From the NCBI GenBank assembly GCA_050290185.1, contig JBNKHE010000006.1:128001-192000 (forward strand): DNA of 64,000 nt, written 5' to 3'. A program made the position numbers and the translations under genes. Positions 1 to 64,000 of this stretch are shown piece after piece. The DNA is from Pontiella sp. GTDB lineage: Bacteria > Verrucomicrobiota > Kiritimatiellia > Kiritimatiellales > Pontiellaceae. Within the stretch, counting starts at the first letter, position 1, and every line of letters starts with the position of its first letter. Below the pieces are notes generated by a model. That model did not search any database and was not told where the DNA came from. It saw nothing but the letters and a program-made list of their open reading frames with translations.

Positions 1-2
1 TC

Positions 3-2066
3 AATCGAAATGGGCGGAATCAGCATATACTCGCGTCGCAGCTCGATCTCGCGGAGCTCCATCGAGCCGAGGCTCAAGCGGAGGGCGTCCTCGACCAAAT
101 CGGCAACCGGAAGGATTTCAGTCACGCCCTGGGTCTTGGCAAAGCTTTGCTGCATGGCAAGCACCTCCTTGACATGCCGAAGGTTGCCCGCCAGCGTTTC
201 CATCTCGCACAAGATTTCCTCCTGCTCCTCGGCCAGCCGACCCGCCAAACTCTCCAGATAGGCCGGCAATTGCCTGCCCCTGGAATCCTCGGAAAAGAAC
301 CCGGGCAAATCGTTTCCGTGCGCGTCGAGCAGCTCCACCACCTTCGGCAGGCTGGAGATCTTCGATTCGCGGATTTTTTCGGCGATCATGACGCTGGAGA
401 CATTAACGCTGTTGAGCACGTTGCCGATGTTGTGCAGAACGCTGGTGGCTACTTCCGCCTTGCCCGCTTCGCGCGAGGCCTCCAGCAGCTGGCGATGCAA
501 CACCTTCAGTTTCTCCTCGGATTCCTTCATCGCGGTAATGTCCTTGGAAATACCGAAAGTGCCGATGATCCCTCCCGATTCGTTGCGAAGCGGCATTTTG
601 CTGGTGAGCACCCAGGAGACACGACCGTCCGGCCAGGTTTCCTTTTCCACCTTGCCAATGAGCGCCTCGCCCGTACGGATGATTTCCTGCTCGTCCCGCA
701 ACGCATCTTCGGCATGTTCCTCGGAAAAGAAATCGTGGTCGGTCTTCCCGATGACATCGTCTATGCCAAGGCTCTGGAAGCGTTCCGTCTGCGCCGCGCT
801 GCAACGGACAAAACGCGACCGGAGATCCTTGAAGTATATGAGGTCGTCGGAATGGTCCATCAAGGAGCACAGCAGGTTGCGTTCCTTGCTCACCTCCTCC
901 GCGCGCTTGCGCTCGGTGATGTCCCGCATGATTCCAAAGGCGTTCCATCGATCCTTCAACTTGAAGCCGGACACAGAGAGCTCGATCGGGATTTCCTCCC
1001 CGTCCTTTCTTCTCGCCACCAGTTCCAGCGTCTTGCCGATGGACGCGCCTTCGCCGGTGTTCCGAAAACGTTCGAACGCCTTCCGGTGGGCCTCCCGATA
1101 CCGATCCGGCAGCAACCGTTCGTGCATTTCCCGGCCAAGAACCTCGTCTTCCGGATACCCAAGCATGTCCGCCGCGGCCTGGTTCCAGAAGGATACTTTT
1201 CCCTCGTGATCCAGCATGATGATGGCGTCCCGCGCCGTAGCGGTCATCAGCCGGAATTTTTCCTCGCTTTCCAGCAACTCTACTTCGGTGCGCTTGCGCC
1301 CGGTGATGTCCTCAAAGATGCCCAATATGCCGGACACCTCCCCCCCCTCGTTGCAATACGGCACTTTGATGGTGTGGACCCAACGCCGCTCCCCGTCAAC
1401 AACGTATTCCTCCTCGATATTCTTCATCGTCCCACTGGTCATGACCATCTGGTCGTCGGCCCGGTAGCTTTCCGCCAAATCACGGGGGAAAAATGCGAAA
1501 TCGTCTTTTTCAACCACCTGCTCGGGCTCGATCCCCAGGTCGTGCGCGTAGTTTTCGTTGCAGGTCACGTACACGGAATCGAGATCCTTGATGAAGATGC
1601 GAAGGGGAAGATGTTTCACGAGGTTGCGGTTCAACTGTTCGCTGCGCCGCAGCTTCTCTTCCGCCCGCTGCACCTCTTTTGCGGTCTCGACCTGGCGTCG
1701 CATTTCCTCCAGCACAATGTTCAGGCCGTTTTCGATATATTTCAGGTCATCGGAGCTTTGGGTATTCAGCAGATTGATCTGATCGGGCAGAATTCCCGTG
1801 GCGACATTCGTGACATACTGCCGAAGCCGGATGATGTTTATGGGAAATTTCAGAAGAATCAAAAGCCCGGCAATGGACAGAAGCACTGTTGATATAAACA
1901 CAATTATTTGGTCGGTAGTCGCCAGTTCTGCAGGCTTAAGCCATATCATCGCACCGATGTACAACAGCGACAAGAGGGGAACCAACGATGTCAGCACCAC
2001 CGCGATGATGGATTGGTGCAACGCGCTCTGAGACGTAAATTTGATCGTAGAACGTTTTTTCATCAT
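3..2066 (-). CDS. PAS-domain sensor histidine kinase, 3' end runs off the window (2 TM + HAMP-like + 3 PAS + HisKA)
   Basis: Hand translation of the minus strand from ATG at 2066 (MMKKRSTIKF...) stays open to the window edge; three PAS/PAC repeats ending FEDITGRK, MRDITERK, SKDITAMK; H-box EVATSVLHNIGNVLNSVNVS. Missing from the ORF track because it has no stop in the window. Confidence 0.9.
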   Translation of the reverse strand, partial: MMKKRSTIKFTSQSALHQSIIAVVLTSLVPLLSLLYIGAMIWLKPAELATTDQIIVFISTVLLSIAGLLILLKFPINIIRLRQYVTNVATGILPDQINLLNTQSSDDLKYIENGLNIVLEEMRRQVETAKEVQRAEEKLRRSEQLNRNLVKHLPLRIFIKDLDSVYVTCNENYAHDLGIEPEQVVEKDDFAFFPRDLAESYRADDQMVMTSGTMKNIEEEYVVDGERRWVHTIKVPYCNEGGEVSGILGIFEDITGRKRTEVELLESEEKFRLMTATARDAIIMLDHEGKVSFWNQAAADMLGYPEDEVLGREMHERLLPDRYREAHRKAFERFRNTGEGASIGKTLELVARRKDGEEIPIELSVSGFKLKDRWNAFGIMRDITERKRAEEVSKERNLLCSLMDHSDDLIYFKDLRSRFVRCSAAQTERFQSLGIDDVIGKTDHDFFSEEHAEDALRDEQEIIRTGEALIGKVEKETWPDGRVSWVLTSKMPLRNESGGIIGTFGISKDITAMKESEEKLKVLHRQLLEASREAGKAEVATSVLHNIGNVLNSVNVSSVMIAEKIRESKISSLPKVVELLDAHGNDLPGFFSEDSRGRQLPAYLESLAGRLAEEQEEILCEMETLAGNLRHVKEVLAMQQSFAKTQGVTEILPVADLVEDALRLSLGSMELREIELRREYMLIPPISI

Positions 2067-2250
2067 AAGGATCGCTCCAAGATCCCCCTGCGAAGCCGGC
2101 TATCCGTTTCCCCGCAAAAGTCGCCGTCTTCTTTATGGGTCAGGAAATCATTTTTCATCCGACACAATCCGGTTGGAATCCCATAGGAGACCTGCTTGTC
2201 CAGCAACTCGGGCACATACCCGCTACGGTCTGTACGACCGACCATAAACA

Positions 2251-2266
2251 CGCAGAAATTATGCCA
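2251..2266 (-). promoter_or_regulatory. Putative sigma54 (-24/-12) promoter of the histidine kinase
   Basis: Minus strand TGGCATAATTTCTGCG = TGGCAy-N5-yTGC with correct GG/GC spacing, about 185 bp upstream of the ATG. Confidence 0.5.
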
Positions 2267-2634
2267 TGCATGACGTTATCTTTAGCAGTCTTCCGGGGCT
2301 GCAGCGCTTCGGGTACAAAACGAAATGAAGGGCCAGGTTGCCGACGCTCATCATCCGCTTCGGGGTCGGCACTTCCATGATCTGATACAACGGTATTGTC
2401 CGCATCCAGCGGGCTCCAAAGCTGCCAGGATGGCGGCTTCGCAGGCAACTCGCCGGCTACCGGAAAAGCTGGAACGGAGACTTAGTTCCGGTCATGAACC
2501 CTTTTTATACATTCATTGACGGATAAGCGGGTGCATTGCCCGTGTTTAATAGAAAACCCTTGGAACCGCAGGGCATAGTGCTATACGGTTCCTGCGCGAA
2601 GAAAAATGATTGATTTACAGGGAGAGTGAGAACC

Positions 2635-5283
2635 ATGAAAACCCCGTTTGCTACAGGATTGTTGTTGATTGGAGGCTTTATGCTTGGCCTCGCACCGATG
2701 CAGGGTTGCGCGATGCTGACGGACGCGTCCGAGGGCCGAGTCATCGAAGGGCTTGCTCAATGGGAATTTCTTCAGGACACCTCAAAGGAAGGTTCTGATA
2801 TCCGGCTTCCGATGTCGGGCGCCGACTGGACCACGCTGACTATTCCGCATTGCTTCCGTCTTTCCGGACTGCCGGAAAAATCCGCCGGCTTCTATCGCAC
2901 AACCCTGAATATCGCGGCGGAAGATTCCAACAAATGCTTCTACCTCTTCCTTGAAGGCTCAGGCGCGATTGCCGATGTCTTCGTGAACGGCAAACATGTA
3001 GGTCAGCACAAAGGGGCCTACACCGCCGCCGTATTCGACCTCTCGCCGGCCCTGAAGTTCGGCAGGAAAAACGAGATTGTGGTGCGCGTCACCAACCGCG
3101 ATCACGAAGCGGCCAACATCCTGTCGCAGTCCAACCTCTTCTACACCAATGGCGGCCTTTACCGCCCCGCATGGCTGATCAAGACCCTCGGCGTCCACAT
3201 CTTCCCCGACATGGGATCGACCGGCGTCTACCTCACGCCAAGGAATATTTCCACGAGCAGCGCCGATATCGAAATAACCACTCATGTGCGCAACGCCATG
3301 AAAAAATCAATTCAGGTCGTCGTGCGCAGTACGATTACCGATCCGGAGGGCGAGGAAGTCGGCCAGACCGAGGAAAAGGTCACCATTGCGTCCGGCACGA
3401 CCAAGGCCGTCACCACCCGGAAGAATATCGACCATCCCAAGCTGTGGGCCATCCACCAGCCCAATCTCTACACCGTCCGCACCGAGATCCTCGTGGGCGG
3501 CCAGGTGGCCGATGCCATCACCGAACGGACGGGCATCCGCACAATTGAAATGAAGAACGACGACTTCATCCTCAACGGCGAAAAAATCCTGTGCCGCGGG
3601 GTCTGCAAGCACCACATGGACGAACATGTCTGGAATGCCATGAACGAAGAGCAGCTGAAGTGGGAAATGGACGGCATGATCGATCTCGGCGTCAATACCA
3701 TCCGCCTCGCCCACTACCCCCACCGCCGGTTCGAATACAACATGGCCGATGAACACGGTGTGCTCGTCTGGGCGGAAAACGGACTCGCCGGTCAGAACTG
3801 GGACAAGGGCGACATGAAAAACCGGGAAACCGAACCCACGGAAGCCGGTGACTACATCACCACCGAAATGGTGAAGCAAAACTGGAACCATCCCTCGATC
3901 TGCTTCTGGAGCAGCGGCAACGAAACCCGCCAGGAGGTCGCCTCCCACTATGCCGACACCATCCGCGCGCTCGACCAGACCCGCCTCATCACCTATGCCT
4001 CGGCCGGCGAAAAGCCGGCCAACGTCGATTTCGTGGCGGGGAACACGTATGATGGCTGGTATGGCGGGAACTATACCGATTTCTCGAAGCTGCCGAGAAA
4101 TGAATATGTTTCGGAAACTGGTGCGGGCTCCTGGATTACCATGCATGTCCCCTACGGCACGGAAAAGTGGGACGTGAACAAGTATGAACCGGAGGAGTAT
4201 TGCGAGATGTTTGCGGAGTTCCGCTTTCAGGAAATCTTCCGCAACAACCCGGACGGACACAAATTCTTCCTGTGGTGGAACTATCGCGAGTTCTACGACC
4301 ACAAATTCAAAATGAACCGCAATACCAAGGGCATGCTGACCCTTGGCGGCATGCGCAAGGACTACTTCTACCTCTACCAGTCCTTCCTGCGCCCGGACTT
4401 CCCGGTCCTGCACCTCTGCGGACGCCACCACTTCTACCGCCAGTTCGATCCGGCCAACGGCATCAAGGCCTACTCGAACGCCGAATCCGTCGAGCTGTTC
4501 ATCAACGGCGAGTCGCAGGGCGTCATGAAGAACGGCGACTATGTCCTGCCTGGTACGGAAAAGAATCCCAATGCAGAAGAAAAGATCATCTCCGTAGGCG
4601 ATCTCGGCCAGACCGGCAATGACTCGGGCGAAAGAGTGCAGGTGGCAGGTATCGTTGTAAACAACGTCTTTTTCTGGAACACACCGCTGGCTCCGGGCAA
4701 AAACGTCATCAAAGTGCGCGATAATCGTGGGAACACTCAGTCCATGGTCATCTACCAGAAGGCCAACGAAATGCCGGTTCCCGCGGACAGCCTTGTGGTG
4801 GATCTGAAGAGCTCCAACGAAAACAATCCGGCAATCTTCATCGAGCGTCCGATCGAAGCCCAGGGACCGGTCTACTATGCAGTCGACGGCTCGTCCGACA
4901 ACACCTTCGATCTCCTGCCGAAGGACGTTGAAGGAGCATGCTGGATTACCACCAAGCGACTCAGCGATGCAAAGAACAAGACGGACCTGACCTTCAGGTT
5001 AACGAAGCCAGCCACTATCTACGTCATGTATTCCTCCGGTACCTTCCCGGCTATCACACTCGATGATCCGGATGAAGACATGATCAAGACCGCCGCCGTA
5101 TTGAAGGCCGATCTCGCCAGGAACGGATTTACCGACACCGGCAGTGCCGGGATCTGGCGCCGCCACAGCCTGTGGCTGGCGGACTTCGGGCTGATGAGCC
5201 GTACCGTCAAGGCCGGCGATGTCGTCACCATCCCCGGCCAGACGCTCGACTATGTCGTGCTGATCAAACCGGATATGTTCTGA
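2635..5283 (+). CDS. Glycoside hydrolase family 2 (beta-galactosidase/glucuronidase-like), exported, possible lipoprotein
   Basis: GH2 motifs: FVNGKHVGQHKGAYT, GGLYRP, NTIRLAHYP, WSSGNE (acid/base), VSETG (nucleophile); hydrophobic N-terminus ending MQGC. Confidence 0.9.
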   Translation: MKTPFATGLLLIGGFMLGLAPMQGCAMLTDASEGRVIEGLAQWEFLQDTSKEGSDIRLPMSGADWTTLTIPHCFRLSGLPEKSAGFYRTTLNIAAEDSNKCFYLFLEGSGAIADVFVNGKHVGQHKGAYTAAVFDLSPALKFGRKNEIVVRVTNRDHEAANILSQSNLFYTNGGLYRPAWLIKTLGVHIFPDMGSTGVYLTPRNISTSSADIEITTHVRNAMKKSIQVVVRSTITDPEGEEVGQTEEKVTIASGTTKAVTTRKNIDHPKLWAIHQPNLYTVRTEILVGGQVADAITERTGIRTIEMKNDDFILNGEKILCRGVCKHHMDEHVWNAMNEEQLKWEMDGMIDLGVNTIRLAHYPHRRFEYNMADEHGVLVWAENGLAGQNWDKGDMKNRETEPTEAGDYITTEMVKQNWNHPSICFWSSGNETRQEVASHYADTIRALDQTRLITYASAGEKPANVDFVAGNTYDGWYGGNYTDFSKLPRNEYVSETGAGSWITMHVPYGTEKWDVNKYEPEEYCEMFAEFRFQEIFRNNPDGHKFFLWWNYREFYDHKFKMNRNTKGMLTLGGMRKDYFYLYQSFLRPDFPVLHLCGRHHFYRQFDPANGIKAYSNAESVELFINGESQGVMKNGDYVLPGTEKNPNAEEKIISVGDLGQTGNDSGERVQVAGIVVNNVFFWNTPLAPGKNVIKVRDNRGNTQSMVIYQKANEMPVPADSLVVDLKSSNENNPAIFIERPIEAQGPVYYAVDGSSDNTFDLLPKDVEGACWITTKRLSDAKNKTDLTFRLTKPATIYVMYSSGTFPAITLDDPDEDMIKTAAVLKADLARNGFTDTGSAGIWRRHSLWLADFGLMSRTVKAGDVVTIPGQTLDYVVLIKPDMF

Positions 5284-5639
5284 TTGATATTACTGGATGG
5301 GGAAACTCGCCGGCACGCTTAAGATGCCGCGTCCCGTACATGAAAAAAAGATCCAGCCGAGGCCGCGATCTTTAAAGCGCATCGGTATGACCGATCTGGT
5401 GAACGTAAAATCCCAGCAGGAAAACGAGTCAAGATCTGCCAAGGCATGCAGATCGCAGTGAGGTATACTTGATATCCGCGAAGAAAGACGGGCCGAGGCC
5501 CTCCGAATCCATGGAAAAGCCCCGACATGCCTGACACATCTATGGATGGCTAAACACGCAGGCAAACGATACTTAGGAAAATTTAATACCCAATAGTTTT
5601 TGACTATGGCATAATATGTACGGCTTACTAGGGTATTCT

Positions 5640-6047
5640 ATGAATAACTATTCCCACATCCGGGTGCTGGTGATTGACGATGAACCGGCCATACGTGACA
5701 GCCTTGCGGCCTTTCTTGAAGATTATGGCTTTGACACCACTTCTTGCGCCAGTGCGGAGGAAGCACGTGAGCTGATGTTCGAGAACCCCTTCGATGTATG
5801 CGTGGTCGACCTGCGCCTGCCGGGACTCAGCGGGGAGGACCTGATCCATCTGGCCAGCAAACGGTTTCCGCACCAGCGGTATATCATTCATACCGGCTCC
5901 ATCTCCTATAATCTTCCGTCCCACCTCCGGGAACTGGGCATGCGCCCGGAAAATGTTTTCCACAAGCCGGTTAGGGTTTTAACCCTGCTGGTCAAGCGCA
6001 TCAAAGAGCTGGCCGAGAGCCGCGATACCCCACAGACAGCCATGTAG
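5640..6047 (+). CDS. Single-domain response regulator (CheY-like receiver)
   Basis: VLVIDDE, VVDLRLPG (phospho-Asp), HTG, KP motifs; no output domain. Confidence 0.9.
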   Translation: MNNYSHIRVLVIDDEPAIRDSLAAFLEDYGFDTTSCASAEEARELMFENPFDVCVVDLRLPGLSGEDLIHLASKRFPHQRYIIHTGSISYNLPSHLRELGMRPENVFHKPVRVLTLLVKRIKELAESRDTPQTAM

Positions 6048-6129
6048 ATTTCAGCTGAAAACTGCTACATTGAACTTGGGTTGTCGGATGTCTTGACTGT
6101 AGAATCCCCCGAAATAAAGGATTTATCAA

Positions 6130-6525
6130 ATGTCAGACTACTCTTCCATTCGTGTGCTGGTTATCGACGACGAACCAGCAATATGTGCAAGCCTCTCGGC
6201 CTTTCTCGAAGATTACGGATTCGATGCGTCCACCGCGGAAAGTGCTGAGGAAGCGCTTGATCTCATGAAGAACAATACCTACGACGTATGTATTGTCGAC
6301 ATGCGCCTGCCGGGGATGAGCGGTGAGGATCTGATCCTGCAGGCCAAAGAGCGGTATCCAAATCAGCGGCACATCATCTACACGGGATCCATCTCCTACA
6401 ACCTTTCCGACAAACTCAAGGAATTGGGCATGCGCCCGGAGCATGTGTTCCTGAAACCGATACGCGTACTTACTTTGCTGGTAAAATGTATCAAGGAGCT
6501 GACCGCCGATACTCAGCCAACATAG
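6130..6525 (+). CDS. Single-domain response regulator, tandem paralog of 5640..6047
   Basis: VLVIDDE, IVDMRLPG, YTG, KP; about 70% identical to the upstream copy by hand alignment. Confidence 0.9.
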   Translation: MSDYSSIRVLVIDDEPAICASLSAFLEDYGFDASTAESAEEALDLMKNNTYDVCIVDMRLPGMSGEDLILQAKERYPNQRHIIYTGSISYNLSDKLKELGMRPEHVFLKPIRVLTLLVKCIKELTADTQPT

Positions 6526-6595
6526 TCCCGTTGCAGTATTGATACAGGGGCTACATGCGGAAGCGGGGTACCGCAACAGGAAACAGGAAGCCGCC

Positions 6596-7402
6596 ATGTC
6601 ATCCACCGTTGCCATCATCATGCGTGCAAAAAATGAAATGCCGCATGTGCAACGTTCCCTTGAAATGCTTCAACAACAGTCCTTTCAGGACGCTGAGCTT
6701 CATGCCGTAGATTCCGGTTCGTCAGATGGAACCCTCGAAGCGCTGTGCAATGCCTGTCCAAATGACCGGCTTACGCAAATTGCGCCCGCAGACTACGTCC
6801 CCGGCCGGGTGCTCAATGATGCCATTGCCCGAACGGACCACGGAATCATTGTACTGCTTAATGCCGATGCCATTCCCCAATCCGGCGACTGGCTTGAAAA
6901 ACTGATTGATCCCATCATGGGCAACGAGGCCGACGCCACCTACTGCAAACAGGTCGCCCGTCCCGATGCAAAATTCATCGTGGCCTACGACTACGAACGT
7001 GCCTATAATCCCGCACAGATTGATTCCAGGTTCTTTTCTGCTGTGGCCTGCTCCTTCAAGCGGGAGCTTTGGGAAACACATCCTTTCCGCCAGCAAGGCT
7101 ATGCAGAAGACGCCGCCTGGGCGCGGACATGCATTGCAAACGGCGCACGCTTCAGGTTTGTGGAAAATTCCGTCGTCGAACATTCCCACAACTACACGCT
7201 CAAGGAGTTGCATCAAAAGCGCTACCGGCAGGCAGTTGCTCAAGGAACCAACTCAAACACAGCCAGACTCCTGCGCGAAATCGCACGCGATTTTCTATAT
7301 GCCGGCCTCAAGCTGAAACTCCACACGATTCCCTACAACATCGCCTACCGCATCACCATCCACTCCGCGACTCACCAGGGATGCAAGGAGCGTTGCGTAT
7401 GA
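6596..7402 (+). CDS. Glycosyltransferase family 2 (rhamnosyltransferase-like)
   Basis: IIMRAKNE, VDSGSSDGT, LNADA (DxD), YAED, HSH motifs. Confidence 0.85.
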   Translation: MSSTVAIIMRAKNEMPHVQRSLEMLQQQSFQDAELHAVDSGSSDGTLEALCNACPNDRLTQIAPADYVPGRVLNDAIARTDHGIIVLLNADAIPQSGDWLEKLIDPIMGNEADATYCKQVARPDAKFIVAYDYERAYNPAQIDSRFFSAVACSFKRELWETHPFRQQGYAEDAAWARTCIANGARFRFVENSVVEHSHNYTLKELHQKRYRQAVAQGTNSNTARLLREIARDFLYAGLKLKLHTIPYNIAYRITIHSATHQGCKERCV

Positions 7403-8415
7403 GCACATACACGATCAGGGGATCAGCCGGGCTTGATGAATGGATCGATGCGGATCTTGCGCGGATCGCAGAAGCGGCTTCGCCGCACAGTATCGCCGGC
7501 ATCCTGCTCGGCGGCTATGGACGCGGTGAGGGCACGCCGTTTATTCGCCCCGATGGTTCACAGTCGCCGTTTAACGACTATGATTTGGTCGTGGTGGTTG
7601 AACAGATCACTGCTGAAACACGGCAAATTTTCACAGAACTGGAAGGTTCGTTATCCGACCAAATCGGCTTGCCGGTGGACCTCTACCCCTATGAAAAACG
7701 TGCGTTATCCACCTGCGAATTTTCGCTGCTGAACTATGAGATGAAGTACGGCCACAAGGTGGTCTGGGGCGATGGACATGTTCTCGATGCCATGCCCGAT
7801 TACCCGCATGACGCAATTCCACTGTCTGAGGGTACGCGCCTGCTGCTTAATCGCGGGAAGCTGCTACTCGATATCAAACTGCGGCTCGGCCTGCCGGAAC
7901 CGTTGACCCATGAAGAAAGCATCCGCTTCCTCAAGTTTATCTACAAAGTCTGGCTGGCTCTCGGCGACTGCGCATTGCTGGCGGAACGTAAGTACGACAT
8001 TTCATACCGTGTGAAGCGTGAACACATTGTTTCCATCGGCAGCATTCCCCAACGTTCCCCGGTGATTGAAGAATACATTCATGGCATCGAGCTCAAAGAA
8101 TGGGGAGACTATCATGCCCGTTCGGCCGACACCGATATCCCCTTAGCCTTCCGGCGGGTGCGCGAAGCCTTTCTTGAATTCTTCACGTGGTATCGCAAAC
8201 ATTATTCTGCAAGGGAATGCTCTATCCCCAAGGCCATGCTGCTGAACCTGAAGTGGAACCGCTGGCCTTATCCTTCCCATCCCCGCCAGCGGCTCTACGA
8301 AGCCCTGCCGGAACTGCTGAAGGACCCGCCCGACAAGATCGCACTCGGACAAACCCTCGGTTGCAATCGCAATTTTGAAGACCGGTTTTATAAACTTCAG
8401 TCGAGGTTTTCCTGA
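7399..8415 (+). CDS. Pol-beta-superfamily nucleotidyltransferase domain protein
   Basis: LLGGYGRGEG...NDYDLVVV...PVDL (hG[GS] plus DxD plus third Asp), helical C-terminus; ATGA overlap with the GT2 stop. Confidence 0.7.
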   Translation: MSTYTIRGSAGLDEWIDADLARIAEAASPHSIAGILLGGYGRGEGTPFIRPDGSQSPFNDYDLVVVVEQITAETRQIFTELEGSLSDQIGLPVDLYPYEKRALSTCEFSLLNYEMKYGHKVVWGDGHVLDAMPDYPHDAIPLSEGTRLLLNRGKLLLDIKLRLGLPEPLTHEESIRFLKFIYKVWLALGDCALLAERKYDISYRVKREHIVSIGSIPQRSPVIEEYIHGIELKEWGDYHARSADTDIPLAFRRVREAFLEFFTWYRKHYSARECSIPKAMLLNLKWNRWPYPSHPRQRLYEALPELLKDPPDKIALGQTLGCNRNFEDRFYKLQSRFS

Positions 8416-9575
8416 TGCACGCCAAGAAGGACAAGCTCAGCCTGTTTATCTTCATCGACGCCTTCGGCTGGGAAGTGAAGCGGCGCAATCCCGGGTTTCT
8501 TAAGGGACTGATCCAGGACAGCAAACCCCTTGAAACCATTTTTGGCTATTCATCCGCCTGCGATCCATCCATCATCTCCGGCCTGACTCCCAGCGAGCAC
8601 GGTCTCTGGACCTCCTACTACTACGACCCCGAAAACAGTCCATTTAAATGGACGCGGTTTCTGCAGGTTTTTCCCGACGCCATCTTCCGCCGCGGCCGCA
8701 TTCGAAACCAGATGAGCAAATGGATCAAAAAACGGTGTGGCTTCACCGGATACTTCCAGCTCTATAGCGTGCCGTTTAAGGATCTGCCGCTGTTCAACTA
8801 TGCCGAACAGAAGCGCATCTGGGAACCCCGAGGTCTGCCCCGCGGGCAATCCATCTTTGATCTGATGACCGAAAACAACATTCCCCACTATGTCCATGAC
8901 AGCAGCTTGCCGGATGAACAACGGCTTGAACACCTCATGTCCGACATCCAGAACCAACGCATCGACTTTGCCTACTGTTCGCTGGGCCGCCTCGATGCCT
9001 TGATGCATGCTGAAGGGAACGACTCGCCGAAGATCGGAAAACTGATGGAATGGTACGACGATAAGATCCGCGCCCTGCTCGATGCTGCCGACGAAAATTA
9101 CAACGAGGTTTCCTGGTACGTCTTTACCGACCACGGCATGCACAACGTAACAGAAACCTACGACCTGATCGTGGACATCGAAGCCCTCGGCCTCGAATGG
9201 AACAAAGACTACGTCGCCTTCTACGATTCAACCATGGCCCGCATCTGGTTCCTCACCGACACGGCCCGCGAGGTGATTGTACGTCTATTATCCAACCACC
9301 CCAAAGGCCGCATCCTCTCCGAAACGGAGCTCAAAACCTTCGGGGTCCATTTCGAAGACGGGCAATATGGCGACCTGATCTTCCTGATGAACTCCGGCAT
9401 CCAGATTGTGCCCAGCTTCATGGGAACCCGGCCGGTCAAAGGCATGCACGGGTACCACCCCACCGATCCCGACTCGCTCGCCTCGATCGCATCCAACCGA
9501 TCGATTCCGTCCACCATCACCAAGATCCAGCATATCCACCAACTCATGCTCAATGAACTGGGACGTGAGGCGTGA
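8415..9575 (+). CDS. Alkaline phosphatase superfamily, nucleotide pyrophosphatase/phosphodiesterase-like, cytoplasmic
   Basis: FIFIDAFG, SIISGLTPSEHG, LDALMH, FTDHGM, GMHGYHP metal-ligand motifs; TGATG coupling to the upstream gene. Confidence 0.85.
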   Translation: MHAKKDKLSLFIFIDAFGWEVKRRNPGFLKGLIQDSKPLETIFGYSSACDPSIISGLTPSEHGLWTSYYYDPENSPFKWTRFLQVFPDAIFRRGRIRNQMSKWIKKRCGFTGYFQLYSVPFKDLPLFNYAEQKRIWEPRGLPRGQSIFDLMTENNIPHYVHDSSLPDEQRLEHLMSDIQNQRIDFAYCSLGRLDALMHAEGNDSPKIGKLMEWYDDKIRALLDAADENYNEVSWYVFTDHGMHNVTETYDLIVDIEALGLEWNKDYVAFYDSTMARIWFLTDTAREVIVRLLSNHPKGRILSETELKTFGVHFEDGQYGDLIFLMNSGIQIVPSFMGTRPVKGMHGYHPTDPDSLASIASNRSIPSTITKIQHIHQLMLNELGREA

Positions 9576-9622
9576 GGAATACGGTTTACAATCACGTTTT
9601 AATCGTCAATCGTCACGGCTCA
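9564..9622. repeat. Short-period (CGTGA/TCACG) palindromic intergenic element
   Basis: 9606-9622 TCAATCGTCACGGCTCA is the exact reverse complement of 21739-21755. Confidence 0.55.
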
Positions 9623-9843
9623 TGGAAGAGTTGACCCCCGATCCTGAATTTATGCTCGAACTTGCCGAAGCGCGGATGCCGTTCGGCAAGTACAAGGGCC
9701 GGTTGCTCATCGACCTGCCGGAGCCGTACGTCGTCTGGTTCCGGCAAAAGGGGTTCCCCACCGGGAAGCTTGGAACACAATTGGAAACCGTCTACGTCAT
9801 CAAAGCCAACGGGCTTGAACACCTCTTCAACCGGTTGCGCTGA
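9622..9843 (+). CDS. DUF3820 family small protein
   Basis: MPFGKYKGRLLIDLPEPYVVWF...G.LG..L......IK.NGLE signature, 73 aa. Confidence 0.85.
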   Translation: MEELTPDPEFMLELAEARMPFGKYKGRLLIDLPEPYVVWFRQKGFPTGKLGTQLETVYVIKANGLEHLFNRLR

Positions 9844-9852
9844 CCGGCTCAT

Positions 9853-12234
9853 TCATTGCTTTTCGATCGCCTGCGCTCGGGGGCGGTAGAGCAGGCCGTA
9901 GAACATTTCGAGATAGCGCCGGGTTTCTTCGCGGTCAATGTTGGAAATGTGTTTCCAGAAGCCGTAGATGCGCGTGAGTTTCAGCAAGCGCGCGGCATAC
10001 AGTTCCCAGGTATAGGCCGCCTCGACGCGGTCCAGCGAACCTTGCGAGAGCTGGCTCCAATAATTTTCGTCTTTGGTGGCCCGGTCAAAGAAGTCGCACA
10101 TTTTACGGGCGGTTTGCTCGCCGTGGTTCGGATCGATATGGAAGCCGCTGATCCCGTCTTCGATGATTTCGAACGGACCGCCGAAACGGGTGGCAAAAAC
10201 CGGCAGGCCGGAAGCCATGGCCTCGATCACGGTCAGCCCGAACGCCTCAAACAGGGCGGGTTGCACAAAGGCTCCGTGATTATCCGCAATACAGCGATAC
10301 AGCTCGCCGTTGAAGTTGCGGTCCGAGCTGGCCTTGACCCATCGGACACAGGCATCGAGATCGTAGCGATCCATGAGTTCATGCATCAACTCGCACTGCT
10401 GCCGTTCCTCCGAATCTCCCGACTTTTTCGGATCGACCGTACCGGCAACCAGAAACAGATTGGCTTTTTCCCGCAGCTCCGGGCACTCGGCATACCATTG
10501 AACAAATCCGGTGACGTTCTTGATGCGGTCGAGGCGCGACATGGCGAACAGCAATGGTTTTTCACGGTCGGCCAGCTCGCCCCGGGCATCCGGATTTGCC
10601 GACCCGTAAATCATGGAATCGATGTCGTTGTGCAGAGAGCTCAACCGCCGGTCCGTTTTGTTGAAGGAGAAATAGACCTCGGCGTCGGCGCCGGGCGAAA
10701 TAATGTTGAACTTGGGATCGAAGACATTAATGCCCTGAAGCACACGATACAGCCCCGGCATGGTGAAGGCCTGGTAGCTTTCATACTGCCCCATCCCCTC
10801 ATCGGTCCCTGCAATTTCCTGATAGGTGCTGGTGATGATGAAATCCGCCGTGTTCATCGCAATCAGGTCGGCCGTGAACTGGCAGGAAAAGTGGTATTCC
10901 GGATCATGCTTCTGCCAATGAAGGGCGGAGAACAGATACTTGGTCTTTTCCAGTGCATGGGCAATGTTGCATTGCGTCACTCCCAGACGCTGTGTCATCA
11001 ACGAGGCCACCAGATTGCCGTCCGAATAGTTGCCGATGACGAGATCGGGCCGGCCTTCCAGCTTTGCAACCAGGTCGCGTTCGGCTTCGCGGGCAAAGCG
11101 CTCCAGATAGGGCCATATTTCAAAGCGCGAAATCCACTGGGGAACCACTTCGCCGTTTTTATTCCGGAAAGGAACCCGCAGAATCAGGGCATTTTCCGTT
11201 CCGAGAATCGGTTCGACACGTTGATTGCAGGTGGTATCTCCGGCATCGGGTATCAGACGGGTCAGCACTACAATGCGGGGCTCGATATCAAGCCCCTGCT
11301 CATACAGGTCGTGCCGCATCTGTTTTTCGAGCGCACGCACCTGATCCAGGATATAGACCACCTGCCCGCCGGTGTCGGGCATCCCCAAAACCCCGGACTG
11401 GCCGAAATAGCCGTGAGGCGATAGGATCGCCAGCCGCGATACCATCGGAATGCGGCTGAGAAATTCCGTCAGGTTGGAGGCATCGGGCGATTCGAGCACG
11501 TCCAGCAACAGCCCCATGGTTTCGCGGATCTTGTCTGCACGTCTTCCCCATCCCGGCTCAAAACAGGATTCGGGGAGTTCGTTGTGCAGTTTATCCCATT
11601 CCAGCCCGGGATCAACCCCCTGCAGATAGCGCCGTGCTTCACGCAGGTACCGCTGCAGTTCTTCGACGTTTTCAATCTGCTGGTTCAACAGCAGTTGCAC
11701 GTCGCCGTATTTATGCAGTTTCAGGAAATCAAGCAGGGCCTCACCGTGCTGGCGTGAAACCGTATGGGCCAAATGGCGGTTCAGAAAAGCGACGCCCTGT
11801 CCGATTGAACTGGTTTCCTTCATGAGCGGGAATCCGCGCTCGAACGGCTTAAGATCGATTTCAAGCGACCAGTCCTCATCGGGACTGAAGTCATTGGCCA
11901 TCTTCTCCTTGGCCTGCAGGAAGCCGGATGGATTCAGCTGGCTGATGCTGACATTGGTGGTGTCGATGCAGTAATAATGCCACTCGGCCACCTTATAACG
12001 CGCCGCCATATGGAGACATCCCTCCTGAACAATCATTTCCTCGGTCTTGTGAAAGAGGGTTTCCGACTCCGTCCCGCGCAGGGAAAAACCTTCCGGAGAA
12101 TCAAGAAACAGATCGAGTATATCGGCCACATCCGTGCGAAGCAGCAGCGGGCGCTCGGATCCACAGAATCGCCGGAGCAGGGAAAACAGGGCAGGACGAT
12201 TCGTCTCGAAATCGGATTGCAGTCTAAGAATCAT
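9853..12234 (-). CDS. susA: Sucrose synthase (GT4)
   Basis: [82 protein letters not shown] before ATG 12234. Confidence 0.95.
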
Positions 12235-12235
12235 A

Positions 12236-14386
12236 TTATTTCTCCTCGGGAATGTGGATTTCACCAAAAAAGTCGTAATGGGCAATCCCCTCCAGAATTC
12301 CGTTGGCGTGGCATCCTTCCGCAAAATAGATCCGGGGCCGCCCGCGCAGTTTTTTCAGCTCGGGGCTGTGATTGCCGACAACCACACCCAGCGTTTCCCC
12401 GCGGAGCATGTCTTCGTCGTTTCCGGAATCGCCCGCCACCAGCAGATGCTCAAAAGGTATGCCCCACTTGAATGCCAGATAGCGGATCGCCAACCCGCAC
12501 GATGCACGGATCGGCATCAGATCGAGATACATCCTGAACGAACAGGTCAGATTGACCCGAAGACCGGCCTCGCGGAGAAGACGGCGGATTCTCGCCACGG
12601 TCGGGGCCTTCTTTAAATCGATGGTATAGCTGATCTTGAAGCGATGCTGCTCCGTGACGTCCTGCATATACACGCCCGGAATTTCATCCATCACCGCCCG
12701 TATGGCGTCCGGCTCCCAGCGATAGTCGATGTGCCGCTTCCAAGCCTTGTCCTCCGTCAGGTGGCTGCCATAGCGGATGGAGGCACCGTTCGAGGTAATG
12801 AGAATATCCGGAGGCGGAGTCCCCAGTTCTTCTAGTTTTTCAAGCGCACTAACCTTCGAGCGCCCCGTTGCGATACCAAAGCCGGAGAACGAACCCGCCT
12901 GTTCCAACACCTTAAGCAACCGGGCGACAGCTTCGTCATCGCCAGTCAACGTATTATCGACATCCGTGATCAGGATTCGGTCCACTTCGGGGATGCGGCT
13001 TCGACGGGCTGACAGCTTCTGGGATCTTGAGCTGTCGGTCAATATGCCTTTGACCTCCCTGAGATAGCGATTCACGTGGCTAGGCCATGAAAACGTTTCC
13101 GAGGCCCCATGAATGCCGCTTTCCGACCATTTTTTCCACCTGTTGCCCTGCACCATGCCCAGCAGGGTCTCGCCCATCTTGTCGGCATCGAACGGATCGA
13201 TCAGAATACCGTTGTTGCAAGCGCCGATAATATCGCGTGGCCCGCCGTCGTTGGTCGCGGCAATCGGCAACCCGCTGGCCGCGGCCTCGATCAGAGTAAG
13301 CCCAAACGGCTCCGTCCAGGCGGGATTGACAAACACGCCGCGCGAGGCCGCCGCTAGGCGGTAGATATCCGGCACGTCGTCTGCGTCATGGTGTTTAGGC
13401 AGGGCTACCGATCCATACAGGTCGTATTTATCGATTAAATAAAGCACCTCGATCATCACCTTGCGCGAGCCCCGGTCCATAGCGCGAATATCGTCGCGGT
13501 TTCCCAGCACCAGCACCAGATTGGCCGCTTGGCGCAACCGCGCGTTGTTTGCATAGGCGTGGATCAGCGTGCTGATATTCTTGCGTTCATCCGGCCGCGC
13601 CATGGCCAACACCATGGGCCTGTCGGGGTCGTGCAGGAAGCGGTCGATTTCGCCGCGGATATGGCACTGAAATTTTTTGCGGGCCGGCGGGGAAAAGCGG
13701 TCGAGGTTGACCCCCGGCGGAATGACCCGCATGCAGGTCGGGTCGTAGTGTTCGTACATTTCATACTGTTGCTCGATCTCCTGATGCGTGCTGGTGATCA
13801 CCAGCGGCGCGGAATCCAACGCCAGCTCTTCGGCTTCGATGCGAGCATCCATGTTGTAGCGCTGGTTGATCTGCTCCCGCTGCGCCCCGCTTTCGAGCAT
13901 CCGCTCCATCTTCACCCGTCCGAGCGAGTGACCGGTAAACACAAACGGCACACCCAATAGATGAGCCAGGGTTGCCCCCACCATGCCGGCGTCGGCATAG
14001 TGTCCGTGTACGATATCGGGAATGCGGCGTAGCTTGCGGAAATGCGGCAGGGCGTTGTCGACAAAACTCGGCAGGTGCGGCCAGAGCTTTTCCTTGCGCA
14101 GATAGCGGCGTGGGCCAAAGGGAACCCGGATGATGTATGCGTTCTCAGAGAGTTGTTCTTCCGGCTGCGCGTAGCTGTCATCCACCTTCTTGTCGATCAC
14201 CTGCCGGGTAAAGAGATCCACGCGATCGACCGATGGATGCCTGGCCAGCGCCCGGGCCAGCTCGACGACATAGAGGATCTGCCCTCCGGTATCCGGGTCC
14301 CTTCCTAACTCCATATTCTGGCCACGAATCAGTCCATGCAAACTCAGCAACGCGATATAGCATCCCTTTTCTCCGTGCTTAGCCAT
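12236..14386 (-). CDS. spsA: Sucrose-phosphate synthase, GT4 + HAD bidomain form
   Basis: [61 protein letters not shown]-terminal HAD DVDNTL ... AGDSGND. Confidence 0.93.
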
Positions 14387-15311
14387 TGGTCACCGCCTCC
14401 AGTCCTTGGTATATGTCGGGGTTCGACGCCGTAGCGCCCTGCTGCCCGCAAACCCGAGTCGCCAGCTTTGTGGCACACGCCGCGGTTTCGGCGGGAGAGG
14501 AGCCCTTGAGAAAACCGCCCAGAATGGCGGCACAAAACGAATCGCCTGCCCCCACGGTATCGACCACCGGAGCCGTATCCTCATCGGGTTTCACACGCAA
14601 CGGTTCCACCGCGCCGGAACTATACAGCGCGCCTTCCTTTCCCAGCGTCAGCCAGATGGCATCCAGATCCCATTCGACACGAATCTTCCCGAGCGCCTCC
14701 TCCACCGCAAGCCCGCGCAGGCGTTCCGGCATCAGCAACTCCAATTCATCGTCGTTCAATTTCAACAGGCGCGCACGCTGTATCATATCCAGGACAGCAT
14801 CCTTCGACCACCAGGGCTCGCGCAGGTTGATATCCAGGAAAACCGGGGCTTCGGCCGCCTCGATCAGCCGCTCGAGAGCAGCACGCGATTTGCCGCGCAG
14901 CGCCAGCGAGCCATGGTAGAGGACGCCGCACTGCCGCAGGTTCACGGAACACCGGGCGGTTTCCGGTTCGATGAAATCATAGGCCTGGTCGGGCAGGATA
15001 TCGAAGGTGTGGCTCTTGCCGTCCATCTTGATTTCCACGCGTCCGGTCGGATGTTGCATGTCGCGCTGGATGCCGGAAGTATCCATCCCCCAATCGCGCA
15101 TCCGCGTAACCAGCTTCTGACCCGGATCATCATTTCCTATGCGGGAAATCAACAGCGGATTCCAGCCCAGGGCATGGAGGTGCCAGGCCACGTTGAGCGG
15201 AGCGCCTCCGGGAACGTTCCGGTCTTCAAAGCAGTCAAACAGTACTTCACCGAATACAACAGGACGGGTCGGCTGCATTTCGAGCGGATCAATTATTACC
15301 TTCCGGCTCAT
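14379..15311 (-). CDS. PfkB-family carbohydrate kinase (probable fructokinase)
   Basis: FGEVLFD, GGAPLNVA, LDINLR, KLNDDEL, DTVGAGDSF; 3' end overlaps the SPS start. Confidence 0.9.
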   Translation of the reverse strand: MSRKVIIDPLEMQPTRPVVFGEVLFDCFEDRNVPGGAPLNVAWHLHALGWNPLLISRIGNDDPGQKLVTRMRDWGMDTSGIQRDMQHPTGRVEIKMDGKSHTFDILPDQAYDFIEPETARCSVNLRQCGVLYHGSLALRGKSRAALERLIEAAEAPVFLDINLREPWWSKDAVLDMIQRARLLKLNDDELELLMPERLRGLAVEEALGKIRVEWDLDAIWLTLGKEGALYSSGAVEPLRVKPDEDTAPVVDTVGAGDSFCAAILGGFLKGSSPAETAACATKLATRVCGQQGATASNPDIYQGLEAVTNG

Positions 15312-15414
15312 GACCTTAACCAAGCATTTCCAACGGACGACCGCAAAGGAATTATCAAACTTCCCCGGAAATCCGTTTGCAACGAGTGGTTAAAGCGCGT
15401 TAGGTAGAATCATC

Positions 15415-16221
15415 ATGAACACGACTCGATATCTGCTCGCCAGCGACATGGACGGCACCGTCATCCCGCTTGATGACCGGCCCGAACGGGAACAGGAGAT
15501 CGAATGGTTCACCGACGATCTGCATGGGCAGTCGGGACTGGTTCTGGCCTACGCCACCGGTCGCGATCTCAACCGTGTACTTATGGGCATCGCCGAATGG
15601 AAACTCCCGGAAGCGGACTGGCTGATCTGCGATGTCGGCACCTCTCTCTACTACTCCGCCGACGACGATGGTGAATGGGTTTTGAGTAACGAATACCGTG
15701 CGGAAATGCAACAGCGGTTCGGAGGGCACACGGCGCACGATGTTGCCGAAGTCCTGCAGGGCTACCCGGAACAGGACGCCTCGCGACAGACAGAGTTTAA
15801 GCACAGCTATGTCTTCAAGGTTGAGAACAAACCTGAACAGCTACTGCCGGAGATAAAACAGAAGCTGCAGGATGCCGGCATCCGCGCCGAGCTGGTTTAC
15901 AGTACCGATGTCTACACCGGCGAAGCCTTTCTCGATGTACTCCCCGCCGGCGTGGCCAAAGACTACGCCGTTTATTTTCTGCGCAAGCATCTGAACCTCG
16001 ATGCAAGCCAGGTGGTTTATGCCGGCGATTCCGGAAACGACGAACTCGCCTTCAAAAGCGGCATCAACGGCATCGTGGTAGCCAACGCCGACCCCAAGCT
16101 TGTAGCCGATCTAAAAAAATGGGCCGCCGAAAACGCCAAGCGTGACCACTTGTTTTTTGCAACCCAACCTTTCATCGCCGGCGTCCATGAAGGATGCCGC
16201 CATTTCGGGCTTCTGCACTAA
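15415..16221 (+). CDS. HAD-IIB hydrolase, probable sucrose-phosphate phosphatase
   Basis: ASDMDGT, YATGR, ICDVGT, LDVLP...AK, AGDSGND, VVANA; sucrose gene context. Confidence 0.8.
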   Translation: MNTTRYLLASDMDGTVIPLDDRPEREQEIEWFTDDLHGQSGLVLAYATGRDLNRVLMGIAEWKLPEADWLICDVGTSLYYSADDDGEWVLSNEYRAEMQQRFGGHTAHDVAEVLQGYPEQDASRQTEFKHSYVFKVENKPEQLLPEIKQKLQDAGIRAELVYSTDVYTGEAFLDVLPAGVAKDYAVYFLRKHLNLDASQVVYAGDSGNDELAFKSGINGIVVANADPKLVADLKKWAAENAKRDHLFFATQPFIAGVHEGCRHFGLLH

Positions 16222-16235
16222 CATCGATCAAGACA

Positions 16236-17822
16236 ATGGATATTGCACAACACCAACCGGCCGTACTGGACTATTGGTTGATTGCCCTGTATGCCGCCGT
16301 GGTTCTGTGGATCGGCATCCGCTTGGCCAAAAAACACACGAACGCCGAGGACTATTTCCTCGCCGGCCGCAACATGATCTGGCCGTTTATCGGCGTCTCG
16401 CTGTTTGCCTCGAACATTTCCTCCACCACGTTGATCGGGCTGGCGGGCGATGCGTACCATACCGGCATCTCGGTCTTCAACTATGAGTGGTCGGCGGTGA
16501 TCGTGCTGGTCTTTTTCGGACTGTTCATGCTGCCCGCGATTCTAAAGTCGCGGGTCTTCACCATACCGGAGTTTCTGGAAAAGCGGTACGACCGGCGCAT
16601 ACGCATCTACTTTTCCGCCCTGACGCTTTTCCTCAACATCGTCGTCGACACCGCCGGCAGTCTTTTTGCCGGTGGCATCGTGCTGAAGATGGTCTTCCCC
16701 GAAACCGATCTGGGCCTGATCATCACCTGCCTCGCGGTCGTGGCAGGCCTGTACACCATTGCCGGCGGTCTGGCGGCGGTGATCTACACCGACTTTATCC
16801 AAACCATCCTGCTGCTCATCGGAGCCATAGTGATCAGCACGGTCGCATTTTCACGCGTCGGCGGCTGGGCCGGCATGACGGAAGGAATCGACCACGCCCA
16901 GCTCAGCCTGATTCGTCCGCTGGATGATCCGGGCGTGCCATGGCTCGGCGCGCTGCTGGGAATCCCGATCCTCGGATTCTATTTCTGGTGCGGCAACCAG
17001 TTCATGACGCAACGCGTCCTCTCCGCCAAATCGGTGGACCACGGCCGCAGAGGCGTATTGCTCGCGGGACTGCTTAAATTACCCGTCTTGTTCATCATGG
17101 TCCTGCCCGGCACGATGGCGATCCACCTTTATCCCGACCTGCCGCGCCCGGATCTGGTCTATCCCACCCTGATGTTCGATCTGTTGCCGACCGGATTGCT
17201 CGGACTGGTACTCGCCGGATTCATCGCGGCGCTGATGTCGCAGATCGACTCCACCTTGAACGCCGCCTCAACGTTGGTGACCATGGATTTCATCCATACC
17301 CGCATGCCCCAGCTTTCCAGCCGTGGCCTGATGGTTACCGGCCGTTGGGTAACCGGCATATTCATGGTGCTGGCCGCGCTCTGGGCCCCGCAGATCGAAC
17401 GGTTTCCCTCTCTCTTCAAATACCTGCAGATGGTCCTCTCCTATACCGTGCCGCCGATCGTGGTCATCTATTTGATCGGCGCGTTCTGGAAAGGCGCCAC
17501 GGCCAAGGGCGCCTGGCACACGGTACTATTCGGCACGCTTGTGGGCGGCGCACTCTTCGTCGTCAATGAAATTCTCGGATGGACCCATTTGCACTTCCTC
17601 TACATTGCACCGATCCTCTTTAGTGTTTCGCTCCTGATCCTGCTTCTGGTCAACCATGGCGGAACGGCCCCCGCTCCCGAACAGCAGGCTTTGGTCTGGA
17701 CGCCAGCCTTCTTCCGCGCCGAATCCATGGAACTGAAAGGCGTGCCCGTTTGGAAAAACTACCGCATCCTCTCCATCATCCTGCTCGCCCTCACCGCCTG
17801 GCTCGTGATTGCTTTTCGGTAG
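16236..17822 (+). CDS. Sodium:solute symporter (SGLT-like sugar transporter)
   Basis: YFLAGRNM.W, SLFASNISS, TIPEFLEKRYD, GGLAAVIYTD, QRVLSAK; many TM helices. Confidence 0.92.
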   Translation: MDIAQHQPAVLDYWLIALYAAVVLWIGIRLAKKHTNAEDYFLAGRNMIWPFIGVSLFASNISSTTLIGLAGDAYHTGISVFNYEWSAVIVLVFFGLFMLPAILKSRVFTIPEFLEKRYDRRIRIYFSALTLFLNIVVDTAGSLFAGGIVLKMVFPETDLGLIITCLAVVAGLYTIAGGLAAVIYTDFIQTILLLIGAIVISTVAFSRVGGWAGMTEGIDHAQLSLIRPLDDPGVPWLGALLGIPILGFYFWCGNQFMTQRVLSAKSVDHGRRGVLLAGLLKLPVLFIMVLPGTMAIHLYPDLPRPDLVYPTLMFDLLPTGLLGLVLAGFIAALMSQIDSTLNAASTLVTMDFIHTRMPQLSSRGLMVTGRWVTGIFMVLAALWAPQIERFPSLFKYLQMVLSYTVPPIVVIYLIGAFWKGATAKGAWHTVLFGTLVGGALFVVNEILGWTHLHFLYIAPILFSVSLLILLLVNHGGTAPAPEQQALVWTPAFFRAESMELKGVPVWKNYRILSIILLALTAWLVIAFR

Positions 17823-17870
17823 GAAGCCAGCTATGCTCCAACGCATTATCCGAACAGAAAGGAAAACAAT

Positions 17871-18338
17871 ATGGAATCACTCGAAGGAAAAAAGGCGCCG
17901 GCGTTTACGCTCGAAGGTAGCGACGGCAAGAAGCACTCGATCAAGGAGTATGCCGGCAAGCGGGTCGTCATCTATTTCTATCCGCGCGACAACACGCCCG
18001 GCTGTACCAAGGAATCCTGCGGCTTCCGCGACCTGAACAAGGAAATCGCCGGCCTGAACACGGTCGTCCTCGGTGTCAGCAAGGACAGCCTCGCCTCGCA
18101 CGACAAGTTTATCGAAAAGTTCAACCTGCCCTTCGTCCTGCTCTCCGATCCGGAAACCAAGATGATGGCCAAGTATGGCGCATGGGGCGAAAAGGTGCTC
18201 TACGGCAAGACCTCCATCGGCTGCATCCGCTCCACCGTGATCATCGATGAAAAGGGCAAAATCATCAAGCACTGGCGCAAGGTCCCCAAGGCCGAGGCTC
18301 ACCCCGCAAAGGTGCTGGAAGTTCTCCAGAGCCTGTAG
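17871..18338 (+). CDS. bcp: Peroxiredoxin Bcp/PrxQ
   Basis: YFYPRDNTPGCTKESC (peroxidatic and resolving Cys), GVSKDS. Confidence 0.92.
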   Translation: MESLEGKKAPAFTLEGSDGKKHSIKEYAGKRVVIYFYPRDNTPGCTKESCGFRDLNKEIAGLNTVVLGVSKDSLASHDKFIEKFNLPFVLLSDPETKMMAKYGAWGEKVLYGKTSIGCIRSTVIIDEKGKIIKHWRKVPKAEAHPAKVLEVLQSL

Positions 18339-18367
18339 GGTTGAAACCTTTCATCCGCTAATAGTAC

Positions 18368-18419
18368 TGGAGGGGCATCGTCCTCGATGACCACGGACGC
18401 CGGGGACGGCATCCCTCCA
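18368..18419. repeat. REP-doublet-like palindrome between convergent genes
   Basis: TGGAGGG...CCCTCCA terminal inverted repeat enclosing two small hairpins (CATCG-TCCT-CGATG; GGACGCC-GGGGAC-GGCATCC). Confidence 0.55.
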
Positions 18420-18421
18420 AT

Positions 18422-18643
18422 TCAAACCCACCAGATGCCGCGCTTGCGCGGATTGCCGAACGAAGCAAAGTCATCGCCCGATTCGCGCAATACGGTATCG
18501 AGTTCCTCTTCCGTGAAGTCGAAGCCCTCCCGGTTGGCTTCCGCCACAAAGGCCGGTTTCGGCTCCAATGTATCGTATTTCAGCCGCAATACCTTGTCCT
18601 CGCCACCCGCAATCAAAAACCGTTCCACTTCTTTCTTCGCCAT
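18422..18643 (-). CDS. Nif11-like domain small protein (73 aa)
   Basis: MAKKEVERFL...FVAEANREGFDFTEEEL pattern; AGGAG RBS. Confidence 0.75.
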   Translation of the reverse strand: MAKKEVERFLIAGGEDKVLRLKYDTLEPKPAFVAEANREGFDFTEEELDTVLRESGDDFASFGNPRKRGIWWV

Positions 18644-18677
18644 TTTCTTCTCCTGGTTAAATAGGTTACCTCTATTT

Positions 18678-18694
18678 AACATGAGGTGTGCCAA
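18678..18694 (-). promoter_or_regulatory. Possible non-canonical sigma54 promoter of the Nif11-like gene
   Basis: TTGGCACACCTCATGTT: perfect -24 element, but GT instead of GC at -12. Confidence 0.3.
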
Positions 18695-19070
18695 CCAGCC
18701 CGAAACCCATAAGCTACTTGCTTTCTATAGGTTGCATAAATCCCAAAAAAGCAGGGTTCCGGAAAGATTTGTCGGACACGTCCGTTTGGACCGATCCGCA
18801 GCTAGACAAAGCAATACCTGAGCGTATGTTGCAAAAAATGGTGACAAAAATTTCCGCCCGTAGCCATTCCGAACAATAAAGCCCTTCTGCTGCACGAAAA
18901 GATGGGTTCAAGTGGGGGAGATTATGCTTTAGCTTCGAATGCAATTCTTTAGATGCCTATCCATTCCGAAAAGAGCTTTTATCATAATCTAAAGTTTTGC
19001 ATCATGTCATTGAAAGTGAATGAATCGATCCATCCGAAGCATGTACAAGAAAGCACCAGAGGGACTCCAT

Positions 19071-20075
19071 ATGAAAAAACCGTACATTCTCATCGCCGTG
19101 CTGCTTTGGTCGGGTACTGCCTTTTCCGAATATCCGGAACTTACCGCTATCAAACAGCATTCCGCAAAAAAACTGCCCAGCTATGCCGATAGGCTGACTG
19201 CTGTAGATTCAAAATTCGAAGGCGTGATCGGCGTCGGGGAATCGCTTCGGAAATTTACGCCCACAAGCAATATCGCCGACTTCACCAGCCGGTCGAAAGA
19301 CTACTGGCGGGCAACCATGGAAATGAGCTCGACCGACCCCTCGATACTCCTGGCCAAAGCCTATATGTACATGATGCAAGGGAAGATCTCATGGGGGGAA
19401 CGCTATTTGTTTCTTGCATCTCTTTCCATGGATGATCGGTTCAAGGATGAGCTCAAGACCTATTCCGCATTGCAGGAAAAGCTTACCAAACGGCTGGTTG
19501 CAGATATGAACAAAGGCATCGCGCTCCACGATCAAGGGGAATACGACAAGGCGCTGGAAGTGTACGATGCCGTTCTCAAGGAATATCCCGAATGCGCATG
19601 GGCCTGGTACGAAAAGGGATTCGTGTACCTCACCATGCGCACACAGGAACCAGAGAAGGACGCCGGGGACGAAGAACCGGGAAAGGACGCCGCCCCGGAA
19701 AAAACCGACGACAAAGCCAAACCGTCCGAAGCTGATAAAGCCGCCGAAATGTATGCCCGCTGTCGCCAGTGCGATCCGTTCTATTGGAAGGCCTACCAAG
19801 GTAATGACCAGACGGTTATTTCCAAACTGCTACCGGTCATGAAAGCCTGCTCGTTTCTCGAAGGCGATGCCTCCGGTATTAAAGGATTTCAGGAATTTGC
19901 CCAAGGTTGCCACGATGCTGGACTCTATGATTTCGCCGCGCAAGCCGAATGGATACTCGCCCTCTACGACGCTGGATCGTCCAAGAATCATCTAAAGGCG
20001 TTTCTCGACGACTTGGATAAACTGGGCTTGAAAGAGGTCGATTTCTTCCGGAAGCAATTCAAGCTCGACGATTAG
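19071..20075 (+). CDS. Secreted tetratricopeptide-repeat protein
   Basis: Signal peptide MKKPYILIAVLLWSGTAFS; TPR-like GIALHDQGEYDKALEVYDAVLKEYPECAWAWYEKG. Confidence 0.75.
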   Translation: MKKPYILIAVLLWSGTAFSEYPELTAIKQHSAKKLPSYADRLTAVDSKFEGVIGVGESLRKFTPTSNIADFTSRSKDYWRATMEMSSTDPSILLAKAYMYMMQGKISWGERYLFLASLSMDDRFKDELKTYSALQEKLTKRLVADMNKGIALHDQGEYDKALEVYDAVLKEYPECAWAWYEKGFVYLTMRTQEPEKDAGDEEPGKDAAPEKTDDKAKPSEADKAAEMYARCRQCDPFYWKAYQGNDQTVISKLLPVMKACSFLEGDASGIKGFQEFAQGCHDAGLYDFAAQAEWILALYDAGSSKNHLKAFLDDLDKLGLKEVDFFRKQFKLDD

Positions 20076-20098
20076 GCCAGACGGTCGAAAACCTGCAC

Positions 20099-20133
20099 AA
20101 AAAACGCCCTCCCGCAGAAGCGGGAAGGCGTTT
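20099..20133 (-). terminator. Rho-independent terminator of ilvC, possibly bidirectional
   Basis: Minus strand AAACGCCTTCCCGC-TTCT-GCGGGAGGGCGTTT followed by a T run. Confidence 0.8.
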
Positions 20134-20156
20134 GCATTGCAAATATATACCGCGGA

Positions 20157-21629
20157 TTAGAGCGACTTCATGTTGCTCATGGCGGCGCGCAGCTCTTCGC
20201 CGATGATTTCCACTTCGTGGTAGCGGATTTCGGCGTTTACTTCGACGAGCGTCTTGTTGTCGACCTTGTTGTCCGCCAGTTCGAGGCCCTTGCCGATAAC
20301 GTCGGTGCCAACCTTGGACATGAAATCCTTCAGCAGCGGAACGGCGGCGTGCGAGAAGAGGTAGCAGCCGTATTCAGCCGTGTCGGAAATAATGCGGTTC
20401 ATTTCAAACAGCTTCTTGCGCGCAATCGTGTTGGCGATGAGCGGCGTTTCGTGGAGCGATTCGTAGTAGGCCGATTCCGGCTTGATGCCGACTTCAACCA
20501 TCGCTTCGTACGCCAGTTCGACGCCGGCCTTGACCATGGCGACCATCAGGATGCCCTTGTCGAAATATTCCTGCTCGCTGATTTCAGCAGCGGTAGGCTC
20601 GGTCTTTTCGAAGGCCGTCTCGCCGGTCTCCTTGCGCCACGTCAGCAGCTTGACGTCGTCGTTGGCCCAGTCTTCCATCATGGTGCTGGAAAACACGCCG
20701 GTGATGATGTCGTCCATGTGCTTTTCAAACAGCGGGCGCATGATGATCTTCAGCTCCTCGGCCAGGTCGAACGCCTTGATCTTGGCCGGGTTGGAAAGGC
20801 GGTCCATCATGTTGGTGATGCCCCCCTGCTTGAGCGCTTCGGTAATCGTTTCCCAGCCATATTGGATGAACTTCGCGGTCCAGCCTGTATCTACGCCTTC
20901 GGCGACCATCTTGTCGAAGCAGAGGATCGAACCGGCCTGCAACAGACCGCAGAGAATGGTCTGCTCGCCCATGAGGTCGGATTTCACTTCGGCAACAAAA
21001 TTGGATTCCAGCACGCCGGCGTGGTGCCCGCCCTGGGCAACGGCAAGTGCTTTTGCGAGTTCCATGCCGTCGCCATTCGGATCGTTTTCGCGGTGGCAGG
21101 CAATCAGCGTCGGAACACCAAAGCCGCGCTTATATTCTTCGCGCACTTCGGAACCGGGTGATTTCGGGGCAACCATGATCACGGTCAGGTCCTTGCGGAT
21201 GAGCGTGCCTTCTTCAACAATGTTGAAGCCGTGGGCATAGCAGAAGGTCGCGCCCTGCTTCATCAGCGGAACAACGGTTTCAACGACGTTGGTGTGCTGT
21301 TTGTCGGGGGCGAGGTTCATGACGATGTCGGCGGTCGGAAGCATTTCCTCATAGGTGCCGACGCTAAACCCGTTTTCGGAAGCGTTGAGGTAGGACTGGC
21401 GTTTTTCCGTGATGGCGGCGGCGCGCAGGGTGTAGGAAACGTCGAGGCCGCTGTCACGCATGTTGAGACCCTGGTTCAGGCCTTGGGCGCCGCATCCGAC
21501 GATGACGATCTTCTTGCCCTTGGCATATTCGCATCCATTGGCGAACTCGGCGGCATCCATGAAGCGGCAGGTGCCGATTTCTTCAAGCTTCAGACGCATC
21601 GGAAGCGTATTGAAATAATTTTGTCCCAT
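20157..21629 (-). CDS. ilvC: Ketol-acid reductoisomerase, long class II (E. coli type)
   Basis: NYFNTL start, [39 protein letters not shown]; 490 aa. Confidence 0.97.
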
Positions 21630-21677
21630 TGTTTTCTCCTTGGTTAATTCGAACGCGCGGAACCTACTCCAAATCAC

Positions 21678-21729
21678 ACGTTGCGTAAATTGAATTATTT
21701 GGGATATAGTATTGCGATTTTCGAAATAA
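21678..21729. promoter_or_regulatory. Tandem IlvY operators (O1/O2-like)
   Basis: ACGTTGCGTAAATTGAATTAT (21678-21698) and GTATTGCGATTTTCGAAATAA (21709-21729): two 21-bp imperfect palindromes 10 bp apart, resembling AYRTTGCAA-N3-TTGCAAYRT. Confidence 0.7.
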
Positions 21730-21735
21730 AAAAAG

Positions 21736-21812
21736 GCGTGAGCCGTGACGATTGAAACGTGATCTGGGGGGAATTCACGCTTCATGGCTCAATCATCACG
21801 GAATCACGGTCA
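21736..21812. repeat. CGTGA/TCACG palindromic element in the ilvY leader
   Basis: CCGTGACGATTGA pairs with TCAATCATCACGG, and TGAGCCGTGA pairs with TCATGGCTCA; related to 9564-9622. Confidence 0.55.
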
Positions 21813-21853
21813 TGGAATTGATCTTCGTGGCTACACAAAACCGAGGAGATGTC

Positions 21854-22717
21854 GTGGATATTGCTGCATTGGAAACCTTCATCAAAACGGCGGAACTGCT
21901 GCATTTCGGCCGGGCAAGCCGGGCTTGCAACCTGAGCCCGTCGGCACTCACGCGTACCATCCAGCGGCTGGAAGAGGAGGTCGGGCAGATGCTCTTCATC
22001 CGCGATAACCGCAGCGTAGCACTGACTGAAGCAGGCAACCAGCTGCTTACGTATGCTCGCAGTGCCGTCCTGGAATGGCAGCATTTCCAGGGATCTCTTG
22101 CTCCCCGGGAGGAGGTTGCGGGTGCGATTTCGGTCTACGCCTCCATCACCGCGGTTTACAGCCTGTTGCCCGATCTGCTCGAAGCGTACCGGTCGGCCTA
22201 TCCCGACGTGCAACTGGCGCTGCGGACCGGCGCCGCTGAACGGGCTATCGAGCAGCTGATGAGCGGGGAAATCGATCTGGCCATTGCCGCCCTGCCCGAT
22301 ACCAAGCAGACCCAGCTGGAATTCATGCCGCTGGCGGAAACACCGCTGGTGTTTATCGCGCCGAAATCATCGGATCCAATACGACGAAAACTGGACCTGT
22401 CGAAAGAGCCGCTGGTGGTACCGCAATCCGGTGTGGCGCGGAACCGGCTGGATGCATGGCTGCGGCGCAACCATGTCGTCCCCAACATTTCCACGGAGGT
22501 TTCTGGAAATGAAGCCCTGATTGCCATGGTCCGCCTGGGCGCCGGAACGGGAATCGTGCCGCAACTCGCCCTGGAGCGCAGTCCTTTCCGCGATGACGTG
22601 AACATTATTGCAAACGCCCCCAAACTTGACCCCTACGTCGTCGGCCTCTGCTCCAGCAAACGCAACCTCAAGCGGCCTGCCGTCAAAGCTATTTGGGAAT
22701 TGGCGGCATCCCTCTAA
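21854..22717 (+). CDS. ilvY: LysR-family activator IlvY
   Basis: LHFGRAS...LSPSALTRTIQRLEEE...LFIRDNRSV HTH, ASITAVYS, VSGNEALIAMV.LG; divergent from ilvC; GTG start with GAGGAG RBS. Confidence 0.9.
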   Translation: MDIAALETFIKTAELLHFGRASRACNLSPSALTRTIQRLEEEVGQMLFIRDNRSVALTEAGNQLLTYARSAVLEWQHFQGSLAPREEVAGAISVYASITAVYSLLPDLLEAYRSAYPDVQLALRTGAAERAIEQLMSGEIDLAIAALPDTKQTQLEFMPLAETPLVFIAPKSSDPIRRKLDLSKEPLVVPQSGVARNRLDAWLRRNHVVPNISTEVSGNEALIAMVRLGAGTGIVPQLALERSPFRDDVNIIANAPKLDPYVVGLCSSKRNLKRPAVKAIWELAASL

Positions 22718-22822
22718 AAAACGGGACATGGCCCTCCCCGGAAAAGGTAGAGCACGCTCTCCGGGCGAGCCGCACGCACGCAATGCCGTCGCACGAAGCT
22801 ACCGAACCGATCCTGCGGGCGT

Positions 22823-23164
22823 CTAGCCGATGGCTTCGGTGCCCTTCTCCCCGGTGCGGATCCGGATGCATTCCGGCAGATCGAGAACGAAAATCTTTCC
22901 ATCCCCGATGTTGCCGGTGCGAGCTCCCTTGATGATCGCATCGGTCGTGGCTTCGACAAATTCAGCGTTTACCGCGATCTCGAGACGAACCTTCTTGAGC
23001 AGGTTCACTTCGACGTCCGTGCCGCGGTAGGTCTCATGATAGCCCTTCTGCTGACCACATCCCAGCGCGTTGGTGACGGACATCTTGTAGACTTCGGCCT
23101 CGTACAGGGCCTGTTTGACCTCGTTGAGGGCTTCGGGCTGTATGTATGCAATAATCAGCTTCAT
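22823..23164 (-). CDS. glnB: P-II family nitrogen regulator
   Basis: [11 protein letters not shown]-loop, [20 protein letters not shown]; 113 aa. Confidence 0.93.
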
Positions 23165-23356
23165 ATCCAACATCCTTTGTCGTTTGGTTTATAAGTGGTC
23201 AAGTGCCAGTCAGGCTTCTGCAATGGAGGAGGCTTAACACCTAAACCCTCCTTCTTAACACTCCCTATACATGGGTAAAGAGCAACCATCCATATGTAGA
23301 TCAGGAAACCATTCCTGTCCATATCCGAAGGACGGAACAAATGTCCGACCGGGAAC

Positions 23357-25633
23357 TCAGGCCAGGACTTCAGGGGCCAGGTTTTGATCGATAAGAAAAG
23401 CCTCGATTTCGCTGATCCGGCCAAGGTCAAGCATCTGATTGGCGATCGCCTCGGCATCCTGCAGCCGGATAGAGCCTACCAACCGCTGCACGGTAGGCGC
23501 ATTGACGATATCGATACTGAACTTCCGCAGGCCAACGCCCAACAGAAATGGAAGCAAGCGGTTATCGGCTGAAAGATCCCCGCAAATGGAAACATCCTTG
23601 TTCTGGGTTTTTGCAGCAGCAACAATCCGGTTGATGGCCCGCAGGATCGCCGGATGGTGGGCCAGGTAGAGACTGGACACCTTTTCGTTGGTCCGGTCGA
23701 CCGCAAGCATGTACTGGATGAGATCGTTGGATCCGATGGAGAGAAAATCAGCTTCCTGAGCCAGCTCATCGATAACCTCCACGGCCGAAGGAAGTTCCAC
23801 CATAACACCCAGTTGGGTCTCCCGGTTGAACGGAATCCCGCCGGCTTCGAGCTCATCCATGCATTCGTAGACGATATCCCGGGCCGCCAGAAAATCATCC
23901 ACCGATGAAACCAGCGGAAACATGATCCGGGTATCGCTTTCCGCTCCGGCACGCAGAAAAGCGCGCAACTGGTCGCAGAAAATATCCTTGTTCTGCAACG
24001 AAAAGCGGATGGCACGCATGCCGAGAAACGGGTTGGCCTCGCTGACGTGCGAATAGTAGGAGAGCATCTTGTCCCCGCCGATATCCAGCGTGCGGAAGGT
24101 TACGCTTCGGCCTACCATCTGATCCACCAGCTTCTTGTAGATCAGATACTGCTCCTCCTCGCTCGGGAAGTCGGTGCGCACGATAAACGGAAATTCGGAG
24201 CGGTAGAGCCCCACGCCTTCGGCCTTGAACTTATGGGCAGGCTTGAGGTCGCTCAACAGATTGATGTTGGCATAGATATGCACGCGTTCACCGCATTTTG
24301 TCAGGGTTTTTTCCTGCACGTCGGCGGCATCGTGCAAGGCTTGCCAGGCCTCATCCAGCTCCTTGTATTTGCGCTGGACCTCGTCGGTTGGTTCGAGATA
24401 GATAATCCCCTGCTCGCCATCGACCAGCATCTCGATGCCTTCCTCGATGGCATCGGCCTCCTCGCGGCTGATGGAGACCATGGGGATACCCAGTGAGCGG
24501 CTGATGATGGCGTTGTGCGAGGTTACCCCGCTACTGACAATGAAGCCCTCGACGTTTTCGGCCGACAATTTAAGGATATCGGACGGCAGCAGCTCGTGAG
24601 CGATGATGATCTGGCCGCGATAGTCGCAGGCGTCGGCTTCCTCATTGAGCAGGTTGCGCGTAAGGCGGGTTCCCAGGTCTTTTACGTCGATCACCTTTTC
24701 GCGAATCATCGGCATCTTGCTTTTGGAGAACACCTCGACATATTCGTTGACCACTCCCGCAATCGCCTTAACAGCAGGCGTGCCGGTTTCAATCAGGCCG
24801 GCAATGCGGCCGGTAAACTGCTTATCCTCGAGGATGAGCAGGTGGGCGCTGAAAATGAGTACGGCGACGTCGGCCAGCTCGGTCGAGGTCTGGCGCTGCA
24901 GTTGCTCGATCTGGCGCATCGTTTTATCGAGCGCCTTGTTGAAATCATCCAGGGTATGCGGCGACGCATCAGGGTCGGGCAGCAGGCAGGCATCGGCATC
25001 GTTTGCATCCAGCGTACAGGCCCGCCCCCGGGCCGTTCCCGTGCTCGCAGCCCGCCCCCGCAGGATGTCCCCCTTGCCCATCTTCCTGATGGCCGGCGCC
25101 TCTTCTACCAGCGCCCGTTCGCGAACCTCGCTCAACAGCTGGACATTCTCGATCATCGTCGCCAGCTGGGCCGCAATGGCCCGCAGAGCCTTCACGTCGT
25201 TCGGGGTAAAATAGTTGGTTTCCTTCGCCTGGACCACCAGAGCGCCGATTCTTCTCAAACCGCGAAGGATCGGCACGGCCAGAAACGCTTCGTATTCCTC
25301 TTCATGAATGCCCGGGAAAAACTTGTAGGAGGCGCTCTTGGAGGCGCTCCCAACGCAGATGGGGCGCAATTCACGGATCGCCCGGCCGGTAATCCCCTCC
25401 CCCACGGCCAGCTTGACGGTTCCAATGGCGCCTTCATCCAGGCCCTGGGTGGCGCGCAGGGTCAGCTCCTTGTGCTCCTCGTCATAAATGTAGATCGAGC
25501 AAACATCGGCCTGCATATGCCTGGCAACCGTCGTCACCACGGTTTGCAACAACACCTTGCGGTCCTGTCCTTCTTCGGCCAAGGACATCAGCTCGGCGAT
25601 ATCGCATACGAGATCTACATTCCGTTTTTTCAT
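23357..25633 (-). CDS. ptsP: PEP-protein phosphotransferase with N-terminal GAF domain (EI-Ntr)
   Basis: GAF (ADVCSIY...LRATQGL...GEGITG), TSHNAI phospho-His, GVGLYRSEF, RTLDIGGDK, EANPFLGMRAIR, SIGSNDLIQY. Confidence 0.93.
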   Translation of the reverse strand: MKKRNVDLVCDIAELMSLAEEGQDRKVLLQTVVTTVARHMQADVCSIYIYDEEHKELTLRATQGLDEGAIGTVKLAVGEGITGRAIRELRPICVGSASKSASYKFFPGIHEEEYEAFLAVPILRGLRRIGALVVQAKETNYFTPNDVKALRAIAAQLATMIENVQLLSEVRERALVEEAPAIRKMGKGDILRGRAASTGTARGRACTLDANDADACLLPDPDASPHTLDDFNKALDKTMRQIEQLQRQTSTELADVAVLIFSAHLLILEDKQFTGRIAGLIETGTPAVKAIAGVVNEYVEVFSKSKMPMIREKVIDVKDLGTRLTRNLLNEEADACDYRGQIIIAHELLPSDILKLSAENVEGFIVSSGVTSHNAIISRSLGIPMVSISREEADAIEEGIEMLVDGEQGIIYLEPTDEVQRKYKELDEAWQALHDAADVQEKTLTKCGERVHIYANINLLSDLKPAHKFKAEGVGLYRSEFPFIVRTDFPSEEEQYLIYKKLVDQMVGRSVTFRTLDIGGDKMLSYYSHVSEANPFLGMRAIRFSLQNKDIFCDQLRAFLRAGAESDTRIMFPLVSSVDDFLAARDIVYECMDELEAGGIPFNRETQLGVMVELPSAVEVIDELAQEADFLSIGSNDLIQYMLAVDRTNEKVSSLYLAHHPAILRAINRIVAAAKTQNKDVSICGDLSADNRLLPFLLGVGLRKFSIDIVNAPTVQRLVGSIRLQDAEAIANQMLDLGRISEIEAFLIDQNLAPEVLA

Positions 25634-25661
25634 ATGTCTCCAACTCACTTAACAGGGTAAC

Positions 25662-25690
25662 AGCATATCCGGCATTTCGAGGCGTGTCAA
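25662..25690 (-). promoter_or_regulatory. sigma70 promoter of ptsP
   Basis: Minus strand TTGACA-17 bp-TATGCT, 28 bp upstream of the ptsP ATG. Confidence 0.75.
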
Positions 25691-25771
25691 AAAATAGAGA
25701 TTGTCCAATTTACGAATCGACCTTGCCCAACGCCTTCCCTACTATTTTGTCCTTAAAAAGCCGGAAATTCT

Positions 25772-28700
25772 ATGAACAAGCCCTCTGCAGAAAAGCTGCT
25801 CGAAATCTACCGTTCCATGATCGCCTCGCGCTATACCGACCAGTTGCAGTCGGCCGCCGCGCAAAGGGGCGAAGTTTTCTTCTATATTCCTTCGTCCGGG
25901 CACGAAGCCAGCGCCGCGCTCAACGCGCACCTGATCGGGGCCGACTGGCTGCACCTGCACTACCGCGACCGCGCCCTGGCCTACGCCCGCGGCGTCACGT
26001 ACGAATCCGTATTCTACGGCCTGTTCTCCAAAGAGGAATCCAATTCCGGCGGCCGGCGCATGCCCGCCTTCCCGTGCGATCCCGAATTGAATATACTGAG
26101 CACCCCGACTCTGGTCGGAAGCAACGTGCTGCAGGCGGTCGGCGTGGCATCGGAAATCAAAGATCTGGACGGCAACCCGTTCGTGACGGTATCGGTCGGC
26201 GACGGAGCCACCCAGCAGGGCGACTTCTACGAAGCCATCGCCGAGGCCGTCCGCGCCAACCTTCCGGTGCTGTTTCTGATCGAGGACAACCGCTTTGCGC
26301 TTTCCACCGTGACCAAAGGCAATACCTTCTACTCCCTGCCCGGCGGGGAAACCGAAAGCTTCTACGGCCTGCCCATTCACCGGGTTGACGGTAGCGACGC
26401 CATGGCCACCTATGAAACGTTTGGCGACGTCGCTTCAACGATTCGTGCATCGCGCGGACCGCAGATTGTGGTCTTCAACGTCGAGCGGCTCGAAAGCCAC
26501 ACCAATGCCGACGACCAGTCCATGTACCGTACCGAGGCCGACCTGAAACATGCCAAGGACAATGCCGACCCCTGCGCCCGCCTGCGCGAAGCCATGCTGG
26601 CCGACGGCATTGACGAGGCACAGGTTAAAGCGATCGAGGACGAGGTCAAGGACGCCATCGACGCGGCTTTTCACACCGCCCGCAAGGGAACTACGCCCAA
26701 GGCGAGCCTTACGGCCAAGAAACCGCTTCCCGAACCGCGCGTGGAATACCGCGGCACCGATGACGCCCGTACCTTGAGCATGCTCGAAGCCATGCGCGAG
26801 GCCCTCAAGGCCCGCCTGGCGAGCGACCCACGAACCTCCTTGCTCGGGCAGGACATCGAAGATCCAAAGGGCGATGTCTTCGGTCTCACCCGCGGTTTGA
26901 GCAAGGCATATCCCGATCAGGTCCACAATGCGGCGTTAGCCGAAAACACGATTCTCGGCGTCTCTACCGGTCAGGCGCTGGCCGGCGGCCATCCCGTCGC
27001 CTTCATGCAGTTTGCCGACTTCCTGCCGGTGGCCTACAACCAGATCCTTTCCGAAATCGGCGCCATGTACTGGCGGACCAACGGCCAGTGGGAAGCGCCC
27101 GTGCTGATGATGTCGATCTGCGGCGGCTACCGTCCGGGCCTCGGCCCCTACCACGCCCAAACCATGGAATCGATCTGCGCCCACGTCCCGGGCGTCGATG
27201 TCTTTATGCCTTCGACGGCCGCCGACGCCGCCGGCCTGCTCAACGCCATTTCCGAATCGGGACGCCCGTCGGTCTTCCTCTTCCCGAAGAGCCTGATCAA
27301 CGACCGCACCAACACGACCTCTGCCGATGTTGAAAAGCAGTATGTGCCCATCGGCAAGGCACGAATCACACGCACCGGACAGGATATTACCCTCGTGAGC
27401 TGGGGCGGATCCATGCCGGTATGCGAACGCACGGCCGAAGCCCTTGCCGAAACCGGCATTAACGCTGAAATCATCGATCTGCGCACCATCTTCCCGTGGG
27501 ACGAGGAAGCCGTATTGGCCTCCGCGAAAAAGACCGGCAAGCTCGTTATCGTGCACGAAGACAACCAGACCGCCGGCATGGGCGGCGAAATTGCGGCCAC
27601 CATCGCCGAACGCGCCGGTAACGCGGTACAGATCGCCCGCGTCACGCGGCCCGATACCTACATCCCCTACGACTATTCCTGCCAGATCGAGGTGCTGCCG
27701 TCCTACAAGCGCACCCTCGAAAAGTGCTGCGAGCTGCTCGACATCGACATTCATTGGGATAAGCCCGTGGAAGAGGAAGCCGGAACCGTCACCGTCAAGG
27801 CGATCGGCTCCAGCCCGTCGGACGAAACCATCACGATCACCAGCCTCCCCATAAGCGTCGGCGATACCATTGCCGAGGGCGATCTGATTGCGTCGGTTGA
27901 AGCCGACAAAGCGTCGATGGATATTTCCGCCCCGGTCAGCGGCACGATTTCGGAGTTGCTTGCAGAAGAAGGCGATGTGCTACGCGTCGGAACACCGATG
28001 GTCAGGATTGCATCCGACGAGGCGGCCCAGCTGAAGCCGCTGACCAAGGAAGATCCCGGCACCCCGGTCATGGAACGCCGCCGCGCGGCTGAAGCACAGC
28101 CGGCCCCGGACAGGAGCGATATCCATCCCGCCCTTTCAAACTCCATATACATTTCCAATATCGCCACCGTCTTTGGCTCGCGCCACCTCACCAACGACGA
28201 GCTGCTGCAGGGCCATGGCGAATGGGATTCGGAAGCGATCCGCAAGCGAACGGGCATCGAAAACCGCTACTGGATTGACGGAGATGAAAACGTGCTGTCG
28301 CTGGCGGTCAAAGCCACCCGCAACCTGCTTGCAAAGGAACAGCTCCACATTTCCGATATCGGCGCAATTATCTGCTCAACCGGCACGCCACTGGTCATGA
28401 CGCCTTCGCTGGCCTGTAGCGTTCTGCACGAACTCAGCCCGGAAAAGGGCGAAGTACTGATGCAGGCACATGACGTCAACGCCGCCTGCTCCGGCTACAT
28501 GTATGCCCTGCAGTCGGCATTCGACTTCCTGACCAACGCCCCCGACAAGAAGGTGATTGTCATCACCGCCGAAACGCTCTCGCCCATGGTCAACCACGAT
28601 GACCAGAAAACCATGGCCCTGTTTGGCGATGCAGCGACGGCATCACTGGTCAGCTGCGAAAAACGTCCGGGCGATATCGGCGTCAAACTCAACCGCCCGG

Positions 28701-29104
28701 TACTCTCTGCAACGGGCGTGGATGCAAAGGTCCTCTATGTCCCGAACATGGGCAGCGGCGAAGTGATCGAGATGGAAGGGCTGACCGTCTTCAAGCTGGC
28801 CGTGCGCAAAATGATCGACATGCTCGACCTGGCCTGCCAGGAACGCGGCATCACGGTCGAGGATCTGCAGAAGATCGTGCCGCACCAGGCCAACGAACGC
28901 ATCATCGAGGCCATCCGCAAGACGATCAAATGCCCGTCGGAAAAGATGTTCAACCATATCCGCAAGTACGGAAACACCTCGTCGAACACGATTCCGATCG
29001 CGCTCGCCGAGCTGGTCCCCGAACTGGACTCCGACACGCTGATCGGCCTCACCGCCTTCGGCGGCGGATTCACCTTTGGCGCCGCGGTGATCGAGAAGGT
29101 TTAG
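25772..29104 (+). CDS. Fusion: 2-oxoacid dehydrogenase E1alpha + E1beta + lipoyl domain + 3-oxoacyl-ACP synthase III (FabH)
   Basis: TPP motif GDGATQQG...EDN and RLESHTNADD; E1beta LAENTILG, QFADF, GPYHAQ; lipoyl VEADKAS (K713); FabH triad AACSG (C906), PHQAN (H1038), YGNTSS (N1068), AFGGG; one uninterrupted 1110-aa ORF. Confidence 0.93.
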   Translation: MNKPSAEKLLEIYRSMIASRYTDQLQSAAAQRGEVFFYIPSSGHEASAALNAHLIGADWLHLHYRDRALAYARGVTYESVFYGLFSKEESNSGGRRMPAFPCDPELNILSTPTLVGSNVLQAVGVASEIKDLDGNPFVTVSVGDGATQQGDFYEAIAEAVRANLPVLFLIEDNRFALSTVTKGNTFYSLPGGETESFYGLPIHRVDGSDAMATYETFGDVASTIRASRGPQIVVFNVERLESHTNADDQSMYRTEADLKHAKDNADPCARLREAMLADGIDEAQVKAIEDEVKDAIDAAFHTARKGTTPKASLTAKKPLPEPRVEYRGTDDARTLSMLEAMREALKARLASDPRTSLLGQDIEDPKGDVFGLTRGLSKAYPDQVHNAALAENTILGVSTGQALAGGHPVAFMQFADFLPVAYNQILSEIGAMYWRTNGQWEAPVLMMSICGGYRPGLGPYHAQTMESICAHVPGVDVFMPSTAADAAGLLNAISESGRPSVFLFPKSLINDRTNTTSADVEKQYVPIGKARITRTGQDITLVSWGGSMPVCERTAEALAETGINAEIIDLRTIFPWDEEAVLASAKKTGKLVIVHEDNQTAGMGGEIAATIAERAGNAVQIARVTRPDTYIPYDYSCQIEVLPSYKRTLEKCCELLDIDIHWDKPVEEEAGTVTVKAIGSSPSDETITITSLPISVGDTIAEGDLIASVEADKASMDISAPVSGTISELLAEEGDVLRVGTPMVRIASDEAAQLKPLTKEDPGTPVMERRRAAEAQPAPDRSDIHPALSNSIYISNIATVFGSRHLTNDELLQGHGEWDSEAIRKRTGIENRYWIDGDENVLSLAVKATRNLLAKEQLHISDIGAIICSTGTPLVMTPSLACSVLHELSPEKGEVLMQAHDVNAACSGYMYALQSAFDFLTNAPDKKVIVITAETLSPMVNHDDQKTMALFGDAATASLVSCEKRPGDIGVKLNRPVLSATGVDAKVLYVPNMGSGEVIEMEGLTVFKLAVRKMIDMLDLACQERGITVEDLQKIVPHQANERIIEAIRKTIKCPSEKMFNHIRKYGNTSSNTIPIALAELVPELDSDTLIGLTAFGGGFTFGAAVIEKV

Positions 29105-30747
29105 ATTTCCTTCGTAATCCAGGGCTTACCGCGCTTGAAGCTTTTGAATTGCATTTCATACAGTCTTCGAATCTCAGCTTTGGAGTCCGTCGAAGCATCC
29201 AATACTTTCTCCATGATTTTGGATGCCGCAGTAAAATCGCCACTTCTGGCATATGCACACGCCAACAGGCTCTGCGCTTCGTGGTCATTAGACTCACGAG
29301 TGCCAACCAAAAGCTGGGCATATTTCAGCGCTTGTTCTGCATCCCACAATGCAGAATCATTGGCACACGCATAACATTGTATTAATGATTTGCAGGCAGA
29401 GATGTTTCCGACATCGGCAGCGCGCTCCCACCACGTGATCGCTTCAGCCATATCCACATACCTATGCGAAAGGTTCCCGATCTCGTCTGCATAGTTTGAC
29501 AAGGGATTCAGCTTGTAGGCCTCATGGTAGATCTCCAACGCCAATAATCCTTTTTTAGGCAAATGACTTCCTGTCTCAAACTTCACAGCCTCATCAGCCA
29601 GCGCCTTGGCTGTTGCCTCCCTGCCAGACTTATCCTTATTCTCAAGGATTCTCAGGTATGCGCCCATATTGTTATCGAATTCTTTGACTTTTTCCTGAGC
29701 CTCCGAATGCCCTTTGTAGGCAGCAATCCGGAAAAGGAAATAGGCGGTGCGAAGGCTGCGTTTCTGATTGTTTATATTCGTAATTTGACAATCGCTACAG
29801 CCAGGACAATCCGGACTGCAGTACCTTTTTGTCACATCTGAAAAACCAGTCATGTACTTCTTCGCAAGCTCGAATGCGGATTCCGCAGAGTTTTGCAGTA
29901 AATAGTACCTTACCGTTAACTCTCCAGGCATCTGGTTCCACATGTCATGTCTTTCGTAATATTCACACAATGAATCCAAGCACTTATGGGCGGCCTCCAG
30001 ATTGTTTTCATCCAAATATAGATAGCTCATCTGGAGATATATATCCGGCTGCCCCGAATCAACCAGCCGTTGGCAGATTTTCATTCCGGTTTCCGGACTG
30101 TAATATGGATCCGTGCGCTCACAAAAACGACATAGCATCCGTTTCTCCGCCCATGCGGAAGCCCCGGTTTCAGCAGCCTTTTTCAGCCACTCATCGGTAA
30201 CCTCCGGAGGGTATGGCCTTCCTTGTTTATATTGATTAAGTACCCGTAATAGTTTCGCCTTGAACCCTTTTTCGCCGGCATAGAACTGTGCTTGCGCCCC
30301 CGTCTTGGTTGCTTTGCCAAACTCCATATTGCGCGCATAAGCTGCGGCAAGAAGGCTCAGCGCTTCCGCATCCTTCGACTTTTTCCGAACTACAGCACCA
30401 GCGTATTTGACCGCCTTTTCGCCATCGTGGAATTGTGGATTGGGACAGGAGGCATAGATGCGCGCAAGGCCCTCGCAGGCCTTGAGATTGTTTTGGGAAA
30501 CCGCCTGTTCATACCACTCAATGGCCTTGGCATAATCGACCTCGGTGCCCTCGCCGTTTTCCAGACAGTGCCCCGCACCGACCATCGCCGGCACATGCCC
30601 CTCTTCCGCCGCCTGCACAAACAAAGGAAATGCCTGCGCCGGATCGGACTCGAACAACACCGCTCCCTGCTTGAATAGCTCGGCGCCATTCCCGTATGCA
30701 ACACCTGACCATAGACAAAGCATCAGCCTTGCAATAAGCCTCTTCAT
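29101..30747 (-). CDS. Secreted Sel1/TPR-repeat protein
   Basis: Signal peptide; Sel1 repeats (AAEEGHVPAM...GEGTEVDYAKAIEWYEQA; EAITWWERAADVG). Confidence 0.8.
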   Translation of the reverse strand: MKRLIARLMLCLWSGVAYGNGAELFKQGAVLFESDPAQAFPLFVQAAEEGHVPAMVGAGHCLENGEGTEVDYAKAIEWYEQAVSQNNLKACEGLARIYASCPNPQFHDGEKAVKYAGAVVRKKSKDAEALSLLAAAYARNMEFGKATKTGAQAQFYAGEKGFKAKLLRVLNQYKQGRPYPPEVTDEWLKKAAETGASAWAEKRMLCRFCERTDPYYSPETGMKICQRLVDSGQPDIYLQMSYLYLDENNLEAAHKCLDSLCEYYERHDMWNQMPGELTVRYYLLQNSAESAFELAKKYMTGFSDVTKRYCSPDCPGCSDCQITNINNQKRSLRTAYFLFRIAAYKGHSEAQEKVKEFDNNMGAYLRILENKDKSGREATAKALADEAVKFETGSHLPKKGLLALEIYHEAYKLNPLSNYADEIGNLSHRYVDMAEAITWWERAADVGNISACKSLIQCYACANDSALWDAEQALKYAQLLVGTRESNDHEAQSLLACAYARSGDFTAASKIMEKVLDASTDSKAEIRRLYEMQFKSFKRGKPWITKEI

Positions 30748-30769
30748 GATTCCCCCTTGCGTGATCCTC

Positions 30770-31537
30770 CTACCCGGAAGCCTCTCCGTCCCAGTTGTAT
30801 TCCTCCAGCAGGTCCTCGGGGTCGGAGATGTCGCGGACGGAAGGCTCGTTGCCAACCGCCGGCCCGTACACCTTCAACCAGATTCCCAATAGCTCGTCCT
30901 CGCTCACCTTTTCGTACTCGTAGGCCACCACATCCTCCGCAGTTCGAGAAGGGTCCTCCACTTTCGTGCGGTTATACTTTACCGCAATGGTGAGGTCTGC
31001 GGTGGTAAAGGTGTAGTCTTCTCCCGCTTCGATGCGATCCACCGTTACGGTCCGGGTGTTCATTTTCTTGATGGACTCGCCGTCACTGGTGGTGACCATG
31101 ACAAAATAGCGGTATTCGAGCTTCAACCCTTCGACCGGTTTTTTCGCCTTGTTCTTCAGAGTTATGTCATAGCGCAGGATCTGTCCCTTGCTGTGTTTCT
31201 TGGCGTCTTCATTGTCGGTCAACCCGTTCTTGAAGCTTTCCACCTTGTCCTTGTCGAAGGAGACGCGCAGATGCTTGTCGGATAAAACCCGGTCGGCGGC
31301 AATCCATTGCTTGATATAGGCCTGGTCGTCTTCGGAAAACATCCCGGGTGACACCGAGAACCGCTGGCCATCCTCCCGCTCGATCTGGATCTGTCCCTTG
31401 ATAGCGTCGAATGAAATGATTTTCGCCGCAATGGCACGGCCTTTCGAATCCGTGAAGACGTGGATTCCACTTTCCGCCAACGTTGCCAACACAGAAGACA
31501 ACAGTACGGCAACCAATCCAATAATCCTGTATTTCAT
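30770..31537 (-). CDS. Secreted protein with N-terminal SHD1-like domain
   Basis: Signal peptide then HVFTDSKGRAIAAKI...IEREDG...FSEDDQAYIKQW, the SHD1-type pattern common in PVC bacteria. Confidence 0.75.
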   Translation of the reverse strand: MKYRIIGLVAVLLSSVLATLAESGIHVFTDSKGRAIAAKIISFDAIKGQIQIEREDGQRFSVSPGMFSEDDQAYIKQWIAADRVLSDKHLRVSFDKDKVESFKNGLTDNEDAKKHSKGQILRYDITLKNKAKKPVEGLKLEYRYFVMVTTSDGESIKKMNTRTVTVDRIEAGEDYTFTTADLTIAVKYNRTKVEDPSRTAEDVVAYEYEKVSEDELLGIWLKVYGPAVGNEPSVRDISDPEDLLEEYNWDGEASG

Positions 31538-31627
31538 CAGTACCTCCGGCTAGTAGATCGAATCTTACAAGAAAGTGCGAATCCCAGGCAAGGTTTTGAA
31601 CCATGCGTTATAAAAGCATCCTCGCCC

Positions 31628-31792
31628 GCACGACGGGTTGGTCTCACACGGTCATCTACTCTGAGGGACGAGCCCTCAGGCTCAAACTCGAACGAGAGCA
31701 ACGGAGATAACAGGGGTTTATGCATTTCTCCGCTGGCTCTGCTAGCTCTGCGCGAAATACTCCTCCGGCCATGCACGACGGGTTGATCTCAC
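31628..31792. repeat. 20-bp direct repeat pair flanking hairpin-rich DNA
   Basis: GCACGACGGGTTGGTCTCAC (31628-31647) vs GCACGACGGGTTGATCTCAC (31773-31792), 19/20 identical. Confidence 0.7.
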
Positions 31793-31979
31793 GAGCAAGA
31801 GGACTCTGACCAAGGGCCTGGACTTTCCTGTGGGGGATTCCCCCACAAATCTTTCAAGGGCATCATCTTGCCGAACAGCCTTGTGCGCGGATAGTATGTT
31901 TCTGATATGCGGTCTTCACCAAACCGGCACGGTCGCATTGGAAAATTCAAGGGGAACCATGTCCGACTATAGGAGAAAA

Positions 31980-32783
31980 ATGAATAAAACCACCGCGAAG
32001 AAATCCCCCTTACGTAACCCACCACTCCGGAATCCCGCCCAGTCGCTACTTGAACACAAGGAAGAGCTACTTTCTGACAAGCTACTTGGATACGTCATGT
32101 ATCCGATGGCTTTCTTTCTGTGGGCTGGCTATGAATGGGTTCGACTTCTACACCCTATGCGGCCCGTACCGTGGGGCGCAACAGTATGTGCTTGTGTGGT
32201 AACTGCTATCTGCATTCCAAAAATCCTTCAGTTGAAGAAGCAGGTAAGAAACATTAACCGAGGAATCGAAGGAGAAAAGTCGGTCGGCCAGTTTTTGGAG
32301 CAATTCCGCATTAACGGATACGAGGTGTTTCACGATATTCCCGGTGACAGCATCAAGGGGGAAAAGCACAACATCGACCATGTTATGATCGGGCCCGGTG
32401 GCGTGTTCACCGTGGAAACCAAATATGTCCAAAAGCCATCCAAGGGACAATGTGTCATCGAAAAGGACGGCGATGTGCTCCGGATCAATGGGCGAGAACC
32501 CACTCGCAACCCCGTCATTCAAGCCAAAGCTCAGAGCAAGGAACTGGCCCGGATATTGGCAACATCTACCGGCCAGAAGTACACCGCACAGCCAATAGTG
32601 GTTTATCCCGGTTGGTACGTTAAAAACCTGACTCCCGACACATCCGTCTTGGTGCTGCACGAAGATATGATCAGCACGGCGCTAGCGAACTCGAAAACAT
32701 CCCTGACACCAGACAAGGTCCATTTGGCGGCCTATCATTTGAGCCGGCATGTCATGAGCATCGATCGCGACAGGAACGGATGA
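31980..32783 (+). CDS. NERD (nuclease-related domain) protein with 2 TM helices
   Basis: GIEGEKSV...VFHDI...NIDHVMIGPGGVFTVETK...NPVIQA; AGGAG RBS. Confidence 0.85.
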   Translation: MNKTTAKKSPLRNPPLRNPAQSLLEHKEELLSDKLLGYVMYPMAFFLWAGYEWVRLLHPMRPVPWGATVCACVVTAICIPKILQLKKQVRNINRGIEGEKSVGQFLEQFRINGYEVFHDIPGDSIKGEKHNIDHVMIGPGGVFTVETKYVQKPSKGQCVIEKDGDVLRINGREPTRNPVIQAKAQSKELARILATSTGQKYTAQPIVVYPGWYVKNLTPDTSVLVLHEDMISTALANSKTSLTPDKVHLAAYHLSRHVMSIDRDRNG

Positions 32784-32912
32784 GCGGTTGCTTTTCAGCA
32801 AAAACTGCGCATGAGGCAGAGCGGCGTAACGCATGGGCTGGCGGATAGGTTGATTTCCCCGCTCTTGCGGATCGACTCCAGAGTTGCATTCCAACGCTCT
32901 CATTTATGCAAA

Positions 32913-32928
32913 TGGCACGCACAGTGCT
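32913..32928 (+). promoter_or_regulatory. Putative sigma54 promoter of the mreB operon
   Basis: TGGCACGCACAGTGCT = TGGCAC-N5-(T>G)TGCW, 86 bp upstream of the mreB ATG. Confidence 0.55.
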
Positions 32929-32999
32929 ATTCATTTGACCTTGACCAGGGTGGGCGATTTGTCACATGGTCTATCGGTTTTATTAAACCCCATTTTTAA

Positions 33000-34043
<1,044 letters not shown>

Positions 34044-34113
34044 TTCTTCCTGATCCATCAAATATCTTCCTGCAACGTGCTGTTGCGCCTGTCCGCCCTG
34101 AGGTAAGGGACGG

Positions 34114-34941
34114 ATGGCTTTTAGGAATAAAAGAGTAGTGTATGCCACAGCTGCGATCGCGTTGCTGGTGGTGGTGTTTGTTCCGCTTCCCTCGCTCACG
34201 CTTAAGGGGAAGGGCGTGGTTCGTAGCGCCATGACCCCGGCCGAACGCGGCACCTCCGGCATATGGAAGCGCCTGTCCGAGGCGGCGGCGGCGATTCGCG
34301 GCATGGGCGGCGCAGTCGAAGAAAACCGCGATCTTTCCCGCGAGCTGGTGCGCGTCCAGGCCAAGCTCAATAGTTTACTCGATGCGGAGGCCGACAACGT
34401 CCGCCTGCGCCACGCGTTCCGGTTTTATCAGGAACAACCGGACACGATGATCCCCTGCGATGTCGTCAGCCGCGATATCAGCGGCTGGTGGAACTCGGTC
34501 CGCATCGGCAAGGGCTCCAAAGCGGGCATTGAACCGGATCTGGCCGTGATCAGTCCCGACGGGCTGGTGGGAAAAACCACGGAGCCTACCCCGTACACTA
34601 CCGAAGTGCTGCTGGTATCCGATCCCGCCTGCCAGGTATCGGCTAAAATCAAGCGTGTGGATGTCTTCGGCCTGGTTCGCGGTGCCGGAACCACGATGAA
34701 GGGCGAGCCCCGTGCGCGGATCGACTTCATCAACAAGGATGTCGAAATCCGCGTGAACGACGAAGTGGTGACCTCCGGCCTCGGAGCATTCCCCAAGGGG
34801 GTGCATATCGGCTATGTGAACAGGATCTACCGCGATGAATCCGGCCTTTTCCAGTATGCAGACATCATTCCGCGCGCCACCGTCGGCCTGCTCGACTATG
34901 TCTTCGTGCTTTCCCCCGCTCCCCGGGAGACCACGGAATGA
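34114..34941 (+). CDS. mreC: Rod shape-determining protein MreC
   Basis: N-terminal TM, coiled coil, IGKGSKAGI...GLVGK, VVTSGLG.FPKG; position after mreB. Confidence 0.92.
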   Translation: MAFRNKRVVYATAAIALLVVVFVPLPSLTLKGKGVVRSAMTPAERGTSGIWKRLSEAAAAIRGMGGAVEENRDLSRELVRVQAKLNSLLDAEADNVRLRHAFRFYQEQPDTMIPCDVVSRDISGWWNSVRIGKGSKAGIEPDLAVISPDGLVGKTTEPTPYTTEVLLVSDPACQVSAKIKRVDVFGLVRGAGTTMKGEPRARIDFINKDVEIRVNDEVVTSGLGAFPKGVHIGYVNRIYRDESGLFQYADIIPRATVGLLDYVFVLSPAPRETTE

Positions 34942-35447
34942 AACGACGCGCCTACATGCTGTTCATCATTGTTTTCGGCGCCCTGCTGCAACAGGCGCTG
35001 CCGGGAGTCGCAATGCTTGGCGGGATGAAACCCCCGATTCTGGCGGCCATGGCGCTGCACCATGCATTGCGGAAAGGTACGCCGGACCTCTGGTTGGCGG
35101 TCCTGCTGGCCGCGCTGCTGCAGGACGGGCTTGAGCTGGGCTCCTTCGGACCGGCTCTGCTGGCGTTTCCGGTGATGAGCCAGCTGGCCTACCGCATCCG
35201 GAACGAAATATTTGCCGACGGGCTGGTCACGCAGCTGGCCCTCGGCGCCGCCATGGGCATCTTCACGGCGTTCACCACGTTGCTGATCTATTCCATTACC
35301 GGCCAGCGCGTGCTGCCAGCCGGACTGGTATTCCTGCGGCTTTTCGGTTCGGTGCTGCTAGGCATGGCCACCCTGCCCGTGGTTTCCCGCATCGTCAACG
35401 GTCTGGAATCGCTGATTCCCAAACCCCGGGAGTACGGCTGGCAATGA
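34938..35447 (+). CDS. mreD: Rod shape-determining protein MreD
   Basis: 169-aa polytopic membrane protein between mreC and mrdA with ATGA overlaps. Confidence 0.75.
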   Translation: MKRRAYMLFIIVFGALLQQALPGVAMLGGMKPPILAAMALHHALRKGTPDLWLAVLLAALLQDGLELGSFGPALLAFPVMSQLAYRIRNEIFADGLVTQLALGAAMGIFTAFTTLLIYSITGQRVLPAGLVFLRLFGSVLLGMATLPVVSRIVNGLESLIPKPREYGWQ

Positions 35448-37606
35448 AGGTGCGTCAAAAAAGAGAAGCCAGTATCTTGGTGGTGTGGACGGTCCTTGGC
35501 CTCATGCTGACCGGCATGGGTACACTGGTCGCGGAGCTTTGGAAACTGCAGGTGAAACAGCAGAGTGGCTTCGAAAAGGTCTTCCGCAACCAGTGCGTCC
35601 GGCGCGTCCGCCTGCCGGCGGTACGCGGCAAGATCTACGACACCAACGGCGAGTGCCTGGCCGACAGTGTCCCGAACTATTGCATCGCCATCTATACCGC
35701 CGAATTACGTGCGCCGCATTCCCCCGTCGCCAACGCCCTCGAGTTGGTTCACGAAATAGAAACACGTGTCGGCCGCAAGCCGGACGTTACCTATCGCGAC
35801 ATCAAGCGCCACATGATGTTCACCCCGGACCAGCCGCTGATGGCGTGGAAGGGGTTGAAACCGGAAGAAATCTCCAAGTGGCGCGCGGCCTTCGAAGACT
35901 GGACCGCGCCGCAGAATGGTTCACTGCTGCGGCACCGCATTCCCGGACTCGATCTCGGAAAGCCGGTCGATGGAGACTCGATCGTCATTCATACCCAGAA
36001 ACTGAAAAAAGAACCGACCAGCACCGCGGCGAACACGCTGGAACTCGTGTATGAAATCTCCGAGCGGATCGGCATCGCGCCCCAGGTTACGTTGCGGGAT
36101 ATCAAAAACCACATCTATGCCCGCCGGCCGCTTCCGCTACTGGCGTGGCAGAAGGTTGATAGCCGGACCATGGCCCGGTGGGCGGACACCTGCTCAAACC
36201 TGCTCGGCACCGATATCTACTACAAACCGGACCGCACCTATCCGGAAGGCGAAAATCTGGGCCATCTGATCGGCTACACGCGCGAAGCCGATGCCATACG
36301 GGAAGAAGAAGGCCAGCGGATTGACTTCGACATGCGCGATATCAAAGGCATCAAGGGCCTGGAGAGCACTTACAACGAATTGCTCAGCGGGGAACCCGGC
36401 TATAATCTCGTGCAGATCGATGTCTCCGGCTTCCATCACCGCGACCTCCAGTCGAAACCGCCGGTCCCGGGAGGCGATCTGCTTCTCGCCATCGATAAGA
36501 ACATCCAGCGGTTTGCCGTCGAAGCGCTCGCAATGAAACAGAACGGAGAGGACCCGGACCAGCCGGTGCGCGGCGCAGTGGTGGTGCTCGACCCGAACAA
36601 CGGCGACGTACTTGCCCTGGCCAGCTCGCCTTCTTTCGATCCCAATGCCTACATGGCTTCGTCCAGCTACCGCGCGAAGCTCATGAAGGATCCCTCGATG
36701 CGCGCCATCAATCGCGCGGTTTACGGGCAGTATCCTCCGGGCAGCACCTTCAAGCCAATTGCCGCCCTCGGCGTATTGCGCGTGTATCCGGGCTTCGCCG
36801 AAACCGTCTACGACTGCGACGGCTACATTAGGGTGAACCGCCGGAAAATGCGCTGCGACACCTACCGGACCGGTGGTCACGGCGAGCTCAACCTGCGCGA
36901 GACGATCATGTGCTCCTGCAATGTCTACATGTTCAGGATGGCCCTGGATGTCGGATTTGAGCCGATCCACAACATCGCCGAGCAGATGGGTCTGGGGCAG
37001 TATGCCGGCCTGTTTCCGGATCTCGACAAGCCGCCGCAACAGAAGGATTTGAAATACGGGAACCTGCCCGACCACACCATCAACGACATTGATCTGTGCA
37101 ACATGGCCATCGGCCAGGGAGCCATTACCGCAAGCCCGCTGCAGATGGCAATGGCGACGGCGGCCATCGCCAACGGCGGCACGCTCTACCGCCCCCGCCT
37201 CGTGAAGAAGTGGCGCACCGGTCCGGACGAGGACTACAATAACAACCCGACCTGGGCCATCCGGCGCATTGACGCCCCCATCGAAGCGTTCGAGCTGGTG
37301 CGTGCCGGCATGCTTGATGTGATCGAAGACCGCGGAGGCACCGGAGGGAAAGCCCGGGTTCCGGGCATCGCCATCGCCGGGAAAACCGGCACGGCGCAAT
37401 ACAATAAAAAATTCCCCGATGGCATCGTGCGTGAAAGCCAGCAGACCTGGATGATCTCGTTTGCGCCCTATGATTTCCCCCGCTACGCCATCGCCTTCCT
37501 GGTGGAGGATGGCACCTTTGGCGGCAGCACGGTCGGACCGCGCCTCAGCTACCTCTACGAGCATATTTTCGAATATGACGGAACGCTCAAAAAGGAGGTC
37601 ATGTGA
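35444..37606 (+). CDS. mrdA: Penicillin-binding protein 2 (class B) with duplicated head-domain segment
   Basis: RGKIYD, PGSTFK (SxxK), SCN (SxN), KTGT; operon position. Confidence 0.92.
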   Translation: MKVRQKREASILVVWTVLGLMLTGMGTLVAELWKLQVKQQSGFEKVFRNQCVRRVRLPAVRGKIYDTNGECLADSVPNYCIAIYTAELRAPHSPVANALELVHEIETRVGRKPDVTYRDIKRHMMFTPDQPLMAWKGLKPEEISKWRAAFEDWTAPQNGSLLRHRIPGLDLGKPVDGDSIVIHTQKLKKEPTSTAANTLELVYEISERIGIAPQVTLRDIKNHIYARRPLPLLAWQKVDSRTMARWADTCSNLLGTDIYYKPDRTYPEGENLGHLIGYTREADAIREEEGQRIDFDMRDIKGIKGLESTYNELLSGEPGYNLVQIDVSGFHHRDLQSKPPVPGGDLLLAIDKNIQRFAVEALAMKQNGEDPDQPVRGAVVVLDPNNGDVLALASSPSFDPNAYMASSSYRAKLMKDPSMRAINRAVYGQYPPGSTFKPIAALGVLRVYPGFAETVYDCDGYIRVNRRKMRCDTYRTGGHGELNLRETIMCSCNVYMFRMALDVGFEPIHNIAEQMGLGQYAGLFPDLDKPPQQKDLKYGNLPDHTINDIDLCNMAIGQGAITASPLQMAMATAAIANGGTLYRPRLVKKWRTGPDEDYNNNPTWAIRRIDAPIEAFELVRAGMLDVIEDRGGTGGKARVPGIAIAGKTGTAQYNKKFPDGIVRESQQTWMISFAPYDFPRYAIAFLVEDGTFGGSTVGPRLSYLYEHIFEYDGTLKKEVM

Positions 37607-37715
37607 TGAGCCGCCTTTTTGACCTCTGGCACATGGCGCACGGAGCATGGAGCGGACGGCACGAAACCGCCATGCGTTCTGCGCTTTGCGCTTTGCCGGC
37701 ACGGGAGGTGCTGTC

Positions 37716-38894
37716 ATGAACGGCATCCACCTTAAGCGCCTGGACTGGGTTATGCTCGGAACGATTCTGCTGCTGATCGGGCTGAGTGCCGCGTTTATCT
37801 ACAGTGCCCAGTTTAAGTCGGATGCGGATCCGGTCGGCACCAACTGGATCAAGCAACTGGTCTTTGCCGGCATGGGCCTGGGGGCCTATTTTGCCTTGGT
37901 CTGGCTCGACTACAGCCACATCGCCAAGCTCTCCTGGCTCATCTATGGCGGTGCGATACTGCTGCTGTTGCTAGTATTCGCGTTCCCCGAGGTCAATGGC
38001 GCCCACCGCTGGATTCCACTGCCGGGCTTTACCCTGCAGGCCTCGGAGATCGCGAAGATTGCCGTGGTCATCGGCCTTGCGACCTATTTGTCTGCCCCCG
38101 ACCGCGATATGGATGAATGGAAAACCTTCTTCATCGCAGTCGCGATCGTCGGAGTGCCGTTCCTTTTGATTGCGGCGGAACCGGATCTGAGCACCTCGCT
38201 GACGCTGGCGCCGATCACGCTGGCCATCATGCTCTATTGCGGGCTGCAGCGGCGTCTCCTCATCATCGGCGTTGCGGCATTTCTTCTTTTGGCGGTCGTC
38301 GCCTGTGTGTGGATCAAATACGAGACCACCCCGGAAATTGAAGCGCTGCCCGAGGCCGAACGCCCCGGGATCGTACTGCCGCGGATGCCGTTGCTGGCCG
38401 ACTACCAGAAGGGGCGCATCAAGGTTTTCCTCACCGAGAATCACGATTTGGCCAATGCCGGCTGGAATAAACTGCAGTCGCAGATTGCCGTGGGCTCCGG
38501 CGGGTTTCACGGTAAAGGCTATTTGAACGGGACGCAGAATATCCTGGGATTCCTTCCCCGGACAGTGGCTCCCACCGATTTTATCTTCTGCGTGATCGCG
38601 GAAGAAACCGGCTTTCTGGGTGGAGTGGGCTTCGCGCTGCTTTACTCGTTATTGTTAGGAAGATGTATGTGGGCCTCCATCAGGGCCCACGATGAATTTG
38701 GGCGGCTCGTGGCGCTGGGAATCGGCGTCATGTTGTTCTGTCATGTGTTTGTAAACATAGCGATGACGATCGGCGTATTGCCGATCACGGGGCTTCCGTT
38801 GCCACTGATGAGCTACGGAGGATCCTTCATGGTCAGTACCATGATCGCACTTGGCCTGGTGCAAAGCGTGTACCATCGCCGGAGAATTAGATAA
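37716..38894 (+). CDS. rodA: SEDS peptidoglycan polymerase RodA
   Basis: GAHRWI, QASEIAK, EPDL, GSGGFHGKG, TDFIF, PITGLPLPLMSYGGS. Confidence 0.93.
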   Translation: MNGIHLKRLDWVMLGTILLLIGLSAAFIYSAQFKSDADPVGTNWIKQLVFAGMGLGAYFALVWLDYSHIAKLSWLIYGGAILLLLLVFAFPEVNGAHRWIPLPGFTLQASEIAKIAVVIGLATYLSAPDRDMDEWKTFFIAVAIVGVPFLLIAAEPDLSTSLTLAPITLAIMLYCGLQRRLLIIGVAAFLLLAVVACVWIKYETTPEIEALPEAERPGIVLPRMPLLADYQKGRIKVFLTENHDLANAGWNKLQSQIAVGSGGFHGKGYLNGTQNILGFLPRTVAPTDFIFCVIAEETGFLGGVGFALLYSLLLGRCMWASIRAHDEFGRLVALGIGVMLFCHVFVNIAMTIGVLPITGLPLPLMSYGGSFMVSTMIALGLVQSVYHRRRIR

Positions 38895-38906
38895 GGAGAG
38901 ATCATC

Positions 38907-40493
38907 ATGTTAAAGAAAATGAAGCCTTTTGGCGGGAAAAAGCGTGAGAAGAAGGAAATCATTATCAACATCGAGCCGCTTGAAACACGCGTGGCGGTGC
39001 TTGAGGATGGGCGGCTCGATAACTTCCACATCGAGCGCGTAGAGGACAACCGGATCGTCGGAAGCATCTTCAAGGGAAAGATTCAGAACCTGGAAGACGG
39101 ACTTCAGGCGGCCTTTGTCGATATCGGACTGAAGAAGAATGCCTTCATCCATTACTGGGACATGATCCCGGAGGATGCCGCGCGTCTGGAACGGGAGGAA
39201 GGCATCCGGGCCAAAAGCTCCACCAGCCGGCGGAAAAAATACAAACCCGGTGAAATGGAAAAGATTTTCCCGGTCGGATCCGAAATCATCGTACAGGTAA
39301 CCAAGGATGCCATTGGCACCAAGGGCCCGCGCGTTACCGCCAACTTGAGTATCCCCGGCCGCTTCCTCGTGATGATGCCCGGCACGCACCTCAAGGGCAT
39401 CTCACGAAAGATCGACGACGTGAAGGAACGCAACCGCCTCAAGAAGATTCTCACGCGCCTGCCGGTTCCGGAAAATCTCGGCCTGATCGTGCGCACTGCC
39501 GGTTCCGGCACCCGCAAGGTCAGCTTTGCGCGCGATGCCCGTACCCTGTTCGAAATCTGGAACGACATCGAAAACGGCATTAAGGAAACCCCTGCACCGT
39601 GCAGCCTGTACTCCGAGCCGCGGCTCGCCGAACGCGTGGTGCGCGACTATCTGACCGAAGATATCGACCGCATCTATATCGACAACCGCGATATGTATGA
39701 AAACACCCGGCAGATCATCGCCAAGTTTTCCCGGCGTTCGCGCAACTGGGTGCAGCTCTACGGCGGCGAAGAACCGATCTTCGACTATTTCGAGGTCGAA
39801 AAGCAGATTGAGTCCGCCTACCGCCGCAAGGTCTGGATGAAGTCCGGTGCCTATCTCATTTTCGATGAAACGGAAGCACTGGTGGCGATTGATGTAAACA
39901 CCGGCCGCCACAAGGGAAGCAAGTCGCAGGATGAATCCATTCTGGAAGTGAACCTCGAATCGGCCGAGGAAGTCGCCCGCCAGCTGCGCCTGCGCAATGT
40001 CGGCGGCCTGGTGATCGTCGACTTCATCGACATGAAGTCCAAGCGCGACCAGAATGCGGTATACCGCTGCCTCAAGGAAGCACTCAAGAAGGACCGTGCC
40101 CGTACCAACGTGCTGCAGATTTCGCAGCTCGGCCTGCTCGAAATGACGCGCCAGCGCGTCGAGGAAAGTATCTACACCTCGGGCTATACCGATTGCCATT
40201 ACTGCCGGGGCCGGGGCCGCGTAAAGTCGACGCTCTCCATGAGCGTGGAAATCCAGCGCCGCGTCAGCGAGTGTATGCGCAAGGACCGCAACGGTACGCA
40301 CTCCATGCGCGTTACGGTCAATCCACAGGTGCTCGACCGACTGCGCAAGGAGGACGAACAGGCCCTTATCGATATGGAGCAGCAGTTCCATGGACACCTG
40401 ACCTTCGTCTCCGACTCGCATTTCCATATCGAGGAGTTCACCATCACCAACGATGACAACGGCAAGGAACTTTTCTCTAGCATAGAAAGTTAA
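38907..40493 (+). CDS. rng: Rne/Rng family ribonuclease
   Basis: S1 domain AAFVDIG, QVTKDAIGTKGPR, IDVNTG, RQLRLRNVGGLVIVDFIDM, CHYCRGRG Zn link. Confidence 0.93.
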   Translation: MLKKMKPFGGKKREKKEIIINIEPLETRVAVLEDGRLDNFHIERVEDNRIVGSIFKGKIQNLEDGLQAAFVDIGLKKNAFIHYWDMIPEDAARLEREEGIRAKSSTSRRKKYKPGEMEKIFPVGSEIIVQVTKDAIGTKGPRVTANLSIPGRFLVMMPGTHLKGISRKIDDVKERNRLKKILTRLPVPENLGLIVRTAGSGTRKVSFARDARTLFEIWNDIENGIKETPAPCSLYSEPRLAERVVRDYLTEDIDRIYIDNRDMYENTRQIIAKFSRRSRNWVQLYGGEEPIFDYFEVEKQIESAYRRKVWMKSGAYLIFDETEALVAIDVNTGRHKGSKSQDESILEVNLESAEEVARQLRLRNVGGLVIVDFIDMKSKRDQNAVYRCLKEALKKDRARTNVLQISQLGLLEMTRQRVEESIYTSGYTDCHYCRGRGRVKSTLSMSVEIQRRVSECMRKDRNGTHSMRVTVNPQVLDRLRKEDEQALIDMEQQFHGHLTFVSDSHFHIEEFTITNDDNGKELFSSIES

Positions 40494-40536
40494 AAAGCAG
40501 CAGATTCGGAAATCTGAAACCGAACGGGGGATAACA

Positions 40537-41571
40537 ATGAGCGTAGCAAGGACAGTATTTGGGCAAACCACCAACGGGGAACACGTCGACGAATACATTC
40601 TGGAAAACGACCACGGGATGAAGGTTAAGATCATTACGTATGGAGCGGCCATCGTTTCGATCGAGACCCCCGATGCTCACGGCCACGTCGCCGACGTGGT
40701 GCTGGGATTCGATGACATGAGCGGCTACGAAAGCACGGGCAATCCCTACTTCGGGGCCTGTTGCGGCCGTTTCGCCAACCGCCTGGCCGGCGGCCGGTTC
40801 AACATAGACGAAGTCGAATATTCCATGGCCATCAACAATGGTCCGAACGGCCTGCATGGCGGGATCGTCGGCTTTGACAAGAAGATCTGGAAGGCTGAAA
40901 TCGTCGGCGACAGCGCCGTCAAAATGTCGCTGACCAGTCCCGACGGCGAAGAAGGCTATCCCGGCACGCTGACCGTAGATCTGGTCTACACGCTGACCGA
41001 TGACAACGAGCTGAAACTCGAATACACGGCCACCACCGACAAGAAAACCATTCTCAACCTGACCAACCACAGCTACTTCAATCTGGCCGGCAGCGGTTCC
41101 ATACACGGCCACTTAATCCGCATCAACGCTGATCGGTGGACCGTCGTGGACGAACACTCCACGCCGACCGGCGAGCTGCGCGAGGTTGTGGGTACAGAAA
41201 TGGAGCTGCTCGACCCCACGCCCATTGGCAAGAATATTGATCAGGTGCAGGGCCTGGGCTACGACCACAACTACTGCATCAACCAAGCGGCGGCAGGCGA
41301 ACTGACGCTGGCGGCCGCCGTGGTTGAACCGCACAGTAAACGAACCATGGAATGCTGGACCACCGAGCCCGGCGTGCAGTTTTATACCGGAAACTACATG
41401 CAGCACATCCAAGGCAAGGGAGGAGCCATCTACGACAAACAGGAAGGATTCTGCCTGGAGACCCAGCACTACCCCGACAGCCCGAACCATCCAGAGTTCC
41501 CCAGTACAGAGCTGGCGCCCGGCGAAACCTACACCCAGACCACCATCTACAAGTTCGGGGTGCAGGAATAG
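40537..41571 (+). CDS. galM: Aldose 1-epimerase (mutarotase)
   Basis: GRFANR, LHGG, NLTNHSYFNL, YDHNY, QFYTGN, FCLETQHYPDSPN. Confidence 0.95.
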   Translation: MSVARTVFGQTTNGEHVDEYILENDHGMKVKIITYGAAIVSIETPDAHGHVADVVLGFDDMSGYESTGNPYFGACCGRFANRLAGGRFNIDEVEYSMAINNGPNGLHGGIVGFDKKIWKAEIVGDSAVKMSLTSPDGEEGYPGTLTVDLVYTLTDDNELKLEYTATTDKKTILNLTNHSYFNLAGSGSIHGHLIRINADRWTVVDEHSTPTGELREVVGTEMELLDPTPIGKNIDQVQGLGYDHNYCINQAAAGELTLAAAVVEPHSKRTMECWTTEPGVQFYTGNYMQHIQGKGGAIYDKQEGFCLETQHYPDSPNHPEFPSTELAPGETYTQTTIYKFGVQE

Positions 41572-41581
41572 GAATGCCTGG

Positions 41582-41667
41582 CACGGACGGCTGTCCCCAG
41601 CCGTCCGTGGCGCTCCGGGACACAGAGCGCCCGGCCCGTCAGACTGACGAAAACCTGCACGTTTTCG
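41582..41667. repeat. REP-like hairpins between convergent galM and GH2 (likely bidirectional terminator)
   Basis: CACGGACGGCTG-TCCC-CAGCCGTCCGTG; GGCGCTC...GAGCGCC; CGAAAAC-CTGCAC-GTTTTCG. Confidence 0.65.
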
Positions 41668-41697
41668 GGGGTCCGGGTTTCATCCGACCTGCCTCTA

Positions 41698-44600
41698 TTA
41701 GTCCATCGTTTGAATATCGATTTCCGCGGCGCTGACCAGCGGCTTGCCGTTCTGCGAGGAAAGAGCCCGCAACCGCAGTGCGCTTCCGCCTACCGGTTTT
41801 TCAAACTCCACCGACTGCTGTCCAGCACCCGGCTTAAACGCTCCCCTGGCGGCTTCGGTCCAGTTCTCGCCATCGGCGCTGACTTCAACGACATAATTCC
41901 TGATCCGGCCGCTTTCCTTATCCTGCCGGGGCAGATAGGAAATGCCCGTGAGTATAACGGGCCGGTTGAGCTTGAGGGTGATCCACGCTTCGCTATCCTT
42001 GAAATCCGCGCTCCAGCAGGTCGACTTGTCGCCATCCTGCACGTTGACCGCCGGCGTCTGCTCGTTGCTGGCCATGATCTGCTCGATGAACTTATTGACG
42101 TACCCGATGGCTTCGTCCATCTCCTTGGTCGCGGATACCACGTTCTTGTACGGCCCGGTGTCTTCCAGTTCTACGGACAGCGGCGGGCCTTCATACAACA
42201 CCGCAATTTCCGCCAGCGCGGCGACGGTATCGTCGCCGAAACCGGAAAGCGCCCTGAGTTTGAGATGCGAAGCGGTCACCGTTTTGCCGAACGGAATCCG
42301 TTGCGGATCAAAGGTTGATTCCAGTTCGCCGGACGCAACCTTTGTCCATTGCCCGCCGTCATCGGATACGAGGATTTCATACTCCCGGATGTCGCCTTCG
42401 TGCGCGCGCTGGTCCTGCCGGTTCATGAGCACCAGTCCGGAAAACGGCCCGGCCTTGTCGAAAGCAACCGTCACTTCGTGGGGATGGCTTTCACTGAAGG
42501 CGGAAAGCCAGTATGAATTCGGATTGCCGTCGATCAGGTTTCCCGCGTCCCGCTTTTCCGTCCCGGAACTGGCCTCGGCCCTGGCGCCCAGCTTGCGCAT
42601 GATCAGATTGTCGAAATCGACCTGCCGCAGTTGATCGGGCGTGACGTTGACCGAGGGATTGAATTGCTCGCTCTGCATGTAGGTGAGCAGGCTGTTGCGC
42701 AGCTGCCGGGCGACGGGACGCTTGCTTAGATCCTTTTCCAGGCCCGGCGCACAGATCATCAGCTTGCCTGAACCGACACGGCATTCAACAACGGCGGCGA
42801 GCTTATAGTTCCGGTTCCAGTCGTCGATGACCTGTACGATCGGTTTCAGCTCACCGGGAAGGTGGTCCAAATTGATCGCGCGACAGTACGGATAGAATAT
42901 GTCACCCCATTGCCAGTCATAATGGAAGTCCGTCGCAAAGCCGGATAGAGCAGGATGTTTGGGGTCACATAAAATACCGAGGAAACGTTCCCACTTCGGC
43001 CCCATCAAGCGGCTCCAGAAAATGGGCAGGCGACCGATCGGCGGGCAATCCCAGCTAAGCTCATTGTAGCGGGGCATCCAAAGCACTTTGCTGCCGGCGT
43101 TCAACTTGTCGAGAGCTTCATCGAAGGAACGAGTCACAAAAACATCGCCATCGGACACCGCAATGTCTTTGGCTGGATAGACCCAGAACTCCCAATCATT
43201 CTCTGCCTCGATGTTTTCAATGCCGACGGTGAGCACATATTTTTTATTGGGCGCCAATTCAGACAGATCGACCGCCAGCTCGCCCAGCGAGGTTCCGTTG
43301 TCGATAGGAATATCCACGGCATCCAACTTGCCTGAAGCAACCACCCTTTCGTCAGCGGCAATGGTCCAAAATGGAACCGCGCCCGTCAGCGGTTCCATTC
43401 CGAAATGGGCAATCTCCAGCGGGATCTCCAGCGTTTCATCGGTGCGGTAAATATTCTTGGTCAGGCGCGCCAACGGCACGGTGACATTACAAAATCGACG
43501 AAACTGCACCGGCGTCACATAGCCCTTCGATTCCCAGAACACATTCAACAGGCCGACCAGCGCCGTGCCCTGCCCCGGATAGTCGTGCAGGTCGAGCAAC
43601 TGGAAGCCCCCCATGCCGGGCGTGCGCAACAGGGCTTCGATCTCCTGTTTGTAACATGCCAACTGGAATTTTCCACTGGCCATGAGGAAGTCGCCGGCCT
43701 GATCGAGCATGCCGTGCTCCTTGAGCGATTCGCGGAAGATTTCAAAATTTTTGGCCTTAAGGAACCCGGTGTATTCATCGATTTCCGAAAGATCGGGGAA
43801 GGCGCACCACTGGCCGGTCTCGTGGGAGATGACCGGATAGTTCACGCCGTCGAGCGACGCGGAAAAGTCGCGCCCATGCCACCCCTTATCGCCACGAAAG
43901 CGGTAGCTGCCGATGCGGATCGCATCGAGGAAGTCAATATCCGGAACCGGGCCGGGCTTTGTGCCGAAGTAGCGCCCGGTCTGGCTGGCATAAAGCCGGC
44001 GATTATCTTTTTCCTTCCAGCGGCGTGTCCAGTCGAGCAGCGGTTCCTGCCAACTGCCAGCCGGTTCGTTGCCGGTGGAGAACAACACGAAGGAAGGATG
44101 GTTCCCATAGGCATTGACCAGTTTCTCCGTTTCGCGCTCCAGCCATTCCAAAAGCTCATCTTTTTCCGCGCCGTACTGTCCCCAGTTCGAACATTCCGGC
44201 TGGAGATAGATGCCCAGTTCGTCGGCCGCAGTAAAGGCGGCCTCCGGCGGGCAGTAGGAATGAAAACGGACATGGTTCAGGCCGTAGGATTTGACAGTAT
44301 GGAAGATTTTCTTCCACGACGCGACATCCGTCGGCGGATAACCCGTCATCGGAAATGTGCATCCTTCGTGCGTACCCCGGAAAAATACCCGGTGACCGTT
44401 CATATAGAAACGGGCATCCTTGCTTTCGGGCTTCCGCAGCCCCACCTGAAAGGATTTTTCATCCGCCGCACTTGAGCCGGACAGCGTGAGCGTGAATGGA
44501 TAAAGCGCTGGCGTGAATTCGTTCCAGAGTTGAGCATCCTTCGGCAATGGCACCGTGATTTCGGCTTGTGCTCCGTCTTCCGTCCATGTGACCGGCTTTT

Positions 44601-45381
44601 CAACTCCTCCGACAGACAGCGTTCCGTTTCCGGGCTCGCCGGTTTCATTTCCAAGCTCCACCTTGAAGGTGGCGGTTTTGGCATCGATGTCCGTGAACAC
44701 CTTTGCGTCGGCAATATAGACAGGGGTTGTGGACTGCAGTTCAATGCGTCCAATAATCCCGTTCCAGTCCGTCTGCGTCGAATCGGTAATGCTGTGTGCA
44801 TCGGCACGGATCGTCTTGAGCATCCGGTTGTCGACCCGGATCGAAATCGTGTGCTTGCCGGGCTTCAGCATGCCAAGTTCGTAGATGTGCGGTGCCGACA
44901 GACAATCGTCGAAGCCGATCTTTTCGCCATCCAACCAAACCGTGGAGGACCAGTGGACGCGTTCGAGATAGAGCACGAAACGGCGGCCTGCCCAATCCTC
45001 CGGAATTTTAAACGACCGTGAATACCACGCCGTTCCCACATAGTGCCGTTCCGGTTGCAGCCAGTAGGGAATCTTGAAGTTGTCGGCAGTGGCATACTTT
45101 TTATACGGCGCGCGCAGATACCAGTATTTGTCGTAGAGCGTACCCAGCCAGGGCGTATTGGTCGAAGGCGGGTCGCCATAGCCCTGCTCCTGCAACGAGC
45201 CGGGCAGTTTGATCGAATCCGGTAACGCTTGATTGAACCACTGTTCCGCTACCCCGGCGTCGGCACGATCCAGCGCAAAGTTCCACCTACCCGATAGGTC
45301 GAGCTGATTCTGATCTGCGAGAGCAGCCAACGGGAACGCAATCAGAAATACTGCTACCAATCGCTCGTTTATCAACTTCAT
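41698..45381 (-). CDS. Secreted GH2 glycoside hydrolase with two C-terminal F5/8 type C (CBM32) domains
   Basis: Signal peptide; WNGIIGRIEL, VRFHSYCPP, STGNEP, ISHETGQW; two discoidin modules (LIDGNPNSYW...YEILVSDDG; VQDGDKSTCW...YLPRQ...VEVSADG). Confidence 0.88.
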   Translation of the reverse strand: MKLINERLVAVFLIAFPLAALADQNQLDLSGRWNFALDRADAGVAEQWFNQALPDSIKLPGSLQEQGYGDPPSTNTPWLGTLYDKYWYLRAPYKKYATADNFKIPYWLQPERHYVGTAWYSRSFKIPEDWAGRRFVLYLERVHWSSTVWLDGEKIGFDDCLSAPHIYELGMLKPGKHTISIRVDNRMLKTIRADAHSITDSTQTDWNGIIGRIELQSTTPVYIADAKVFTDIDAKTATFKVELGNETGEPGNGTLSVGGVEKPVTWTEDGAQAEITVPLPKDAQLWNEFTPALYPFTLTLSGSSAADEKSFQVGLRKPESKDARFYMNGHRVFFRGTHEGCTFPMTGYPPTDVASWKKIFHTVKSYGLNHVRFHSYCPPEAAFTAADELGIYLQPECSNWGQYGAEKDELLEWLERETEKLVNAYGNHPSFVLFSTGNEPAGSWQEPLLDWTRRWKEKDNRRLYASQTGRYFGTKPGPVPDIDFLDAIRIGSYRFRGDKGWHGRDFSASLDGVNYPVISHETGQWCAFPDLSEIDEYTGFLKAKNFEIFRESLKEHGMLDQAGDFLMASGKFQLACYKQEIEALLRTPGMGGFQLLDLHDYPGQGTALVGLLNVFWESKGYVTPVQFRRFCNVTVPLARLTKNIYRTDETLEIPLEIAHFGMEPLTGAVPFWTIAADERVVASGKLDAVDIPIDNGTSLGELAVDLSELAPNKKYVLTVGIENIEAENDWEFWVYPAKDIAVSDGDVFVTRSFDEALDKLNAGSKVLWMPRYNELSWDCPPIGRLPIFWSRLMGPKWERFLGILCDPKHPALSGFATDFHYDWQWGDIFYPYCRAINLDHLPGELKPIVQVIDDWNRNYKLAAVVECRVGSGKLMICAPGLEKDLSKRPVARQLRNSLLTYMQSEQFNPSVNVTPDQLRQVDFDNLIMRKLGARAEASSGTEKRDAGNLIDGNPNSYWLSAFSESHPHEVTVAFDKAGPFSGLVLMNRQDQRAHEGDIREYEILVSDDGGQWTKVASGELESTFDPQRIPFGKTVTASHLKLRALSGFGDDTVAALAEIAVLYEGPPLSVELEDTGPYKNVVSATKEMDEAIGYVNKFIEQIMASNEQTPAVNVQDGDKSTCWSADFKDSEAWITLKLNRPVILTGISYLPRQDKESGRIRNYVVEVSADGENWTEAARGAFKPGAGQQSVEFEKPVGGSALRLRALSSQNGKPLVSAAEIDIQTMD

Positions 45382-45394
45382 GAAATCTGCTCCA

Positions 45395-45595
45395 TCATTT
45401 ATAGTTCATGGCCCTTTTCCTATGCTGCAAGCCAGCCTCTTCATCAAAGACGAGCATTTGCGCTAGTGAAGTGGCAAAGTAATCGACTTTATAGTCCTTT
45501 TCCAGCCCGGCTTTTGCGAAGGCCTTCATGGATTTGAGCAGGGCGATAGTCTCGCCGGTGCGATCCAGCTCTGCCATAGCGGCTTCACAGCAGAG
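45395..45595 (-). pseudogene. C-terminal remnant of a DUF5107-type TPR protein
   Basis: AAMAELDRTGETIALLKSM...KVDYFATSLAQMLVFDEE resembles the conserved DYFAxSLP-LL-F C-terminus of those proteins; stop codon just upstream. Confidence 0.5.
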
Positions 45596-45746
45596 CTATG
45601 AACCACGCCATACACGAAATAGATTCCAAGGACGGGTTTCGTGTATTCCGTGGCTAAACCCCTTATGCCAGCGTGCTTTAAGCATAGGTTGCCCAGGAAC
45701 ACCACAAAGCATGATTCCCGGAGGGAAATAGTGCCGGAGGCACGGT

Positions 45747-46514
45747 TCAAATGGCAAGAATCTGGCTTCCATCCGAGTTGCCGGATGTGAGGTAGGGCTC
45801 GGTCCGGTACTCGCTCACTTCCCTGAGCTTAATGAGAACGTCGCCTATCGCTTCGGCATCCCGGATGCTCTCGTCGATTTCATCCATTTCCTCAACGGTC
45901 TGTACTTTTTCCCTCATCAGGTAAAGCCGCATACGCAACGCCGTGGCCGGTTGCCCCAGGTGGTGGCAGGCCGCACCGATACTTTGCAGCATGACCCGGT
46001 GCCGCTCGGCTTTCAATAATACATGCTGTTGCTGTTCAAGCGCTTTTCGCAATCCGGATTCAATCTGCAATCTCGCCTCGATCGTGTTCATCCTCGTCTC
46101 GATGCCCTTTAGAATCATATTTAACCCATCTTCAATACACTGCAGATCATCGCTCATGCCGGACTGGTCCAGATGTATATTTTCCGGCAACGTTCCGGCT
46201 GCAATTTCTGCGACATAATGACGGAGTTTTATGATGTTGTTTGCATATTTGCGAAGAATGAGGTAGCCCGAAACCGCCACAACAGCCGTACACATCACGA
46301 TGACGAGCACGGCAACAGACGGCAACGACCGATTGCCCTCAACCGCCACAATTCCGCCGATATAAAAACAGACCAGTGCCGGGATGATCGCCAGCAAGAC
46401 GACGGCAATCTTGGCCTGACCATCCACGCTTTGCATATTCAGCGGCGCGCGCCAGCGAACGGTACGTTCTCCGGCTCGTTTGCCATGTTCCTCACATGCT
46501 TTATGCCCAGTCAT
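45747..46514 (-). CDS. Membrane protein: 2 TM + HAMP-like + HisKA phosphoacceptor, no HATPase domain
   Basis: H-box-like SIGAACHHLGQPATAL; protein ends about 60 aa later (YRTEPY...ILAI); N-terminus similar to the kinase at 3..2066. Confidence 0.75.
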   Translation of the reverse strand: MTGHKACEEHGKRAGERTVRWRAPLNMQSVDGQAKIAVVLLAIIPALVCFYIGGIVAVEGNRSLPSVAVLVIVMCTAVVAVSGYLILRKYANNIIKLRHYVAEIAAGTLPENIHLDQSGMSDDLQCIEDGLNMILKGIETRMNTIEARLQIESGLRKALEQQQHVLLKAERHRVMLQSIGAACHHLGQPATALRMRLYLMREKVQTVEEMDEIDESIRDAEAIGDVLIKLREVSEYRTEPYLTSGNSDGSQILAI

Positions 46515-46542
46515 TCTTTATATTCTCTCCCGTAACTATATT

Positions 46543-46558
46543 CGCAATATTCATGCCA
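46543..46558 (-). promoter_or_regulatory. sigma54 promoter of the HisKA-only gene
   Basis: Minus strand TGGCATGAATATTGCG = TGGCAy-N5-TTGC, 28 bp upstream of ATG 46514. Confidence 0.7.
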
Positions 46559-46696
46559 CCCCACTTGCTGAGACGTTGTATAGATTATTTCTCAAAATGC
46601 GCCAAACGGAGCCTCCCGGAACAGCCAGAGAACCCTCGAATTATTAAGGTCCAATCCTGCTTGTTTCGCCCTGCCGGCAAAACTAGGCTGGGTGCG

Positions 46697-47821
46697 ATGA
46701 ATATCGGTTTTTCAACGTTTGTATTGCAAGGGGGGTGTTCCGGGTTGTCGACCTATGTCCTCAACCTGTTACGTGCCCTTCAGCTGGAGGACATGGAAAA
46801 CCGCTACCGCCTCTTGATGGCACGGAATGACGCCGACCTTGTTCCCGTGACCAACAGGAACTTCACCAAAGTACTGAAGCCGGCGTTTATCAACCATCCG
46901 CTGGTCAACATCGCGTGGCACAACATGGTTCTTCCGGGCATGGAAAAGCAGCTCGACGTGCTGCATATCCCCAGCGCACGGCGCATTCCGGTGATTAAAC
47001 GTACCAAGGTGATTGCCACAGTGCATGATCTGGCGACATTTTCCGTGGAAGCCAAATACGACCCTGCCCGCATGTTTTTCAACCGCAAGATGGTTCCGGC
47101 CATGATTCGCCGGGCCGATCATGTTATTGCCGTGAGTGAGTTTACGAAGAATGACCTTGTGCGGTATGCGGGCTATCCCGAAGAACGCATCTCGGTCATC
47201 TATTCCGGAATAAACCACGATATGTTCAGCCCGATCGCCAAGGAGGAGGCGTGCGACCGGCTCCAGATGATGCATGGTCTGGACAACCCCATTTTCGTTT
47301 ATGTTTCGCGACTGGAACATCCAGGAAAGAACCATATCCGGCTGATCGAAGCCTTCGAGCGCTTCAAGCTTGAAAACGACAGTGCGCACCAGCTGGTTCT
47401 GGCGGGGGCGGACTGGACCGGCGCCGACATCATCCGTGCGCGCGCCGCGGAAAGCCCGGTGAAGGACGACATCCGCTTCCTGGGCTTCGTGCCAGGGAAG
47501 TCGCTACCCCTGCTGTACAGCGGTTGCGACCTGATGGTGTTCCCGTCGCTGTTCGAAGGCTTTGGATTTCCCATTGTCGAGGCACTGGCATGCGGCGCGC
47601 CGGTAATCTGCTCGAACACCTCCTCCATGCAGGAGCTGGCCACCCATCTGATTCCCACGTTTGACCCGACTGACAGCACGGCTATTTTTCAATGTATGGA
47701 ATCCGTCATATCCTCGGGACCGAATGAGGAGCGCCGGCGAGGCGGCATGGAATATGCATCCCGCTTTGATTGGCGGAAAACCGCCCACCGTGTTATAGAG
47801 CTATACCGGTCGCTGGGATGA
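46697..47821 (+). CDS. Glycosyltransferase family 4
   Basis: TVHDL, IAVSEFTK, SRLEHPGKN, FPSLFEGFGFPIVEALACG. Confidence 0.92.
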   Translation: MNIGFSTFVLQGGCSGLSTYVLNLLRALQLEDMENRYRLLMARNDADLVPVTNRNFTKVLKPAFINHPLVNIAWHNMVLPGMEKQLDVLHIPSARRIPVIKRTKVIATVHDLATFSVEAKYDPARMFFNRKMVPAMIRRADHVIAVSEFTKNDLVRYAGYPEERISVIYSGINHDMFSPIAKEEACDRLQMMHGLDNPIFVYVSRLEHPGKNHIRLIEAFERFKLENDSAHQLVLAGADWTGADIIRARAAESPVKDDIRFLGFVPGKSLPLLYSGCDLMVFPSLFEGFGFPIVEALACGAPVICSNTSSMQELATHLIPTFDPTDSTAIFQCMESVISSGPNEERRRGGMEYASRFDWRKTAHRVIELYRSLG

Positions 47822-47833
47822 CCATTTTATCGA

Positions 47834-50800
47834 ATGAAGCGGGGAACCAAAATACTCTTATGGATCATCGCGGTGGCAATTCTTGCCATCGGCGCATTGT
47901 TGCCGTTTGTCATGACCGACCAATCCCTGTCGCGGAGAACGGAACATTCCCGGGAGTTTTCACCTCAAGAGCTTGCCCTGCTCGAAAAACTGTCCAGCCC
48001 CACCAATCAGATCCGCATCGGAAATATTCCCGATACGCCGCCGATTGATTTCGCCGACGGAAGATCCGAGCGCAAGGGGCTCACCTGGGACTATGTCCAA
48101 CTGCTCGAAAACAAACTGGGGCTTCAGTTTGTCCGGGTCGAATGCGACAACTGGGAAAAAGCGCTGCTCGAACATAAAGTCGATCTTGTCGGATCCATTC
48201 AAAAAACCCCGGAACGGGCGGCCAAGTACAACTTTTCCCAGCCGTACTGGACGATCAAAATGTTCATTCTGGCCCGCAAGGACAGCTCCCAGGCGCTCAC
48301 CCTCGACCACATGGCCGGCAAGAAAATCGCCGTGGTCAACGGTACGGCAATTCACAACGAACTGAAGAAAAAGCAGGCGGAAAATCCAAAGAAATACGGG
48401 TATGTGCTGGTCCCGGTGAGCAATGCACAAGCAGGCATGCGGCGGCTGGGTTCCGGCAAAGCCGATGCCATGGTGACCGATGGGGCGGTATCCCGATACT
48501 ATATGCCCTCGCTCGGTGTCGACCTCCGGGTGGCCGGAGAAGTCGACTATGCGTGGAACCTGAGTTTTGCATCCAGCACAAACAGCCCGCTGCCAACCGA
48601 GCTGCTGAATACGGCGCTGGGTATGATGACGGAGCAGGAAAGGCGTGCGATCGAAAAGCAGTGGCCAACCCTGCTGAGCACGGTCGAGGTGGAGAAAACC
48701 CTTCTGCTTAAAATCATCGGCGCCAGCCTGATCCTCACCCTGCTGGCTATCGGAGCCGTTGTGCTCTGGAACCGAACGCTACGGAAACAGATCACCAACC
48801 ATATGCGCGAACTGGGCCAGGTCCGCATGAGCCATGACCAGGCCACACGTGCCCTTGACGTAAGCGAGGAGCGGTTCCGGGTGCTGGTCGAATCTTCGAA
48901 TGATATCATTTGGGAGATGGACCTTTATGGCAGCTATACCTATATCAGCCCCCGCGTTCGCACCATTCTGGGCTATACCCCGGACGAGCTGATAGGCAGG
49001 AGCTCGGTATCGCTGATGATTCCAACCGACTCCGCAAGGAAAATGGAGCAGCTGCGCCAGCGCACGGTGAACAGCATCATCGATTGCGAAATCAACACCT
49101 ACCTGCACAAGGATGGACGCAAGGTCATCCTTGAATCCAGCGGCATGGCCTATGCCGACAACACGGGGGAGCTGGCCGGCTTCCGGGGGGTCTCCCGCGA
49201 CATCACCGAACGGATCACGAATGAAAACGCCTTGCGGCACAGCGAGGAACGGTTCCGGAATCTGGTTGAAACCACCACAGACTGGATCTGGGAAGTCAAT
49301 ACGGACGGGTTCTTTACCTATTTAAGTCCCCAGTCGTCCGAGTTGCTCGGGTATGAGCCGGACGAGCTCATGGAAAAACACTTCACGGCGCTCATGCCCG
49401 ATCATGAGGCCGACCGGCTAAAGCTTCTCTTCGAAAAAATCAGTGAATCCGGCAAGCCCATCCACTCCATGGTCAATACCAACCTCCACCGGGACTCCCG
49501 AGTGGTCGTGCTGGAAACCAGCGCCGTCCCTTTTTATGACAAGGAGTGGAACATCCAGGGCTATCGGGGCATCAGCCGCGATATCACCAAGCGCGTGGCC
49601 ACTGAAAAGCAGCTTGAATTTGAACGGAACCTGTTCCGTACCTTCATGGAGCATGCGCCCGACCTGATTTACTTCAAGGATGCGGAAGGGCGGTTTATCG
49701 AAGTCAATACCGCCAAGGCCGAAGAACTTCGACGGCCCGTCGAATCCATCATCGGCAAGACGGACTTCGATTTTTTCCCCCCCGAGCAGGCCCAGCAGAA
49801 ATTCGACGACGAAACCACCGTGATGCAAACGCGTCAACCGCTTCAGAAAGAGGAAATGGCCACAACACCGGACGGGGACCGCTGGTACCTGACCACCAAG
49901 GTTCCGCGCTACGACGAAGACGGCAACGTGGTCGGAACGTTCGGAACCTCGTGGAACATCACCTACCGCAAGCAGGCCGAAGAGCAACTGCGTCAACTGC
50001 GTGCGCTCCTGAGCAACACCATCGACTCCATGCCTTCGATCCTGGTCGGCGTCGATGCAACGGGCCGGGTAATCCAGTGGAACCGCAAGGCCGAATCCGC
50101 AACCGGTCTGCCGGCATCCACGGCGCTGGGACTCCACCTGCGCAATGCCTTCCCCAATCTGGCCAAGGAAATGGTCAAGGTGGAGCGGGCCATTCGCGAG
50201 CGCATACCCCAGCTCGATGAACGCATCCGTGTCGAAACGGATCAGCGTATCCGCTACCACGACATCACCGTTTTCCCGCTGGAAGGCGATACCGAGGGTG
50301 CGGTTATTCGCGTGGATGATGTTACCGAACGGGTGATCATCGAAGACAGCATCAGGAATATTGTCGAAGGGGTGGCCGTGGTCGGCCGACGCTTCTTCGG
50401 GTCCATGGTCGCCCAGTTGAGCAAGACCCTGGACGCCGACTTCACCTACATCAGCGAATTCGCAGATGACGGCCCAAACATGATGCGCACCATTGCGGTT
50501 TCCGATCATGGCGTGACTGGCCCGAACTTCGAGTATGACCTTACGGCGACCCCGTGCAGCCACGTACTGACTCAAAACCAGTGCACCTATGTGTCCAATG
50601 TACGCGAAGCGTACCCCGGGACCGAACTGCTGCAATCCAGGAACATCGAGAGTTATATCGGCATTCCGCTTGTCGATTCAGAAAACAAAGCGCTGGGCAT
50701 CATGGTGGCCATGTACCGCGAGCCGGTCGAGGACATCGAGTTCGCTTCCGCCATCATGCAGGTTTTTGCAGGCCGCACCGCCGCCGAACTGGAACGCCTG

Positions 50801-51994
50801 CAGGCAACCAAGGAACTGATCTCGCTGCAAAACCTCCTCGAAAACATCATCAACTCCATGCCATCCATCCTGATCGGGATCGATGCAGAAGGCCATGTGA
50901 TGCAGTGGAACCACGAAGCCGAACAGATCAGCGGAATCGAGGCGGTTCACGCCCATGGACAGCCCCTTGAGCGTGTCTTGCCGGATCTGGACATCGATCT
51001 GGACCGACTGATAAAAACCCTGCTTGAAAAAGGGCCCCAGCACCATGAACGCATCCCATGTACCATCCGGGGTGACGAGCGAATCGTTGATGTCACGGTC
51101 TATCCGATCACGACGGACGGCTCCGACGGCGCGGTGATCCGCCTGGACGATGTAACCGACCGGGTGCGCATTGAGGATATGATGGTGCAATCGGAAAAAA
51201 TGATGTCGGTTGGAGGGCTGGCGGCAGGCATGGCACATGAGATCAACAACCCGCTGGCGGGCATCCTGCAGAACATGCAGGTCATCCGGAACCGCGTGAT
51301 GCACAACTCCAAACGCAATATCGAAGCCGCGAGTGAAGCCGGGACCACCATGGAATCCATTCAGGCCTACATGGAAAAACGCGGATTGATCCAGATGTTC
51401 GACTCCACCGCCGAAGCCGGCCTGCGCGCCGCAAAGATTGTCGACAACATGCTCAGCTTCAGCCGCAAGGATGAATCCCATTTCGCACCGCATAATCTTG
51501 AGAACATCATCGAACGCAGTATTGAACTGGCCTCGAACGACTACAACCTGAAGAAACGCTTTGACTTCCGCCACATACAGATTGTCCGCGACATCGACCA
51601 GCTTGAGCCCATCCCCTGCGAGGCCAGCCAGATACAACAGGTACTACTGAACCTGCTGTCCAACAGTGCCCAGGCCATGGCCGAGCAGGAAGAAAGAAAA
51701 ACCGGGCCGAAAATCACCATCCGGCTCAAAAGCGAACCGGACATGGCGCTGATCGAGATAGAGGACAATGGCCCCGGCATGGATGCGGAAACCCGCAAAC
51801 GCGCCTTCGAACCCTTTTTCACCACCAAGGAGGTAGGTCATGGAACAGGCCTGGGGCTCTCCGTCTCCTTCTTCATAGTCACCGAAAACCACGGGGGCAC
51901 GATGCATCTGGATTCCGCTCCCGGACGCGGCACACGCTTCAGCATCCGCATCCCCTACGAACACCGGACCGCCCGCTGGGGCCTGCGCCTGTAA
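47834..51994 (+). CDS. Sensor histidine kinase: periplasmic solute-binding (family 3) domain, 5 PAS, GAF, HisKA, HATPase
   Basis: TPERAAKYNFSQPY SBP motif between TMs; repeated PAS; AGMAHEINNPL; QVLLNLLSN, DNGPG, FEPFFTTK, GTGLGL. Confidence 0.93.
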   Translation: MKRGTKILLWIIAVAILAIGALLPFVMTDQSLSRRTEHSREFSPQELALLEKLSSPTNQIRIGNIPDTPPIDFADGRSERKGLTWDYVQLLENKLGLQFVRVECDNWEKALLEHKVDLVGSIQKTPERAAKYNFSQPYWTIKMFILARKDSSQALTLDHMAGKKIAVVNGTAIHNELKKKQAENPKKYGYVLVPVSNAQAGMRRLGSGKADAMVTDGAVSRYYMPSLGVDLRVAGEVDYAWNLSFASSTNSPLPTELLNTALGMMTEQERRAIEKQWPTLLSTVEVEKTLLLKIIGASLILTLLAIGAVVLWNRTLRKQITNHMRELGQVRMSHDQATRALDVSEERFRVLVESSNDIIWEMDLYGSYTYISPRVRTILGYTPDELIGRSSVSLMIPTDSARKMEQLRQRTVNSIIDCEINTYLHKDGRKVILESSGMAYADNTGELAGFRGVSRDITERITNENALRHSEERFRNLVETTTDWIWEVNTDGFFTYLSPQSSELLGYEPDELMEKHFTALMPDHEADRLKLLFEKISESGKPIHSMVNTNLHRDSRVVVLETSAVPFYDKEWNIQGYRGISRDITKRVATEKQLEFERNLFRTFMEHAPDLIYFKDAEGRFIEVNTAKAEELRRPVESIIGKTDFDFFPPEQAQQKFDDETTVMQTRQPLQKEEMATTPDGDRWYLTTKVPRYDEDGNVVGTFGTSWNITYRKQAEEQLRQLRALLSNTIDSMPSILVGVDATGRVIQWNRKAESATGLPASTALGLHLRNAFPNLAKEMVKVERAIRERIPQLDERIRVETDQRIRYHDITVFPLEGDTEGAVIRVDDVTERVIIEDSIRNIVEGVAVVGRRFFGSMVAQLSKTLDADFTYISEFADDGPNMMRTIAVSDHGVTGPNFEYDLTATPCSHVLTQNQCTYVSNVREAYPGTELLQSRNIESYIGIPLVDSENKALGIMVAMYREPVEDIEFASAIMQVFAGRTAAELERLQATKELISLQNLLENIINSMPSILIGIDAEGHVMQWNHEAEQISGIEAVHAHGQPLERVLPDLDIDLDRLIKTLLEKGPQHHERIPCTIRGDERIVDVTVYPITTDGSDGAVIRLDDVTDRVRIEDMMVQSEKMMSVGGLAAGMAHEINNPLAGILQNMQVIRNRVMHNSKRNIEAASEAGTTMESIQAYMEKRGLIQMFDSTAEAGLRAAKIVDNMLSFSRKDESHFAPHNLENIIERSIELASNDYNLKKRFDFRHIQIVRDIDQLEPIPCEASQIQQVLLNLLSNSAQAMAEQEERKTGPKITIRLKSEPDMALIEIEDNGPGMDAETRKRAFEPFFTTKEVGHGTGLGLSVSFFIVTENHGGTMHLDSAPGRGTRFSIRIPYEHRTARWGLRL

Positions 51995-52079
51995 AGCCCT
52001 CCGGACCATCCACTGTATGATCCAAGCCCAACGGGTTTTAGATTTCCGGCCGGTCTTCAGAGCATATCGTATTCCACTC

Positions 52080-54815
52080 CTACGGCGAAGGTGTGCTGAA
52101 CACCCGGTAGAACGACTGGGAATTTTGCAGGCCATCGGGATCGGGAAATGCGATCAGGCTGTTCATGCCGCCCACCGTCGGACCAACACTGCTCCATCCG
52201 TTGGTGTCGCTCAGATCCATTGACGCCTGCATCTGGTAGTTGGTTCCCGTCTGTCCAAATGCACTGATAACGGTATCACCGCCAAGGAAGGTCATGGCGA
52301 TGCTGGAGATATACGCCGGTTCGGGAACATCCACTGCAAACTCATAGACGTGCAGCGGCGTGGGAATGCCATTCCCGGAAACATAGGTGTCATGCTCCTG
52401 AATGTAGACGGCGAGGATGTTGTCGGACAGCAGGCGCGGCTGGTCCAGCAACGGCTCCCCGTCGAAATCATGGTCGTCAATGACCTGCAACACTTCCCAG
52501 TCGGTATATTGGGACGCCTTTGAGGCGCTGGCAATCACCAGCGTTCCGGTAAAGGTGTTGTTAAGTCGAGCTCCGGGTATATCAAACTTGCCTACCGGCC
52601 AGTAAAGGAATGCCGCATAAACGTTGCCTTGGGCGTCATAGCCCATGCAGGGGCGGGACCCGACTTCATAGTCGCCATCCGGCGGTGGAATGCGCCGCTG
52701 CGTCCATTTACCGATGTCCGGATCCCGGAAGTAGTGGTAGTAGGCCGTGAATTTGTTGGAAAACTTTGCCGAGAAGAGCGCGGGGCCGTAGCCAGATTCC
52801 TGCCGGCGATGCAGCATAAGGGCATGCACCCGTCCATCGTTGTCCACGCACTGCGCCTGCTGGTTGATCAGCAGCTGCCGCATATTGAGAGGCACGACAG
52901 TGATGCCCGGCGAGTTCATCGTAATCTTCTGGCCAATACTCGTGTCGGCGATCTTCGTACCCGCATTGTTGTACCAGTTCGTCCCCAGATCCGGGCTGTA
53001 GGCGTAGCAGATATCACGATTCCCGTATTGGCTGGCCGATTCGCGCCAGGTCCATGTGACGTGGATCGTTCCATTGGAATCAAAGTCGAACCCGTTTAGA
53101 TACGCGCAGCGTTCATAAGCGGTGACCGTGTTGCCGTATGCATCGGTCCCCACGTAGGTGCCCGCCCGGTCGATGAACTCGACCTGCGGAAGCCAGTTCG
53201 TGGTCGCGGGATTGTACACATTGAGGTACTGGTCGCCGTTGCCGGATGTTACGTAGCGGCGATCCATGACCAGTCCGCCTGAAGGGGTCGTAATAAACTG
53301 CGGATAGGTCACATCACCTAATTGCGTGGAATCAACCCCCGGTGCCGTCAGCCAGTTTTGTTCGGCGTTCAGCATCCCGGGTTGTCCCCATGCATCCTTT
53401 TTGGTGGTGCACAGGCCGGCAACCGAGCGACGATAACGCAGCGCATTGTCGTGATGATCCCATGCCACGTGCAGCGTTCCATCCTGCGGGCAGATGCCGA
53501 AGGCAATCACATTATGGGCATCCCATGCGTTTTCATCGCCATTAATGAATTCGGAGTCGGTCTGAATAATCTCCCAATCGCCCACGGCGGTTTCATTGAC
53601 GGTTCTTCGTGCCAGGCAGACCTTCTGGACGGAACCGACGGTGTCATAGTAGGCCGTGTACTGGTAGCCATCGAAGGTGTAGAGAATCGAATCCTGGAAG
53701 GATACACCGTTAATAGCGTGGCCGTAGTTCCCCCCGCCCATCAGGCAGGCATTATTGGTGACGACCGAATCGCGCATGTAGGCCACACTGGGGGAAACCC
53801 ACGATGGGTGCTCCGAAGTGAGCAACGGATCAGTACCGCCTATGCGTTCGGCCTGGTTGTTATACCCGTCAAAATCCGGGTCATCATAGGAAGTATAGGT
53901 CAGGTTGGTGAAGTTTCCGAACTCCCAAAGATCCGGCAGGTAGTCGCCATCGGAATCCAAGCTACTGTCGTTCTGAACCGTCGGATCGAGTCCCAGCTCA
54001 TATTCCTGTTGGTTGGTGTAGCCGTCGTCGTCGTAGTCGTCGCCGGGCAGGACATCGTAGATATCCACGATCGCATCGCCGGGATTGTCGTCAGTGATCT
54101 GCTGTTCCCAGTCGTCGGGCAGACCATCGCCATCATCGTCGATGACCGTTGCATTCTGCAGGGTCAGGTTGTCCGCACTGCCGAGGATCCCGGTTGCGCG
54201 CACGTCGGCGTAGAATCCTACCACGTCGCCATCGTTCGGGGTCGAAGGCGTACGGGTGACGATTACCGTGCGATTCGTTCCATCGTAATACCCCGCTTCA
54301 TAGGTGTTTGCCGCCACTCGTTTAATAAACAGCTTGTCGTAGGCAGGGGCGCCTCCTCCGGCAAGGGCATATTCGGCCGTTCCGTCAAGACCCCGGGAAT
54401 ACAATTGCCCATTCCCACGGGCATAAACGGCAATATAGTCCTCCCGCACATCGGTTGCGGGCGTGGTTCCCCCCACGTAGAGCCCCAGATCCTGGCTTCC
54501 GGACACACTGAAATCCGCCTGTATTTCGTCATCCACCGCCAGGCTGAGACCGTCGCGAATGAAGGCATACTGTTCCGCGCCACTGACCGCCGTGCTTGTA
54601 TTGAGTACCAGCGCACCGCCGGAAATCTGCCAGGATGCGGTGTTATGCGATCCCCCATCGGTGTCCAGAATCCGCGTATGCGTATACGCGCTCAAATCTC
54701 CGCTGAAGCCATCGAGAAGCACGGTGGCCGCGAAAACGCTTCGAACCGACGCTATCGCGAAAACGAATGCGGCCGTGGCCCAGGGTGATTTGGTCATGGA
54801 TCTACTTCTTTTCAT
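52080..54815 (-). CDS. Secreted BNR_4-repeat beta-propeller protein with N-terminal unknown domain, DxDGDG repeats and C-terminal FYRV-type domain
   Basis: DAHNVIAFGICPQDGTLHVAWDHH, VTYPQF, HVTWTWRE...NRDICYAYSPDLG..W, LINQQAQ; DDDGDGLPDDWE repeats. Confidence 0.8.
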   Translation of the reverse strand: MKRSRSMTKSPWATAAFVFAIASVRSVFAATVLLDGFSGDLSAYTHTRILDTDGGSHNTASWQISGGALVLNTSTAVSGAEQYAFIRDGLSLAVDDEIQADFSVSGSQDLGLYVGGTTPATDVREDYIAVYARGNGQLYSRGLDGTAEYALAGGGAPAYDKLFIKRVAANTYEAGYYDGTNRTVIVTRTPSTPNDGDVVGFYADVRATGILGSADNLTLQNATVIDDDGDGLPDDWEQQITDDNPGDAIVDIYDVLPGDDYDDDGYTNQQEYELGLDPTVQNDSSLDSDGDYLPDLWEFGNFTNLTYTSYDDPDFDGYNNQAERIGGTDPLLTSEHPSWVSPSVAYMRDSVVTNNACLMGGGNYGHAINGVSFQDSILYTFDGYQYTAYYDTVGSVQKVCLARRTVNETAVGDWEIIQTDSEFINGDENAWDAHNVIAFGICPQDGTLHVAWDHHDNALRYRRSVAGLCTTKKDAWGQPGMLNAEQNWLTAPGVDSTQLGDVTYPQFITTPSGGLVMDRRYVTSGNGDQYLNVYNPATTNWLPQVEFIDRAGTYVGTDAYGNTVTAYERCAYLNGFDFDSNGTIHVTWTWRESASQYGNRDICYAYSPDLGTNWYNNAGTKIADTSIGQKITMNSPGITVVPLNMRQLLINQQAQCVDNDGRVHALMLHRRQESGYGPALFSAKFSNKFTAYYHYFRDPDIGKWTQRRIPPPDGDYEVGSRPCMGYDAQGNVYAAFLYWPVGKFDIPGARLNNTFTGTLVIASASKASQYTDWEVLQVIDDHDFDGEPLLDQPRLLSDNILAVYIQEHDTYVSGNGIPTPLHVYEFAVDVPEPAYISSIAMTFLGGDTVISAFGQTGTNYQMQASMDLSDTNGWSSVGPTVGGMNSLIAFPDPDGLQNSQSFYRVFSTPSP

Positions 54816-54873
54816 GTAATCTGTTCTCCGTATGGATATTAACGGCTTATCTATTATAACGTTTCAAACAATT

Positions 54874-54950
54874 CCGTAGCCACCGATGAACACCGGTTTG
54901 CACGGATGACTTTTTTATCGGTGTTCCACCGTATTGATCCGTGGCTGCGG
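54874..54950. repeat. 9-nt-period palindromic intergenic element
   Basis: CCGTAGCCACCGATGAACACCG...CACGGAT pairs imperfectly with ATCGGTGTTC...ATCCGTGGCTGCGG. Confidence 0.55.
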
Positions 54951-55034
54951 TTTTAATTCATTGGCTCTAGACCGCAGCACAGGCGTTGCAGATCAAACAC
55001 ATTTGCACCCAACCCGGCCATCGATAAATAAGAG

Positions 55035-55072
55035 GCGGCCTTGAACGGCACCACCGGTGCCATCAAGGCCGC
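55035..55072 (-). terminator. Strong stem-loop after the LamG protein gene
   Basis: GCGGCCTTGA..GGCACC-ACC-GGTGCC.TCAAGGCCGC; weak U tract. Confidence 0.5.
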
Positions 55073-55122
55073 GTGGGCCCATCTTGATACGCCCCCGTCC
55101 GGGAGTGCATGCAACCCTGCTT

Positions 55123-57675
55123 CTATTCTCCCTGGATCTTGAAGAATTCTGCGGCATCGCCGCTGACGGCCACGGAATCTGAAGTGGTACCGTCGCCGGC
55201 GGAATCAATGCCCGTTTTCACCGGTAGCCAGGTGGCTCCCGTAAGCGTCGACTTGTGCAAAATGCTGTAGGTTACCCCCGATTGCGATGCCCACGTCAGG
55301 GTGGCGTTGCCCCCGGATACCACGATCGAGGTAATGTTGTACGGATCAATCACGATCGTGTCGCTGAACACGAACTCGTTGGCCGCGCGTGCCACCCTGC
55401 TGATGCGCACTTCGTCGATGGCCCCAACGAATTCCTCGGAGTCGTATCCGTTGCCGGGATAGTTGCGCAGTTCGTTGCCGACACCGAATTCCCCCAGCGC
55501 CGCAGGGTTTACCAGATCAACGGTCTGGGTGAAATTGGTCAGCACGTTGGCCTCCGTGGCCCCGCTATCGAGCCGGGTCCAGTAGAAGGTTACATTGTTG
55601 CTCGCCGACTCATTGCCGTTGTACGCTATAGCGACATGGTACCATTCATCGGCCATGATCGCATGCGGACCGCTCAGCGGCAGCGACGCGTCCATGGTTG
55701 TCGCAGCGGTACCAACAGGATCGAAGCGCAGCGTGCTTCCATCGGATTCGATCCGGAACTGGAACGGCCGGCCTTCCACACCGCCGTTTCCTTCCGCCGT
55801 GATGATGTGCATGGCATGTGATGCCGCGCCAGGAATCCAGGCGGGCTGGATAACCGCTTCAAAGGTAAAGGCTCCCGAGGCGGCATCCACGAAGTTGCTC
55901 ATCGCGATGGCCGTATCGAACTCCGCGGCCAGCCGGTTGCCCGGATGGATGGCGTCGTCAAATCCAACCGCCGCTCCAAAGCCGGTGAAGGCATTCATAC
56001 CGAAGACCGGATTATCGTATCCCGTCAGGTTGATCGGGCTGGTCGGCACGTCGTCGTAGGCAACACTCTTCCATACTGCAGGCACCGGGTCGTGCGTGTC
56101 GTCGAAGTGGAACAGCAGCAAGGTATCGACGGTTACCGCATACGGCGATCCGGTCAGGTGGAATCCACTTGGGGCGATGGCGGAGTCGCTGACCCGGACT
56201 TCGTCGATCAGCCCCACAAAGTTTTCGGACGAGATTCCACGGCTCTCGTTGCCGATGCTGTATTCGCCGGTCAGATCAGCGGCAACATTGGCGATGTCGT
56301 TGGTCATGTGGAACGATCCAATCAGGTTGGCGGCCGTATTGGTTCCGTTGAGCTTGGTCCAGTACACGTTCAGATTGTTGTCGGTATCTTCCGAACCGTT
56401 GTAGCTTACGGCAACGTGATACCAGTTGCTTTGCGCCGCCGCATGGTCGCCGGCCATCGGCAATGGAGCCGTAAAGGATTCCGTGAACTTTTCGGGCGAG
56501 ATGACCGTTCCCGTCTGCGCAAATTTGGCGATGTTGGTCACGGTTCCCAAAACACCGGTGCTGCGGACATCGGCATACACACCCACCACATCGCCGGCGT
56601 TCGGGGTGGTTGGGGAGCGCGTTGCAACGACGTGAATTTGGCCGACATCGTCGAACCAACCGGTTTCATAGGTATTGGTCGCCGTGCGTGCTATGTAGAC
56701 GCCTTGGATCGGGCCGCCGGCCACTCCCCCTCCGGAAAGGGCGTATTCGCCCGTCCCATCAAACCCCCTGGAATAGACCGTGCTTTGATCGCGGGCATAG
56801 ACAGCAACATAATCCTGCCGGGTGCCGGCCACCGGCGTGGTGCCGCCGACATAGAGCCCGATATCCTGGGAGGCGCCCGTGTGGTCGATATAGGCGCGGA
56901 TTTGTTCGCCCACGGCCAGGCTGACTCCGGACTTGACCATGACATACTGCTCGATGCCGTCATACGCCGAGGTGTCCAGCTGAAGCCCGCCGCCCTGGAT
57001 CTGCCATATCGCCGTATTGGCTGAGCCGCCGTTGGCGTCGAGTATAACCGTACTGGTCCAAGTGGACAGGTCGCCGGTAAAGTCGTCGACAACCTCCGAT
57101 ATGGACCAGACGTTGGAGCCCACCGCCGGGGTGTAGGAACCGATATTGGAAAATTCAACCGACCATTGCCCGTTGGAGGCCGGCGGCTTCAGCCGGAACT
57201 GGAAAAAGCGATTGGTGGATGCGCCGTCTTCGGAATCGAAGGTCATTATTTCCATGGGCGCGGAGCGGCCGGCAAGGCTGGTCGACGGATCAAAGATCGG
57301 GTAGACCAGCGCCTCATAGGTGAAGGCCCCCGATGCCCCGGTCAACTGGTTGTCGAGCGAGTAGGAGCCGCTGTCGTTATAGGCAATGGCATCCAGCCCG
57401 GCCTGCGTATTCAAAGCCCCGCCCAGCGACACATTATATGCCGGAGCCATCAACGATGCGCCATTGGTTACGTTCAGGTTGAGCGCGCCGACACTAACGC
57501 TTTCCGTCGCCTCAATCACCGGCAGCACGCCGGGAGCTGCTTCATCCAAATGCCACAGGTGCAAGGTGTCCGCATCCGGGGCATAGGGGCTGACCGCCAT
57601 TACCGCAGGTGCCGTGCATACAAAGGCTGCCAGACCCATTGCACACAAGCGATTGAAACCGTGGTTCGTGATCAT
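55123..57675 (-). CDS. Secreted protein with two LamG-like jellyroll domains, the first interrupted by the shared unknown domain
   Basis: Signal peptide; TLHLWHLDE/TLLLFHFDD, FT[YF]EA, WYHVA, FVG.IDEVR[VI]S twice; C-terminal TLTW...FFKIQ. Confidence 0.82.
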   Translation of the reverse strand: MITNHGFNRLCAMGLAAFVCTAPAVMAVSPYAPDADTLHLWHLDEAAPGVLPVIEATESVSVGALNLNVTNGASLMAPAYNVSLGGALNTQAGLDAIAYNDSGSYSLDNQLTGASGAFTYEALVYPIFDPSTSLAGRSAPMEIMTFDSEDGASTNRFFQFRLKPPASNGQWSVEFSNIGSYTPAVGSNVWSISEVVDDFTGDLSTWTSTVILDANGGSANTAIWQIQGGGLQLDTSAYDGIEQYVMVKSGVSLAVGEQIRAYIDHTGASQDIGLYVGGTTPVAGTRQDYVAVYARDQSTVYSRGFDGTGEYALSGGGVAGGPIQGVYIARTATNTYETGWFDDVGQIHVVATRSPTTPNAGDVVGVYADVRSTGVLGTVTNIAKFAQTGTVISPEKFTESFTAPLPMAGDHAAAQSNWYHVAVSYNGSEDTDNNLNVYWTKLNGTNTAANLIGSFHMTNDIANVAADLTGEYSIGNESRGISSENFVGLIDEVRVSDSAIAPSGFHLTGSPYAVTVDTLLLFHFDDTHDPVPAVWKSVAYDDVPTSPINLTGYDNPVFGMNAFTGFGAAVGFDDAIHPGNRLAAEFDTAIAMSNFVDAASGAFTFEAVIQPAWIPGAASHAMHIITAEGNGGVEGRPFQFRIESDGSTLRFDPVGTAATTMDASLPLSGPHAIMADEWYHVAIAYNGNESASNNVTFYWTRLDSGATEANVLTNFTQTVDLVNPAALGEFGVGNELRNYPGNGYDSEEFVGAIDEVRISRVARAANEFVFSDTIVIDPYNITSIVVSGGNATLTWASQSGVTYSILHKSTLTGATWLPVKTGIDSAGDGTTSDSVAVSGDAAEFFKIQGE

Positions 57676-57699
57676 TGATTCCCTCCTCTTTATCAAAAT

Positions 57700-57727
57700 G
57701 ACAGGACCGCGCGTGCGCGGTCCTGTC
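57700..57727 (-). terminator. Perfect GC-rich hairpin after the PEP-CTERM gene (partial terminator or mRNA stabiliser)
   Basis: GACAGGACCGCGC-GT-GCGCGGTCCTGTC; followed on the minus strand by ATTTT. Confidence 0.55.
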
Positions 57728-57743
57728 GCCCATACCATACAAC

Positions 57744-58448
57744 CTATCTTTTGAACATACGGCGGCTCGCGAACAGGCCGGCGCCGAAGATGCCGATCAG
57801 ACCGATCGTGGCCGGTTCCGGGATGACCTGAAGATTGTCGAGGTTGCCGAGCGTACCCGCTCCGCGAACATCGGTGTAGAACCCGACAACCGTACCGTCA
57901 TTCGCTGTGCCAGGTGTACGGGTCGAGATAACGTTACGGGTTGCGCCATTGTAGTATCCGGTTTCATAGGTGTTCGCTGCCGTACGGGCAATAAACAGCT
58001 GCGTGTAAGGCTGAACACCGGCACCATCAAGGCCATATTCACTCGTGCCATCGAACCCACGGGAATACAAAGCGCCATCTCCACGGGCATATACTGCCAC
58101 GTAATCCTGACGCGTGCCGGCAACCGGAGTGGTTCCTCCAACATACAATCCGATGTCCTGGGAGGCGCCAGAATGCGTAAGATCAACCTGAACCTCTTCG
58201 CCCACAGCCAGACTCAGTCCGCTGCGAACGATGGCCATCTGCTCAATGCCGTCATAGACGCTGGTGTTCACTTCCATCGTTCCGCTGGGCGATTGTACCG
58301 CGAAGGTATTTCCTGCCCCGCCGTTGGCGTCGAGTATAACCGTTGCCGTGTATTCACTTACATCCGTATCATTAAAGTCGTCGATCAGGACGGCTTGAGA
58401 AGCGGCTGCAAGGCCCAATACTACGGCACCCGTTAGTAGTTTCTTCAT
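57744..58448 (-). CDS. PEP-CTERM sorting-domain protein
   Basis: Signal peptide; C-terminal VIPEPATIGLIGIFGAGLFASRRMFKR; AGGAG RBS. Confidence 0.92.
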   Translation of the reverse strand: MKKLLTGAVVLGLAAASQAVLIDDFNDTDVSEYTATVILDANGGAGNTFAVQSPSGTMEVNTSVYDGIEQMAIVRSGLSLAVGEEVQVDLTHSGASQDIGLYVGGTTPVAGTRQDYVAVYARGDGALYSRGFDGTSEYGLDGAGVQPYTQLFIARTAANTYETGYYNGATRNVISTRTPGTANDGTVVGFYTDVRGAGTLGNLDNLQVIPEPATIGLIGIFGAGLFASRRMFKR

Positions 58449-58756
58449 TTTTATTCTCCTAATTTTCTGTTCATCTGTATGCCTTACTTAGGACATAGCT
58501 CCATTAATACATGCGAAAAACGGCCCTCCGCTGAGTCCACGTTTTTTTGAGAAATGTGTACAATCCTGTTATCTGACAACAGGAACAGGGGGGGATTTCT
58601 TGCATGACTACCGGTGTTTAAGAGCTGTTTTAACCGGATGCGCCCGCTTTGTAGGCGCAACGGCAGGCCATAATCAGAAGGATTCGGATTTCAGCAATAG
58701 CCCTCCCCAAGAGGGCGTGACGGTCATGCCGGGGCAACGCGCAGATCATCTGGTTT

Positions 58757-60994
58757 TCAGGGCGTTTTTTCGATCATCGCTTCGGCTTCATGTAAATGAA
58801 TGCGAACGCAGGCCTGATCGAACCAGAAACCCTGCCATACTTTCGATTTTGAAGGTTCGGCGGAAAACAACGCCTGGATACCGGCCCGGGTCCTTTCAAG
58901 CAGGACTTGCGCCTCTACTTCCCGCCGCAACCGGAAGAACGCGCAGGATTGGATCAGCCGCACGCTGTAGTTGCGGGTGGGCAACCCGCTATTATGGCGA
59001 TTGGCCTGTTCACACCAATACAGGGTTTGCTCGAAGTCCCCGCGACGATAGTTGAACAGCGCCATGGCATAGGCCTGCCAACCCCGAAGCGGATCATTCT
59101 CCTTTGTTCTGCCCTCGCGGATGGATCGTTCGGTCACTCGGGCATATTGATCCAGGGCAAGCATCAGCTCATCGTCGGCGGGAGCCAGCAGACTATTCTG
59201 CAGTATCCGCTGGGCAACCCTCGGGTTGTCCGAGCCGGCATAGCGCGTGATCATGATTTCCTGGAAACGTCTGTACTCTGCCAGATAGCCCTGCTCCACG
59301 AGCAACGCCGCCAGCCGGACGTCGTCCCTCGTGCTCTCGGGCCCCTCGAATTCATTGATCCGGGTCAGTACATCGAAGCGGGCCTTGGCTTTTTCCCAAC
59401 GACCGTTCAACGCATGCCAATCTCCGACATTCCGATACATCAAGGAGTTTTCCAGGGTTGCCTGCGGATGCTGGATCCCGTCCAGGATCACATCAGCCTG
59501 CTCCTTTTCTCCTTTCTGAACCAGCGCCGAGGCCTGGGCCAGTTTATGCTGGTCCTCGACACTGCTCCGCAGGACCTCCGCCTCCTCCTGCAGCACGCCC
59601 TTCTGTTGTTCAGCAATCCGCGCCTTGATCAGGAGCCAGGTAGAGACGGTGGAACTCATCAAAAGGACGGCCAGCGTCACACCTCCAGCAGCAAAAACAA
59701 CCTTGTTGCGGCGAACCAGTTTCCGCAGACGGTAACAACGGCTCGGCGGGCGGGCGATGACCGGTTCATGGTTGAGGTAGCGCTGGATATCGGCGGCCAA
59801 TCCATCCGCCGATCCATAGCGTCGATCCCGATCCTTTTCGAGCGCTTTCATAATGATCCAGTCCAGATCCCCTTCCAGCAAGGCCCGCAGTCTGGACGGA
59901 TGGAGACCGCGGCTTTTCGATATCTTCGCCTGATCTTCCGCAGGCAACCGGGCAAGCCTTGCTGACGGACGGGATGGTTCACATTCTCGAATCGTTCGGC
60001 GCATCGCCTCCAATCCGGACCGGATCAGTTTTTTCTGGTCGAAGGGAGTTTTGCTGGTGAGCAGTTCATAGAGCAGAACGCCAAGACTGTAGATGTCGCT
60101 CCGCACATCGATATCCTGCTCAGCCAAATCTGCCTGCTCGGGACTCATGTAGGCGGGCGTCCCGATGATCTGTTCGCAGGCGGTATATGCCGTATGATCA
60201 CCGAGCAACTCCCCCCCGGTCGCCTTGGCAATGCCGAAATCGATCACCATCGGATCCGGCACTCCATCCCGCTCTGTTATGATAATGTTCGAAGGCTTGA
60301 TATCCCGATGGATAATACCTTTTTGATGGGCGTGCTGAATGGCGTGACAGATTTGGATAAACAGATGCAAGCGCCGGGAAATATCGAGATCGTGCTCGTT
60401 GCAATACGTCGTGACCTCGGTGCCGTGCACCAGCTCCATGACAAAGAAGGGGCGGCCGTCATCCGTTTCACCTGCATTGAGTACGTGGGCAATATTCGGA
60501 TGCTCCATCATCGCAAGGGTCTGCCGCTCAGCCTCGAACCGGGCAATCACGCTTTTGGTATCCATCCCGCGCTTGATGATCTTCAGGGCGACCTGCCGAC
60601 GAACCGGCTTAACCTGTTCCGCCAGATAAACGCTGCCCCCGCCACCTTCACCGATTCGTTTTAGAAGCGTGTAATGTCCGATCTGTTTACCGACCTCTCC
60701 ATCATCCGGAAGCGGCGAGACTTCGGGCCCATTCATTCCGGTGTCTTCGATCACGGTCTGGGTAAGTTCCACGACGGAAACAGACGTCGGGCTGATCGTC
60801 TGGAACATCTCCACGGCCTCGTCCTGGGAGGCCAGCATCTTCTGCACGGCCGTATGAAGCCCGGGATCCCCGGCACAAGCCTCCTCAATAAAAGCCATCC
60901 GCTCTTCTTCCGATTTTATTTCGAGCGCGGCGCAGAATATATCCTCCGCACGTTCCGAGGGGAAATTCGCCATCAAATCGTCATGATTCAGCAT
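58757..60994 (-). CDS. Hanks-type Ser/Thr protein kinase with TM and TPR-like C-terminus
   Basis: IGEGGGGSVY, VALK, HRDIKPSN, IDFGIAK, GTPAYMSPEQ, SDIYSLG; TM VVFAAGG...WLLI; start codon uncertain (60973 or 60994). Confidence 0.93.
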   Translation of the reverse strand: MLNHDDLMANFPSERAEDIFCAALEIKSEEERMAFIEEACAGDPGLHTAVQKMLASQDEAVEMFQTISPTSVSVVELTQTVIEDTGMNGPEVSPLPDDGEVGKQIGHYTLLKRIGEGGGGSVYLAEQVKPVRRQVALKIIKRGMDTKSVIARFEAERQTLAMMEHPNIAHVLNAGETDDGRPFFVMELVHGTEVTTYCNEHDLDISRRLHLFIQICHAIQHAHQKGIIHRDIKPSNIIITERDGVPDPMVIDFGIAKATGGELLGDHTAYTACEQIIGTPAYMSPEQADLAEQDIDVRSDIYSLGVLLYELLTSKTPFDQKKLIRSGLEAMRRTIRECEPSRPSARLARLPAEDQAKISKSRGLHPSRLRALLEGDLDWIIMKALEKDRDRRYGSADGLAADIQRYLNHEPVIARPPSRCYRLRKLVRRNKVVFAAGGVTLAVLLMSSTVSTWLLIKARIAEQQKGVLQEEAEVLRSSVEDQHKLAQASALVQKGEKEQADVILDGIQHPQATLENSLMYRNVGDWHALNGRWEKAKARFDVLTRINEFEGPESTRDDVRLAALLVEQGYLAEYRRFQEIMITRYAGSDNPRVAQRILQNSLLAPADDELMLALDQYARVTERSIREGRTKENDPLRGWQAYAMALFNYRRGDFEQTLYWCEQANRHNSGLPTRNYSVRLIQSCAFFRLRREVEAQVLLERTRAGIQALFSAEPSKSKVWQGFWFDQACVRIHLHEAEAMIEKTP

Positions 60995-61030
60995 ATCGCA
61001 ATAACCTGCTCCTTGCACAAGCGTGCAAGA

Positions 61031-61588
61031 TTATGTGTGGGAGTTAATGACCTCGAGCAGCCAGGTTCTGGCACACGTCCAATGGCGAACCACAGAGCTT
61101 TTACCAATGCTCAGGGTTTCGGCCACTTCCTCGTTGGTCATTCCCCCAAAGAATTTCAGCACGACCACCTGTGCACGCTGGGGATTCACCTTTTCAAGCA
61201 GCTCCAACGCCTCGTCCACCAGGAGGATGCGCTCCTCCCTGACAGATTCCGCCAACTCAATTTCATCGACGTCCAGTCTTTGCTGATCCCCCCCGCGCTT
61301 CAGACTTGATTTCCGACGGGCATGGTCGACCAGAATGCGCCGCATCGCCGTAGACGCCGCGGCATAGAAACTGGCGCGGTTTTGCCAGGTACGGTCACTC
61401 TCTCCCACCATGCGGAGCCAGGCTTCATGCACAAGCGCCGTCGCCTGCAGGGTATGGTCGCCGAATTCCCGGGACATGTGTATCCGGGCCAGCTTACGCA
61501 ATTCCTCATAGACCAAGGGTAAAAGCGCCTTCGACTGATCGGAGTCGCCATGAGCAGCAGATTTCAGCATTAACGTAAAATCATTCAT
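61031..61588 (-). CDS. ECF sigma factor, STK-associated (TIGR02999-like)
   Basis: LLPLVYEELRKLA, HTLQATALVHEAWLR, AMRRILVDHAR, KRGG, VVLKFFGG, W..AR.WL. Confidence 0.92.
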   Translation of the reverse strand: MNDFTLMLKSAAHGDSDQSKALLPLVYEELRKLARIHMSREFGDHTLQATALVHEAWLRMVGESDRTWQNRASFYAAASTAMRRILVDHARRKSSLKRGGDQQRLDVDEIELAESVREERILLVDEALELLEKVNPQRAQVVVLKFFGGMTNEEVAETLSIGKSSVVRHWTCARTWLLEVINSHT

Positions 61589-61700
61589 GATTTCAAATAC
61601 GTCAAATAGCACAGAGCGCCACATTAACCAATAACTACCTTGTCGCATCCATTTCCACTCTTCAGCGGAGCCGGGAGTCAGCGGAAAAATGCCATTGGCG

Positions 61701-63206
61701 TCAACGGTCCAGATTGAGCCGTCCGTGAGCCTTTGTGCGTAACTCGCTGAACGTGGTCGCATCCGAAGCCAGTTCTTTGCCGTAGGCGGGAACCAAATGG
61801 GCGAGTTTGTCTTTCCAGGCGTCTGCGGCCATCTCTTCGGGAAAACATTTTTCGAGCACTTCGAGCATGATCGAGACGGACGTGGAGGCCCCGGGTGAAG
61901 CGCCCAGCATGGCGGCCAGCGATCCGTCGGACGCCGCTACCACCTCGGTACCAAACTGCAGCTTGCCGGTTCGTTCCGCGTCATTCTTGATGATCTGTAC
62001 CCGCTGGCCCGCAATGGCGAGCGTCCAATCGCCGTTGACGGCGTCCGGGTAGAATTCCTTCAGATTTTCGCAGCGGTCCTCATGGCTGTTGCGGCACTGA
62101 TTAATCAGGTATTTGGTCAGATCCATGTTATCGCGGCCGGCGGCCAGCATCGGAAAAAGATTATCGGGCCGGATGGATTTAAACAGATCCAGGTTGGAGC
62201 CTCGTTTCAGGTATTTAGGCGAAAAACCGGCGAAAGGACCAAACAGCAGCGAGCGCCGGCCTTCGATAATCCGCGAATCGAGATGCGGCACCGACATGGG
62301 CGGCGCACCGACCGCCGCCTTGCCGTAGACCTTCGCATGGTGCCGCTCGACAATGTCCTGGTTTCTGCAAACCAGAAACTGGCCGCTCACCGGAAAACCG
62401 CCAAAGCCCTTTCCTTCCGGAATTCCTGACTTCTGCAGCAACGAAAGCGCACCGCCACCGGCACCAATAAACACAAACCGCGCGTTGAGCGAACGTTTTC
62501 CACCGGCCGACGGCTTGACCACGACATTCCATCCGCCCGAGGTCTTCCGGTTGAGATTGCGAACGGTCGTCTCCGTGGCCAGACGCACGCCATCGAGCGA
62601 AATTAAATAATCCATCAGTTTTTGGGTCAGCGACCCATAATTGACATCCGTTCCGCAGGTAATGCGCGTGGCCGCAATCGTCTCGTCTGCGGAGCGTCCC
62701 TGCAGCAGCAATGGCGCCCACTCGCCGATCCGGTCGTGGTCGTCGGAAAAATCCATGCCTTCAAACAGCGGGCAGGCCACCATGGCCTGCTGGCGCCGGC
62801 GCAGGAAATCGCGGTTTTCATCCCCCGTAACAAAGCTCATGTGGGCCACACTGCGGATAAAATCGGCCGGCTTGGGAAGAATGCCCTGCTCCGCCAGATA
62901 GCCCCAGAAATGCTTCGAAGTCTCAAATTGTTCGTTCACGGAGACGGCTTTGGAAATGTCGATCGATCCGTCGGCGGTTTGCGGGGTGTAGTTCAGCTCG
63001 CACAGGCCGGCATGACCGGTCCCGGCATTGTTCCAGGCATTGGAACTTTCCATCGCCACCTGCGGCAGGGCTTCGATGATCTGGATGGTGCAATCAGGCT
63101 TCAGCTGCTTGAGCAAGACGCCCAGTGTCGCACTCATGATCCCGCCACCAATCAGGACGATATCCGGACTATCCTCGATTTGTGCAGAAACATGATCACT
63201 TTTCAT
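61701..63206 (-). CDS. mqo: Malate:quinone oxidoreductase
   Basis: [61 protein letters not shown]. Confidence 0.97.
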
Positions 63207-63414
63207 GCATTTATCTTTAGGCGATCAAATGTATCCAAGTCAAGCCCCCGACCGGCCATATGTCTATAAACCTAAGCAATGGCTTATTCCCCGTAAAGAT
63301 GTCGTTTGCGCGACCGAAAAATGGCGGGAATATAAATCCCTCCATGTCGGAAAAATTGCTCTTTTTCATGCCATTTTCCTTCGCGATACAAAGCCTGGGA
63401 ATGGAAGATCAAAA

Positions 63415-63999
63415 TCAGTGCTGCAGGGTTTCGGGAATCTCCCGATAGAACATGAACAAGATTATGGCGATCTGAATCACTTCTCTCGCGATGACCTGAA
63501 ATGCGTCGGTTATGCCGGCTTGCCATGCAAAAAGGCCGTACGACAACCCGGTCACCACGACCAACCCCAGTGTAAACACCGACGTGATACTGACCGGGTC
63601 TTTCCATTCATCGCGCAAATGCCGCAGCCAGCCGAAATACTGGTAACCGAGAAGAATGAAAACCGTGAACGACAACCAGGCATAATCCCCCAGCAAGTCC
63701 ACGATCAGAAAGGCATCGTACAAACCGTGAAACGCGACAATCGAGGCAAAGGTTACGGCGGCGACCTGTATGTCTCTGCCCCGGTAAATGCAGGCTCTTA
63801 ACAAGGTCAGCCCACCCATCGCAGTCCATGCAATATGCAGGAAATTGGCCGTGGCAAAACGACCCAGGGCGCTGATGCCGGCCGAACCTTCGAAATAGTT
63901 AATGTTTTCCTCGATGGCAAAACCGAGCCCGACGAGACCGGCCACCGTCAGGATTTCCAGATCGGCCTTGCGCCACAGGAACGGAATAAGGGGACAGAA
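63415..63999 (-). CDS. prsW: PrsW-family glutamic intramembrane protease, 5' end outside the window
   Basis: GLGFAIEEN, FLHIAWT, FHGLYD motifs; frame open to the window edge. Confidence 0.8.
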   Translation of the reverse strand, partial: FCPLIPFLWRKADLEILTVAGLVGLGFAIEENINYFEGSAGISALGRFATANFLHIAWTAMGGLTLLRACIYRGRDIQVAAVTFASIVAFHGLYDAFLIVDLLGDYAWLSFTVFILLGYQYFGWLRHLRDEWKDPVSITSVFTLGLVVVTGLSYGLFAWQAGITDAFQVIAREVIQIAIILFMFYREIPETLQH

Positions 64000-64000
64000 G

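Follow-up and report, generated by a model that had tools for sequence, protein, structure and literature searches.

Textbook accounts have bacterial branched fatty acids start from an acyl-CoA made by a three-enzyme complex. In Bacillus and Staphylococcus this is the branched-chain 2-oxoacid dehydrogenase, which feeds FabH via acyl-CoA. The protein considered here, P0001, shares with that complex a heterotetramer-type E1, a lipoyl arm and the need for an E3. A FabH-type condensation and iso products are likely shared with the complex and its FabH as well. It differs in being one chain that has no E2 core or subunit-binding domain, and in having a KAS III domain without W32 and R151 in the E2 slot. 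Compared with FabH/KAS III itself (E. coli 1HN9/1HND, Aquifex 2EBD, B. subtilis 8VD9/8VDB) the fold, the Cys-His-Asn triad and R249 are the same, whereas the KAS III of P0001 has no CoA-adenine clamp, is fused to its presumed acyl donor and falls on a separate branch.

There are 2 other systems worth considering. Parts of PMC6335953 describe QncN/QncL/QncM (quinocarcin) and SclQ1-4 (scleric acid) as E1-like, lipoyl and acyltransferase components that load via an ACP. A ThDP E1 with a lipoyl arm that would load an acyl unit is common to these modules and P0001. Their acceptor is an E2-type acyltransferase, their donor is a ketose and a dedicated ACP lies inside the cluster, whereas in P0001 a condensing enzyme takes that place and would make a C-C bond, all in a stand-alone gene apparently for membrane lipids. 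The original QncL work reportedly had no CoA involved in loading. The actinobacterial OdhA/KGD (single-chain E2-E1) is likewise a multi-domain fusion that relies on parts in trans, and its E1 fold is a match (8p5v). With an E2 core, acyl-CoA as its product and no lipoyl domain, OdhA has the reverse of the P0001 set. We found no description of this fusion in the literature searched, which left out most subscription journals.

P0001 is encoded in a 64,000-nucleotide stretch of a Pontiella sp. contig (the window) by one ORF of 1110 aa with an ATG start and zero internal stops (Table 1). The Pfam matches, all above cut-off, are E1_dh (13-310), Transket_pyr (335-509), Transketolase_C (528-635), Biotin_lipoyl (689-746), ACP_syn_III (901-967) and ACP_syn_III_C (1022-1108). 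Pfam at E 0.001 finds neither PF00198 (E2 core) nor PF02817 (E3-binding) in P0001, and no E2 with an acyltransferase core and subunit-binding domain was found in the gene or next to it. The earlier note had read the protein as a single ORF of E1alpha, E1beta, a lipoyl domain with K713 and a complete FabH triad, with FabH where the missing E2 core and subunit-binding domain would be. Pfam agrees on both points, and alignments agree on the first. We argue that P0001 is probably a dedicated primer synthase that would start branched fatty acids without CoA, via acyl-dihydrolipoamide.

Table 1. Features of the fusion gene and its product.
Feature	Position in window	Strand	Basis or residues
Whole gene P0001 (E1alpha-E1beta-lipoyl-KAS III fusion)	25772..29104	+	ORF call, Pfam
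E1alpha domain (aa 1-320)	25772..26731	+	ThDP motif G143-D144-G145...N173, H63-Y64-R65, H243
E1beta domain (aa 335-656)	26774..27739	+	E391, Q413-F414-A415-D416-F417, H461
Lipoyl domain (aa 672-748), conserved loop G679-S-S-P-S-D684	27785..28015	+	Pfam, model, alignment
K713, predicted lipoylation site, in E-A-D-K-A (not the biotinyl M-K-M motif)	27908..27910	+	alignment
Linker (aa 749-792)	28016..28147	+	model, 88-homologue alignment
KAS III (FabH-like) domain (aa 793-1110)	28148..29101	+	Pfam, alignment
A822, at position of E. coli FabH W32	28235..28237	+	alignment
C906, triad	28487-28489	+	
Q945, at position of E. coli FabH R151	28604..28606	+	alignment
H1038, triad (aligns with E. coli FabH H244)	28883-28885	+	
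N1068, triad (aligns with E. coli FabH N274)	28973-28975	+	

The fusion is one real, widely conserved bacterial protein and not an assembly artefact. The earlier note had allowed for an assembly error, but single contigs bridge every junction. Record 3 of contig X1 spans 26457-29600 with zero differences and zero gaps, and records 14 and 15 of contig X3 bridge the alpha/beta and beta/lipoyl/KAS junctions. No joints or indels are listed across 4 runs, which come from one study; contigs X1 and X2 may themselves be the source. An assembly chimera or a chance read-through of adjacent genes has a negligible probability given these contigs and the recurrence of the fusion in genomes of the class and in named isolates. 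When the domain-architecture search proposed in the earlier note was run, all six Pfam families were in one chain in 116/120 of the homologues listed (1370 matches among 7998 scored). The fusion is present in 15/15 genomes sampled from the order Kiritimatiellales and, at full length, in 29/121 genomes of the class Kiritimatiellia. In other phyla it is patchy. Named isolates that carry it belong to Pontiella (P. desulfatans and P. sulfatireligans), Cerasicoccus, Tautonia and Rhizobium (the bean inoculant Rhizobium freirei PRF 81 is a cultured carrier), and the Pirellulaceae include carriers too. The viral contigs searched hold no match to the fusion, every one of 604 plasmid records falls short of 80% coverage of the protein and no holder is listed in the RNA collection. 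The clusters found in the ESM Atlas share this architecture and add nothing further.

The gene stands alone rather than in an operon. Its divergent neighbour is ptsP, and a Sel1/TPR gene lies tail to tail with it so that the stop codons overlap (29101-29104). A promoter and terminator scan of the locus gave no signal above chance. The recurrent neighbours across 100 fusion loci are housekeeping or membrane-lipid genes, with no recurring biosynthetic cluster and no E2 gene among them. No ACP, PKS or NRPS gene adjoins the fusion in the window or is a recurrent neighbour in the 100 loci. Proximity to ilvC was rejected as evidence because it recurs in just 7/100 loci, all of them close relatives.

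The front of the protein keeps its catalytic residues. G143-D144-G145...N173, E391, H243 and H461 are kept in 42/42 diverse homologues, barring variation at two positions (144 is D in 36 and E in 6; G145 is kept in 39/42). K713 is kept in 41/42 of the diverse homologues and in 88/88 of a separate homologue alignment. In the lipoyl loop G679 and D684 are found in 88/88 and P682 in 86/88. The linker that follows is 37-66 aa long across these 88 homologues, which is too short for an E2 core, and its first half is partly conserved. The AlphaFold2 model of P0001 has a mean pLDDT of 91.0, with values below 50 only at 780-788, and parts of it match 1um9_B and FabH structures in Foldseek (TM by target 0.85-0.93 for the FabH rows). 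The first half of the linker is ordered in the full-length model only. In a model of the lipoyl-KAS III fragment (pTM 0.73) the linker is disordered, so no defined docking of the two domains can be read from it. A complex prediction for the KAS III dimer (790-1110 x2) with the lipoyl domain (668-772) scored 0.00 in two runs with controls not folded, and weighs neither for nor against such a docking.

The KAS III domain is where P0001 departs most clearly from FabH. According to the portion of PMC4606726 consulted, W32 and R151 of E. coli FabH stack the CoA adenine. Both residues are present in 20/20 stand-alone FabHs (19 from Kiritimatiellia plus E. coli) and in the five solved FabHs aligned, which include B. 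subtilis FabHA/FabHB and S. aureus FabH. Among 198 fused KAS III domains W32 is found in 2, R151 in 1 and both together in 0/198; these rows are not independent, since a single branch (97 SH-aLRT) separates the fused domains from stand-alone FabH, and the clamp may have been lost just once, in an ancestor. An acidic residue (D or E) stands at the W32 position in 41/60 representatives (<60% identity). An F occupies the R151 position in 31/198 and could still stack adenine. The triad is kept throughout, with C in 198/198, H in 196/198 and N in 195/198. A set of 73 loci with E1beta, lipoyl and KAS III domains in one frame, which overlaps in part with the proteins of the 198-domain set, has W32 in 0/73, R151 in 0/73 and the Cys in 73/73. 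These are 73 of 80 named loci; in the other 7 the three domains are not in one frame, and six of those matched part of the query, mostly at contig ends (L093 matched 5-1095). Two fused-type KAS IIIs without a lipoyl domain, P0208 and P0267, are possibly fragments and are in neither count. P0001 itself has A822 and Q945 at the two clamp positions and keeps the catalytic triad. The domain scores 226.4 bits on TIGR00747, below the 292.1 cut-off, and 268.2 on NF006829, above the 249 cut-off. K214 and R249 belong to the ACP-binding patch of FabH. R249 is retained in 190/198, including P0001 (R1043), and K214 is K or R in just 19/60 representatives, so this patch is remodelled too, a point against the primer reading. 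T877 at the F87 position was rejected as a marker of branched specificity, since F occupies that site in B. subtilis FabHA and S. aureus FabH.

The chemistry we infer has five steps. The fused E1, probably a dimer, would decarboxylate a branched 2-oxoacid on ThDP (in the Kiritimatiellales lineage 2-oxoisovalerate is the most likely one) and then reductively acylate its own lipoyl-K713. The arm would hand the acyl group directly to C906. H1038 and N1068 would decarboxylate malonyl-ACP, and condensation would give a branched 3-ketoacyl-ACP. Finally, an E3 acting in trans would re-oxidise the arm. An isobutyryl primer would give 4-methyl-3-oxopentanoyl-ACP, which could enter the ordinary FAS II cycle and end as iso-C12:0 to iso-C18:0. 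The ordinary FabH would prime straight chains from acetyl-CoA. Genes for E3, LipA, an LplA-like ligase and AcpP lie at other sites of the genome, as the earlier note had supposed for E3 and ACP. An ordinary FabH is also kept in 39/40 carriers, which implies that the fusion is a second, dedicated primer route rather than a replacement of FabH. In this genome the ordinary FabH is encoded in a plsX-fabH-fabD-fabG-acpP-fabF operon.

One can imagine a scenario where the fusion merely places the domains together. The lipoyl domain would visit an E2 core in trans (that of PDH or of the sugar operon), and the fused KAS III would use the acyl-CoA released, much as FabH does. E2 cores can accept free lipoyl domains as substrates. 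An E2 is present somewhere in 29/31 Kiritimatiellia carriers (two in this genome), in a survey of 80/121 class genomes that covered all 31 carriers and 49/90 non-carriers. The pantetheine-contacting residues R36 (171/198) and N247 (190/198) are also mostly retained. However, the adenine clamp is lost in 198/198 and the protein has no subunit-binding domain. Two carriers, G022 (96% complete) and G004 (97%), both drafts, give no match to an E2 core at a threshold as loose as E 0.01. The recurrent neighbours in the 100 loci include no E2 gene. Both drafts have lpd and lipA above cut-off, and G022 has an lplA-like gene directly upstream of the fusion (227.8 bits, below the 280 cut-off). The earlier note had wanted lpd and a cognate E2 looked for elsewhere; lpd is there in this genome and in both drafts, and E2 is there in all 31 Kiritimatiellia carriers save these two. 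We consider use of acyl-CoA released by an E2 in trans quite unlikely. A bypass of acyl-CoA, which the earlier note had proposed, is backed by the loss of the clamp with the triad kept, by the two carriers in which no E2 was found, by the genes for the parts supplied in trans and by the lineages with iso acids, and C906 may take its acyl group directly from lipoamide. Nothing that the earlier note named as refuting its reading turned up.

The same E1-lipoyl front is found in other proteins ahead of a divergent E2-type acyltransferase, AT+ACP, AT+ACP+KS+NRPS, a thioesterase, or KAS III+KR+ACP (P0127). One relative of the front precedes an NRPS on a Streptomyces plasmid. On the E1beta tree these proteins do not sort by acceptor domain. 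Such mixing would be expected of a last domain that can be swapped and takes the acyl group from the lipoyl arm. Sister proteins with an acyltransferase or thioesterase in this slot suggest another scenario, where KAS III is a surrogate E2 that passes the acyl group from lipoamide through C906 to holo-ACP (or CoA) and catalyses no condensation. Acyltransferases are known among KAS III-like enzymes. This is very unlikely in our view, as the His and Asn for malonyl decarboxylation are kept at the frequencies given above, and the loss of the clamp argues against CoA as the acceptor. We argue that the fused KAS III would instead condense its acyl group with malonyl-ACP.

The identity of the 2-oxoacid is a separate question. 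The best solved relative of E1alpha is the T. thermophilus branched-chain E1 alpha 1um9_A at 145 bits (G. stearothermophilus PDH has 106), and that of E1beta is the beta chain of the same enzyme, 1um9_B, at 200.8 bits. Yet pocket residues differ, with F417 in place of the Y in both annotated branched-chain E1s aligned, and the fusion E1beta lies outside the canonical complexes (99 SH-aLRT; 69 rows, midpoint root). The E1alpha pocket of the Kiritimatiellales is unlike that of other carriers, and no NCBIfam E1 model reaches its own cut-off on P0001. The sole other alpha/beta E1 of this genome sits in a sugar-catabolic operon, a point in favour of branched priming by the fusion. The genome also has two OAFO-family 2-oxoacid oxidoreductases and a PFOR, and the OAFO-family enzymes with the ordinary FabH could make iso primers without the fusion. 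The oxidoreductases with the ordinary FabH, the pocket differences, the NCBIfam result and the PKS-like fusion of P0127 to KR and ACP speak for the same CoA-free relay with pyruvate, 2-oxobutyrate or an aromatic 2-oxoacid. Its products would then be straight or odd chains, or else some minor specialised lipid, and iso acids would come from ferredoxin oxidoreductases and FabH. This reading must be weighed against the branched-chain relatives of both E1 halves, the housekeeping or membrane-lipid character of the neighbours and the fatty acids of the carriers, which leave it unlikely, though less so than the other alternatives.

On balance we lean towards an undescribed start of fatty-acid synthesis, in which a KAS III primed by acyl-dihydrolipoamide is a single-gene module that gives a lineage its branched lipids. 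If so, it would account for the iso-even lipids that Kiritimatiellales make and for iso-C15:0 3-OH in the Rhizobium tropici-rhizogenes clade, and could explain why the iso fatty acids that serve as taxonomic markers are patchy. A ketosynthase that takes its acyl group from lipoamide would be new to enzyme chemistry, and primer supply would be separate from the acyl-CoA pool and amino-acid catabolism. P0001 would be one member of a wider E1-lipoyl loading family whose acceptors are AT, KAS III, thioesterase and at least 1 unrecognised domain. As a portable part, the module would also let laboratory strains make branched lipids.

Iso acids occur in both carrier lineages that have fatty-acid lists examined. 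Two points count against the branched-primer reading. Straight-chain acids dominate in Cerasicoccus, Tautonia and the Pirellulaceae, and rhizobia that do not belong to the carrier clade are also reported to have branched 3-OH-15:0 in their lipid A. All five cultured Kiritimatiellales have iso-even acids among their major fatty acids (PMC10880615 Table 1; PMC7356697), with full lists in Table S6 of PMC7356697 and Table S1 of PMC10880615. The Rhizobium gene tracks the tropici-rhizogenes clade, being found in 30/31 genomes nearest R. rhizogenes by recA versus 2/86 others (4 further carriers have no recA match). The genus description of this clade includes iso-C15:0 3-OH and those of Arminella, Gillisella and Parahoeflea give no iso acid (PMC13077888), a correlation of one clade with genus-level lists. 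Literature searches on the iso acids of Rhizobium gave no paper, and the portions of PMC5998023, PMC12971839 and PMC3557214 consulted do not mention this one. Canonical bkdA1 is present in 16/18 non-carriers versus 9/18 carriers among 36 hand-picked genomes of 121 from Rhizobium, and was not found in R. rhizogenes NBRC 13257. The Rhizobium fusion gene lies downstream of olsE in 6/6 loci and upstream of olsC in 4/6.

Judging from its sequence, the KAS III (FabH-like) domain of the fusion protein is without the CoA-adenine clamp. The available text of PMC4606726 has Trp32 and Arg151 of FabH sandwiching the CoA adenine. The fusion has A822 and Q945 at these positions (W32 and R151 in E. coli FabH numbering). 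W32 is kept in 2 of 198 fused KAS III domains, R151 in 1 and both in 0. The 73 complete loci of our 80-locus set, which overlaps the 198, give W32 0/73 and R151 0/73. Stand-alone FabHs, the own genome's included, keep both residues in 20/20 cases. Five solved FabHs used as controls keep the clamp too, among them the branched-priming enzymes of Bacillus and Staphylococcus. R36 and N247 are mostly retained in fused domains, the K214 position is variable and F is at the R151 position in 31/198. Clamp loss was possibly one event, because the fused domains sit on one side of a single branch.

The earlier note described the gene as one ORF with E1alpha, E1beta, lipoyl and FabH parts, and this description stands. 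From the N- to the C-terminus, Pfam places E1_dh, Transket_pyr, Transketolase_C, Biotin_lipoyl, ACP_syn_III and ACP_syn_III_C, and it finds neither the E2 core nor the E3-binding domain in the fusion, both of which the note had called absent. K713 and C906 are where the note put them, and H1038 and N1068 complete the triad. N173, H243, E391 and H461, which serve cofactor binding and catalysis in E1, do not vary across 42 homologues of less than 70% identity. The predicted structure has a pLDDT of 91.0 with all four domains confident, and it matches 1um9_B and FabH structures. The note also raised an assembly error, but single contigs span every domain junction with zero indels in four runs from one study, two of them possibly the source itself. 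A linker segment (aa 749-771) is conserved in part. It is ordered, with a predicted strand, in the full-length model and disordered in a lipoyl-KAS III fragment model, so by these models it may pack on E1.

We argue that a CoA-free hand-over of some kind is very likely from the sequence evidence. The fusion would decarboxylate a branched 2-oxoacid and acylate its own lipoyl arm, the acyl group would move to C906 and be condensed there with malonyl-ACP, and E3 would act in trans. This whole relay is the reading we favour, with reasonable though not high confidence. The triad and R249 are retained in the fused domains, and transacylation alone seems improbable. The relay is proposed to work like a branched-chain dehydrogenase plus FabH, yet without E2 and without the adenine clamp.

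The search for lpd and E2 elsewhere, suggested in the note, found both. The own genome (95.5% complete) has a free-standing lpdA and two E2s, one adjoining aceE and the other within a sugar-catabolic operon that also encodes an E3 and an E1 of its own, the latter a divergent alpha/beta fusion with a long branch in the tree. It also has lipA, an lplA-like gene, a GcvH-like ORF and, by ORF reading, a plsX-fabH-fabD-fabG-acpP-fabF operon. A trans E2 could instead supply acyl-CoA to the fusion. E2 is present in 29/31 carriers vs 40/49 non-carriers. It was not found even at E 0.01 in two Kiritimatiellia carriers, G022 and G004, both draft genomes in which it may have been missed. Both have lpd and lipA, and G022 has an lplA-like gene immediately upstream of the fusion. 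We consider supply by a trans E2 quite unlikely. Canonical FabH is kept in 39/40 carriers, therefore the favoured relay would be an extra primer route.

The E1alpha-E1beta-lipoyl front also occurs with other last domains. Among 29 representatives picked for odd match patterns, 13 join it to a divergent E2-type acyltransferase (AT), including P0197 (AT+ACP) and P0188 (AT+ACP+KS+MT+C+A, NRPS type). P0159 has a thioesterase and P0127 has KAS III+KR+ACP. By their domains, these four are candidates for 2-oxoacid loading modules in PKS/NRPS assembly. The C-terminal region of P0157 (1018 aa; residues ~770-1018) has no separate family assignment in Pfam or NCBIfam and is possibly a further type of acyl acceptor. 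Canonical complexes separate with 99 SH-aLRT in a quick, midpoint-rooted E1beta tree of 69 rows. In this tree the majority of AT types fall outside the KAS types. The thioesterase row and three of the AT rows are placed among the KAS types, therefore the last domain was swapped more than once. Repeated swaps fit a last domain that would accept the lipoyl-bound acyl group. A known analogue, in the available part of PMC6335953, is QncN/L/M and SclQ1-4; the fusion differs from Qnc-type modules in having no AT and no cluster. Our literature search, with most subscription journals outside its coverage, found no publication on the fusion.

Pontiella and Pontiellaceae supply the nearest named homologues among the matches listed, which places the window in Kiritimatiellales. 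Of 121 sampled Kiritimatiellia genomes, 29 have the full-length fusion, with 2 further copies split across contig ends. All Kiritimatiellales of that sample have it (12/12), and a second sample brings the tally to 15/15. Across the phylum that second sample gives 23/251, just one outside the class. The 80 loci, drawn from at least 570 confirmed matches, add Pirellulaceae, Tautonia, Spirochaetales, Cerasicoccus arenae, Sumerlaeia, Armatimonadia, Xenococcus, Nitrospirales, betaproteobacteria, Rhizobium rhizogenes and R. freirei. The sole TIGR00747 (curated FabH family) match at E 1e-40 in the draft spirochaete genome of locus L085 is the fused KAS III, and that search found no stand-alone FabH there.

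Iso-even fatty acids require an isobutyryl primer. They are among the major fatty acids of all five cultured Kiritimatiellales in the available parts of PMC10880615 (Table 1) and PMC7356697. tblastn found no separate branched-chain E1 in the own genome; its two OAFO-family oxidoreductases could be a source of isobutyryl-CoA. The gene is in 36/121 Rhizobium genomes. By recA score, 30/31 genomes nearest R. rhizogenes carry it vs 2/86 others, and 4 carriers lack a recA match. One copy, just 53% identical to that of R. rhizogenes, is in a genome whose recA places it at a distance from the carrier clade. The available part of PMC13077888 lists iso-C15:0 3-OH for the tropici-rhizogenes clade (Martinezella) and no iso acid for Arminella, Gillisella and Parahoeflea, a comparison that covers these four groups. 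The canonical bkdA1 is in 16/18 non-carriers vs 9/18 carriers and was not found in R. rhizogenes NBRC 13257; therefore bkdA1, unlike the fusion, does not track the iso acid. In Rhizobium, olsE and olsC flank the fusion, and both exceed NCBIfam cut-offs. PMC12971839 and PMC3557214, in their available parts, treat olsC/olsE and leave the intervening gene unmentioned. In Kiritimatiellales the E1alpha pocket is unlike that of Rhizobium and the remaining carriers, which would fit valine-derived vs leucine-derived substrates. Against the phenotype link, it covers two lineages, and several other carrier groups have mostly straight-chain acids. An identical relay with a different substrate or product is unlikely.

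Recurrent neighbours across 100 loci are lineage-specific housekeeping genes (assigned by sequence reading, including ptsP, the mre operon and thyA/folA-like genes) or, for the Rhizobium loci, lipid genes. Genes for E2, ACP, PKS or NRPS do not recur beside the fusion in these loci. The ilvC product is a precursor of 2-oxoisovalerate; ilvC is near the fusion in just 7/100 loci, all close relatives. The mre operon adjoins the fusion in several other Kiritimatiellia, and ptsP recurs in 25/100 loci. Relatives have an ammonium transporter inside the ptsP block in 19 loci, for which the window has no space. A P-II-like ORF comes after ptsP in the window by eye.

Coordinates of the fusion, its neighbours and related loci
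Feature	Location	Strand	Remarks
Fusion (P0001)	window 25772..29104	+	1110 aa
Linker, aa 749-771	window 28016-28084		
90-aa ORF	window 18422-18694	-	may resemble a Nif11-type leader peptide
ilvC (KARI) and divergent LysR regulator	window 20157-22717		3-5 kb upstream of fusion
ptsP (GAF-EI)	window 22823-25648	-	divergent from fusion
mreB-mreC-mreD-PBP2-rodA-RNase E/G operon	window 33015-40493	+	by eye
Sugar-catabolic operon (L147)	G000:C5:138188-150965		own genome; mannonate dehydratase, DeoR-like regulator, SDR, rhamnulokinase-like
olsE - fusion - olsC - ClC channel block	L112 4720-11980		Rhizobium rhizogenes NBRC 13257
Rhizobium copy, 53% identical	G321:C44:165301-166590
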